Shown here: in pieces, positions 1 through 64,000 of the stretch
Numbering within the stretch: the stretch's first letter is position 1
How the letters are laid out: the number at the start of each line of letters is the position of its first letter
NCBI GenBank assembly: GCA_965655095.1
Contig: OZ296648.1
Span: 34,782,001 to 34,846,000, forward strand
Reading direction: 5' to 3'
DNA from: Haplodiscus bocki
Taxonomy: Eukaryota
Length of the DNA stretch: 64,000 bases
Notes under the pieces: model-generated
Databases searched by the model: none
The model's input: the letters and a program-made list of their open reading frames with translations, nothing else
What the model was told of the DNA's origin: nothing
Translations under genes and position numbers: made by a program

Positions 1-289
1 AAAGTTTTAAAAGCTGTTTAACTTTCACTGGGTCTTTGTTCGGTGATAAATAACGGCGCATTGTTTGCAAAAACCGATAGATCGGAAAAAAATTGACAGT
101 CTTGAATTTTCGTTAATTTCTTTTTTTCCCAAACTCACGCATGGCATGCATCCATCAAACAAGCATGAATCACGCTACTAAATGTAGCTCCCAAAGCTTT
201 TATAGGTTTTTGAATGATGTTAGTAGGTTAACCCAGCGATAATTTCAATCGATCAATGAAAAATACGATTTCTTTTCACAAAGAAAAAG

Positions 290-1600
290 AACAACAGGCC
301 CGCTCGTACGACAATAATGCTACCCATTACTTTTAATGTATTGGATTGCTAAACCTGAACGCTAATTGAGAGTTTACCACCATTCAATCAATTTTTGGCT
401 CCCTTGCTTTTATTGGCGAGCCATCGACGGTCAAAGTGTGCAAATTGCAAAATGAAAAACAAAATGTTTTTGACAGTCTCGTGAGCATTTTCACATTGAA
501 TTCGGTCAAATTCTGAGTCTTGTTATTTACTGTTGCGGTATAAAAACATTGTAAGTAGCTTCAACTGCCAAAAATAGTTTCACGATTCGCTTCCTGTGAC
601 CTTATTGGCTAGAAAAACCTTTCATTCCGTTTTTGTAGACTTTAGACTTATGGTTTTTCCCAACTGTGGTCTCAGTGTTGTTAATTTCAGCTGTCGGTTA
701 TAAAATCTAGAACAATTAAAGTTTAGAAAGAGAACAAATGGATCCTTTCCGGTAGTATCGACACGATTAGCTGTTCTAACGTAGGAGCCATTAGTAAACT
801 GCAAGCATTCCAAACGCCAGATTTCTAATTTCATCTAAGATCGCAATCTCGCCGTACCTTCACTTGGTTTTTCGTTTCCAAGAACCCTGAGCTAAACAAC
901 TTACTAACTATTTTTATTCGAGGGTACCGATGCTTAATCACACAACGATGCGTCAAAGTGATTCTTTTCAAATCCATGACATTCATCTGCGTTTCATCTC
1001 GTCAAACCTAAATGTCTCACCAGCTATTCTTCTGTTTCATCTAAAGTTTGGTAGAATCTACGACGCATTCACGCTAAAACATATTCAAACCCTTCGGCTG
1101 TTGTTGTTTTTTTGCGAGTTGGTACCAAAAAACGACCAGCTTTTTAAGTTTTATGAGGCAAAGGCAATATTTTTTACTCCTTTCCTCAGATCAACCTGAT
1201 AATGCATTTATTTTGGACAAATTGACAGGTTAGGTTTTGCTAGAGTGGTTTGTTGTGACTTTTCTGGTCACCGTTTGTCAAAAAATGGCAAAAATTGAAG
1301 TTTTGAATGAAACTTGAGAGAAAAACCGTTTCCCACTCTGATTGATAGTTTCATAGACCATTTCCTCCATGAGCGTTTCTAGGATCTGTATGCTTTTGTT
1401 TCGTTGTTTTGACAATGTCATAAAGTGTGTGGCCGAGTTTCTGTGCAACTGAATTTTTCCAGCTAGCGAGAGTTACTGGCGAAAACAAATGAAAGCTTTT
1501 GTTTTTGCAGACAGCGAGGTCTACTTTATCGCACTTTTCAACCTATATGCTGTGTATCGATTCCCAGTAATGAATCAGCAATGGAAGATGTTGCAGTGCT
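290..1600 (-). pseudogene. Polinton double-jelly-roll major capsid protein remnant
   Basis: Fragments stitched across frames, HFVF..TLTVDG..REPK..LNGGKLSISV/RFSNP..IIVV near 300-470, resemble the MCP C-terminus (compare PLRAELNLVCPLEHVTEPIVFGER in element II). Many stops and frameshifts. Confidence 0.42.
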
Positions 1601-1659
1601 TGAACCTAAGTGCTAGCTGTTTTTTGTTGACTATTTCTAAATGATGTGCAGCGGTGTTT

Positions 1660-1780
1660 AATTTTGAAAGAAGTTGCCACTCTGAACATAATTAACTCTG
1701 AATTTTGTTGCCAAAAAACGTGAGAAAAAGTTCCCTAGCCACTTACATACCTTTCTGAAGCCATCTCATGCAGTTGCATG
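1660..1780 (-). pseudogene. Small core (pVI/pVII-like) protein remnant
   Basis: QKG..LGNFFSRFLATKF resembles the Q-x-G-x-G-L-G-x-F-F motif of the small Polinton protein encoded just upstream of MCP. Confidence 0.35.
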
Positions 1781-1789
1781 AACAATAAA

Positions 1790-2680
1790 AATAAACTTGT
1801 CTTCTTGACTACCACTGGGAAACCTGAAGAAGCAATCGAAAGTTTTTTTGGGTACGCTTGGTCCTAGAATGTTGGCGTAGCCAAAATACTCTTTAGAAGC
1901 AGAACAGTTTTTTTGTCAATGGTTCTGCCGTTTTGGATGAAATGCTATAATGTTCATCACTGGGATAATTGTGCCTCTTGTGTAATTTTTTTGAAACCTT
2001 TTAACTTCTTCGCAGTAATAATGCGACTTCGGATTGAGCAACAAATGTTTCAGCCGAGTTTTTAAAGAATAATATCGGTAAAACATGGAATCCAGAGAAC
2101 ATTTTTTGTTTCCATTTTCGTCAGTCTGCACCTAAGTGTCAACTTTGGTATCCTGCTGTTTTGAGGTGACCGTTGTGAAACGGCGGTTGATTTTGGATAT
2201 CTTTAAAATTGACCAATTGTCCTTCTTTAACAGGATTTCGTTTGAAGATAGGACAACTATCTCAAGTCTCCGCTGTAATCAAGTAGTGTTCCTTTTATTG
2301 TTTTTCTCAAATTAAAATTTCCCGATTCGGCGGCATGATCTTTGGCATTGAACAGGCATGTTTTCAGCCTTGTTATGAATGGGTTGATTAACATCGCAAG
2401 CCTTGTGTTCAGCATCTTGGCCCGAATTTTTCTTGTTTTTCCTGTTCTTGGTTTTGCGAGAGTCCCCAAATCCCTCTGTTTTTCGCCACATTGAAGCATT
2501 GAATCTCAAAACTTCTTGATTGGATCGTTTTCGTTTACTCAAAATTTTTCACCGCAAGGTCACATTAGACCACAATTCAGTTTCCTGATGTCGGGAAATT
2601 CACCGTCGAAATTTTTGAGCGAAGACAACTTGAAATTAATAAAATTTTTCGTGGCTAATCATCAACTCAATAAAAGAAAA
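1790..2680 (-). pseudogene. Polinton minor capsid (penton) remnant
   Basis: N-terminal FIEL..S..LSS.KNF and C-terminal SMF..FVAQSEVALLLRR resemble the F-x-I-E-L-x-S-N and Y-T-D-I-I..V-G-D..P-L-L-R motifs. Confidence 0.42.
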
Positions 2681-2999
2681 TCAACCTATGCAAACGGCGC
2701 TAGCATCTGCTAGTGCAGTCGATGCAATCCCATTTTTCTGAACGCCGTGTTTTCTCGGCGGAAATTGGGTGAAAAGTTAGCGAAAAAATACAAAAACTCA
2801 ATTTTTCGGCACTCCTTATTATCGTACAAAAAACTTGGTGCCACATTACTTGCAACTAAATGTGCCAAGGTATTTATTCTTTGTAGGCTTAGGCAGAAAA
2901 GTTCTTGGTCGACAAAAAACATTAGTTCCCACCAAGAAAACAGCCGAAGAAAACTGAAAAGCGATAATCTTTCCGAAATCAAATGATAATTCAGCTCGG

Positions 3000-3620
3000 T
3001 TTTCAATATTTACGGTACACCAATGTTATGTATTCCAAGAAGCAACATAAAAACGTTCGAACGATGCTTTGCCCAAAACAGTCGACTACTGTTTGTGGAT
3101 TTTTTCGTTTTTTTTCTGGGAAAAAAAGCTCGAAAACTTCAATTTCTGTAGCATTTTCAACAGCTTTTTGAGCCTGGAGATACCTTGGTTGGCTCCGGTT
3201 TTTCGGTGCTTGTTGTATGAAAACAATGACTCCAATTTGTTTATCAGGTTTTTCTGGTAAACTAATTGATAGCGTTATGGTGGGTAATCTTGCACAAGGT
3301 GTTGAACACATCACCGTTTTTCTGTAATTCTAGGAACGTCAAGGCCTGCAAAATCCTACAATGACAAAAAACCATTCAATGGTCGAATCTGGGAGGACTT
3401 GTGAACAACATCAAATCTCAACGAACGTCCATATTTTTCCATAAATTGCACCGCAAAGGAAAAGATAATAGTCAAATTTTATCGCACTTTTTTTTCAAAG
3501 TTCGATGTAAATTGAACTGCTTTGTCAACGATTCAACTGTTCTAGCAAGAAGCAGTTTTGGGAATGGTAGCCAGTGCGCTTTTGAGCGAATGGCTTACAA
3601 TTTAGGACTGTAAAACTGAT
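3000..3620 (-). pseudogene. A32-like packaging ATPase remnant
   Basis: ITHHNAI and VIVFIQQAPKNRSQPRYLQAQ..TVVD resemble the S-H-H-x-N-I..I-V-L-F-K-N-P-R-D-x-S-Q..L-x-I-D region of Polinton ATPases. Walker A is degenerate near 3560-3600. Confidence 0.5.
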
Positions 3621-4128
3621 TTAGTTCGAATTGCAGTGAAAGTTTGAAAAATTGGATAATTAAGAGAAGAGGAATTTTTCTGGCTGGCAAAACGTTTTGC
3701 TTTAGTATTTGTTGTACCACTCTTCACAATGTTTTTTCCCAGAACTGATTTTTGCACAGTCATTTCCAGGAAGCTGTGAGTTCTGGCGGTGTTTTTTTCC
3801 CAACTCTGTTGTCAAACGTCTGCCGTGAGTCCTCTCCAACTGTTGTGAAGTTTCCATTAGTTGCCCTTCCCATTTGCGACTTCGCCTCTGCTTTTGGCGA
3901 GCCTTGGGAACACTTTGGGACTGTTTTTTGTTAATTGTTGAGCGCCAATTCCCGCCTGGTTCTCAGACGATTGAAAGAACAAAACGCGGATCTCGTTATT
4001 GGTTTTTGGAACTATAAACATAAAAGCTAACGAAGTTGCTGGAGCTTCAGGCTCACGGAGAGGCGCATAATTAATTGAGTTCTGCATTTTTAATGAAAGT
4101 TATCCCCAAAAAAAACAAAAGACGTTTT

Positions 4129-6342
4129 CCATAGCTGCTAGTTTCAGCCAAACTTACAGTTCCCTCAGGGTGAAACCGAATACTGGAGAAAACTCAAACA
4201 AGCAGTTTTCTTGAAAATTTACCTTCCAACTGTCATAAGGACTAGAATGGTATGGACATCATGTAGCTCAAGTTTGAACTGGAAACTTTTATATCAAAAC
4301 CGCCTCCATACAAAACTGCTAAATTGCATCAACGTTCAGGAAATGGTTCCGATTTTTAGCCATGACTACGATAGCAAATCTTTCTGCTGCGACTGAACCC
4401 ACATCTCTCCCCTCAAAAGCCACATCTTCATTGTATACCTCCCATCGATATTCATTGCGTCACTTGTAGATTTCCAAAAAGTTATTTAGTTTTTTTTCAT
4501 CAATTTTCATAGACCCGACAGCCTCTGTCTTCTTTCTCTGTCAGGTCAGACCACATACAATGTGGCAAAGGCAATGGTCAGCGTCGCCGAGGCTGCTCAT
4601 AGTGCAAAGTGTTGGACCATCTCCGCCTGTTTTGAACTCTCATGTTGTAGGGATTACCACAAAAGTACTCTTTGCAAAAAAGCGGGGACATTACAGTTGA
4701 GAAAGCCATAGTAACCTCAGTCACAGAAACATCAAAATTGTATGTGAAAAACAAATGCAGAAACACCAACAACAACTTGCGAGAAAGTCATGAACGACAA
4801 CCTTCAATTCGTCAATTAGGCTACTCTCATGTCGTTTATTGGTGAACGAAGTTTCACACACTGAACAAAAGCAAAACAGAACGGACATTTTGTCATTTTT
4901 GAACAAGTAGCTGAAAAACAGACCGCAAGTTGAATCCGCTTTTTACTTCACAAAAACCTAAGCTTCACCTGATCCTCGCTTGAACGAAGAGAGCTTAGGA
5001 CAGTTAAGAGACAACTGAATTACATTGTGAACGTTAGAATTGAATCCATCTTCAGGGAAGCCAAGTCATTGTAGCAACGAACTCATGAAAAGAGAGGATG
5101 TAATGGCTATGATGCTATCAATTGTTTCGAAAGGAAGTTGACCGCGACGAAAAGTTCTATAGGCTCTGGATGATACACGCAGACAGTAGTTTCGATTTTG
5201 CAAAAAAACCCAAACCCGTAACAGCGAACTACCATAGCTGCTAGTTTCAACCAAACTTACAGTTCCCTCAGGGTAAAACCGAATACTGGAGAAAACTCAA
5301 ACAAGCAGTTTTCTTGAAAATATACCTTCCAACTGTCATAAGGACTAGAATGGTATGGACATCATGTAGCTCAAGTTTGAACTGGAAACTTTTATTTCAA
5401 AACCGCCTCCATACAAAACTGCTCAATTGCATCAACGGTCAGGAAATGGTTCCGAATTTTAGCCATGACTACGATAGCAAATCTTTCTGCTGTGACTGAA
5501 CCCACATCTCTCCCCTCAAAAGCCACATCTTCATTGTAGACCTCCCATCAATATTCATTGCGTCACTTGTAGATTTCCAAAAAAGTAAAAGTTATTTAGT
5601 TTTTTTTCATCATTTTTCATAGACCCGACAGCCTCTGTCTTCTTTCTCTGTCAGGTCAGACCACATACAATGTGGCAAAGGCAATGGTCAGCGTCGCCGA
5701 GGCTGCTCATAGTGCAAAGTGCTGGACCATCTCCGCCTGTTTTGAACTCTCTTGTTGTAGGGATCACCAAAAAAGTACTCTTTGCAAAAAAAGCGGGGAC
5801 ATTACAGTTGAGAAAGCCGTAGTAACCTCAGTCACAGAAACATCAAAATTGTATGTGAAAAACAAATGCAGAAACACCAACAACAACTTGCGAGAAAGTC
5901 ATGAACGACAACCTTCAATTCGTCAATTAGGCTACTCTCATGTCGTTTATTGGTGAACGAAGTTTCACACACTGAACAAAAGCAAAACAGAACGGACATT
6001 TTGTCATTTTCGAACAAGTAGCTGAAAAACAGACCGCAAGTTGAATCCGCTTTTTACTTCACAAAAACCTAAGCTTCACCTGATCCTCGCTTGAACGAAG
6101 AGAGCTTAGGACAGTTAAGAGACAACTGAATTACATTGTGAACGTTAGAATTGAATCCATCTTCAGGGAAGCCAAGTCATTGTAGCAACGAACTCATGAA
6201 AAGAGAGGATGTAATGGCTATGATGCTATCAATTGTTTCGAAAGGAAGTTGACCGCGACGAAAAGTTCTATAGGCTCTGGATGATACACGCAAACAGTAG
6301 TTTCGATTTTGTAAAAAAAACCCAAACCCGTAACAGCGAACT
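4129..6342. repeat. Direct tandem duplication, 2 x ~1.1 kb (4129-5230 and 5232-6342)
   Basis: Both copies start CCATAGCTGCTAGTTTCA and end TAACAGCGAACT. They differ only by scattered substitutions and small indels, and give duplicated ORF-track entries (4211/5314, 4721/5832, 5066/6177). Confidence 0.97.
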
Positions 6343-6719
6343 CTATTTTTGTCACGCATAACGCTGCCTAACACTTGAAAACCATTTCACGATGTTTAAT
6401 AGAAGAAACGTTTCAACGATCGTAAAAACTTCCCTGGTGCCAAAAGAAAATCATAGATAATCCGGTGTGGATGCGAATGACGGGCGCCGATGGTTTTCAA
6501 CTTCTAGTCTTCCTTCGACAAATCTCTGCGTTGTTTCTGCAGGTATTCGTCAAAAAATAGGTGAAAATGCCTTCCCTGATGATAGTCTAAAGCCCTGTAA
6601 CACTTGTCGAATCATATTTATTGATGAAAATCTGGGAGCATGGTCGTTTGGTTTAGATGATCGCACACTCATCATTGGGACGAATGTTCCTGAATGTGTC
6701 AATTTTCAAAAGGTTTTTG

Positions 6720-7080
6720 TCCAAAAAAGCAGCTTAATTTGGGTCAGAAAAGCGGCAATGGACAAGCCACACAAAATATCTGCAGTTATTTTCTGATCGA
6801 ACCGAAAACGAGGCAGTTTCTCTGATCCATGCAAGAAACGCTTTCGACAACTTGAACAGAAACTTAGTTTTGCAGAATATTGAGAAAAATTGTCTTGCGA
6901 CAAACAAAACCCCACCGAACTTACGCGGGGGACTGACAAATCATACAAAAACCGTTAAACCATTTTGTCCCAAGAAAGAACAACTCTCTAGTTCACGAGA
7001 ACGAGAATCAATCTGGCAATCTAACTGGCCTGAAGACCTAAAGATAAACTCTTATCAAGTTGGAAGTTCGTCACGGTCTC
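6720..7080 (-). pseudogene. Adenain-type cysteine protease remnant
   Basis: LVN..ES..LGTKW..FLYD..Q.IT..LCGLSIAAFL resembles the N..G-x-H-W..F-D-S..Q..C-G-x-Y-C pattern. Confidence 0.4.
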
Positions 7081-7449
7081 GGGTTGAGGTGTGTCTGAGA
7101 AGCAAAGGTAGACCCTCGAAATGTCTCAATGTACAAGCTTTCACTGTTAACGTTTTCCTGCACAGTGGAAATTGCGGCAACACTTACGAGTAACATGACA
7201 AAACAAAAGAAGAATTTGAAATTAAAGTACGTTTGCTGGGCAGTGGAACTACAGCTATAACTCCAGGCAGTTCAGATAGAAGACTTCGGTCACAAAACTA
7301 CATAGTATGATAATAAAGCTCACCTCAATATGAAAGCAGGCGATCTCTGGGAAACAAAACTTTGTAGAACTTACTTCGACGTAAAAATCCTCAATCCACT
7401 CAAAAATATTTGTCCCAAAAACATGAAAAAGGCTCGTCATATTAATTAA

Positions 7450-8400
7450 ACACTAAAAAAGGCTGAAACTTGAACAAAGAGAGCCAGGTCGGGTAAACAG
7501 CATCTTTGAACAGCTAGCGTTTTTATGTACAAGAGGCGCAGCCCTTTTTGCTTCCAAGGTTATCCGTAGGCTTATACTTCAGATCACCGAAAGTTGCCAA
7601 GATAAACACTCCAATACGACATAATACACACAGACGACAACCAGTTCCACCCTCTTACGCAGTTCCATACCTTGTGTGAAAGGGTGCCTCTCGACTTGAC
7701 GACACAATCTTGAAAAAGTTTCTTCTTCCGCTGTTTTTGAAGAGCGAAGGCTGTCGTGAGTTATCTGGATGAGCCTTCGAGAGTGATTTTTGAAACTGTT
7801 TGTATTTTTCGATGTAGTTAGATATGCTAAACAACGCCTTATCAAAAAAAAACTACATCCAATTTGTGATGTTTCAGATGATTTTTGTATAATATAAAGG
7901 ACTCTTTTGGCAAAGTAAGGAGGTTCTGGTGCCTGTGACATAGTTGCGCCTCTTTTCTTGATTGCGCACATTTTGTCACAGGCTCCTTAATGTTTTTCCT
8001 CACAAACACTGGCTTCAGTACTCAACGTCTTTTCAAATTGAAAGCCCTCGATGTTTTCCTGACAAATAATTTGAAAATGAAATTGTCTAGTCAGACCTTG
8101 TACTATACAAGAAACCGGCAGTTTGATAAGAATGAGTTTTGAGCATCGAGAAAAACCTTAAAAGTTGCAGTTTGCCACCTGCTGTACAGGAAATTTCAGT
8201 TGCAAGTAAATTTTTTTGCAATAGCTGATAATTTTGGAGAACTGTAAGTTCCGATTTCGAGAAAATCCAGAAAATGTCCGGCTTTCGCAATGTCGATATA
8301 TCCGCTTTTAAACACAAGTAAACACACTCTTTTGAGAAAAAAGGACTCTGAATGCGAAGGACAATTGAACGTTTATTCAGTTCTGACGGATCCGCAGTAT
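7450..8400 (-). pseudogene. Polinton retroviral-like integrase remnant
   Basis: DFLE..YS..KKF..RWQT, KTSRAF..KPVFV, TMS..YFAKR and KYKPTD are colinear with the better preserved integrase of element II. Confidence 0.42.
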
Positions 8401-10349
8401 CAATTTCCCATTGAAGTGAACCAAAGCCAACAAATGAGTTTGGTTTTGCTTCCTCCAGCAGAAATTTCCCTTTTGAGATTTGGTACCAGAAAATCCGACT
8501 GGTAGTTTCAGAGGGAAATTAATTTAAAGAAAAACAGAAAACAAATTTTTTATGAATTTTTGTGGCAACTGTGGCCAGCCAGATTTTCTCTGAAGACATC
8601 GAAACCAAAAAACACGAAAAGCAATATTTACCAAGTCATGCAAGAACTGACTGACTTTGATGGAAAAAATGAAGCTTGGTGTTTTGGATCAGCATTGCCT
8701 TGATCCTTGATTAATGACCATAGCCAAACATCTGTGCTTCTTTGCCATTTGCGGTTTATAAGGTTTGATGAAGTTCGGGAAGAACCATTAATATTGTCAA
8801 AAGTTCAAATTTCTGATACTAAAAACTTGAATCTTGTTACTTTTATGGAATGAGCTGGCAGAGAAAAAAATGCATCCACTGAGAGGTGAGGTTGATAGAC
8901 AAAATTCAGCTAGTACTTTGCTGAGACTGGGCTAGATTTTTGAGTTTAAAATTGTTCTTCTCGGACTAATTTGACTGGTTTGAACCTGTTTCAGCCCGAA
9001 AAAAAGTCCTTTATACAGATGATGGAAAGGGTTTTTAAATGCAAACAATCCAAAACTAGTAAACTCCACATCGTTTTTTGAATACTGTGAATTATTGGCT
9101 GTTAATATTGTGTTTGTTATTTGGAATGTTTCAGACGGGTTGAGCTTTTACATTTCTGTACAGCAAGGAAGTTTTCGATGAAAAACGTACACTATTTTGT
9201 CAGAAAAAGCTCAAGAATTTTCAAAAATGATTCATTTTTCGTGAAGAAAGTATCCAACAGTTATCACGTTTTCTTGAAGTTAATCTGGCTTGTAAAGTTT
9301 CGGCGGTAATAATATTAATCTTTGAAGAAAAAGTAACGATTCTTGAAATCGCAAAAAGAAACCATAACAACCAATTAATCACTGGGATTCTAACCCGTGC
9401 CTTGTATTCCGGAATTTATTTGTCTTACCCACGGTACTGCAGAAGTTTTTGAAGAACTCCAACAAAAAAATTCAATGCCCATGTTCGAAACCGACCCTCT
9501 CATCTACCTAACCACGGTGGCAGCGTACATTTGTATTTTACAAGACTCCTCTGTGCGAGCAATCCATGAGCTGACAGAAGGACGTAATAATTAGAAAAAC
9601 AAAGCAGACTACAAGTTTGAGGTTTTTTCTTTCATTAAACATTACGATAGAAAACACGACAGAAATTGGATCGCTATACAAAAACAGTGACTATCTGTAT
9701 ACAACAAAAATTAATTTGAACAATCGAGTCGACAATAATACTGAGACCATTTAATTTTTGACAGCGCTATGCTGCGAAATCTTTTTTGCGTTATATTGAA
9801 AATAAATATCTGTGTCAATGAACCTCTGGCGTGGCTCCAATATTGGAATGAATGGATAGATCATTGATTTTTTCCACACCTTTTGGTCACTGCAAAACAA
9901 CATCTGTCTCTCATCGATAGATTTTCAACAACTGTTGAAAAACAGCGAGCCTAAAAAACAGTCTAAACAGTCTTCTAAATGAACTAAATCAAAATCAAAG
10001 AGGAAGTGAGGCAGTCTCACAGTTTGAAAACTAAAATTGAGAAACATTATCAGATCTGTAAGATTTCAATAACTTAGAAACTACGGGACAGTGAATTGAA
10101 ATAAGTAGCAACCATTACGAAATAAACCATTATGAACCTAGGTAGTACGGTTGAAAATATCAATGAAACCAACATTTTTTTGCCGATTTATAATTATTCC
10201 CAAAATGAGCAAAACGAACAAGCAAAAATTTTATGCCTGCTTCGATTAAACTCATCTGAACGAAATACCGGTGGATTAGGCCTTGAATAAACGAAACTGA
10301 TCGCTAGTTCTAGAAAAAAGCCAATCGATTTTAAAAAATGAATTCCATT

Positions 10350-13300
10350 GCCAACACAAGCAATTATAGCATTGTTTACACCATCATCATCATAACTTGG
10401 AAAAGAATATCCAAAAAAGTTCGACTAAAACTAATCTGCTGAAAACGATTTGTCGATACGTAAGTGAAGCTTCGCTTCGCAAGCACTTGCGAAACATTTG
10501 TCGCAGCTAGAGAATCCAAATGAACAGAGAAACTCACTCGGTCCAACGCATTTCCAGCTGCAGTTGCTGCAACCTTCAACTAAATGCCTGGACACAAATG
10601 TGCTCAAATTAAAAGGTAGAATCGTTTGAATAGCTGCCAGCTGGCGCCATGCCGATATTAGTATTTAAAAAAACTTTTAGGACAACAAAAGTAATAGCTT
10701 TGCTTCACAATTGAACATTACGCAGGAAAAATGAGTGGCGAAGGTTATCTGATTAGGCTGAAGACGATGCAATCCTTTGATTAGTAACCGGCAAGAACTA
10801 ATTTTAACAATGCAGCTTTAAAAACAATCCTTTCTCCAGTTTCAAGTTTGCCTTTTTGGCAAGAAAAGTAAAACAAGTGCATCAATTCCATAGACCATCC
10901 AGAAGATCAAAAGTTGAATGATGATGGACCACTAGTCTCTTTGAAAAACTGTTTTATTGAACAACTCGAGAAAATGATCTGCATTTTCCCAAACACCATG
11001 GAAAATTTTCGCGACAAAGCGAAAAAACAGACCACCTAAGCTAGGACTCCATTGACACACTTGGCAGATATAGTGAAATCATGACCGGATGAAGTCAATT
11101 GGACAACAGATTACTCTCAAAAACTGTTACAAGGGACAGCACTACAAAACAACTTCGTTTTCTTGAATGACACGTAACATTTCTTGCAGTCAAAAAACCA
11201 TAGCAATACCACTGACTGTCTCTGTTGTTGGTCTTTAGCTGACTGCTACAAAGATACAAACCGATCAATAGTCACCAAGTGAAACTGTTTTGATAAACAA
11301 TACCAATGGAAAGGTCTGGACTCGTCAAGTACAAGTTAATAGTTTTAGCGAAAAAATTCAGCAACACCAATGACAACTTTTTTGGAGTATATCTTAAATT
11401 CAAGCATTATAAATTTAATCAAACTGAGTTTTACCTCACCAGCGCGCGGCAGCACCAGCTATATTAAAAAAACTCGGGGAATTAATAGAGCTTATTCTGT
11501 AGCAATACTGCCGGAAAATGTCTGGAAACTGAGTTTTTGTTCGATCAGGTGAGTAGTATCGACTTTTCCCAAACAAAGGACCAATGCTTTTTTGCAAGTG
11601 TATCGCAGGACCGAGACTGTGCTTTGCAGCTTTTGAGAGACTATCGATCCGATTCAATGCTGACAATTTTATGAAAGTTCTGGTGTGCAATTGTTACATC
11701 AAGGCTATTTAGTCCTCCTAATTACATTTCGTAGGCAAACAAAGGAAAAACGAAAAATTTCTAAGTGGTCTTTGACTGCCAAAAATGTACGAAAACCCTC
11801 ATCAGAACGAAAATGCCCTGAGAAAACAGTTGAAGTCAAAAACTTTGTTGAGCTTTTCTTTCCAAGTTACGTCGTATCTGACTAACATGTGGACAAATAC
11901 AATCGGTGGGAGTTTGAAGGTGTTTTATTCAACAAAACAAAACAATGAGCGAGCACCATATTAAAGCAATTCGGTTGTTTCTTGTCAGAAGAACATACTT
12001 TCGTGAAACGCAAATATAAACTTCGTTGTTTTAGTAAACAAAAAAATCCTCAGAGTTTTCGAAAGATAATGCTTGATTGTTTTTATCTTCAAACTACGCC
12101 TTGACAAATGCTATCCGATTAATTTTGTGCCTAATGTTCATCTTTAACCGACGATTAAAGTAAGAACAACTTCGCTATATCAATTAAAAGTTAGAATCAA
12201 TGGCAATGATGTAGAATATGTTCTTTTTCAGTTGGTTCGCAAAAACTTCAGGTAACCAGTAGTCCAGGTTTGCTGAATGAAAGTAATCAGACCTTTGGAT
12301 ACCTTGAGAACAAAATGCAACAAACTGCGCAAAAGAGAGTCTCTTTGTTTTCTTCAAAAAAATGGAAGTTGTTTGGATTAAACAAGCGAATGACACAATC
12401 CGAGCTATATCGCAGATGCACAGGAAGCAACTATTCGAAAAACAATAAATGAAACCCATCTGATCAATATTTTTCATAGATATCACTTTGAAGGAACGCT
12501 ACAAACTAAAAACTTGTTAAGTTTTAAAGTAAAAGTCAAAATTTTCGAAATAAAGTCACTGTATAGCCCATCTCTGCAGTTTTTGTGTTTTCTGGAAACG
12601 AAAACATCGAATACGCACTAGATGGACCGAATCAGTTCAACAGTTTATGAAAAAGACACTTTTAACGGACAACCCAAGGAAAAATTTGTTGAATTTCCAG
12701 TAAGAACTATACACGTATCCTAAACCAAGACAGGAAACAATTGAACCAAAAACCCTCAAGTGCTTCTTGGATTCAAGGATTTGAAAGACTTTTTTGCGGA
12801 AGAAAAAGTATCACAGAAGACATTAACAGAACTTTCCGTATTCCACAGAATGACTTGAGAGATCTCCGTTGGTTTCCAAACTTCTTAGTCTTCATTCCGT
12901 GGAATTTGCATGAAAACGAGACACGTGATCAAACTCTTACACAAGAGCACGTGAGAAAAATCCAAATTGAATTGTGAAAGAATATTTTGCGAGTGAGGAC
13001 GCAGTTTGGAATTGACAACCGTCCGTAATTGATTTCGGCAGGATAGTTTACCTTGATCACTTGTGTAAATAGATTCTAGATGAAATGAAGTTTTTGAACC
13101 TTTAAGAAGAATAACCATAAGCTAATTGACCAAAATCTGTTTCCTCCACATTTGCAGCCTTGTTTGGACAATCACTCGAAGAATAGTTTGCAAAGTGTCA
13201 GAGAAGCACTTCTTTCAATGAGGCTACATATAAGCATTTCTGATTGGGCCTGAAACAGAAGAAAGGCGTTGGTAGCTCAAAAGAAAACTAATTTTGAAAA

Positions 13301-13600
13301 TGGACACAACTCGGCATCATACGCCTTTGTAACCATGTTTGAACCATATGTTCAGCAGATTGCAATCAAGTCGCTAAAAATTTTTGCACTTGAGGGAACA
13401 CACATAGTCGAGGTTTGCTGTTCAGCCTTAGATAGAAGCAATTGCGTGGGTCCTTCAAAAACAAACCAATACATAAAGTTATTCTTTGAGGGAACTTTTG
13501 TGATTTTTAAACCATCATACACAAACAATAAAAACGGCATGGGGGAAATCACCTCCAATCAAGTGATTCTGTGTCTTAGTATTCTTTGGGGAAAACTTTG
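10350..13600 (-). pseudogene. Protein-primed family B DNA polymerase remnant
   Basis: Colinear degenerate motifs KVVIGV..QTFPLVLF (Pol II region), QLL..VYG (KxxxNSxYG), AKLLLL..SNDSTF (DTDS) and PGI.LK (PGLFK). Confidence 0.42.
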
Positions 13601-14705
13601 TTGAAAACGATTAAAAAAACTGTTTTCGATTTTTTTTAAATTAGAAACTTTTAAGCATTTTTGCAACGAAAACAATTGTGCAAATTCATGCTAGTTCTTG
13701 AACATGTCTTATTATGTCGTGAAAACTTTCAAGTACCTAAATTTTTGTAACAGTCACTAATCCACAAATTGATAATTTTGAACAAAAGAAAGAACCAAAG
13801 TTTTGGGGCTTTTCCGGGGGTAAACTGAAACAAAACTGGAACTTCGCGACAGTTTGTGGTGTATCAAATGTCAAGCAACTAGTAATGCCGAACAATACCG
13901 TCAAACCCTTTGTTTTACCGAAAGCATTTCGGCTGCAATTACTGATTAAACATTGCAATTTTCCCCTTTGATAGTGTAATGAATGGGCTTTTAAAAATAT
14001 TCGCGTGGCGGTTAAAAGAGTATCACAGTTAACAACTTTTCCAAAATAGATTAATGTCGTATTCAAGGCGGTTAACAGATAGTAGTGACTTTTGCAACTT
14101 CATGTTCAACCTTTCTGCCGATTCATCAATCAACTAAATGTTAATCAAGATTGAAATATACATGTAATTGCATTCTAGCAACAGGTATTGTATGTAGACT
14201 ACCTTAGCAGTGCTACATTGCTGTAGAAAAGTTTGTTTTCTCCAGCGCATGCGTTCGCAATTACTAAAGTAAATATTAGACGCGCGGACTGTTTTGACCT
14301 ATTTACTTAGCCGCCGCCTGATCTGATCGGCTGCGCTGTTAGTCAGCCGTCGCGACGCGGTCCGAAAAGCACTCCAGGGAGGAATGACTAGCAAAACCGA
14401 TTACGAACGTCAGCGAAAAGGATAAAAAAAAGGCAGGTGAAAAAAAAATGTAACTGTACAGCAACGGCACGCAACTGAGCAGATAATTCCTATACGCGGA
14501 GGCCGCCAACGCATAGGACGCAATGTATTAAAGCGGAAATGACCAAGAAAATGCCGTTTTTCCACAGAAAAACTTTAAATTCTCGAGAACTAAGAAAGAT
14601 AGCGCCATGCGGTTTTCACCTTTGTAAACTAGGGAGCTGAGGCTTTCACCGAGGGTCATTTTGGGCAACGCCCCCGTACCCCCGCCGAGGGGAGGGGCAA
14701 AAAAA

Positions 14706-15037
14706 GGGTCAAATCGCGGGATTTCCAAAAATACCGACTTGGCAAAACCTGTTCTCCCCCCCCTTGCTCAAAACTAGCCCGATTTTGCTCAAATTCGGCA
14801 TGATTGCTCTCAAGACCCTTATACACAAAACTGTTGACCAAATTTTTGATATCTTTTCCCTGGGTCGAGATATAGGGTTTCAAACTGGGTCAAATCCCTA
14901 AATAAAGGTAAAATGCCGACCTGGCAAAACCTGTTCTCCCCCCCCTTGCTCAAAACTAGCCCGATTTTGCTCAAATTCGGCATGATGGCTCTCAAGACCT
15001 TTATACACAAACTGTTGACCAAAATTTTGATATCTTT
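14706..15037 (+). repeat. Internal direct repeat in the LTR (two ~150-bp copies, period ~181 bp)
   Basis: GGGTCAAATC...GGCAAAACCTGTTCTCCCC...GATATCTTT at 14706-14857 and 14887-15037; also present in the 3' LTR. Confidence 0.93.
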
Positions 15038-15546
15038 CTTAGAAGCCGAGATTCGCCCCGGAAGTTAAAAGCCTATGTATTAGGATAGGAACCTTATTTT
15101 TTTTTTGTTTCATGCTTCAAGTCATCTCCAGAGCAGCTCGGCTGCTAGATTTTTTCGCTGAGCGGCAAGCTATGCCTAATTAAAAATTCATGAGCCGTGA
15201 AGGCTGACTCAGCCACTTTAAACCGCAGAAAGAACAGAGTGTTCCGCCTGAACTAATATTTGCAATTTTAATGAGAACTCCCGTGCCCTTGTTAACAAAA
15301 GGAAAATATTATTGCCTGCTGATCAATAAACGCAACAATAAAAGTGTCGCTGCAGCTGCGAACGCAAGCGACACTAAGGCGACGAGAACAATAAACGTTG
15401 ACAGCGGTTGTAAAAAACAGGGGGATGACGTTTTTTTAAATAAAATCTAGTACAAAAAGGAACAAAGAAAAGAAAGGCCGTACCGCCAGGGGCACGCGGG
15501 AAGGACGAGCAGGACTGACTCAGAAAAAGGAACAACGACGCGGAAA

Positions 15547-15587
15547 AGAGAGGGAGAGAGAGAGAAAACGAGAGAGAGAGAGAGAGA
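15547..15587 (+). repeat. (GA)n microsatellite within the LTR
   Basis: Interrupted GA tract; the second run is shorter in the 3' LTR copy. Confidence 0.9.
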
Positions 15588-16149
15588 CCGAGAGCGGCGA
15601 ACTGAGAGAGTTGCGCCGAGATAGAGAGAAAAAGAAAGAGTTGGGTCGTGATAGAAGACCTGATAGCCGTTGTTGGGACTTTTAACGTTGAGAACGTTAG
15701 TAAGTGTCCATCAGAAAGAAAAGCTAGTATAACGTGAGCTGAGACTCGTCCCCAAATTTTTGTGGGTGAGCGTATCTTCCTGCAGTTGTGTGTTTTAAAC
15801 AGTAGATTTGTTATGATCATTATCTCTTGTCGATCTTTATGTATTGAGTTTGTTTATAACCGACTTAATTGACTTCTTTGTGGGCGAACTCATTCCTTAG
15901 TAAGAGACAGAACAGCCAAGAGCTAGAGGCCCGACGATCGGATCACGAAGTGAGCGAGTTGCTGTGGCAAAATCCGCTGTTGCTATTGGGACCATCGATA
16001 CCCGTTCGGTAAAAAGAAAATCTTGTGTGGGACATCCGGCCTTCATCTGCCTCTGTGAAGGTGTCCAGGCTTAAACGGGTGCTGCCGCTTAGTGTAAATT
16101 GGTAAGACCAGCCGGAAACCAAAGCAGCTAAGGGCAAAATTTCCTACAG

Positions 16150-16167
16150 TGGCGCTCCTGGGTGGGC
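16150..16167 (+). promoter_or_regulatory. Primer binding site, probably tRNA-Asn
   Basis: TGGCGCTCCTGGGTGGGC starts 1 nt after the LTR. Its complement GCCCACCCAGGAGCGCCA resembles recalled metazoan tRNA-Asn(GUU) 3' ends (..GCCCACCC-R-GG..CGCCA). Confidence 0.8.
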
Positions 16168-16573
16168 CCTCAATGCAGCAGCGCCCGGCGACTACTCCAA
16201 ATTCATCCCCGTTCGTTCAACTTTTTCCCGAGTTCATCACCGCAGTTTTAGCCATTGTTTTGTTGATTTTTGTTTTTCTCCTGCTTACACTTATTACTTC
16301 TCAGATAGACCCGCACAGTGGATTGCATTTATCGAACAGTTCTTCCGCGGCGCTGGCCCACTGAACCTGGATTTCGACGAGCAAGTCAACTTCGAGTTAC
16401 CAATACCTGGGCTGGGAGTAGTGTATTTTCCACTTACCAGTGGAGCAGCTATTCTCGTAATCTGGTTCTTTTACCTTCGTTTCGTTATCTGGCTCCTGTT
16501 CCAGCTACCCCACGACCCCACAGCAATCGAGCTCGCAGTTGACGTATTCGGCCTAGAAGAAGGGTAGATAAAA

Positions 16574-17893
16574 ATGGCAACCGCCGCGAAAACAAATTGG
16601 GACGACGAAGATAGCGACCAAGGGTCGACGCACGAGAACAATGGGGAAACCAATCAGTGGCGAACTAGCACTCAGTCAGATAACGGACTCCAAACAGATT
16701 CAGGAGGAGCTGAGCTCCAGCGTCTCCAATCAGAAATGCGAGAGTTGAGCGTGGCGTTGGACGGAATGAAGAAATCCCAGCGCAGATTAGATTTCAGGAG
16801 ATCACCTCAGCGAAATTCACTTCTGTGTTCAGCCAGCAGTCCCCGTCATGAACCTCAGATGCTATTGGCACTGCACCCAGAACGTTTCCCTTCCAAAGAC
16901 TATCCGACCTGGAGGATGTGGCAGCAGCAGTTCCGGGGTGTTGCTAGAGCCAATGGATGGAGTGAGAGAAAGAGCTTGCAGGTCCTGGCCGCCAGCTTAA
17001 GTGGATGGGCGTCAGATGAGTTCCATTCAGCCCCCACGAGGTGCCAAGACGACCTCGACGAGATGTTGAAGTACCTGAAAACTCGACTCTCCCCTTATAG
17101 AAACGAGAGAATTTCAAGGGGTGAGTTCAAAAGTCTTTTTCAAGGAGCAGAGGAGACGCTTAGTGAATTTGCCCGGCGTCTCCGAGTTGTGGGGAATAGT
17201 GCATACCCCGAGGTGACCCCAAAACAACGCGACGAGTTCTTCCGCGAACAATTCCTCGAAGGCCTCTACGATATGGAAATACAGTTGGAGCTGCTGAAAG
17301 AGCCTGAACAGGACTTTCTGGAGACCCTCACGAGAGCACAACAGTTGGAGTCTATCAGAAAAAATGCTCGAAATCATCCGCGCAGGCGGAATCAAAACCA
17401 CGTGAGGTTCGTCGCAGAGGACGATATTCAAGAAGATACTTGCTACAGAACCCCCGAGGTTCCCCTTGCGAAAGTGCCTGCCAGTCAGCGGCCAATGCGG
17501 AAGGAGGGGTGCGACCTAGAGGAAACACTGGCAGCCCTGCGCACCATGCTGGACCTACAACACAAGGTCTTGGAAAATCAACAGAGTACCCTGGACAAAA
17601 CAAACTCGAAACTGGAACAACTGAGCACCCAATCCGCATCCCAGAGCGAGAGCTTAACGGCTGCAATCAATACCCTTACTGAGACCATTCGATCAATGAA
17701 CTCCCGTGGCCCACGACAACTTTTTGACCCAAATCGAGATCGAGGACGCTACGGTCAGAGAAACAATGAGGGGTCGCCCGCTAGAGAGCGACAACCAGTG
17801 AACATGGCCAATGCAGATTGTTTCAACTGTGGACAAGTGGGACATTTCGCGAGAGATTGCCCAAACAAGGCCGTACCGAGCCATTTAAACTAG
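16574..17893 (+). CDS. gag: Gag (capsid domain, coiled coil, single CCHC zinc knuckle)
   Basis: Intact 439-aa ORF; W..QF..VA.ANGW and Q.AEETLSEFARRL capsid motifs; CFNCGQVGHFARDC knuckle. Confidence 0.96.
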   Translation: MATAAKTNWDDEDSDQGSTHENNGETNQWRTSTQSDNGLQTDSGGAELQRLQSEMRELSVALDGMKKSQRRLDFRRSPQRNSLLCSASSPRHEPQMLLALHPERFPSKDYPTWRMWQQQFRGVARANGWSERKSLQVLAASLSGWASDEFHSAPTRCQDDLDEMLKYLKTRLSPYRNERISRGEFKSLFQGAEETLSEFARRLRVVGNSAYPEVTPKQRDEFFREQFLEGLYDMEIQLELLKEPEQDFLETLTRAQQLESIRKNARNHPRRRNQNHVRFVAEDDIQEDTCYRTPEVPLAKVPASQRPMRKEGCDLEETLAALRTMLDLQHKVLENQQSTLDKTNSKLEQLSTQSASQSESLTAAINTLTETIRSMNSRGPRQLFDPNRDRGRYGQRNNEGSPARERQPVNMANADCFNCGQVGHFARDCPNKAVPSHLN

Positions 17894-17932
17894 TAAGGGC
17901 TGAGATGAGCTCCGGGGTGCAAACCTCAGCCC
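17884..17932 (+). promoter_or_regulatory. Programmed -1 ribosomal frameshift signal (gag-pol)
   Basis: T TTA AAC heptamer in gag phase immediately before the gag TAG, then a 6-nt spacer and the stem GGGCTGAG/CTCAGCCC (17897-17904 with 17925-17932). Pol is in the -1 frame (FKLVRA). Confidence 0.9.
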
Positions 17933-20578
17933 GTGACTCTACGAATATTGACCCTAACCCAGCCGAAACAGTATCAACAAACCCCTTGACACGACTGCCT
18001 CAACCTGAGACGACACCCATTATTCTTACCCGAGAAAACCCACGCCCTATCGTCTTCGACCGCGCAGCAGAACCCCATAGAGAAGAAATTGACCAGCGTG
18101 TATGTGCTCAGACGGAAATCAAAATTCCGCAAGGTCCCAGTTTGTGGGTACCACTGGTTGTGGGCACAGAAAAAACTTGGTCCCTCATCGACACCGGGGC
18201 CAGCTCCAATCTTATTTGCAAACGGTTACAAGAGAAAGTCGGTGGAAAACTGGAAGCTTACAATGGCCGAGTCATTGATCCAAAGGGAGATCCCATGCCA
18301 ATCCTTGGGGTCACCAGAGTTCGAATGAACGTTGCCGGCCTACAAACAACAGAGAAGTTTTTGGTGATGGATGGGTTGAACCCTGACGTCATTGTGGGGC
18401 TCCGGTACCTACTTGAAAGAGGCTGCCGACTAGACTGGGAACATTGCTGTCTCTGGCTCGAAGGAGGAATCCGTAAAGCTCCAATGACAGTGGCTGGTCC
18501 ACAAATACCTTGTGACCCAGACCCAGTTTTGACCCTATGTGCAGAAATCAACGGAGATAACCCAAGCGTGTGTTACATCATTGACGAGTTGGACCTGGAG
18601 AGCCCCTGCCGATCCAACTCCTTGAAAAACACGATGACACCAATCGACCGGGAGACTACCACGTCATTGCCCCAACCGACTGAAACATTCGAGGGGGGTT
18701 TCCTCACAGGCACTGGTTTCCAAAAACGACCGGAGGTGCCTTGGGGCGATGTCAGAGACGGGAAGGTCCAATTCCGAAGACGAAATCCCAAGAGACTTTT
18801 CGCACGTCGACGAGCTTCTGTTTCTTCAGACAAGGAGGAGAGCCCCAAATCATCCACATCCAAATCCTCGAGAAGTCAGTCTGCAACATCAACATTCTTC
18901 CTGGCGTCGGAGAAACCTAGCGTCGCAGAAAGTACAGACCTGAATGAAGACATAGAAACCATATTGGATCTGGCTGCACCGAATGTTGACGGCGAGGCTA
19001 GGAAACAACTCCAGTTGCTAGTGAGCGAATTCCGCGACGTTTTCGCGTTGACGGATGAAGAGCTGGGACTGACGAAACTGACCGTCCACAAAATTGATAC
19101 CGGTGATTCGCCTCCAATCAAAAGACCACCTCACAGGATGGCCCCGGGCAAATTACCGGAGATGAAGGCGGAAGTCGAAACCATGCTTGCTCGCGGAATA
19201 ATCAGACCTTCCAAAAGCCCTTAGAGCTCCCCCATTGTCATGGTGAAAAAAAAAGACGGAAGCAATCGTTTTTGCGTCGATTATCGAAAACTGAACGACA
19301 TCACGAGGAAGGACGCTTTTCCGATCCCACGAATAGAGCAGACTCTCGATGCCCTCGCCGGTGCAAGTTGCTTCTCGACACTGGATCTCGCATCTGGCTA
19401 TTGGCAGGTTCCCGTGGATCCCGTGGACATCCCAAAAACGGCTTTTGTGACAGCAGATGGTGGCCTGTACGAATACACAAGGATGCCATTCGGCCTCTGC
19501 AACGCCCCGGCAACCTTTCAAAGGCTCATGAACGATCTCTACAAAGATGTTCTGTACAAGAGTGTCATCGTTTTTCTGGACGACGTATTAACGTTTTAGC
19601 CGATCCATAGAGGAACACATGAGTCACTTGCGATGCACCTTCCAGCGTCTCCGGGAAGCCAATCTGAAACTCAAACCAAAGAAGTGTTGCCTCTTACAGC
19701 GTGAAGTCGCCTACCTGGGCCACATTGTAGACAAAGAAGGCTCACGACCGAATCCCGAGAAATTGGCAGCCCTAGAGTCTTGGCCGACTCCAACTACAGT
19801 AACAGGCGTCCGATCGTTTATTGGGTTCTGCAGTTACTACCGCAAATACATCAGAGGCTTCGCCGAAATTGCAAAACCCTTGCATGCATTGACAAAAAAG
19901 AGTGTCAAGTTCACGTGGAAACCCGAACACACCGAGGCTTTCGACCAACTGCGGAACGAGCTTGTTCGAGGACCCGTCCTCAGCTTTCCTGATTTCTCCC
20001 AGCCTTTTATCATAGATACGGACGCAAGCAACAACAGCCTCGGAGCCGTTTTATCCAATGTCATTGACGGCGAAGAAAGACCCCTCGCTTTTATGAGTCG
20101 CGTATTATCAAAGACTGAAACGATGTATTCAACAACAAAAAGGGAAGCTTTAGCCGTGGTGCAAGCGTTGAGTTGGTTCAGATCCTACATCTTGGGGTTG
20201 AAAATTGTCATCAGGACTGACCACGCCAGCTTGCGTTGGATGTTTCGGCAGAACGCGGACGGGATGACCTTCCGGATGGTTCAAAAACTGCAGGAATACG
20301 ACTACACCATCGTTCACCGTCCCGGAAATAAGCATGGAAACGCAGACGGACTGACCAGACGCGAAGATCCCCGAGAAGATTGGAAAGATGGTGAACTTGA
20401 GGCGTTGCGGGGGCAGTGTCCAGAGCCGAAGCCCTACGAAGAAGCATTGGAGGATGTCCGCGACTTCCTTAAAACAATGAGTGAATTGAGACCGTCAGCA
20501 CATCTAAACGCAGCAGCTTCAGATCAGCCAGAAGAATCATGTCGAACGCTCATGACATCCAACCGATACCCAGATCCT

Positions 20579-21001
20579 GTTATGGAGATAGAAGACTTCC
20601 TCCTAGATTCTTGCAGGTCCCTAGTACAGTGTATTACCGTCGATTTCCGCCTCGTGACTCTGTACCAGGACGAGCCAAACTTTGACCCCTTTCTGGCCGA
20701 AGCCCTGCCTACACTGAAGCGTCAACCAATGCCCGGTGACGTCATTGCCATACGGGACACAGAAAAACCTCGATGGCGTTACTATTTGATCATCAAGAAA
20801 TTTGCCTGGGAGAAAACGAACTTTGAGATCCTAAACACCTGTCTACAGCAACTAAGGCAGTTGTTAGAGAGCCATGGTGTCCACGAAGTCAGCATCCAAC
20901 GCCTTGGTTCCGGGAATCCTGATTGTTTGAACTGGTGGCAAGTTCGGCGACTTGTGTCGGATGTTTTCGGAGGAACGCAGATCCATGTGTGGGTACACTA
21001 C
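20579..21001 (+). other. TARG1/OARD1 (Poa1p/DarG-class) macrodomain embedded in Pol
   Basis: SLVQCITVDFR..PGDVIAIRD..RWRYYLIIKK..KTNFEILNTCLQQL..HGVHEVSIQRLGSGNPDCLNWWQV..VSDVFGGTQIHVWV aligns end to end by eye with recalled TARG1 [82 protein letters not shown]. Confidence 0.87.
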
Positions 21002-23392
21002 GGGGCGCAGGGACCCCCAGTGCAGATGGAACAGTGCAGGGCCCACACAGAGTCACCTATGGTGCAAGAGCCAACGACACTGCCAGAGCTCAGCGAGGAG
21101 GAAGGCAGAAGTTCAGCTGAAAATGGAGATGGTGAGATAATCAGCTGGGTGCATGCGCCATGCGACGTCAAGAAAGCCCAAAGGGAGGATCCGCATATTG
21201 GCGTGCTCTTGGAAATGTTAAAATATGATAACGACGATGTTGATGTATTTTCCTTGGGAGAGCCACCCTTGAATAAAGAAGATGCAGTGTCGCTGGGAGA
21301 CGAAGTAACTGTTTTATGGAGTCAGTGGCCTCAGCTAACGATACGGAAAGGTGTCCTGTACAGAAGATGGAAGTGCAAAGCCGAAAACTCCGAGGTTTTC
21401 CAATTAGTAGTGCCATCCTCGCACCAGAAGGACATCCTCGACCAGCTTCATTCTTCACCGGTCAGCGGAGGACACTTTGCGGTTGAGAAAACGTTGAGCC
21501 GAATCCGGCAACGGTTCTGGTGGCCAAAAATGCGCCAGCACATCGAGAAGAAAGTGGAACTGTGCCTCCCATGCGCAGCCAGACGGACAGCAGGGAAGCA
21601 GCGCGTGGCAGAATTGATGCCCATGCAGATTGGAACGAGATTCAACACAGTTGCCGCCGACATTCTCGGCCCAGTGACGAAAGGAGTCAAAACTAAGAGC
21701 AAATACGTTCTAGCAATGACGGATCTTTTCACAAAATTCGTCGTTGCAGTGCCTCTCAAAGACATTACTGCCCAATGTGTAGCGTCAGAACTGGTTGAAC
21801 ATTGGGTTCTGCGATTTGGAGTCCCCGATGTCCTGCACACAGACCAGGGTTCCAATTTTAATAGTGAGCTGATGAAGCAAGTCCGCCAGCTACTGCAGAT
21901 CGACAAGAGCCAAACGACAGCGTACCACCCACAGGGAAATGGGCAAGTGGAGAGGTTCAATCGGGTAATAGCTGATACGATCTCCAAGTACTGCGCTGAA
22001 AACCCGAGAACTTGGGATCTGGTCTTGCCTTATGTGACTTTTGTCTACAATACGACAGTGCACAAGACGACCCGCGCTACCCCATTCAGCCTGGTCTACG
22101 GAGAAGAGTGCCAGTACCCCATCGACCTCTTCTATCCAAAACCCATCGACCATGAGTACACGGAAGCAGGTGATTTCGCCACCTGGCTTCACGAAACTTT
22201 CCGCGAAGCACATGCTCATGCCCGCCTTATGTTGGGATGTGCGCAGCGACGGAGAAAGGACCTGTACCACAAGAAAGTGCACGGAAAGCCCTACCAACCT
22301 GGTGCGCGAGTATGGCTCTTCTCACCACACAAAGCTAAATCTAGAAAATTTTTTCTCCCGTGGGAAGGCCCGTTCGTTGTGGGCGAGAGAATCAATGAGG
22401 TGAACTACAAGATCTGGAAGGAATCCAAACCTTCCAAGTGGTTCATCGTCCACTACAACAGACTGAAGCCCTATAGGACAGAACAGACCGAGACCCGTGT
22501 CCTGACGAGGCCCAGACCGGAAGCCGACGAAGTACCTTTCGACTACACAGCTTGGGGTGACGAGATGGCTGAATTGGACGCCCCAGCATTAGCGGAAACT
22601 CAGCCAGCTAAAGTTACATCACAAAACGAGACATTTACATCAACACCCTTGAAGAATGCCAACGCAGTTGGGGCCGAGCTGGCACTGGACATACCCTTAC
22701 AAGACGGACGAACTTCAACATTCACTCCTACTACGCCTATTCCACCCACCTTTCTGCCAAGCCCGTGGCTGAATGTGCCAGCATTGGCAACACCAGGGAA
22801 CGACCAACCAATTGAGAACCACAATGATGAAGCATCACCTTCCCTTTTCCCACAGAGACTGCCGCCTTCCGAGGACCCCATCACCGAACGACACTTTGAA
22901 GTAGGCCCATCCAGAGACACAGGCGAAGGTGATCGCCAGCAGGAAACATCGTGGACACAGCGAACAATTACCGCTGAGTCAGCCCCAGAAAAGACCGGCG
23001 ACGCCACAGGAGCACGAGAGCATTCCACCGAGAGGCGCCGCTTAAAAGGAAAATCCAATCAACCGGAGGAGAACAATGGGCGGCCTAAGCGCTTGCGCTT
23101 TCCCCCCGTGCGTTATGGGCTGGACGAGTACGAGTGATGACTCACTCGTATCATCAGTGCTGCCGCTAGCAGGAGGCGTAAGCACTTAGGAGCACTTATC
23201 CTGCGGCTATTGTCTTCCTTATACAGTGCCACGGTTTATCCTGGACGTGTAATGAGCACGGGAAACGATGACTCATTCGACAGTCATACGCCTGCTCCAC
23301 TGCATCAGAAAGGACAACCGACAGCCATGCGTCATCAATCCCGCGCAAATAAAAACCCCTCTGTCCCCATTCACTCTTTTCAACGTTCCACG

Positions 23393-25735
23393 ATGAAGCG
23401 GCTTCCTGCACTCATTTTCTTTTCACTTGTATTTAGCAGCCTCGTAGCCACCGACGACCTGGAGGATTGGGATGTTGGAGACTTGAGTTTCCAGCAGAGC
23501 CAGCGTCGACCCTTTACTCACTCCAACCGAACGCATTCCGTTTCGGGAGCAGCTTTCACCCCGGAATCAACAGTTATCTTGACAACCTCCATGAAAGCAA
23601 CCTGGGTGTATGTGCCTTTTCCAGAAACCCCAGCGCTGGGGAACGACTTCGTGAAAGGAATGTCAAACCAACTGGACTCAGTAGTGCAGCACTTCTACGG
23701 CAGCAGGGACCGTTATTGTGACGATACCCTGGACATAGGACCGCACTTCCCGAACTTCTATAATCATGCCCTTGCCGAATTGTGGAGAAGCATCAACAGG
23801 TTCGAGTCCGATTTGGATGCCATCAGGAACAGTGTGACTGTATTTGTAAACAACACAGGGAAAGAACCCCTTTCGCGGAAGCGAAGATGGCTGGCCACAG
23901 CGATAGCAGCAGCAGCAACTTCCACGATCTTCGAACCTGTAATCCGCAAAGTGGGGTGTGCTGTGCTTTCCCCGATTGGATTCTGCCAAGACCGGCGGGC
24001 CCAAAGGATCGAAGACCTCTACCAGCAGATAAAGCACCTCAATGAGCGCGTTCAAGCATTGGAACAAGGGGCCTGGAGGACCTTTGTTATCGAGCCTCCC
24101 CACGACCCGACCCACTGGAGCGAACCAATCCTCTCTTCTAACGTCACAGAGAATGAGCGTACGCTCGAACGATTGCTGCCACGGCTGGAGCTGTTGGTGA
24201 ACCGCAGTAAAACCAACAACATGTGCAGCAGGGGCGTCCACAAAAAGTCAGACTACGGAATTTGTGCGATCCATATCAGCGTGTACGACGACATTACCTC
24301 AGAACTCAGGGCAATGGCTGGAGCTATTGAGCAGAGGCGTGTCGCTCTCCAATCTTTTGGATACCTTCTCCATGACGCCCTTGGATCCCTGGTTCATGGC
24401 TATTTACCTACGACCCTCATACCTCCAGATGTACTGATTAAGATCCTCCAGATGACAGAGAAGGGAATCCTAGTTGAGGCCATCCCGAGGAGTCAACTGT
24501 CGGCCTACTATAGCTTCGAATTGGTCCGTGAAATATACATCTCCGATAAAGGGGTTCACGTCCTGCTAGAAATCCCACTGCACAGCTCCGCTGGACTCCA
24601 CAATGTGATGAGGGCTACCCCGGTACCACAGCCATTTCTCGGAGGAAGAGGAACGGCCACCCAGTATCGATTGCGGAAAAGCCTTCTCCTTTTATCCTGG
24701 GATCGCACCAATTTCGCGGAAGTGAGCGAGGAGCGGTTGCTGGCGCACTGCCATGGCACCGGCCGACTGAAACTCTGCAAAAAGCCCTTCGCCACCACCG
24801 TTTCCCAAAGAACAACGTGCTTAACCGGCCTGTACTTCAACCTAGTCTCCGTCGTACTTAAGCTCTGTGAGCAGGAAGTACTTCCACTGCCCCAACAACC
24901 CCAGGCAGAGTATCTTTATGATTCGACTTACTTACTCACTTCGGCCGATGGAAACTTCCTTATGCAAAATTTTACCGAGGGCGAACAAGCGAGAAAAATT
25001 AAAGGTTGTCAGAGTTGCCTAATTAAGCCCCCGTGCCGAGGACGGATCCAGTTGCCTAGTGGAGGACTTGTTTTAAGACCGGACCCCGAAACATGCATGG
25101 AAGGACCGGAGAATGTTGTTTCCATCCTGCCCGCCCCACAGCTCGGGCCAATTTTTGGAGCACTTGCGGACGTGGCCCGAGATCTCCCGTCTTCATTAGT
25201 CAGCGATCTACAAGGCGAGATTCTTGACCATGTTAGGCTCAATTTAGCTCAATTGATGGATGAAGACCTGACGGATGAAGCTCTCACAACTGTCGTCGAG
25301 CCATTCCTAGAGCAGATCCGAATTCGACATGCAATCGGTATCCGCTGGTTGTGTCGGCAGGTCCTGCTGCCGCTTGGACTCGCCCTCCTTTCGCTGTCAT
25401 TGTCAGCCGGGCTCGTGTATCTTGGTCGACAGAAGTTAGCACAGGCAGTTGGCGCATGCATCAGTGGTTGTTGGCATCGCAGACAAAGGAAGGCCGTCAT
25501 TCAAACATGGAAGGATATTCAGAAGGAACTGGAGGAGGAAGAGAACAGAGTGCCGAGAATCAGCATGGCGGAGGAGCCCATTCTGGCGGGCCAAACAGGC
25601 CATTCTGGAACTTGTGGAGAACCCGAAATAGCTGAAGCAGACGTCCACCCGGTCGCGGGAGCACATGGGGCTGGATTACAGAGAAAATCTGGCAAGTTGG
25701 ACCGCGAGCGGAACTTGAACTGTCGGGACAAATAG
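23393..25735 (+). CDS. env: Envelope glycoprotein, class I F-type fusion protein
   Basis: Open frame 23210-25735. ATG 23393 begins a signal peptide MKRLPALIFFSLVFSSLVA. Furin site RKRR (23876-23887) precedes a hydrophobic fusion peptide WLATAIAAAATSTIF. Also a heptad repeat, GYLPTTLIPP motif, Cys-rich region, N-glycan sequons and a C-terminal TM VLLPLGLALLSLSLSAGLVYL. Confidence 0.92.
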   Translation: MKRLPALIFFSLVFSSLVATDDLEDWDVGDLSFQQSQRRPFTHSNRTHSVSGAAFTPESTVILTTSMKATWVYVPFPETPALGNDFVKGMSNQLDSVVQHFYGSRDRYCDDTLDIGPHFPNFYNHALAELWRSINRFESDLDAIRNSVTVFVNNTGKEPLSRKRRWLATAIAAAATSTIFEPVIRKVGCAVLSPIGFCQDRRAQRIEDLYQQIKHLNERVQALEQGAWRTFVIEPPHDPTHWSEPILSSNVTENERTLERLLPRLELLVNRSKTNNMCSRGVHKKSDYGICAIHISVYDDITSELRAMAGAIEQRRVALQSFGYLLHDALGSLVHGYLPTTLIPPDVLIKILQMTEKGILVEAIPRSQLSAYYSFELVREIYISDKGVHVLLEIPLHSSAGLHNVMRATPVPQPFLGGRGTATQYRLRKSLLLLSWDRTNFAEVSEERLLAHCHGTGRLKLCKKPFATTVSQRTTCLTGLYFNLVSVVLKLCEQEVLPLPQQPQAEYLYDSTYLLTSADGNFLMQNFTEGEQARKIKGCQSCLIKPPCRGRIQLPSGGLVLRPDPETCMEGPENVVSILPAPQLGPIFGALADVARDLPSSLVSDLQGEILDHVRLNLAQLMDEDLTDEALTTVVEPFLEQIRIRHAIGIRWLCRQVLLPLGLALLSLSLSAGLVYLGRQKLAQAVGACISGCWHRRQRKAVIQTWKDIQKELEEEENRVPRISMAEEPILAGQTGHSGTCGEPEIAEADVHPVAGAHGAGLQRKSGKLDRERNLNCRDK

Positions 25736-26803
25736 CGAGGGGGCGCTACACTGGCGACGGATATTGCATGGTGGCCGTTAGTACGCCGAAAACTTCCCTG
25801 GCCTTCGGAAGCCTTTAATGTTGTTTTTTTTTATTAATATTAATATTCCTCTCAAGAATACATGAAAAGAAAAAAAAATCGCCCAATCATGCAGTACTTA
25901 TTTCTTCTGTTTATTCTTAACCCCCCCCCCCTTGAGAGATTCTGTCACCCTGTGCTAACCATTGTTTTCTTTAGAGTAGTACCCTACAATTAGATGTTAC
26001 CGTTAAGTGGAACTCTTTCCAGTGTTTGTTTTTTTTCTTTCTTCGCTGGGATGATTAAAGGTAGCTCCGTCCGGTATCTAGGCCCCTTTTAACAAATTAA
26101 ATCGCGTCATCAACAGAAAAAAAAATCTAGTCAGGTTCCGACTGAAAATTGTAACGGTGTATGAATAGTTAATGAGCACGAGAGCGGCTGTAGTGTATAT
26201 GAATTTTTAATGCGCCGCGCATAACACCTGCCTGGAGGACTCAACGCTCATTTTACAAGGAGCGGCTCATTGCACGCTTGGAACGCCGTAACAACTACGC
26301 GAAAGAGAAAAAAAAACATTTTTTTTTGTTACTGAGATTGAAAACGGGCCAATCACCACGAGCAAGTAGAATGAAAAGAAAAAAAAACACTTTTTTTTTG
26401 TGTTTCATGTGTGTGCACTGGGAAGAGTCCCTGCAATTAGTATATCTCTGTTACGCCAGTTTTTTTTTTATTGACGTTTCTTTTACTTCATCCCCATTAC
26501 AAAAGACAAGCCGGAACCCTTGTCTCCCGCTGAAGGGCATTTTTTTTCTCTCTATACCACGAAGCCTTGCCAAAAACAAAAATGACCTGTTCTGAGAAAA
26601 CAGGGTGCTTGTTGAGTCTGATGTTTCTGATGTACCCAGATAGTAATCTCATTATTTTTTTCTTTCTTTTCTCAATTTCTTGCATGCAGTTTTGAATAAC
26701 CCATTCTAGACCCTCAACCCGTCTCAGCTCACAACTATTTTTTTTCCCAAACGCCGAGCGACTGCTGTCCTGTTACTCGACTATTCGGGAGAATAGTCAG
26801 TCT

Positions 26804-26815
26804 GGTAGGGAGGAA
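26804..26815 (+). promoter_or_regulatory. Polypurine tract
   Basis: GGTAGGGAGGAA directly abuts the TG of the 3' LTR. Confidence 0.92.
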
Positions 26816-28738
26816 TGTAGAAAAGTTTGTTTTCTCCAGCGCATGCGTTCGCAATTACTAAAGTAAATATTAGACGCGCGGACTGTTTTGACCTATTTAC
26901 TTAGCCGCCGCCTGATCTGATCGGCTGCGCTGTTAGTCAGCCGTCGCGACGCGGTCCGAAAAGCACTCCAGGGAGGAATGACTAGCAAAACCGATTACGA
27001 ACGTCAGCGAAAAGGATAAAAAAAAGGCAGGTGAAAAAAAAATGTAACTGTACAGCAACGGCACGCAACTGAGCAGATAATTCCTATACGCGGAGGCCGC
27101 CAACGCATAGGACGCAATGTATTAAAGCGGAAATGACCAAGAAAATGCCGTTTTTCCACAGAAAAACTTTAAATTCTCGAGAACTAAGAAAGATAGCGCC
27201 ATGCGGTTTTCACCTTTGTAAACTAGGGAGCTGAGGCTTTCACCTAGGGTCATTTTGGGCAACGCCCCCGTACCCCCGCCGAGGGGAGGGGCAAAAAAGG
27301 GTCAAATCGCGGGATTTCCAAAAATACCGACTTGGCAAAACCTGTTCTCCCCCCCTTGCTCAAAACTAGCCCGATTTTGCTCAAATTCGGCATGATTGCT
27401 CTCAAGACCCTTATACACAAAACTGTTGACCAAATTTTTGATATCTTTTCCCTGGGTCGAGATATAGGGTTTCAAACTGGGTCAAATCGCTAAATAAAGG
27501 TAAAATGCCGACCTGGCAAAACCTGTTCTCCCCCCCCCCCTTGCTCAAAACTAGCCCGATTTTGCTCAAATTCGGCATGATGGCTCTCAAGACCTTTATA
27601 CACAAACTGTTGACCAAAATTTTGATATCTTTCTTAGAAGCCGAGATTCGCCCCGGAAGTTAAAAGCCTATGTATTAGGATAGGAACCTTATTTTTTTTT
27701 GTTTCATGCTTCAAGTCATCTCCAGAGCAGCTCGGCTGCTAGATTTTTTCGCTGAGCGGCAAGCTATGCCTAATTAAAAATTCATGAGCCGTGAAGGCTG
27801 ACTCAGCCACTTTAAACCGCAGAAAGAACAGAGTGTTCCGCCTGAACTAATATTTGCAATTTTAATGAGAACTCCCGTGCCCTTGTTAACAAAAGGAAAA
27901 TATTATTGCCTGCTGATCAATAAACGCAACAATAAAAGTGTCGCTGCAGCTGCGAACGCAAGTGACACTAAGGCGACGAGAACAATAAACGTTGACAGCG
28001 GTTGTAAAAAACAGGGGGATGACGTTTTTTTAAATAAAATCTAGTACAAAAAGGAACAAAGAAAAGAAAGGCCGTACCGCCAGGGGCACGCGGGAAGGAC
28101 GAGCAGGACTGACTCAGAAAAAGGAACAACGACGCGGAAAAGAGAGGGAGAGAGAGAGAAAACGAGAGAGAGAGAGACCGAGAGCGGCGAACTGAGAGAG
28201 TTGCGCCGAGATAGAGAGAAAAAGAAAGAGTTGGGTCGTGATAGAAGACCTGATAGCCGTTGTTGGGACTTTTAACGTTGAGAACGTTAGTAAGTGTCCA
28301 TCAGAAAGAAAAGCTAGTATAACGTGAGCTGAGACTCGACCCCAAATTTTCGTGGGTGAGCGTATCTTCCTGCAGTTGTGTGTTTTAAACAGTAGATTTG
28401 TTATGATCATTATCTCTTGTCGATCTTTATGTATTGAGTTTGTTTATAACCGACTTAATTGACTTCTTTGTGGGCGAACTCATTCCTTAGTAAGAGACAG
28501 AACAGCCAAGAGCTAGAGGCCCGACGATCGGATCACGAAGTGAGCGAGTTGCTGCGGCAAAATCCGCTGTTGCTATTGGGACCATCGATACCCGTTCGGT
28601 AAAAAGAAAATCTTGTGTGGGACATCCGGCCTTCATCTGCCTCTGTGAAGGTGTCCAGGCTTAAACGGGTGCTGCCGCTTAGTGTAAATTGGTAAGACCA
28701 GCCGGAAACCAAAGCAGCTAAGGGCAAAATTTCCTACA
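26816..28738 (+). repeat. 3' LTR (1923 bp)
   Basis: Direct repeat of 14222-16148, followed by the TSD ATTGC. Confidence 0.98.
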
Positions 28739-31700
28739 ATTGCTATAAGAATGCGGTAAAAAAAACTCTACAATCTCAAAGGTTTTTGACTAGATTACAA
28801 TTTGACATTTCAAATATCAGCGATAAGGTTCAAAAAGTTCGGCTTCGATATTCTTAAGATGTCGATCGCATGGTAGTAATTCAAGTAATTCACATTCGTT
28901 TAGTTCAAGGACATAAGAATTGTGTCTACTGGTGTGCGCCATTCAGAAGTTAAAACTGGGAATAACGGAAACTACGGGAGTCAAGGGTCGTGAGCTCTTT
29001 CGTTAACCCACCAGAGCCATCGTACAGCGTCATTAACGACCTAATTACAATTAATTGCGGGAAGATAAATTGAATTGAAAAGTTTACAATCTAAAGCATG
29101 GTATACGGAATATAATATACATAGTCTAAACGCATAGATAAATCCACTACTGAAAACACGTCAGCTTATATGCATCTCAAGGCCTGTAATTTTTGGCATT
29201 GAGGTGAATCTGACTTTTGCGTGCATATGTGACGCAGGTGAGGAACGGCATCAAGTAAAAGTGCCATCGAAGTCAATTTCTTAGCACATCCCTTTTAATT
29301 TCTATTTTGAGCAATATCATAGAGAACGCATTTTTGCTGAAAAAATTTTGAAAAAAAAATTAAGTGTTCAACGGGACCTCAAGTATCGAGCCGGTGATGT
29401 GATGAACGTAATATATGAGGTAATCTGCGACAAATTGGACTTCTGGGAAAAGACACCTTTGAAACGTTTAGGACTTCAGAGCAAAAAGACAATGTTTCTC
29501 GTGGCAAAATGTGTAACGGGATTTCCGAACTTCTGTCGCAACTTTTCATATTGTGAGATTTTGGTTGTCAATGCAGCAATCCAATCAGTATTCTTTTAAA
29601 AAAACGAGTTTGGAAGAAAATGCAAGTAGAATGATTCCAGGAAAACCAGGCTAATTTCTTGTCGAGGAAAGCATCAAAAGGCAATTCATGCTTTTCGATT
29701 AGATCTTCATAATGGGAAGTTTTGAGTGTGCGCTAGATAGTTGCTAACTAAACAGTAACTTCTACAACAAACATCCTTGTAAATTTTTTGAAAAATGGAA
29801 AAAAATGGCTCTCATTGCTTGTTTCGTTGTACCCAAAGAAGTTTTGGTATGAATACAAGAGCGGTTTTGGAATACTTCTGAACGTTGCGAAAAAAACAGT
29901 TTTTCAGTTTGGACTGCATTAGTAAGCATTAGCTTGAAATAATAGAAAATGGAGGCATGTTTTAATCAAAAGAAAGAGCATCACGGTTTAATCTTAATTA
30001 CCGTGATAAAAAAAGGCGCAGCGAGATTGCAAAATTTTCTTTTTTCAATGGCTTGAAGAACAGAATGTTAAAGTTTTCAACAGAATTGAAGGTAAATTAG
30101 GGCTAAAGGGGGTTACTGTCGGCTTGGAGAAACATTCTCTGAAAAATATAATGCTTGAAGCCTTGTGATTAGCAGTACAACGCAAGTTTTTTTCCAATTT
30201 GGCTTGACTAACACTAAAAAAACCCTGAAAATTATTTAATTCAAGTAAGTTTGGCCAACTTTCAAGCATCAAGAAAATAATGCTGGGAAAATTGAGAACT
30301 CTGCAAAATTTGACACTTTGTATGGTATTAAAATGGATGCGTAGGCTGATTGTGTATGCAGAAAAGTATTTCAATACAAAAAAACAACAGCGGCTAATTC
30401 ACTGACTAACTGACCGGAAAAAGTAAATTAAAGTTTTCCCTAATAAAATACTGTAACTTATTGCGAAGAGTTGATGAAGTGTCGTTGATTCAATTTCGAA
30501 GCAATTATGTTTAAAAAACAGAATTGGAAAATGCTGCAGAAACTTCCTCGAAAGTTGAAAAGATGGACATTTCTAAAGTTGCTTGATCTACAGAGGAACC
30601 TCAACAGTGAAAAACTGCGGAGAAATTAGGTAGGATTACTAACTACAAATTTGATGTAGAAGACAGAAGTGAGAAAGAATCAGAGGCTAGTTTCGCTTTT
30701 ATTTGCTCTTGGCGTACTTTGTAACACCCAAAATGACATTTAAAATAGTGAAGAACCTCGTAAAAATATTTTGAACACTTCTGGTTTGTTGCACTAGATT
30801 TGTGTTGTGTGATATACCATTTTGGATTGGCGGTTAGAAATTAGATTGGAGAGGCAAGTGCAGAAAATAGTTCAAAAACTCGTGATTAACAAGCTTTTGA
30901 TGCTGTCAACTCACCAAAGCTTGCTGTTTTCTGAAAAATTTAGCCAAAAAACCTCGCGCTTCACAGTTTTCTTTCTTTCATGCTGTTCGCAAGATTAAAA
31001 TGATGATTGGCAAAATAGAAGAACGAATATCCTCAAAACGCCACGAATAGATAAATTGTACACTAAAAAACTGTAACAAGGGCTTTCGCATGCCAATATT
31101 GTATTAACTTTTTGTTCAAATATTATGTGTTTGCCCAAATTGTTTTAAAAAGTTTGATCAAAAGTGTTGTTGTCAAGCAGAACAACCATAAATAAGAAAC
31201 AGTTGCAAAACTTTGGCAAACACGCAACTCTTTTATTTTTTCGACACCAAAGACTTTAAAAAATGAACTTTCCCCTGCCATATCCGGGATTTTCCCAAAG
31301 AATTAGTTTTTCGATTTACTGTTCTGAATGGGCAGCTCTAGGTTTCATTTCTTAGGTGAATAAGTAATATTTATAACAAAAAGATTAAAGGTAACTCCTT
31401 TTGTTTTTTCAAAAAGTGGAGTCTTTTCTACCTAATACATTTTGCCGCCAACTTCAGTTTAAAAATAGTCGCTCTGTGTATTGGGCCAACACATATTTGA
31501 AATTTAGAAAGTGGAAACTAGTCTGAAGTTTTTTACTTTTCTCAAAACGATGATAGTGAAGTTTCGCTTTTTTAACCGTTCTCTGCAAAAGATTGTCAAA
31601 TGAGCTCCACGATATTTGTATTGCACAAAGCCGACTCTTGTAAAGTCAGAAACACATTGATTCATTTCCTTTGTTCACGTGTTATTTTTCAATCAAATGT

Positions 31701-32754
31701 CTCTAGATTTTGGCTACATCAGGGAAAAGAAGTCCGCTGACGGAATTGATTTTTTCTTCATCTTATAAATCGCAATTGAAAACTCCCTTGAATTGTTTTC
31801 TACCACATTGTTAAATCTCGCAACACATTGAAACTGCGCGCACGCAATTCGGCAGAAATGTTCACGCCGGAAAAAAGTACCGTTATGTCGATTTTTATTA
31901 CACTAGCAATCGCAAGTGTAACACAAAAGCGAGTCTTGCAACCCAAAAACATTGAAATTTGAATTCTCTCTAAAAAGCTCTGATGATGATTTAAAAAATT
32001 GTACTATTGCTCTTCAAAATTTAAGGATTTTTATCAAAAAGTACCGGAATAAAATTTCAACATTTTCTCGAAAAACCTGACAATGGACGCTGAACTTTGA
32101 TTTTTTGTGTGCGATGAGATTTCTCCCCATACATTGAAAACGACAAAATGATCGAAGTTACAGGTGAGTTCCTTCCAGCAATTATGCAAAACTTCGATCA
32201 GAAACTCAACTGCAACCATCTTATTACTCGCAAACCAAGTTACGTCTTCTCCGAGAGAATTGTACAGACAGAGCTCTGTTGCTGAGCATTTTCACTCAGC
32301 GCTCTTTTGAAACCGTTTACAAACGATTGTGCAAAAAGTGGTGGCAACCCGTTTGAAAATTTTTGAAGGAAACTTCCAGGGACACAATCAAGTCAAAACA
32401 TTTCTCCGATAAAAAATACAGTAACTCAGAAGATCATCACCATCACTCAGTGACTTTTTTGAAATGCGAGTACTTGAACTTGAAATGGTCGCTGATAATG
32501 GATAATGGTCACCACAATCATGACCCAAGTTAATGAAGAATTGTCATAATTTCGTGATTCGAATTACGAGCACTTTTTGACCGAAAACATTCCACCCGCT
32601 CCATTCAGTTTAGTCTCTCCAAATTGTGATGTTCTAGAAGGGCATTTGACAGTCGATCCCAACCTCAATGAACAAAGTTTTTCAATGAACAATAATGAAT
32701 TGGATTCAACAGAGACCCGGGTCGAAATAATGGCCGAAATTTTTCCGGTATAAG

Positions 32755-33119
32755 GGCGTTAACGGCGGTCAAAATTAGCCACAAAAGCCGTTATTAACCG
32801 GAAAAATAGCGGCGTTAACGGCGTTTTTTTGTCGGTATAAAGGCGTTAACGGCGTTTAACCGGAAAAATAGCGGCTTTAACGGCGTTTTTTTGTCGGTAT
32901 AAAGGCGTTAACGGCGTTTTACTTGTCGGTATAAAGGCGTTAACGGCGTTTTTTTGTCGGTATAAAGGCGTTAACGGCGTTTAACCGGAAAAATAGCGGC
33001 GTTAACGGCGTTTTTTTGTCGGTATAAAGGCGTTAACGGCGTTTAACCGGAAAAATAGCGGCGTTAACGGCGCTCCTTGTCGGTCTAAAAGCGTTAACGG
33101 CGTTTTGCTTGTCGGTATC
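32755..33119. repeat. 31-bp minisatellite with two alternating unit variants
   Basis: About 11 GGCGTTAACGGCG cores, mostly at ~31-bp spacing, followed by either TTTAACCGGAAAAATAGC or TTTTTTTGTCGGTATAAA. Confidence 0.95.
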
Positions 33120-33737
33120 AATTTTGTTACCGTACCTATAGAAAAGTTATCTGTCGTTCGTTATCTCTACAGCCACAAGAATACTGTTTAATTTTAGAAA
33201 AAGTGGCGGCACCAGGAAATTGCCGGTGCTAGCCGGCCCTCTTGATGTTCTTTCTTACTGACAGAAATTTCACAATGTCAGCAATCAGAAATATTTCATT
33301 GAAGTCAGCTCTACCGACAAGTTATTAATACAGTCCAGGAACAACAAAACAACCCATTGGTCACTCCATGTACTTTTGAATTTGTGGTTCTGAGGCGAAC
33401 AGTCTGCTTTCTCCTGTAACCGTTCCTGAAAATTTTTCGGACGGCAGCTGAGTTCTGGACTTTCAATATTTATTTTCAAACGCGTCAGATTTTTCAAGCT
33501 TTTACTCAAATTTTCGGTCATCCTCATATCGCGTTTTTCTTAGAAGACGAGTAGAATAGCATTGGCGGCGTTCGATTCGCGCACACCGCGGTTGGCGATG
33601 ATTTCACACATGTTATTTCAAAACAAGCTGAAGAGGCTCAAGTAGGCCTGCAATGTTTTGAATTTGGAAAGTTTGTTTTAGCTACATAGCTGTAACTTCG
33701 GTGTCCAGCTACCAGCGTCCTATCTCGACAGCCAAAA

Positions 33738-34300
33738 CCCATAGCTTACAACACTACTGCTTCCTTGATCAAGCTAAGTTACACCGACTATGTGGAAGTT
33801 TATAAATATCAACACAGATTTGGACAAACTTCTCGTTCCAAAAATGATTCCAATTACTTGGATATAAAATTCAAAGTTTTCCACAAAGGTGACATCAAAG
33901 ATTTCCGACTGCTACAGAATCTTCAAATGGGAGAAACAGACCTCAACCAGTTTATGAGACTACGAAGTCAGCTATTTTTTGCAGCAAAGCCTTTGGAAGA
34001 GAAGATAATTTCTCTCCAGTACAGATTCCCACAATGTGTAAGGAGATGGACAAACAACACAAGCTGGCTCACGAAGTAGTTGACAGTAGGGACCTAGCTA
34101 AAAGAAAAACAGATAGACTTGGTTGACTCTGCTGCGGTACAAAGTGGACAAGCCAGAGAGTTCATGTGCTCAAGTCCGAGTTTTCGGAAGGAGGAAGGAC
34201 GAAAAAAAATTTCAACAAATTGTCGATGTAAACTATAGACTTGTATATCCACCCGATGTATTGATTCCTGTATATGATAAAAATATAGTTAGTCAGTCCG
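33738..34300 (+). pseudogene. Polinton accessory gene, possibly PC4/PUR-like ssDNA-binding fold
   Basis: NYLDIKFKVF..FRLLQNLQMGETDLNQFMRLR has the strand-strand-helix pattern of PC4-like domains; frameshifted. Confidence 0.4.
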
Positions 34301-35214
34301 CTTTTTTGTTCTCTAGAAAGCAAGTTCAATTATTTACTGTATATTTTTTTCATTCTCTTAGAATCAGCTTGAGTTGGAACATTGAGCTTATAAGAAACCT
34401 CTTTCTCAGGCCTAAACCAAAGTTGGGATTTTACCATGTTGTACTGACAACTCCAAGAACGTTTCCTCAAAAAACTTACGCCATCCGTAGTCAAAACCCA
34501 ACAGATATCACACAATCAAACGACTGATCCCAAAAACGATATTTCTTGCTTGTAAGGGACAAAATTTATTGGTCTGAGAAGAAATTTGTGTAAACTTAAA
34601 GACTGACACATACAAGTTAAACAACTTCGTGTAACGTAATTGAAACAATTTGTACCTCAAAGTTGATGAAATCGATCTAAATCTGACAGAATAGCAGAGT
34701 CTTCTAGAAAAGTGAGTATTTTTTTGAGTAACAATGACGTAATTTTCAAGCTTTACTAGGTTGCCGATGAAACAACGAATCATGAATGAAATAATTTTCA
34801 TTAAAATTGCCTTTCTATCTTCTATTGAACAATTTCAGATACTACCCGGGAGTGTAACTGTCATTTGAACACAATCGTGTTTGGATCAACTTTTTCCTAA
34901 TTGCATGTCGCTGCTGTGATGATACTTTTTTCGTGAAATGGACCAAAAAGGTCAAACTGGTGGAGTCATTGGTTGTAGTGACTCGTACTTGGAGTTCTTT
35001 TTTTCTCACTTCGAAGTATTCAGACTACATGCATTTTTACATGATACTGCTAGAGCAGTGCGGGCACATAGTGGCAAAAGTCCCGGCTACTGTTACAAAA
35101 CTGGACGATGAACAATTTCATGTGTGTTTGGTCACGTAAGTCGACTACTTTTTTGCCTTCACGAAGAACTCATTCTCCCTTCCATTTTAACCTTGTTCGA
35201 AATTTCAAGCAGTC

Positions 35215-35640
35215 TATCTTGCATTGTGCTACACATTGAGCTGGCGCGAAAGAACGTCATCAAAGAGTTTTGAGTTTTCATTCATGGGAGAACTCAAGGA
35301 TACTCACTTCCTCATCCAAAAAAGTACAAAACTACAAGACACTCAGTTTGGCGTAAAAAGGAATTGCACCGAATTGAGTGGAACAGTGGAAGCGAGCTCC
35401 AAAACATTCTTCAGAGAGCTGCGAAAACTGGAAACTTTCCGGAAGGGACAGAAAAGTGCAAGATTCCTGGCAAAATTTTGGATATTGAAGTGGAAAATTG
35501 GAATGATCATGGGTGCTCCAATTTTCGAGATTTAAAGCAAAAGAAAGATTGTGGAATTTCTCGAGTTACCGATTCAAACACAAGACCACACTTCACTGTA
35601 CAGAGAGCAAAAACGTTTGGTAGCTAGACAAGACAGCTTT
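35215..35640 (+). pseudogene. DEDD/DnaQ-like exonuclease remnant
   Basis: CIVLHIEL..NVIKE..HRIEWNSG..GTEKCKI..EVENWNDHGC resembles the V-L-D-x-E..I-K-E-L..H-G-I-x-W..G..K-G-x-E-K..N-L-E-D-x-G-C-P family seen in Polintons. Confidence 0.6.
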
Positions 35641-36011
35641 TGAAGTTGTATATATTGTATTATGAAATGTACTGGCCGTCTATACATAAATAAACCGTTT
35701 ATTATGGACGAACTTTTCAGCCAGTGTTTTATGAGTGGTTGAGCGTATAAACTAGATGACTGTTCAAGAGCATAAGTTTAATCTAGGCAAGTTCTCTGTG
35801 ACGACAACAACAAAAAATGTGCTCTTTTTTGTGGCAATCCGGCAATCCTGTTTGAACATTCTGATAGACTTTTTGTCCCAACTTTTTGTCTTTTTCTTAA
35901 ACATGCATGGTTAAATCTGTAGAATTTATCTTTGGAAAAACTGTAACGTATCAAATTTTTGGGTAAAATTTTTGTGTAGTGCAGTAGGATACATTTTACG
36001 CTCACCAAGAA

Positions 36012-36600
36012 TACGAACGAGTTATTTTTTACAGAAAATCGCGTGCTTATATAACATTTGTCTGTCAGTCCAGCCTGCAAAACTCACAATATAATTACAA
36101 TTGGCTCAAATGTTGCACCTGTTAAACAAAATTGACAATTTTTCTGTCAACACTTTCAGCCAGTTTGTGGTGTTGTGCAAAAAGAGATTGAAGAACTCGA
36201 GTTTGTGAAAGGTGTATATTTCGAACTTAAAGCTTCGTTTAAGAACAACGGTACACAGCACTTGAAAACGCTGGCGACTCATGCGAAGAGATTTGCAGGT
36301 CAGAAATTTTTGTTGATGTTGCTACCGCAGAAAAGCATCCTGGACTGAGTACTACTATCAGTAAGCGCAACCTCTTCCATCCATATATCCATGGACGAGA
36401 CATTGAGCTCCAAAACACCCACAATATTCTTTTCAAGTCTCCCTGTGACGTGATGCAACCTATTAAGATTGGTGCACAATTGAGACGCTGATGAGAGCTA
36501 AAACATTGGTATCGAGACACAACATCTGTTGTCTACGGTCATTTTTTGATTGATTCATCGCCACGAACAGACGATCGATTGCGTCACTGTACAAACACTG
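36012..36600 (+). pseudogene. A32-like packaging ATPase remnant
   Basis: DSCEEIC..FVDVATAEKHPGLST..NLFH..GRDIELQNTHNILFKSPCDV..WYRDTTSVVYGHFLIDSSPRTDDRLR. Confidence 0.88.
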
Positions 36601-37369
36601 GATGCAATGTCTCAATTTTTATATCTCCGAGCGGTGCAAATACTCAGAAACTTGTTTAAGTTTTATGTGTTCCGAACTTTTTCTCGCAAAATTAAGAGTC
36701 TTTTCCTTCAGTGTTGCCCGAAAGAAGTTTTCAATTTCCTCTGCAAATGCATAGTGATGATTATCTTGGAAAACCAGCAAAATATACAAAGCTATCATGT
36801 GACAAAGGTCCGAAAATAATCCATTGCTTTGTCCAAAATATCACTTGTAAGCAAGGAAAAGACCTCCCGGCATCCCAAAAAAGGTTCCAACTCTTACATG
36901 TTCTTCTATTTCCCTTCCGTAACCATTTGTTCTGGTACGGAGCAGTTAGTTCTCGTCCCTGCTTCCGCGTACACAACAACAACAAGAAAGTGAACACTCA
37001 GGCAGTTACAAAACAGGAACATCCTAAGTGTCAAGCCGAACAACATCCCACGTGCCCAGCTGATTTGCTTCAAAAGGCACCAAACAAAAAGCTGTTTGCC
37101 GACGTAGACACTTTAGTCGACAGGATTTTGTTTTGCTTTTGTATCAAGATCTCGAATTCTTAATTTAACAGACTTTAATTGTGGATGGTGTAGAAACTAG
37201 AGTTTGACTGGCAGAGTTTGCTCAACAACTGCGTTGTTAAAATCCAGACGTTCTCGACATTTACTTTACTTTACTTGACGCTGCTGTTCTTTTTACGACT
37301 GTGTTTCTGAATTGAATTGTCAAAACCGAAAAACAGAAGCTGGATTCCATTGGAAAAAAGGACGTCAGA

Positions 37370-38260
37370 ATTTGCAACGAATGTGCACGCAGTGTGCTGC
37401 TGGTTAGAGGACTTTGCGCAATCTAGGGAAGAAAGCAATTTACCAGTATCAATAGTGAGACAGTTTTTGCATTCAAAACCTTCGTTCACGAAGTTTACTC
37501 CTGCTACGCGTAAGTTCAAGAGAATGAATGTAAATGCCATATTGAAAAATGAAATTAGGTGTATGGACAAGCGTACGTTCAAGAACTAGCCAAAAGATAT
37601 GACGGAGTAAAGTATCCCCTAATTCGTCAAGTCGTGTTTGATAGAACTGTAGATGCAAAAAATTAAATCAAAAGATTCGAAAGAAACGGTTCGTGCAATT
37701 TCCACTATGATTGCAAGATAACAAAAATGAACTGATCCCACAAGTTGTGGGTTGACAAAGGAGCAAAATTTGATGGAGAACTTCAAAAACCTATCGAAAC
37801 TGTAAGAATACAACTTTAATTTTCAATGAGTCGGACTGAAGCTGCATTTGTTGAACCTACAAAACGATCTTTGAAAAATGTACTCTACTGTTCCATGGAA
37901 AACTATGAACAAAAGTACTTTCACAAGCAGTCTCATTTCGTCACACCCCTGGATTCCAGAAGAAAATGCTTGATATACTTGATACCAAAGAAATCAAGGA
38001 ATTCCACTTTTTGTCCAATTATTACAGCAAACCACTACGAGGATAAGGAAAACTCGAGCTCAAAAAGGAGACAGAAATTGTAATTCGAAGTACAGCCTAG
38101 ACTTCGGGAAGAATTGTACTTCAAGTTTCACCCATAAAGGTCCTGACTTTGTTGCAATTTCTTACAGAAAATCTCCAACATGCAAAATAAAAGAAGAACA
38201 GGATGAAGATGTTCTTGGTGATTTTTTTTATCAGAAGGAATTGATTGAAAACTTTTCACC
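37370..38260 (+). pseudogene. Polinton rve integrase remnant
   Basis: VRQFLHSKPSFTKF..RKFKR..NEIRCMD, LWVDK and MSRTEAAFVEPTKRSLKN; multiple frameshifts. Confidence 0.88.
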
Positions 38261-38960
38261 AGGGAATCGCTCAAAACAAGGTTAATTTCTAATGCATCTG
38301 CACAATTACTTCCAAACGATACACTCAGCTTTCTTACAAAGTTTTTAACGTAGCAAGTGAATCTGGAGGGTCAAGTAGAAGTTCCAACATCGGAAATATC
38401 CTACCAGGCAAAGTACGAAAAATTTATCTGAAAAACTTTTTTCTTCAGTACAAAAATATCTGAAACGCGAAAGTTTGCTAACTTGAATCCAGTTAATAGC
38501 AATCCATTACCGATATTGTTGAAACCATGAACACTCTCGTTTTCAAGGGAAACACAATCACAGCGAAAAATGCATCACAGTTGAATTGTTTTGAAGAGCG
38601 CAAGAAATTGAATCTTACCTTGCAAATGAAGGATCCGGATTTAATTTTAGAAGTATAATTTTGGGAGACATTTCCGGAAACAAATAATGGCAATGAATTT
38701 GGAGTGGTGTTGAGAAAAACAGGACCTGACTAATTAAAAAAAGTCTTCGACCTTGTCCGCATACAATCTCTCATGATAATAAACACAACCTGATTGAGTA
38801 CAATGTTGTTGGAGACCCGGAGGTGACCTTGATGCTTTGCTTTCAAGTCAGAAGTCAAGGACAAAATAACCACTGGACAGTACATGAAATATCAGATTTT
38901 TTTGCAACCTGCAATTAGGACAGCTGCTCAAACCTTCTTCATCGTTCTGACATCGACTTT
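38260..38960 (+). pseudogene. Minor capsid (penton) remnant
   Basis: LISNASAQLLPNDTLSFLTKFL..VNLEGQVEV..SEISY at the N-terminus and IEYNVVGD near the C-terminus. Confidence 0.82.
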
Positions 38961-38975
38961 CAACACCTGCGGTTT

Positions 38976-39200
38976 GTGGGAACCGAGAGTCGGTTTCTGC
39001 GTAACAACATTGTCCGAGCTGCAAGACGTGTGATTGCTGTTATGTTGGAATTCGCTGCGGCAGAAATTGCAGAAGTTTTTAGCGGCAGAAAAGAATTCAA
39101 GACAGCTGCAAAAGAAGTGGGAAGTCCATTTCTGAAAAAACAGTTACTTAGTGCTAACAAAAAGCAAAAAGGAGCTCTTAGCGGAAACCAGCTTGCGTAT
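38976..39200 (+). pseudogene. Small basic core protein remnant
   Basis: FLRNNIVRAARRV..LEFAAAEIAEVFSGRKEFKTAAKEVG..LKKQL lies between the minor and major capsid genes; 5' part apparently deleted. Confidence 0.6.
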
Positions 39201-39299
39201 GGGAAGCAGGCAAGCAGTGTCATTCCAGGAAACCCTGGAAGACAGACCACTTCGTCACAAGGATAGGTTAATCCACTGTTTCTCATTGATCATAACGAG

Positions 39300-40682
39300 C
39301 AACCTTCGGTACTATCTTTTGTGGCAGTTTATGGAAACTTGCAGAGAAAATCACGGTAATTGACAATGCGTTATCCTCCCACGAACAAAAAGTTCATCCT
39401 AGCACTTTATTGGAAGAATTTTGCAAAAATTACCATTTTCAGGCGGGTCGAAGTACTTACGTTGAATTGCATCAAACATTTTCTTGGCTTTGAAACCGAG
39501 AAGCATTAAAAATTGTGGTTGAAAAACATACAATATCAGAAACGTTCGAAGAGAGCACATGGACGAATCAAAAAAAAGATGCAGCAGAAACTTCGCCCGA
39601 TGGGAAGTCGGAGCAAAATTTTCCAGTTTCTCTAGTTACTCATGTATACAAAAATTTGCATTCCTTTCTTGAATATAGAAATGTAAACCAAAAATCAGCA
39701 TATCTACGAGTCTGATGCATTGTATGCCAACAAGTCTTACTTTTTCAGCAATTTCAAGGGAGTCATTTATGAAATTAGAGGAACTTTGCTCTGCGGAAGG
39801 TACGGTTCTGATGAATGTCCTGATGAAATTTTGGATGCAACTTTTACTGAATTACTCTAACAAGGAGAAGGAGTTTGTTCAGTCAACCCGATGACGTCAT
39901 GCCTGATGGTAAGCCGGGTGTTGACTTTTTCTCTACTTCTGAATTGTTGTATTCGAAAATGATAACTAAGTTATCACTAAAAACAGCAAAACTTCGTTTC
40001 CACTTGATTAGCGACAACCCCAACATTAGCCTTGGAATTGTTGATTGCTCACTTTATACTCGCCTTATTGCTCTCAATTTATGCAAGCATGTCCGTTGTT
40101 TTCTGGTTATTGAAAATAACCAGAAAACAACGGACATGCTTGCATAAATTCCTGTGGAATTCAACTACTTGGAGACTCTAACGAAAACTATTATCATTCT
40201 TGTAGACGGAACCAGTTCATCCCAATAAAACATAGTTTTAGCAAAGCTCCTGTTCGCCGAATTGGCATTACAGTGTATCCAAATTCTGCTTTGACTGGAT
40301 CGTTTACTCAAAATCCATTCTCGTATCAAGAATTTGATCTCAGACAAATTAGAACACTCAGAGGATGTAAGCCGATTGTAGATTTTGATTTTGCCGATAT
40401 TTTTCGCCTTTATGTTATGACAAGGAAGCCACTGCACTTTCAAGATGATATCTCCTCAAGTCTACTTAGTAATTCAAAGCCCACTTTGTATTAGTGATTG
40501 GTTTGACTTCAATGCAACATGCTACTGAAATATGTCATTTGCCAAAACCAGTTGGAAATCCACTGAGAGCGGAGCTTAACCTTGTTTGTCCTCTAGAACA
40601 CGTTACTGAACCCATTGTATTCGGAGAACGAATGTCTTCGATTCCATTTGAAAAGTCTGCTTTTGTTGGAAAAAAGATCTAA
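39300..40682 (+). pseudogene. Double-jelly-roll major capsid protein remnant
   Basis: SSHEQKVHPSTLLE.., GKPGVDFFSTSELLY, TGSFTQNPFSYQEFDLRQIR and PLRAELNLVCPLEHVTEPIVFGER. Confidence 0.87.
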
Positions 40683-40684
40683 AT

Positions 40685-41080
40685 TGCATAACGCTTCTCT
40701 CCGGCAAACAATCAACCGTATCTCACTAATCAGGTATTGGTACGTTGGTTTTTTCCCCTCTGACTCTGTTCCACATCTTTCGAATGGAGCTTTTACGACT
40801 TTGAACAGGCAATCCAGCATTATGGAGTGTGAACATTGGATAATAAATGCAAACTTTCGTTAGAGTTGGTAACTTGAAGATTCTCTCGCATGTAAAAAGT
40901 AGCGTCTCTTCAACCCGCACTACAGTCAGATGATGCCAGAAGCACTGCAGTGTCATCCCATCGTTTGCAGTTCCCACACGATATTTGCACTTTTTCTTGT
41001 CTTGAAGTTCCGAAAAGAACAAATTACTGGAGTTCAGGATGTAATGTATTTCATTTCCTAGGTAACTTCATGAAATACTT
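40685..41080 (+). pseudogene. Adenain-type cysteine protease remnant
   Basis: YVGFFPSDSVP..FTTLNRQSSIMECEHWII and a downstream LQCHPIVC. Confidence 0.82.
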
Positions 41081-42299
41081 TTTTGTCTATCAAATCAAGA
41101 TGCAGGCTTTACAAATTTTTGTGATCTCCAGTACTCTCTAGTTATTTCTTTTATTCTCTTTATTAATTTTTACCTTTTCTATAGCATTATTTCACAACAG
41201 TATCCGCAGTCGCCATAGTTTATCCCCGGCCGTCACAACAAGTCCACCCCGTGAACAATGCTCGCATGGTGCCCGCATGCTCTGCGCAACTAAGCTTCGA
41301 AAACATTGAAAAGCTTTTCCCAAAAAATCTGACAGTGTCGAAAAAAAGTTACTGAGCACACGTTCATTTTTTTTACACATTGCCAAACACCATAACTTAC
41401 AATAAACAATTATCAATTAACTTTCCGTATTTTATCAGAATTGTTTTCGGCAGCCAATCGGAATTGAGAATCCTTTTGTCAAAAAAATTCGGAGGAGACT
41501 GGGCTAAAGGGGAGAAACAGTCTACGCGCCCAGCGTGAGTCGGATTGTTTTAGCCAATGTTATTCAATGGAGAAGCATCCAACCACCCCCGACCCACCCA
41601 CTGAAACAGCTGACACTCTTACTATTCTTACGTGGCCCAGGCGGCCTTCAAAAGTCTCATCAAATCTGATTGTCTAGAATTGCACTCAATCAACGTAAAG
41701 CCTTAATGGAAGATTTTGGTGATGGAATTCAGAACCTCCAGCAGTGTTTCCTTGCCGTTGCGCAATCGAACAGGTACTTCTTATGTGCAAAAAACTTTCA
41801 CTTCTGTTAACTTCCATTTTCGCATGCCTATGCAAATTCCAAATTCCACCTTTAATCTCAAAAGATATGCTTTCTGCTCCTACCCCACATCACTCTACTG
41901 AAATCTGAAGATTTTGAGAGCTCTATTTGTACCTTTTTTGATCTAATTGAGGTTTCTCCAAACCTATTTCTCTCCAGGGTCTTCTGTTTACTGAAAACCA
42001 CGCGGATCCACAAAATCTAACCCACTTCTGCTGGTCGTTGATTTGTCGACCGTGTTCACTTTTTTTACCACGTCCAAAAACAAAAAATTGACAAAAATGT
42101 TTCGAAGTTTTCTGACCGTAATAATTTCGTCACTGAGCGGGAACGCACTGAAGATAAATGAAGCCTCAATCACTGTGTTCTTTTTTATGACTTGATTTTT
42201 CATGTCCATTTCTTTGTCCGTTTTTTCGTAGTCTACTGCGCCCTGAAACAAAAACGTCAATGTAATTGGAAAAAATCATCAAATTCGTGGTATACAAAA

Positions 42300-45200
42300 C
42301 AATCAGTGAACCGTTCTGAAAATGAACATATTGAATTGTTCTATTCCCTGGCAGGAGGCGCCATTCTTAGAATTGTTCGCTCCAAGTTATTCCACATTGT
42401 CAAATGAATTTTGGGAGTTTTCAGCGTTATCCTGAAACAAGCATAAACCTATGCGCTTTTTAATTACTTCTTTTTATATCAAGTTTTAGGGTTCCTTTGA
42501 ACGTTTCTACAATGCGCAACATACGGGCATCTCCTCTCTGCTAAACTCTTACGGTTCTGTAGGACCAGGAGATCCTATTGTTCTGCTTCAATTTCAAGAA
42601 AAACTGATTTTGCATTGTCGACCGAGCAACTTGGCATCTCAAATTTAGTTCGCATTGCACTGCTCTTGATTTGCAAGAAGAAATGCAGGTTTGTTTTTCT
42701 TAACCAAACAAGATGTTCTGTTATGATTTTTTGATTTTTTCCCTTGACACACGGAAGTTAAGATCGTTGGCAATTCCCACAAATCTGTACGACTCTTTAT
42801 AAGAAGATGTGAATCTCTTGGTCTCTCCTTTTTTTTCAAGCTTGAGAAGACAGCAAGAATTCGTGTGCATTCCTCATAAGTTGAACTGTGAGCACGCTAA
42901 TCATAGTTTGTTTTTTTCCAATTCTGTTCTGCTTCCACTTTGCTTATATCCAATGATGTGCTCTCTGCAACTCCCTTTTGGTTTTTCGTACGAAATCGCT
43001 TGTAGTTAGAAACAAGTTTGTATGAATTGTCTCGTACATACAGTCAAATGGTAGTCTCAAAGGTGTTCCTAAAAATACAAAGGAAAAGCTATTTTTTGTG
43101 AATGCGTGAACCGAAGGACGGTGAGCCATCAGTATTCGCTCAAGGAAATTTTCCCGTTCTTGCTGATGGTTATCTACGTAATTAGAAATGTTTTCTCTAA
43201 GGTTTTTTCGGTTTAATCAAACTCTGTATGTCCCAGGGGGAACAACGTCGTTGAAGTTATTTCAATTCCACAATTTTCAAAACAGTTCAGACTAGAAAAA
43301 CATACCGTAACTTCTCTGGAGGTTGACAGCAAAGCCAAACGTAGTGACCTATTTTTCTACCAATGCTCGAGCAACCGCTTCTGCTTCTTGATTTGTCACC
43401 CCAAAAGCTCATACTTTTTTGCAAAACTGATGTCTGATTAATGAAAAAATACTTACTCTCCTCAGAAGAAGGTAGGGGTCCCATAGCAACCAGGGTTACT
43501 TGCCCAAAATGGTGACTAAGTATCCAAGTTGTTAGACGATAACTCTCTTGCTGCGGCGCTTCCTCCTCAGGCGTGGATTGCATCTATCAACCCAATCACG
43601 CTCACAACGCTTCATGCCAGGCCAGAAGAATTGATCCTGAGCCCTTGTTTATGTTTTTGCGGTAACAAAACCCCCCAGAGCTTCATGAGGTTTTGGCAGC
43701 ATTTGTGGAATTCGAGACTCAGCAACATTTAGTTGCCGCATTACCTGTAGAAATTTCTCAAGTTGCTTTTTCCTGCAGTGTAGCTTATCAATTTTCTGTA
43801 CACTTTGAAAATCAACCCAAATTTTCCACCATTCAACTAAGGCTCCAATCTTGTGTCGCCAGTCAAGCCTGTGTTTGTTTACAGCCGAATAATGTCAGTG
43901 GTTTAGTTTTTATCTTTTTTTGTGTCATTTCAATGCTCTACCGGTCAGTAGTTTCAAGTAGATTCCATGGATTAGCTGAAAAGGTCTGAAATCTTGTAAC
44001 GCTTTTTGTTGAGTCGACCACAACTGCCGTCATGTTGCTCTCCTCAACTAGCATTGGCAACAAATGGTCCGCAAGAGTTATGTCTTTTTCCTCGTTTTGT
44101 TTGACTTTGAAATTAAACTGCCTCAAAATTTCACTCCATCCTGCAATCAAACCATCAGGATGTTTAAAAGTGTATGGCAACTCAGGTGTCCATGATCTGT
44201 CACAATCACAAACTTCCCGCAACGGAGGTAACCCTTGAATTCAATTGTGAAGTGCAAGACTGAGAATAGCTCACGCTTGGTTGCAGAATAGTTGTTTTAA
44301 CTTCTGGTAATTTACTTTCTAGTAATGGTAATGCATTTACCCTATCCAGTCCATCTTGCAATTGTTTCATATTCCCACCAAGGCCATTTATTGAAGCGTC
44401 TGTGCTCACATTTTGTTTGGGTAGCCCGAAAACAGGGATGACTGAAGTTTCTCCTTCAACTCTTGCAGCGCCTCCTCACAGTCCTTCTGTCCGGGAAACT
44501 TCTTCTTCGTCCCCAGTTGGTATAGAGGTTCTGAAATTTTTGAAAACCCGGAACATTCTTCCCATAAAACCCATCTAGACGCAACACTGCTCGTACTTCT
44601 CTTGAGTTGCTTGGCGAACTCATGTTTTCAACTGCTGCCACTTACTTTTGATCCACCTCAACTACTTTCTCACAGACAACTTGCCCCGAAAACTAAATTC
44701 TTTCCTGAAAACTATAACGTTTGGACTTTTTTCTATGGAGACCATTTTTTTCGGTTCATACGAAAACCTGCCCCAGGCACTAAAAATATCCCTCGTACGT
44801 TTTATTAAACACAGAGATATCGCCCCATTACACAAGTTCACCTTCGTAAGAGAGACCACTGAATACCAAATCCACTAACTTAGAAATTGCTCCAGGTGAT
44901 GATGGTAGTCCCTTTGTTAGCCGCATCCATAAGTAGAGGCCCATTGGAATTATGGAAGCAGTCAAGTTTTGACTTTTTTTTCAGTTCCATTTCCAGACAC
45001 CCCGATGTTATGTCATTGCTTGAGAAAAAAAACTACCTTCCAAAGATTAGATAACATCAATATTTCTGGGAAAAAATCAACTTTTTTTCATGGTAGATGT
45101 TGATTGCCGGATAGTCTCCGAGCACGATTTGGATTGCGTTTTCAGTTTGGTTTGGTTTTCTATGTGATTACTGAAATTGAAGTCGTTTGCACTCTGCGAA

Positions 45201-46900
45201 TCATTTCTTTCGAAAATTTGACATAGACTTTAACTTTTTTTGATTGTGGCCAGGTGGAGTGTTAATCGTCAATTCTGATGTGCTTCTGGAACTTGGTTCT
45301 TTCGTTTTCAATGCTTGAAGTCAGTTCCGTTTCGAAAAGTAAACTTTGATGCTCAAGGTTAAAAGTTTTGATGAAAGCACCCCGGTAATTTTTTGAACGT
45401 AACAAAGTTTTTTTGTGAACATTCAGTAATCGGATTCGACATAGATGGTCAATAACAATGACTGTAGTTTGTTTTTTCGATAACTGGTCCTCTTTTCTGG
45501 TTAGTTGACTCCAGAATAGTTTCAAGTGGACTCACTGTTTTTTATGAGTTATGAGTTATTGATCCCTTGTCGTTTTTATATTTGCTTCACAGTAATTTTT
45601 TGCCCCTAGCTTGAATGACTTGTAGTGAAATTAATGTCAGATACGTTTACTTCTCAGTAGTCGGTTTTTTGTTCGAAAAAATTCGGGCGCAATATTCCAC
45701 CGAAAATTTTTGTTCTTTGGCATACAGTATGCAGTAATTTTAGGTCAGACAAACCAAGCCAATTAGCCACCAAAATGTGTCTACAGTTGACCTTTAGAAG
45801 GTAAACCCAGACTCAGGTACGAACTATTCCAAATGAAATATAAGATTTGATGTTCCTTTCACGAGCATTGTAGCTTTCAAGAGCCAATCTCGCTTCAAAT
45901 GTTGTAAACTTCCACACTTGCACCATTTATTGCAACTTCTCGCCCAGTGACCACTGTGTCTGCAGTCCAGCAGCTATCGCATTGAAATCCCACTTCTCGG
46001 TCAGGCTCAGAAAACTTCTCCCGATATTGGGATCGTTCTCGCCTGCCAGGGGTTTTTCCAAGAGCTGGGGCTCTGTATAGGCCTCCTCTATAACTGCTAC
46101 GTCCTATGCTTCTTTTGCCGCGGTCCTCGAATCTTCTTCTTCCATTACTTTCTCTTCAGCTTCTCCGTCTAAAATTTTTTTGTTTTTCTCAACGAACCAA
46201 AGATGTCTTTTTCTGAATCCCTTGAGAGAGACAAATGTTCAATATGGTCATCTACCGAGTTAACCAACTTTTCCGTAGGAGATCTCTGATTTCTGAAATA
46301 CGTTCTTCTTCCTAAATTCCTTTTATGCCTGCAAAACTTAGTGCCTTCCCGAAAACTCTTCCTTTCTTCATCTCCGCATCTACGAGGTTCAAAAGCAAGT
46401 CAAATCACACTTGAGTGTTGTGGATTCCATCTCGGAACCCAACCCCTACTAAAAAAGTAAAGATCTCATACTGCTCCTCCGGATGCATTTTCATTGCCAA
46501 GCGCTGCAATTTTCCGCTAAAATCCTATAGTTTTTCCTCCGGTTGTTGCATTCTTCTAGCAAGTCGTCTTCGAGAAGCGAATGGTTTCTCTGCATCGAGC
46601 GTTTTGAAACGTCGAAAAATTTCATCTTGATTTAATTTTTATGCCTCCGTCAAAGTGCGATTGAATATAGTTGCTGACTTCTGCAGTCGAAGTGAGAAAA
46701 ACTGCGGTTGTTCAAATGTTTCAACTTCAGTTCCATCCCACTTTTCAGCCTTTTCTAAAATTTGGAGGTCATCTAAAAGCTCGAATTTTGTTATGCGACT
46801 CTCAATATCATTTGAGTTATTGTAAAGTTCTGGTAACATCTTCGAAGTACACGTAGCCGTAGTTCTACTCACCCAGACTTGAAATGCTTTAATTTGAACT
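42300..46900 (-). mobile_element. Old decayed Ty3/Gypsy element (gag-pol remnants; LTRs not identified)
   Basis: Gag N-terminus (46872), twin knuckle CRHSGHWARSC..CKCGSLQHLKRD (~45885-45975), RT thumb P.NSREVRAVL..FY, RNase H TDAS..QLQDG.DRV, and integrase AMGPLPSS..KY. Confidence 0.8.
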
Positions 46901-47949
46901 TTTCATCCGGTAAACTGTGACTTGGCTTCTTCTGTGGTTTCACAGCTTTCTCCTCTAATATTATTTAATTTATGCCTTAACAGCAAGTGCAAAGAATGCG
47001 AAGTTTTAGTCAAGAAAATACTGCAAAATGGAGTATGTAGAAGTTACAGATCGCCGTTGCTTTTTGATACTATACGGCTTCCGTCTGAATCCCAGCAAAA
47101 ATTGTTTACTTTCTCCGGACGTCTAATCTTGTTTTGTTTTCAAAAAGTTTTTAAACATTTTTTGTTACGATTTAATTCGGAATCGCAGATATCATAAATT
47201 TTGTTTTCTTTCAGCGTTTTTCTTTCGTTTTTTTTTTTGACATCAACAACTGTGAGTCCGTTGCTTAGTTGTTCGTGGAGAAACGTCTAACCTAATTTTG
47301 AAAAGATAATTTCATAATGATAGGACGAAACTGATATTTGTCAATCTCCGATTGGTTCTTTTTCCGGATCAGAGACAATTTTCGCGCCTGTAATTCGTCA
47401 ATTCAGTCTTCGTTCAAGGATTTAAAAAGTTGATTGTGAAAATTTTTGATGGAAACGGACTGAATTTTGGTGCGAAAGAAGCTCTGTTGATTGTGTTTTG
47501 GTAAAGAGGGGGTAATTTCTAAAACAGAAGAACATTTTGAGGTTGATATCAGATGGACAGATGAGTCATTTGTGACGCTGAACGATATCGGTTGACAAAG
47601 GACGTTGTTGCACAAAAAATAGATGTGACTAACACGGCGAAAAAAACAGCGTGTGACACCGACAACCGAATCGAAAACCGGGGCCAAGAATTATCTCTAC
47701 AAAGTTTGAGAGACGCCAAAGGAAACACACCGCACTGGCCAAGGAAAAATTGAAAAGAAAACAGTAACAACCAAACAGTTTTGACTGCCATACACGAATC
47801 AGAAATGAATTGGTCTTTTTACTCTGACAAAAACAGGATGGGTTGAAAGTTTGAAGGACTAGGTAATTGGGTACTTGAATGGTGAGACTAAACAAGAATT
47901 TGATGAGTATTCTAAATTTTCTGAATGGGACAAGTTGTTTTTTATCTCT

Positions 47950-50600
47950 TCTGTGAATCGCTTTTTTTTGGAATTGAACCACCCCAAATATTGAACTATT
48001 CAAGAACGGAGTAATTCTCAGCAAATGTTGTCGAATGGGAATTCTAAAGCATAATAACTTTTTATGGAAACTCGTTCAATCAGTGAAGTGTTCTGAGAAA
48101 CTACAACACATTTTGATCATTATAGGCCCAAACCAAGCCTATTATGTATTTCCGCGACAAGGCTTTCTAGTTATCAACCACTTTTGCAATTTCACTATAT
48201 AGACTAATTTAATTCTGGTAAGTCTAAGGGAAAAACGGAGCTCCTATGTATTTTCATCTGCGCACTTTATTTGAGACAAATGAACACACGTCCAGCACAG
48301 TTAGTTTTCTCAATGTTCAAGGTTGTCACGACGAAAGTGTTTTGGAAATTGTTTTTATAGGTCTCCTTGAGCGTCAGGCAGACCATTTTTATTTAAAAAT
48401 GATGAAAACCATGAACGGTTTCAAAAAATGAACTATCTATGGAAGTTAGGTTGAGGTTTCAACATAGATCTGCTGCGAAGCTCTGGATGAGTGGATTGTT
48501 GTAATCTTCTTTCAACACAAGTCGGAAGTGCAAAGTTGCTAGGTACAACAGGTGGTTCAACAGATATTCAAAAGACTCCAATAGACTATGTAATACACAG
48601 CGAAAGTTTGCCAAACTGTTGTAGTTTGAGCTTGTTGACATCACCAATCATTGTCCAATACACATCTCGTACAAATTTTTTTTGAAAAAACTTCAAACAC
48701 CTTGAGAAAATTTCTCGGAACTTCTGTGACTCTGTTGAAAAAATTAAAGATTTAGAAAGTCTTGAATAAAAGTTACAATCCTTCTTCTCAAGTGATTGTG
48801 TGAACCAAGATGTCCAAAATTTAGTAAAACTTCTCAAACAAACAATTCATGCAGATAAAAAAACTCCTAGGTAAAGAATGAACAGAAAAGCTATGCTTGG
48901 GTTGATAATTCTAACAAAACTTTTTCACCACAAAAATAGCTTCTTGTGAACAACTTGCTTTTCCAAATCTTTTCAAAAAGAAAAAGTACCAAAAATATAG
49001 AAATGAAGCTGAACACAGTTTTAGGTTTGAAAAGAAGCTGCACTTTGCGAACAAGTTGAGCTGTTTCTGGAATAAAACAAAACGCTGGTTTTTCAAACAA
49101 TTACCAAAATCAAATGGACCATATCCATCAACTGTTTGACTAATTTTGAGAAATAAACCACGTTTTACATATAAAATTGAAAAAGATTGTGCTGAGAGTT
49201 CTTTAAAAGCTTTTCTCTTCTTCAGGTGATGGAAAACAACAGTCTGTTGAAACATCATCTCTTGGAACGTTTTCTGCGAGTATACTTAAAATTGAAAGAT
49301 TGGTTTTCGTTCATGATTGTACCACCAGATTTTTATAGCATAATAATAAAGCTTGATGGTGGGAAAGCAACTAGATTTGATGGTTTTTTTGAAGCTTTGA
49401 AAACTTGCGCACATGTTTCAGCTCAACCCTTGCAGATAAAATGTAATAGGTCACTTTCCCCAGGCGTTTTCCTAGAGTGCCCTAACTTTGTTACAATGAT
49501 ACCAAAACATAAATCAGGATCGAAACAGAAGTTCCTAAAATGTTGGCCTATCTCAGTTCGTCCAAATTTGAGTAAAAACCTTGAGAGAACGACGTATACC
49601 CGCAATCCAAATTATTTATATAGATCATCAGTTTGTTTTTTTGGGCAGTCGGGGTTTATTGTAATATTTCAACCGCTAACGCTCTTGTTGATATAAATGA
49701 AAGAATACGATGTGCAAAAGATAAGATAAGTTCTCGCTTTCTTCTGAACATTAGGAGAGCATTTGATGCTAAGGACCACGAACGACTGGTGATGAAAGTA
49801 GAACAATTAGGCATTAGGGTTGTTGCTCTTAGTTTTTTTTTCACTCTTACCTTTCCAACTGCAAGGACAGTGTAGAATTTCAGAAAGCATTCTTCTGTTG
49901 GGCTGCTATTGTATGCGGGGTTACACAAGGTCCTTAATTGTTCCCTTGTTGTTTCCTTTATACATTATTGATATGCAGACATTTTGAAAACACATCAAAT
50001 CTCAGGATTTCGCAGATGATACTGTTGTATTATTGTACAAATCTGATAATTCTTTCTGCTTTCTGGATGAACAAATGACAGAAATTAGCTAGTGTTATGC
50101 TACAAACAATTGTCTTTCAAACTGTTCCCGGACGAATATATTCACCTGCGATTTTTGGTGAAAAAATGTCTTTTAGACAATACTTTAATCCCGGAATCTA
50201 ACAGTGCCAAATGGTTGGGTGTGAATCTTCGCAGAGATTAGAAATTAAATTTTCGTTTCACCGAAATTTTTGAAATAATGTGGTCCCAGAAGTATGTTTT
50301 CTCAACGATGAGTCAAAACTTATCACGTGCTTTTTTGATTACTTGCTTTCAAACCTTCTCTGAAACTTTTTGATCTCACAATAGTTCAATCTACGCAAAA
50401 TCTACCTACAGTGAAATGTATGCAAATTTCAATCAGCAGGAAAACAATCTGATCGTAGAGAAAAGATGCTTCCAGGAGAATATTGGTATTGTTAACTTCA
50501 TCTTTGAAAATAAGAAAAACCCATTGTCTTTTTGAATAGGTTGAAGAATTTCGATATTTGTTCCGAAACCTGAAAGTTGACTTCTTCAAATGGTCGTGGA
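47950..50600 (+). mobile_element. Decayed CR1/L2-group LINE (APE and RT remnants)
   Basis: GFNIDL and TPIDYVI (APE); IPKHKSG..WPISVRPNLSK, QSGF, STANAL, NIRRAFD, GVTQG and FADD (~50010) for RT. Confidence 0.82.
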
Positions 50601-51199
50601 AAAAGTTCCCTCGTAAATGAACCTTCAAACCATTCTTTTCCCACACGGGTCATGAGTTCAGTCAAACAACAAGCTCCTCATAAACTTGAAAGTCTGCAGA
50701 GGTTTTCCGTGATTTACCGGGTAGTGCTTAGGTTCAATTTTCAGAAAGACCCGATTGCAACAGCAGAACGCAACAAAACAATAGGAGAGACCAATGTAAA
50801 TCTACAATCACAAAAACCTGGGAACTAAACCAATATTGAAAATATTTCCGAGAATTTTTTCAGATAAATGATTTTGTTTTCACAGCTCAAAAAGACCGGA
50901 AGCTTAGGAGTTAGGCATTGGAAGGACCACTCTGATGCTCGGCTTATTAAAACTAATCACAATTGTCTTGGAAATTTATTTTACTTTGGAACGCGTTTGA
51001 GAAGAGATCAATAATCTTAAGAAGAAACGGTTAAGAAAGTTAAAGTCAACAAGAACAATTGGGCGATTTCTCAAATTGCCTAAAAAGCCTTTATCAGAGA
51101 AAAGGTTGGGTGAAAGTAGCCCGTAACCGGAGAAGTTTTTGGTTTTACTAAGCTTTTCCGTTGAAACTCGACGGAAAGTTTTTTATATTACATTGTACT

Positions 51200-52300
51200 C
51201 ACTGTCGACAGCCTAAAGTGACATTACCAAAACTGTCAAACTCGACATCCCAGTTTTAAGGGTCGTCACATAAATAATTTTTCAAAAATTATCGTAGTTT
51301 TCTCGTTTTTATTCAATAAGTTTTTTGAAGCAACTTTTTTGCGTATGCTGTATAGTAAAGTTTTCAGATCAGTTTTTGTCCTTTTTTTCCTTTTGTCATA
51401 ACATACAATGAGCAATGCTTCAATGAAAGTAAAGATCTTTCGTGTGCTTCGAAACACCTCTCGCACTTTTTTGAAAAGTAACACCTTTTCCAGCTAAATG
51501 TATCTAGACGAAAAAAACTCAAAGCGAACGTGAAAAGGTTGAGCCGTTCGACCAATGTTTCCGGTGCTTCTTCAACGCTCCAGACTACAGGGATGATTTC
51601 CAAGCCTGCGACGAAATGTTGATAAACGGTTTTGTTTTCTCTCATCTTGAGGTACGACATGTGTTGAAGAGCTTAAACATCGACAAACAAAAGGTCCTGA
51701 CTGCATTGGCAATGCGCTGCTGTGCAACCTAGCAGAGTCCCTGAATGGCTCTCGGCACCTGATTTCCAACACATTTATTGCTAACAAGTGCTATTTCCAA
51801 ACAACTTCGAAAGTACCAGAGGTAGTGCAAATCCTCGAAGAGCGAGATAGGCAATTGATCTGTAACTACCGACTAGTCAGTAATCTCTCCGCGGTGTCGA
51901 AAGTTATTGAAAAACTAATAAACAACAAACTGTATACATCACTAGCCCCACTCCTGTTGCCCAATCAACGTGGCGTTTGAAGACAACTGCCAACAACAGG
52001 TCACCTTTTTGAGTATCTACACGAGGTGTTCAATCGTTTCAATTCTCCCGACTGTAACTACTTGGTGTCTTTTTATGTGGACTTCCAGAGAGCGTTTGAC
52101 GTCAATCACTTCTTGTTACTCCAAGAAAAATTGTTCTCTAGGAGTGCACTGATCAAGTTTGAAGCTGCTAGAAAGCTACCTCATAGGCAAAAGTCAAACG
52201 GTCAGAATTGCAAATGCCACGTTCAGACATCTCGATGTCCACACTCGAGCATCCCAAGTATCTTTAGTGGGCCCCTTCTCTGGTGAGCTTTTGTAAATGA
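51200..52300 (+). mobile_element. Decayed CR1/L2-group LINE, 5' part (split by LTR element)
   Basis: KTKGPDCIGN, NYRLVSNLSAVSKVIEK, PNQRG, YVDFQRAFD and GPLL..FVND. Confidence 0.82.
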
Positions 52301-52461
52301 TGTGAAGACTTTTCTCTAGCCAATCGTGTACTCAAGTTTCAGCCATTGGCAAACGTTCAATGTTTAAGTTCTTGCATAATTACGCAATTAATCAACTACC
52401 TGTCAACTAGTGGCTACATAGCCCGAGGCATGGTCAGATGTATGTAATGCAACACGTCACA
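52301..52461 (-). repeat. 3' LTR of Mag-type element
   Basis: TG..CA ends; about 14 mismatches to 56848-57008 by manual count. PPT AAAGATGGGAGG lies adjacent on the minus strand (~52462-52474). Confidence 0.94.
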
Positions 52462-52576
52462 ACCTCCCATCTTTAAAACAGCATCAATGTGAAAAAAATT
52501 AGCATCATTAAAATATAGCAACCTTGGCAATAGTCCCGTTAACAAAGAGCAAGACTGAGTTTGCTTGGAGCTTTCA

Positions 52577-55500
52577 CTATATGTCCGGATCTTGTGCGGT
52601 TAGGCGGTTGTGAGGGCACTGCCGCTTTCTCCTCCGCTGTAGAAAGACGAGGTTCCGGCCGCACCGTTGGACTGAGTTGTGGGACCAGAGCGTCACTCCC
52701 GGAGACTCGCGCCGGCAAAACAGGGGGTTTCTTGGTCTTGCTTGTAGCCGTTGTGTACTTAGCTGGTGTAGCTGTGACCGTCGGAGACCCCTCGGCATTC
52801 TCAGGATGACAATCTTTGTCAGATGGTGCTGGAGCAAGGTGTATACATATTCTGTGCCCTTTGGTGTGCGGATTTCCGCGAGCTGCGGCGAAAGTAAATC
52901 CGTCACCAAACCTTTATCTTTCACGAGTGGATCTGTTTTCTTGACCCGAACAAAGTTGCGAATAAACACTTTTGAGCCTCGTTGATTTTTACCTTTGTTC
53001 ATCGTAAAATCTGAATCCTTCGCAAGCAGCTTGAGGTCTGAATCGGCAAAATAACGACGACGAAAACGAAAAAACAAATCATGAGGCGATGATCCAGTTG
53101 ACTCACAGACACGAGAACGAAGGATGAACAATGCTTCTCCCAGACAATGCTCCCAGTCTAGCGAGTCTAAACCGTTTTCCTTGAGAATGCGTGTGATCAA
53201 TCGCTGTAGTTCGCCGTTGTATCGTTCGTTCTGACCGTTACCTGCAGGATTGTGCTTTGAAGAATGAGAAATTTCGACTCCACAACCGTCCAGAAACTGT
53301 TGGATCTCTGTGCTCATGAAAGCCTTTCCGCGATCTGAGTGAACTTTGTTAGGCAATCCAAACCGTGCAAATACTTGATTGGAAAGCACGTCGATCGCCG
53401 TTTCTGAGTCCAGATGCTCAACAACAAATGCCTCCAAATACCTGCTGTATTCGTCCAGAAATGTTAGGATCCATTTCATCTCTCCAGACCGTGTTGCTTT
53501 CGGGCCGATGAAATCCAATGACAATCGCTCCAATGAATGAGTGCTAGTCACCAATGTTCCGTCTTCTGGCTTCTCAAAACAAGGTCTTGTTTCAGTGCAG
53601 ACACCGCACGACTCGATGTGATGTTCTACTTCTTGTCGCAAGTTGACCCAGTAGAAGCCTTCGCGGATGAACTGCAGAGTTGCTTGAATACCAAGATGAC
53701 CAAACTTGTTGTGCGTTCTCTCCAGAACTGCTAGACGAAGAGACCTTGGGCACAACACTCGTACGTTACCAGACTCGACTAAGCACAATACTGCATGAAG
53801 TACTTGCATTCGTTTTCTGTTAGACCACAAACCAAGCGAAACTTCGGCTGGTCTGAGCTGATTTTCGAGAGACCTGCGTAGCGTTGATAATTCGTTATCC
53901 TCTTCTTGAGCTTGTCGGAACAACTCAATTGTGAACAAAGACTTAACTGATTGCAAAGCAAATGCGCGAGAGAAAGCATCCGCTCCCAGATTTTCCTTCC
54001 CCGGTTTGTACGCAATTCTGAAGTTCTACTAAGATAACTCCGTTCGCCATCTGATCAGCTTGTTGTTGTTCACGGAACCTGAGAAAAGAAATGAAAGCGC
54101 ACGTTGGTCGGTGTATAAGACAAATGGACGTCCAAGCATTAACTGTCTGAACTTGCTAGCACAGTAAACAATGGCTAGAGCCTCAAGCTCAACTGCAGAC
54201 CACGACTGCTCGGCCGTTGATGAACGCTTACTGGATACTGCAACAGGACGACCGTGCTGAATCAGAACCGCCGCTATTGCTATTCCGCTTGCGTCCGTCT
54301 CCAACACGAACTCTTGATTGAAATCTGGAACAGTTAGAAACGAGTAACGTAGCAGCAAGTCTGCTGCTTCACTGAAACTGGCCGCTGTTCTTCAAGTCTT
54401 GGAGTGGAGATGCCACCTCTGGATACAAACTTGGAGTGATAATTTGCCACACCTGAGAAACGTTCGAGTTCCTTCATGTTCGTGGGTTCTTTGTACTTTT
54501 TGAGTGACTTTGTACGCTCAGGATCCGGCTTAAACGTACCCTCGCTGGTCACGTATCCAAGCAAATTCAGCTCGCTTTGATCGAAAAAACATTTCTTGCT
54601 GTTAGGAGATACATTGAGCTCACGGCATCGCTGCAAGAAATCACGAAGGTTTGCGTTGTGCTCTTCAATCGTGTTGCCACAAATCACGATGTCGTCAAGG
54701 TAGATGAAGACACCAGGAATGTCATCGAAGCACATTACCGTTATCCGCTGGATTTTCGGCGCTGCGTTGCGAACTCCAAAGCAAAGGCTAGTGTACTGAA
54801 GTAAATTACTCAATGCTTCGAACACCGTTTTTTCCATGTCTTCCTTCACTGATGGCGCTTGATGGTAGGCCCGGGTAATGTCGACAACCGAAAACTATTT
54901 GTATTTTCCCACCGTCTGTATGAAATTTGAAATCAGTGGCAACTGGAAGCGTCCAGTTTCCCGATCTTATCACCGTGTAGCTGTAATCCACGGTCTTGCG
55001 CTTGCCTCCACCGCGTTTGCTTACGATGACTGGTTTCGACCTCCACTGTGAACGGGATTCTTCAACGATTCCATTCTCGAGCAACGACTTCACAGTTTTT
55101 TTATTCACTTCTTGATCCTCTGGCGAGTAGATTCGTGAAGGTGATCGTATTGGTACCGCATCGTCTGTCAATTCGATGATGGGTTCCGGTTCCATGTTGA
55201 GCTTGCTGTCCTTTAAATTCTTGTCGAACACGTCTTCATACTCCTTGAGCATCTCGGCGACGCCGGCCATCTCGCTGTGAGCTACTAACACAAGATGAGG
55301 GCCACTGTCAGACGTTTTCAATGTTACGTGAGAGAAGTTAGAGAGCGAATCCCTACCCAGGATTGCCCCGAAGCTCAAATTCTCAATTACGCGGACTGAA
55401 ACTGTGAATGAATGACCTGAGATACTCAACGAACAGTTTACACGCCCAACTTCTACCAACTCTGTGCCAGTGGCAGACTTCAACGTGGTCGATCCAGTTA

Positions 55501-56506
55501 CCTGTAACCATTGCAATCCAAAATCTTGTGCGCATTTCAACGACAGCAACGTTGAGGTTGATCCAGAATCAACTAGCCATCGCACATTCTTCCCATCGAT
55601 GGTGCCATCCAGCAGCTTCGGAGCACCTGCTTGCGTGCTAGCAAAATCAGCTAGGGAGTCGAGACAAGCTACCTCATCAGCAACAACTCCAGCGACGTGC
55701 GTTTTGGCGCCTTGGCTTGTGCCTCGCATATTGCTATAACCAACCTTGGATGTACTGCTCTTGCACACTGCAGCGAAATGATTAGGCTTGTCACACTTCT
55801 TGCATTTTTTATCCCAAGCTGTGCAATCCTCCTTCGAACGGTGCTTTTGATTTCTGCCGCAGTACTTGCAGATAAAGGTTGACGATGCTGGACCAGTCTT
55901 CTGTGTCCCTGGGGTAGTTTTGTTACGTTTCAAGGCAAACGTACCTGAGTCAGTGCTGCCGACCTGTGACATACCCCCTGCTCGCAGACGCTCGTCTCCA
56001 GTTGTTTCGCTTGCTTTAGCACATTTTCCAAAGTTTCTGTGTCGGCCATCAAAAGTAGCTCCTGGCAGATGCGCGGCTCGCGAATTCCAGAGATGAGCTG
56101 CTGCTTGACCCCCGCGTCGACTTGCCCTCCGAAGTCGCACTGCTGTGCCGCTGAGATGAGAGTGCTCGCAAACGTAGAGACGTCCTTCCCCGTCTCCTGC
56201 CGCAGCTTCCTGAAGTTGTAGACTGCGAACGTCTTCGAGAAGCGCTCGCCGTATTAGGTCTCCAACGCCTTTATTGCGTCTGCGTAGGTAGTACCAGAAT
56301 TCAGCGTCGTGAAGATCTCGTAGCATTTTGGCGTAATGTTGGTCAAGAAGACTGCACGTTTTTTAGCGTCTTCCAGTGTTACATAAATACTGGCAACCAT
56401 GTAATTCTCGAACATCTGACAGCAGAGCTTCCATTTAACAGTCTTGTCATCGGGATTGAACTGCGTGGATGGCTTAATGTGATGTCGAAGAACAGTATCG
56501 GGCATC
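52577..56506 (-). pseudogene. gag-pol: Gag-Pol of Mag-type element
   Basis: Double knuckle CKYCG..H..C..CKKCDKPNHFAAVC, LVDSGST protease, YLDD RT, ETDASG RNase H, HHCC and DFIGP/HSDRG/NERYN integrase motifs. Confidence 0.93.
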
Positions 56507-56830
56507 ACTGAATGAAGTAACCAAAATTCTAGTGCTAGAATCAACGAATTTTGCTGTTGCAAGTGCTAATCTCTCCACAAGTCGTCGTGGTGCCAAGGTG
56601 AACTGAAGCAAGAATCGCCAGAATGTTACGCCGTGTGCCAAAAAATAGCAATCCCAACACAATATCGTTGGAAAAGGCTTGAATCAGGCTAGCCCCCGAA
56701 AAATTTTTCAAAAAGACCGGTTCAGTCTTCGAGAAGTTATTAGCTTCCAAATTTAGGCTGACGTTCTGACTGAACGTCCCTCACTGAGGCGTAAAGCTCG
56801 TAGTGCTGCACTGCCGCGACTCTAAACTCG

Positions 56831-56845
56831 CTGCTGACTGCGCCA
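56831..56845 (-). promoter_or_regulatory. Primer binding site, probably tRNA-Ser
   Basis: Minus strand TGGCGCAGTCAGCAG lies 2 nt after the 5' LTR. Its complement CTGCTGACTGCGCCA matches recalled invertebrate tRNA-Ser 3' ends. Confidence 0.8.
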
Positions 56846-56847
56846 AA

Positions 56848-57008
56848 CGTGAAGACTATTCTCTAGCCAATCGTGTATTCAAGTTTTAGCCATTGGCAAA
56901 CGTTCAATGTTTAAATCATTTCATAATTACATAATTATTTAACTACCTGTCAACTAGTGGCTACATAGCCCGAGGCATGGTCAGATGTATGTAATGCAAG
57001 AAGTCACA
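56848..57008 (-). repeat. 5' LTR of Mag-type element
   Basis: Direct repeat of 52301-52461; terminal CA mutated to CG. Confidence 0.94.
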
Positions 57009-57700
57009 ATGATTTGTCTGATTGCCTTATGTTTAAGAATTTCGGGTACGTAAAGGACTTCGAAATTGTTGGCAACAATTCAGTTGTTCTTGGTATGGAC
57101 GTTAGAAGATTTTGGAATTGATTTCAAAGAAAATCTAAAGTCCAACAACCTAATCAGAAGCAAAGCTCTCCCTGTAAGGGGAGTGCCTGATCTCGAAGTT
57201 ACATCCTAACTTTTAGAACTTCGACAGCTATCAAAGTTCTTGTTTTTTTTTAAGTTTCTGTCGACTTGTCATGGAGCGGCCGTACCAGATAACGAGTTAG
57301 TTAATCCCTCAATGCCTTCTCTTTCAAGCGAAGACTCTCAGCCAACTCTCTGTCGAACAAAAAGCATGCTTTCATTGGCTACGTATTTCTCATATTATTC
57401 TACGGATCGTCCCTTCGGAAATCCAACAAGTCCGATCTTTTTGTACTTAAAAGTATCTAGCAGAAGGCTCTGATGTGGATCCTCGACACGCACTCCATCA
57501 GGTACAAGAACATCCTGATGAAATTGGGCATTCTCTCAGTCTCTCTTCACCAAGAAAATCACCTTCTTTCGCTAATCGCGAAGTTTCTGATTTGGAGAGC
57601 GAACACTACCTGGAGAAATTACATGAGTATCACAGACACTGGTTCAACTAGAAATCAAGTCACTCGCAACTTCAGCTACAGAGCCTTCAGCTTAAGAAAC
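57009..57700 (+). mobile_element. Decayed CR1/L2-group LINE, 3' part
   Basis: Removing the LTR element restores FVNDLSDCL..GYVKDFEI (NDL..YADD region). Confidence 0.72.
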
Positions 57701-57749
57701 ATGTGACTCAGATTTCTTGTTACGAGCTTGCCAATTGTCGAACATGTGC

Positions 57750-58277
57750 AACTACTTCAGAATGGATATCCTCTTCGACCATCACTATAAAGATGATTTA
57801 CTTATAACTAAATTAAGATATAGCATCAGAGAAATGCGACATATTTTCAACGCCATTGTTTTGCCTCACATTACGTACGGTGTCTCTGTCTACGGAGGAG
57901 TCCCCAAAAAGAACCTCAAGAAACTTTCCTCAGCAATTAGTCTTGCAAAAAGGTTACTACAGGTCACAGACGATACTGATTTCTACAAAATTTTACAACA
58001 ATCTGATTGCAAAATGCTGAGAAAAATTACGGAAACGGAGAAACACATTCTTGCATATTTGATTCCTCTTCGACAGCCCTGTGCAACCGAGAATTTGAGA
58101 GGAAGACCCCCACCAACAAATCCTGTTGGTTTCCAGAATTTGAACATATTCCCAGATTGCTGCCTGAGAAGGGAAAGACTGTAATGAAACATAACCTTTG
58201 AGTTTTTGGTGTACATTTGTTACTTAGAATATTAGATGTTTTCTGATACTGAAATACATTATTATTTTTATTATTAC
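57750..58277 (+). mobile_element. 5'-truncated L2-group LINE 3' end
   Basis: IFNAIVLPHITYGVSVYGG..HILAYLIP..NLR C-terminal motifs, a short UTR and a (TTA)n-type tail. Confidence 0.8.
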
Positions 58278-58745
58278 TCAAACGCTTCCAAACCTACTCC
58301 GAACAATTTCAACGAGAAAGACTCGTGCACTTGGCGTCTGCTCTGCGGATGTACTAACTGTATAAACTTAAAAAAAGTCACCTTTTAGACTTTTCAACCT
58401 GTTGACTAATATTTGCCGGGAAAAAATCCTCTGGTTGAACTTCGGTTCTAAAGTCTTATTATTGTTTTTCTCGAACGGCTCAAAGAGTATGTCATGATTG
58501 TATAGTCGTTGTAAGAAACTACAAACTCTCGGCTTTTCGGTTTCCGATTGAGCCGTCGATGTGGTTGACAGTAAATCTAATCTTGGTTTTGTTGTGATAA
58601 ACTAATTGTTGTGATAAACTTATTGAATAGTTTCAGATTTGTTGAAAGGTTCATCGTTTATTTTCATCTTGCCGTGGACGGGTGAAGGCGCCAGTCAACC
58701 AATCGTTAATCAGGACACTACCGACAATCGAATATCGAATAAGAA

Positions 58746-59512
58746 ATGACAGGCAAAAATAAAAATGACTCGAGATCGAAACTGAAATATCCTTGTGGTC
58801 TGTGCGGAGAAGAATGTAAACAAACACCATTCAATTTGCGAAGTGTGAGAAGTGGTACCACCAGCAATGTACCGAAGTACCTCCTGCAATAATGGCACAT
58901 CTTGGGAAAGTGAAAGGACTCTTTTGGAGTTGCGATGCTTGTTTGGGCACACCAATCAAAGACAGCTCGGCCCTTTCAGTGCCTGAACAGAAGGTTGAAA
59001 TAATAACAGAACAAATAACAAGCCTATCAAAGACCATGAACAGCTTAAACCCACCTACCACAATGCACAAACATCAAGATCAACAACAAGTTACGAAAAG
59101 ATCAGTAAGGGTTTCTGGACTCCCTGAAAGCACTGCCAAGAATATATACGAAAAAAAAAGCGATGATATTCAAAAATTGAAAACAATTGTAGCAGATATC
59201 GGAGTTACCGACCTAAAAGTCAACAATATAATCCGTATGGGCAAATTCTCTGAAGGGAGGAATAGAACTTTGATTGTAGAACTACCCAATATTATGGATG
59301 TCGAATTGCTTGTCTCGAAGGCAATAAAAGGCAAACTCGGAAATGTGCATCAAGTTTATATTTCACCAGATCTGACAAAAGAAGGAAGAGAAATAGAGAA
59401 AAAACTGCTCAAGAAAAGGAGAGAACTAATCGACTCTAAAAAAGTAGAGAGAAAAGACATAAAAATTCGGAACCTAACATTGTATGTAAAAACCCAGAAG
59501 GTTGATGCATGA
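58746..59512 (+). pseudogene. LINE ORF1 (PHD finger plus RRM-like domain), 1-nt frameshift near 58825
   Basis: CGLC..AKCEKWYHQQC..WSCDAC PHD split over two frames; SVRVSGLPES..RMGK..RTLIVEL..YISPDLT. Confidence 0.87.
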
Positions 59513-59521
59513 CTACCGGTC

Positions 59522-61941
59522 ATGCCATCAATTCTCCTACTCAATGCACGATCAGTTAAAACGAAACTCGGTCTATCAAATCTTCAAATTGATCTCAAAC
59601 TTCTAAAACCTGACATATGCCTAATTACTGAAACATGGTTGAAAAGCGATATCAGCAACAGTTCGCTACAAATTGATGGCTACCAATTTTTCAGAGCAGA
59701 TAAAAACTTTTGTTCAAACAAGAAAAATAGAGGTGGTGGAGTCTGCGTTTATATAAAAAATTGTCTGGAATCACAAAAACTCCAGTTTTTGGAAGGAACA
59801 TTTACAAACAACAACTACGAGCATATTTGGATCAAATTAATCATAAGAGAACGCATTATTATCATAGGCTGCATTTACTATCCTCCAGATGGCAACATAG
59901 ACTCTGAATTAGTAGATCTCATCCTGAATATGCGTCAGCTATCTGAAAATCAGTTTCCAGGCTGTTACTTCCTAACAGGAGGAGACTTCAACTCTTTTGA
60001 TGAATCCTTGCTACTCAACTTCTCGGACTTAGAACTAATCCCATCTGCCCCAACCAGAGAAAACAAAACGCTGGACAAAATTTTTATTAATCACTGTGGA
60101 CTTTATAAAGAGGCACAAGTAATTGAAACTTATCTCAAGTCTGATCACAAAGGAGTACTCTGTGAGACAACGCAACCACATACTGAGAGATGTTTCAGAA
60201 CGTTTCGGGAAACAAAATTCAGAAATAAGCAGCAACTTGGACTCTTTTTAGACTCAATTGATATACTTGAGGCTACAAATGCCACAGATCCGAACTCCAG
60301 CTACGAAAACTTACATAACTTGATAATGGAAGCTCTTGATCAAACCTGCCCATTAAAGAAATATAAACTGTCCGACCGGGACCCACCTTTCATGACACCG
60401 TACTTGAAATCGCTACTGAAAAGGAAATACCAACTCAAACGCAGAAACAGGTCCTCTGTGAATTTAGAAGAAGAAATTAAAAATGAAATAAAGAAAAATT
60501 TGACTCGTGGAAAGAGAGGAACAGCTTTATGGTGGAAGGAGATCAACACATTAGCGGGAAGAACCAAAGGTAAATCGACCATCAAATATAATGCGCATGA
60601 ACTTAATGATTTTTTCGCGAATATCTGCACAACTGAGAACTATAGAAAACCAGAACAGAAATCAACGACCTCCGAAGAAGTTCCTGAGATAACAATTCAG
60701 CAAGTCTATGATGAACTAAGAAACTTAAAAAGAACTACCACTGGTCCAGACGGGATCCCTTTTCGGCTACTCAAAGACAATGCACATAACTTTGCCGAAC
60801 CGCTTGCGGTTATCTTCAAAGCGTCTATCAAACAGGCATTGGTCCCAGCAGTCTTCAAAATGGCAAGAATTGTGCCAATTCCGAAGACATCAGAACCAAA
60901 GAATTTCGGAGTCTATAGACCGGTCTCAATCACCTCGATAGTTTCAAGAATCTTCGAAAAAATTGTCATGAAACGGTATGTGTCCTCCCAATATAATACT
61001 TGGCTACCATCGAACCAACATGGATTCAGAAATGGTGCTTCAACGACCACAGCCATACTGGAACTTCAAAATCACGTAGCCAGTTCCGAAGAAAAACATT
61101 TTGATTACATGCGAATTTTATCTGTGGACCTGAGTAAAGCGTTTGACAGGGTACAGCACAATTTAATAGTTGAGAAACTGAGTAAAGTTGATCCACCTAT
61201 CAACAACTATATAATTAACTGGATATCGAATTTCCTCACTGATCGACAGATTTACACTCAATTCGAAGCCCAAACGTCAGACCTGCGTCTGATAAATCAA
61301 GGAGTACCACAAGGGACAGTCCAGTGGATTCCTTAAAAAGATGGTGCGACGAGAATAGATTCACTTTAAACGAAACAAAAACAAAAGTCCTAACAGTGAA
61401 CGTCAAACGAAGAGAATCCAGCCTGTTAAAACATGAAGAAATAGCAAAAGTTGACGAAATGAAAGTTTTAGGATTCATACTAGATAACAAATTGAGCTTT
61501 AAATCACATGTTCTACAATCCTGTAAGAAGGCATCGAGCATCTGCTTTCTACTGGTTAGGCTGAAAAACTTAGGTTTCACTCCTGAAGTTCTAGCTCTAC
61601 TTTACAAGTCCCTGGTATTGAGCATCCTTACCTATGGCTTACCAGTCTGGGGAGGCGCTCCGATTAGCACTCTACAGAACATCGACAAAGTCCAGAAGCG
61701 GGCTATGAACTTAGGAATTATCAAAAGATTTACACCAATTAAACGCCTCATTGAAGAGAACGACATCCAACTTCTACAGAAGATGAAATCACCGAACCAC
61801 ATTCTACATCACCTCCTCCCAACAAGATCTGAATATGCAGACGGAAGACTGCGAACTCGCGAAACATCAAGCAACTTTAAACTTGAAAAAAACATGAAAT
61901 TGTTTCCGCATAGAGCCTTGAGAAAACTTTCCTTTAAATGA
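59522..61941 (+). pseudogene. LINE ORF2 (APE endonuclease plus RT) with deletion and frameshift at ~61321
   Basis: NARS, ITETWL, GGGV, GDFN, LDKI and SDH for APE; GPDGI, YRPVS, QHGF, DLSKAFD and GVPQGT for RT. The sequence then jumps directly to DSLKRWC with no YADD segment. Confidence 0.93.
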
Positions 61942-63495
61942 ACGCTACTACTACCAAACCTGATTGATTGTTCCTTTTTGTTATTTGTATTTAAATCATA
62001 GTATTTCTGATGTGTTTGAGAAATAATTAATTCTTTCTTTCTTTCTTTCTTTCTTTTTGCTTTACTTTCTCAACGAAAATAGCTTTTCGTTCTAGGTTTC
62101 TGAGACAGAATCTTCCGTTTTGAATTCCTGCGAAGCCAAGTATTTGTCATGGCTTCTTTTTTCACAGAAAGTCGTCTCTTCACAAGACTTGATCACGTTG
62201 TTCTGCTTGAGGATGACCGAATATCCTGCTCCACGTTTTGGTGGCAGTTGCACTGGACGGCGTTAATTTGTCAGAACGGGCTAAGCATGTCGATACCCCG
62301 CGACATTTCCCACAACTAGTTCCTACCGAGGACAACGTATGTTTTAGGTGTTTTCCAGGCGGCGATTTTTCTTTGTTTTAATTAAAAGCCGACTCTTTAA
62401 ATCACTTTTTCTTTGATTTTGGAGCTTAGAGACTTTATTACTTTTTGCGTGGCGAAATATTTCAGAGTATGCAATTATAGTCTATAGCAAACCCGAGCAG
62501 TTAATCGTAAATACGAAAAGGTGCCTCCTACGAAAATTTTCGGTACTGGGATGCATAAAAAGTCTCGTGCAAGGATCGTTATAACCCCCCTCTCCCTATA
62601 TATACAGTGTTTCGGTACCGTAGTTTTTCAAACACCAGAAGCTACTCTAGGGATTTTTTCGGTTCTGTGGGACTTCGGTTTTTTGATACCACCACCCTGC
62701 GGTTTACTCATTAATTGAGAAAGCTTCGGGTGCCAAAGTGTGACATTCCTTAATGCTGGAATCAACTCAAATGCATTTACGTTTATAAATTTGTGATATG
62801 ACCTAATTTATGATTTTCTCTCGATTGCTGATGTTTAGAATGCTTTCTCAATATATGGTACCGTCATTGACACTGTAGAGTCTCTGAAGCGTATCGGTGC
62901 AGGACTTCTTTTCTGGCTTCTGACTGCCCCTTACTCGAACACGGGCTAGTTGCCACTCTTTGTCTGGGCCCGGTCTGCGCTGTCCTTTTTGAACGCTCGG
63001 AATAGAAAATGGTATTTCTACTCTGATTTTCAGTCAGACTAATGTAATCGTTTGACTTGGGCAATGGCTGAGTGCAAAAAATGTACCAAAAAACTCATCA
63101 GAATGCAGAATATCTTATACAAGTAAGTTGATCCTTAAATAGCATCCGCTGTGCGTTGTATTATTACTATATTGACTTTGATATGTAAATGTCCGAGAGA
63201 GTGTTTGCACCGAGGTAATGACATTATGTTAGAACGATAGCTAATACATAGACAAACAATTGTCTCAAATACAAAGGTTGGTTGATCTCCCTTCTTGTTT
63301 GAAAAGCATGCACATGGTCAAGGAAGGATTCAGCAAAAATAATTTTTTATTATGGAACATCAAGAAATGAATATTGCCCTCAAACTTAGCTTTCCATACC
63401 TTAGTTCAATAATTGCTTGCCAAAAATACAAAAGTATATAATAAAATACGAAAAGACAAGGAGAGACGTTGGAGTTCATCGGCAAGTGGATAGCT

Positions 63496-64000
63496 TCAGT
63501 TTGATGAGTCAGGGACCGATTCCAAAGTACAGGCGGCATTTCCTCTTGGAACGGCGATGCTGAGGCGTTGTCGTAGCCAAGCAAAGGAGCATTTCTCACC
63601 TGTCTGCTCCTCGATACGCTGGCCAAGCGTTCTTAGGAAGGACCAACTGGAGTCACCGGTGCCCCTCAAAGTTTCAATAGCTACAGGTTCGAGGATGTAA
63701 CAAGAGTGAATATCATTATAACGCTGTCGTTTGATGGCTTCCTTGGCTGTAGCAACAGAGGAGCCTTCTTGTCTCCCTTTGGACAGGTGCGACGCTGCCA
63801 GACGGTCAACATAAGTGAAGTCCCAAGCTAAGGAGCGGCCTCGACCAAGGCAGCATTGTGACACCGTCAGGACGACGACCGTCGTTTCTCATCAGACGAG
63901 TAGGTTCCAATGTTGATGGGATGCAGGCACTTTGCAGAGACTCTCTGATGACTTCATTGCCCACTTGATGGCGGGTGAATCTCGACTTGATCGATTTGCA
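63496..64000 (-). mobile_element. 3' end of a CRE-type non-LTR retrotransposon (restriction-like endonuclease domain), running off the window
   Basis: RHQVGNEVIRESL..LEP..DGRRPDGVT..LAWDFTYVD..AKEAIKRQRY..PVAIET..LRQRLSIAVPRGNA. Confidence 0.87.

Follow-up and report, generated by a model that had tools for sequence, protein, structure and literature searches.

Why should a retrotransposon polyprotein carry a macrodomain between its RNase H and its integrase, and can such a domain still act on ADP-ribose? The question is raised by one locus in a stretch of 64,000 nucleotides from Haplodiscus bocki (the window, that is, the whole of the DNA analysed). The initial annotation had read an in-frame insert at the junction of RNase H and integrase (RH-IN) of an enveloped Gypsy element as a TARG1/DarG-class macrodomain, and had proposed that it counters host ADP-ribosylation. 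It is well established that positive-strand RNA viruses and phages use macrodomains as countermeasures, and TARG1 itself removes ADP-ribose from thymidine. TARG1 further reverses ADP-ribosylation of Asp/Glu, O-acetyl-ADPr and nucleic-acid phosphates (PMC7050489, PMC6582358), and DarG removes ADP-ribose from thymidine (PMC7050489).

The carrier element

A complete env-bearing Gypsy LTR element spans 14222-28738 in the 1.5-Gb assembly and holds the insert (Table 1). Its LTRs are near-identical (6 mismatches) and it is flanked by ATTGC; the insertion is therefore recent. In several other copies the first 480 bases of the LTR (14222-14700) align as two segments separated by about 1.2 kb, so that the LTRs of the window copy are a shorter variant. 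The assignment to Ty3/Gypsy (Metaviridae-like) elements follows from TG..CA LTRs, a target-site duplication, gag, the order protease (PR), reverse transcriptase (RT), RNase H (RH), integrase (IN), and an RT nearest to Ty3. The RT-RH region of one family copy (L034) matched Ty3 with an E value of 3e-82; the highest-scoring retroviral RT reached 4e-35. In most of the other families that were checked, though not in L057/L058, gag likewise ends in T/TTAAAC. A hairpin 3' of the heptamer in the window was not significant (z -1.2).

The pol gene of the window copy is broken, a point absent from the initial annotation. It contains a premature stop, and a frame change near 19590 cuts the 3' frame from the RT core. 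The domain itself matched at 98-100% in seven copies including that in the window, and some copies lie in longer open frames.

Table 1. Features of the window, with positions counted from its first letter.
Feature	Position	Strand	Remarks
Direct duplication and 31-bp tandem array	4129-6086 and 32744-33109		duplication with ~1.1-kb spacing (97-99%)
Target-site duplication, 5 bp	14217-14221; 28739-28743		ATTGC, two copies
5' LTR, 1927 bp	14222-16148	+	TG...CA; 1914 matches and 6 mismatches against the 3' LTR
Primer-binding-site-like TGGCGC...	16150-16167	+	directly 3' of the 5' LTR; predicted from the sequence
gag	16574-17893	+	CCHC knuckle at C-terminus
pol, 5' part	17785-19224	+	aspartic protease and RT start; ends at premature stop 19222-19224
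Slippery heptamer T TTA AAC	17884-17890	+	where gag ends; pol follows in the -1 frame, putative ribosomal frameshift
pol, 3' open frame, 1181 aa	19592-23137	+	RT end, RNase H, macrodomain, integrase
RNase H (PF17919/PF17917)	19916-20299	+	Pfam, frame residues 109-236
Linker motif HLNA/AAS	20501
Macrodomain, TARG1/OARD1-class	20579-21001	+	ADP-ribose pocket remodelled
Loop-1 region	20651-20689	+	LVTLYQDEPNF
Lys84 equivalent	20795-20797	+	K
Asp125 equivalent	20921-20923	+	D
Linker motif QCRA/HTE	21032
Integrase: H2C2, core, p58 C-terminal	21410-22471	+	zinc finger at frame residues 607-666 (Pfam)
env-like ORF	23393-25735	+	signal-like N-terminus; RKRR then hydrophobic stretch (23876); hydrophobic segment at the C-terminus (25361)
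Purine-rich tract	26798-26815	+	upstream of the 3' LTR
3' LTR, 1923 bp	26816-28738	+
Second, broken Gypsy	52302-57009	-	short direct repeats at ends, 92% over 161 nt
RT-tail-like fragment	57696-58184
Non-LTR element	58820-61941		weak PHD-finger ORF1, endonuclease-RT ORF2

Assignment of the insert to the TARG1 class

The insert comprises 141 aa without stops, residues 330-470 of the 3' open frame of pol, between RNase H and the integrase zinc finger. A phmmer search of the PDB returned five TARG1/C6orf130 chains with E values of 3.4e-9 to 4.4e-9 (query 23-150), and the DarG structure 5m31 reached only E 0.44. Profile-profile comparison with canonical relatives gave a probability of 99.0 (E 5e-18). 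An alignment-guided model had a pLDDT of 90.7 and matched TARG1 best in Foldseek (E 1e-10, TM 0.81), with DarG next (E 5e-8, TM 0.74); this model was built on an alignment of TARG1 homologues and is biased toward TARG1. The single-sequence AlphaFold model of the domain had a pLDDT of 56.5 and no fold match. Pfam found nothing at E<=0.1 in the window domain alone, the gathering cut-off of PF01661 not being reached, and the domain of the sister element L057 had no PF01661 match either. The L021 and L022 domains passed that cut-off. Since the window domain alone is without a Pfam match, routine annotation would miss it. A word-index search with the insert region found its own family alone (1/78 candidates).

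The sequence and model comparisons together confirm the predicted domain as a member of the macrodomain superfamily, in the TARG1/ALC1-like class. The in-frame TARG1/OARD1-class macrodomain at the RH-IN junction described by the initial annotation thus stands (PDB E 3e-9), and the HMMER and Foldseek checks that it proposed detected the fold, PF01661 itself being without a match. In the label TARG1/DarG-class the first name is the best match and the second is less exact, given the poor sequence match to DarG, though the structural one is closer. The linker motifs HLNA/AAS and QCRA/HTE, which had been likened to protease sites that could release the domain, are present in the window; HLNA/A and QCRA/H are not conserved in L057, L058 and L021.

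The active site and the ligand pocket

Residue numbering follows PMC6397177, in which H32, C33, S35, T83, P118, I44 and the GxG loop are given as ligand contacts of TARG1 and TKx(30,35)Px[IL]GxGxD as the TARG1-like pattern. In the alignment with TARG1, YYLIIKK pairs with YYLITKK and RLGSGNPD with RIGCGL-D, with one residue inserted before D. The equivalents of the catalytic Lys84 and Asp125 are therefore kept, as had been claimed. The replacement of the glycine loop MGxGIA (MGAGIA in the initial annotation) by LVTLYQDEPNF was likewise correctly described; the new loop is two residues longer and has no glycine. Further losses had been overlooked. In the window H32 is replaced by Q, S35 by T, T83 by I and P118 by Q, C33 being kept, and the domain fails the TARG1-like pattern at three points (T>I, P>Q and the extra residue before D). 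This pattern fits 48/68 aligned domains, including L021, the L024-type and L035.

Gly43 is missing in exactly 8 of the 68 domains, each of which belongs to the window's clade or to its closest matches: that of the window's family, those of five Pols from sister families, and P0003 and P0005. All 60 others have it. Lys84 is kept in 8/8 of these loop-less domains and Asp125 in the 7/7 that are complete; Cys33 and Asp37 are also kept in the window's clade. P0003 has the same altered motifs at 55% identity. The window retains G121 and G123, and G123 is Val or Gln in six loop-less domains (sister families, P0003). In human TARG1 a bulky residue at the position of G123 blocks binding. The window domain is TARG1-class by fold and is not a canonical TARG1-like hydrolase, because H32, S35, T83 and P118 are altered, the loop-1 glycine is gone and the TARG1 pattern fails.

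One explanation is that the window domain has remained a working ADP-ribose eraser. The K84/D125 dyad would then be functional, and the longer loop without glycine would do no more than shift substrate preference, for example to nucleic-acid-linked ADP-ribose. The dyad is kept across the loop-less domains, both G121 and G123 are retained in the window, and the domain shows purifying selection (see below). The class also tolerates change, since DarG keeps the Lys alone and SCO6735 neither residue and both are hydrolases (PMC7050489). However, H32, S35, T83, P118 and L1 line the ligand site of TARG1 (PMC6397177) and all are altered in the window, Gly43 is invariant in the other domains (60/60), and G123 has been exchanged for Val or Gln in the sister families and P0003. 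Continued eraser activity in the window copy is rather unlikely.

Macrodomains at several Pol positions

A genome search with the window domain gave 150 scored matches among 3960 candidates, and a search with a canonical query gave 150 among 6252. Ten-kb loci were fetched in sets of 20, 20 and 12, hand-chosen to sample families. In 16/16 other-family Pol frames matched, 12 Pols being Pfam-mapped, the macrodomain lay at RH-IN (L021-L023, L037, L040), between PR and RT (L024-L031, L033) or after IN (L032, L035, L036). Among the nearest integrase relatives it was present at RH-IN and in full length in 11/11, and the survey of Gypsy Pol proteins suggested by the initial annotation thus shows that the RH-macro-IN order recurs. 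In further loci the RH-IN position was found in 11/12, and the twelfth (L093) was without a retroelement domain. L093 holds two canonical TARG1-like pieces (4744-5727 and 6992-8215, minus strand) and is a candidate host TARG1 gene.

Outside the assembly, retroelement domains were found in 7/55 longer representatives scanned, and Pol proteins made up 4/15 and 10/10 matches in two further searches. Placement after IN is seen in P0153, P0045, P0163 (a thrips Gag-Pol) and L152; among named records, the thrips protein KAK3920027.1, auto-annotated in the database as OARD1, has it, and in the beetle protein KAJ8910199.1 the macrodomain stands before a protease. Retroelements accounted for 5 of 80 loci kept (of 309) in a metagenome scan. 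A scan of IMG/VR yielded 13 TARG1-like loci, with RT, RH, IN or PR nearby in 0/13.

Some of these proteins carry additional domains. The thrips Gag-Pol P0163 has a weak OTU-like protease match (E 9e-4, below the cut-off) before the aspartic protease. In the metagenome Pol L152 (1107-6104) the order RT-RH-IN-macro is followed by a Tpt1/KptA-like domain (PF01885, E 1e-6), which appears to have altered catalytic motifs; the macrodomain of this protein closely resembles human TARG1 (E 1e-44). The fusion partners of the cellular-looking TARG1-like domains in P0155, P0160, P0112, P0147 and P0064 include DNA ligase 3, PNKP, uracil-DNA glycosylase and NADAR, and such fusions tie the TARG1-like class to nucleic-acid end repair.

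In the Pol tree three groups each had 99-100 SH-aLRT without being joined to one another: the clade of the window, the canonical clade with RH-macro-IN order, and the P0161/P0167 lineage. The RH-IN placement may therefore have arisen more than once. Midpoint rooting of the macro trees and of one Pol tree may have shifted their support labels, and the Pol clade support given here was taken from a different Pol tree. The macro and Pol trees do not resolve the deep nodes, nor the macro trees the number of captures.

The positions bear on the possibility that the domain is a reader, one that would anchor the integration complex at damage sites or at ADP-ribosylated chromatin, in the manner of the chromodomain of chromoviruses. 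The after-IN families listed above have the macrodomain in the chromodomain position, and capture of chromatin readers by retrotransposons is documented (bioRxiv 2021.11.30.470311). In the window, however, the macrodomain precedes the integrase, and in other families it lies between PR and RT. A reader would also be expected to keep its binding loops and lose catalysis, and the window's clade did the reverse. Pfam found no chromodomain in the integrase region of the window element. The chromodomain-like steering of integration suggested by the initial annotation finds no support in this placement, and the reader function is very improbable.

Selection and divergence

In two loop-less sister families the omega of the macrodomain was 0.084 (0.035-0.170) and 0.085 (0.028-0.167). 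Other regions of the same families had values of 0.03-0.04 (RT), 0.04-0.10 (IN) and 0.24-0.26 (upstream linker). The macrodomain value is about threefold below that of the adjacent upstream linker, with overlapping intervals. In the window's family, synonymous changes were in excess in 5/8 comparisons (p<0.01) and the other 3/8 were not significant (omega 0.60-0.92, decayed copies); these comparisons share branches. Of the twelve copies compared, two differed at too few sites, a third was incomplete, and in a fourth no macro codons aligned. The dN/dS check proposed in the initial annotation thus points to non-neutral evolution.

Identity between the window and the sister families was 23% in the macrodomain, 64% in RT, 60% in IN and 28-30% in the linkers, and dS was saturated in most between-family pairs. 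Both loop-less sublineages have long branches (1.4-2.0). Over long times the constraint on the loop-less domain is weak or episodic, because its 23% identity is no better than that of the linkers; the domain thus evolves neither neutrally nor under strong long-term conservation. Judged from these alignments and codon comparisons, loss of the glycine loop is confined to the window's clade, and the domain there is nevertheless under purifying selection.

The same data were considered with respect to a vestige, that is, a folded spacer constrained only by polyprotein folding and processing. Pocket residues have been lost, the branches of both loop-less sublineages are long, and identity between the sublineages is no higher than in linkers, all as expected of a vestige. 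On the other hand, omega in the recent sister-family comparisons (~0.085) is similar to that of integrase, full length is kept in all of the nearest relatives, and P0003 shares the altered motifs at a considerable distance. A mere spacer is accordingly improbable.

Possible association with envelope genes

The description of the element as an enveloped Gypsy agrees with the env-like ORF downstream of pol, for which six other loci have an alignable downstream ORF. Its Atlas similarity was 0.95, with Baculo_F on 12-23% of members, which is a lead; the ORF itself has no Pfam match, Baculo_F included, and the trees were without a reference errantivirus. A profile comparison gave E 0.001 to a PDB fusion protein. 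By these comparisons the predicted product resembles F-type fusion proteins. An envelope ORF lies 3' of pol in 11/11 loci and in 14/14 loci of a second set, two of the 14 having been in the profile; In L183/L187, which represent other lineages, gag and RH-macro-IN come with a Baculo_F env. Neither env nor insert is present in the other Gypsy of the window (52.3-57.0 kb), a single control. The loci were picked by their macrodomain, which biases the counts, and the predicted association of macrodomain and envelope is suggestive.

The PR-macro-RT families (downstream loci L191-L194) are without that env type, and a Monjiviricetes-type fusion glycoprotein (PF24664) was found in 2/2 scanned. A separate TRAF/MATH-domain ORF lies downstream of pol in 4/4 of these loci and is possibly an immune-signalling decoy.

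Proposed role

Our preferred reading is that the macrodomain is an eraser in the canonical families and has been remodelled in the window's clade, and we give it a probability of about one half. The TARG1-class macrodomain would be an accessory Pol module of env-bearing Gypsy elements, gained or moved several times. Lying within Gag-Pol, the module would be synthesised together with RT and IN and packaged alongside them. In the canonical families it probably removes ADP-ribose added by the host to nucleic-acid ends of the element or to Asp/Glu of its proteins, as the biochemistry of TARG1 suggests; such marks, whether carried by the enzymes or by the ends of RNA or cDNA, could prevent priming or integration. 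The host genome has 31 PARP-domain matches. The window's clade would have descended from the canonical module, its pocket being rebuilt with loss of the loop-1 glycines, His32, Thr83 and Pro118. Its domain most likely is without TARG1-type ADP-ribose binding or hydrolysis and may be kept for an altered substrate or for a decoy or scaffold role. Against this reading, both catalytic residues are kept in two sublineages that are 23% identical, and catalysis could persist.

The ADP-ribosylation countermeasure of the initial annotation has to be divided accordingly. Repeated carriage by env-bearing Gypsy elements at several Pol positions fits a class-wide role of this kind, but an active eraser or reader in the window copy does not agree with the failed TARG1 pattern and the loss of Gly43. 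For the window copy the claim must be lowered because the pocket is remodelled and pol is broken. The finding is wider than one insert, and the family-wide pattern is of more interest than this copy. Four Pol positions, distant lineages and an envelope gene wherever checked point to a shared host pressure on retroelements that pass from cell to cell. We tentatively suggest, as a possibility and less probable than the preferred reading, that invertebrates have an unrecognised defence against enveloped LTR elements in which the RNA, cDNA or proteins of the retroelement are ADP-ribosylated, and that a TARG1-class eraser is the recurrent counter-measure in Gypsy Pol, a 'fifth enzyme' at four or more positions. 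The loop-less clade would then mark a later stage in an arms race, its domain acting on a new substrate or as a decoy, and would not be a product of decay. Canonical and loop-less versions in one genome form a natural series, by which restriction of retroelements through ADP-ribosylation becomes testable.

Comparison with known systems

Full-text searches of openly readable papers found no description of a macrodomain inside Gypsy Pol, and the available parts of PMC7729036, PMC8120803, PMC9503650, PMC9289625, PMC12859917 and bioRxiv 2021.11.30.470311 mention none. The supplement of the virus survey PMC9503650 has at least three 'Metavir' matches. Macrodomains in retroelements are already known, from fish retroviruses; the in-frame version in Gypsy Pol appears undescribed, our searches having found none.

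Human TARG1/OARD1/C6orf130 (PDB 4J5R, 4J5S, 2L8R), of the ALC1-like class and with a minimal fold of about 140 aa, is the best match in sequence and structure. Unlike TARG1, the window domain sits in a Pol polyprotein, has lost the loop-1 glycines, H32, T83 and P118, and has a one-residue insertion before D125. The macrodomain of the DarG antitoxin (PDB 5M31) has class, fold and the conserved Lys in common with the window domain, which differs in its negligible sequence match and in having no partner toxin. Compared with the targeting module of chromoviruses, a reader at the C-terminus of integrase, the window macrodomain precedes integrase and is accompanied by no chromodomain.

The macro-domain ORFs of teleost epsilon-like endogenous retroviruses were reportedly described by Basta et al. 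in 2009. The activity of retroviral and LTR-retrotransposon dUTPases is proven. These accessory enzymes occupy various pol positions (PMC6431247) and are the closest architectural analogue of the macrodomain; their chemistry is different, and the activity of the macrodomain here is predicted only. The teleost retroviruses likewise are enveloped reverse-transcribing elements with a captured macrodomain, but there it forms additional ORFs of Retroviridae (PMC4977317), whereas in the window it is in frame inside Gypsy Pol. The MacroD-type macrodomains of alpha-, corona- and hepeviruses are also polyprotein modules, and are linked to the removal of host ADP-ribosylation (PMC7729036, PMC6397177); they belong to another macro class with another mechanism, in positive-strand RNA viruses, and match the fold less well (3GQO, E 4e-6). 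Ty3/Gypsy elements have elsewhere gained modification-erasing or immune-related domains, such as the AlkB demethylase in orchids (PMC9289625) and those of the Burro giants (PMC6431247). AlkB is a separate ORF of one plant lineage (PMC9289625), whereas the macro module recurs in many lineages.
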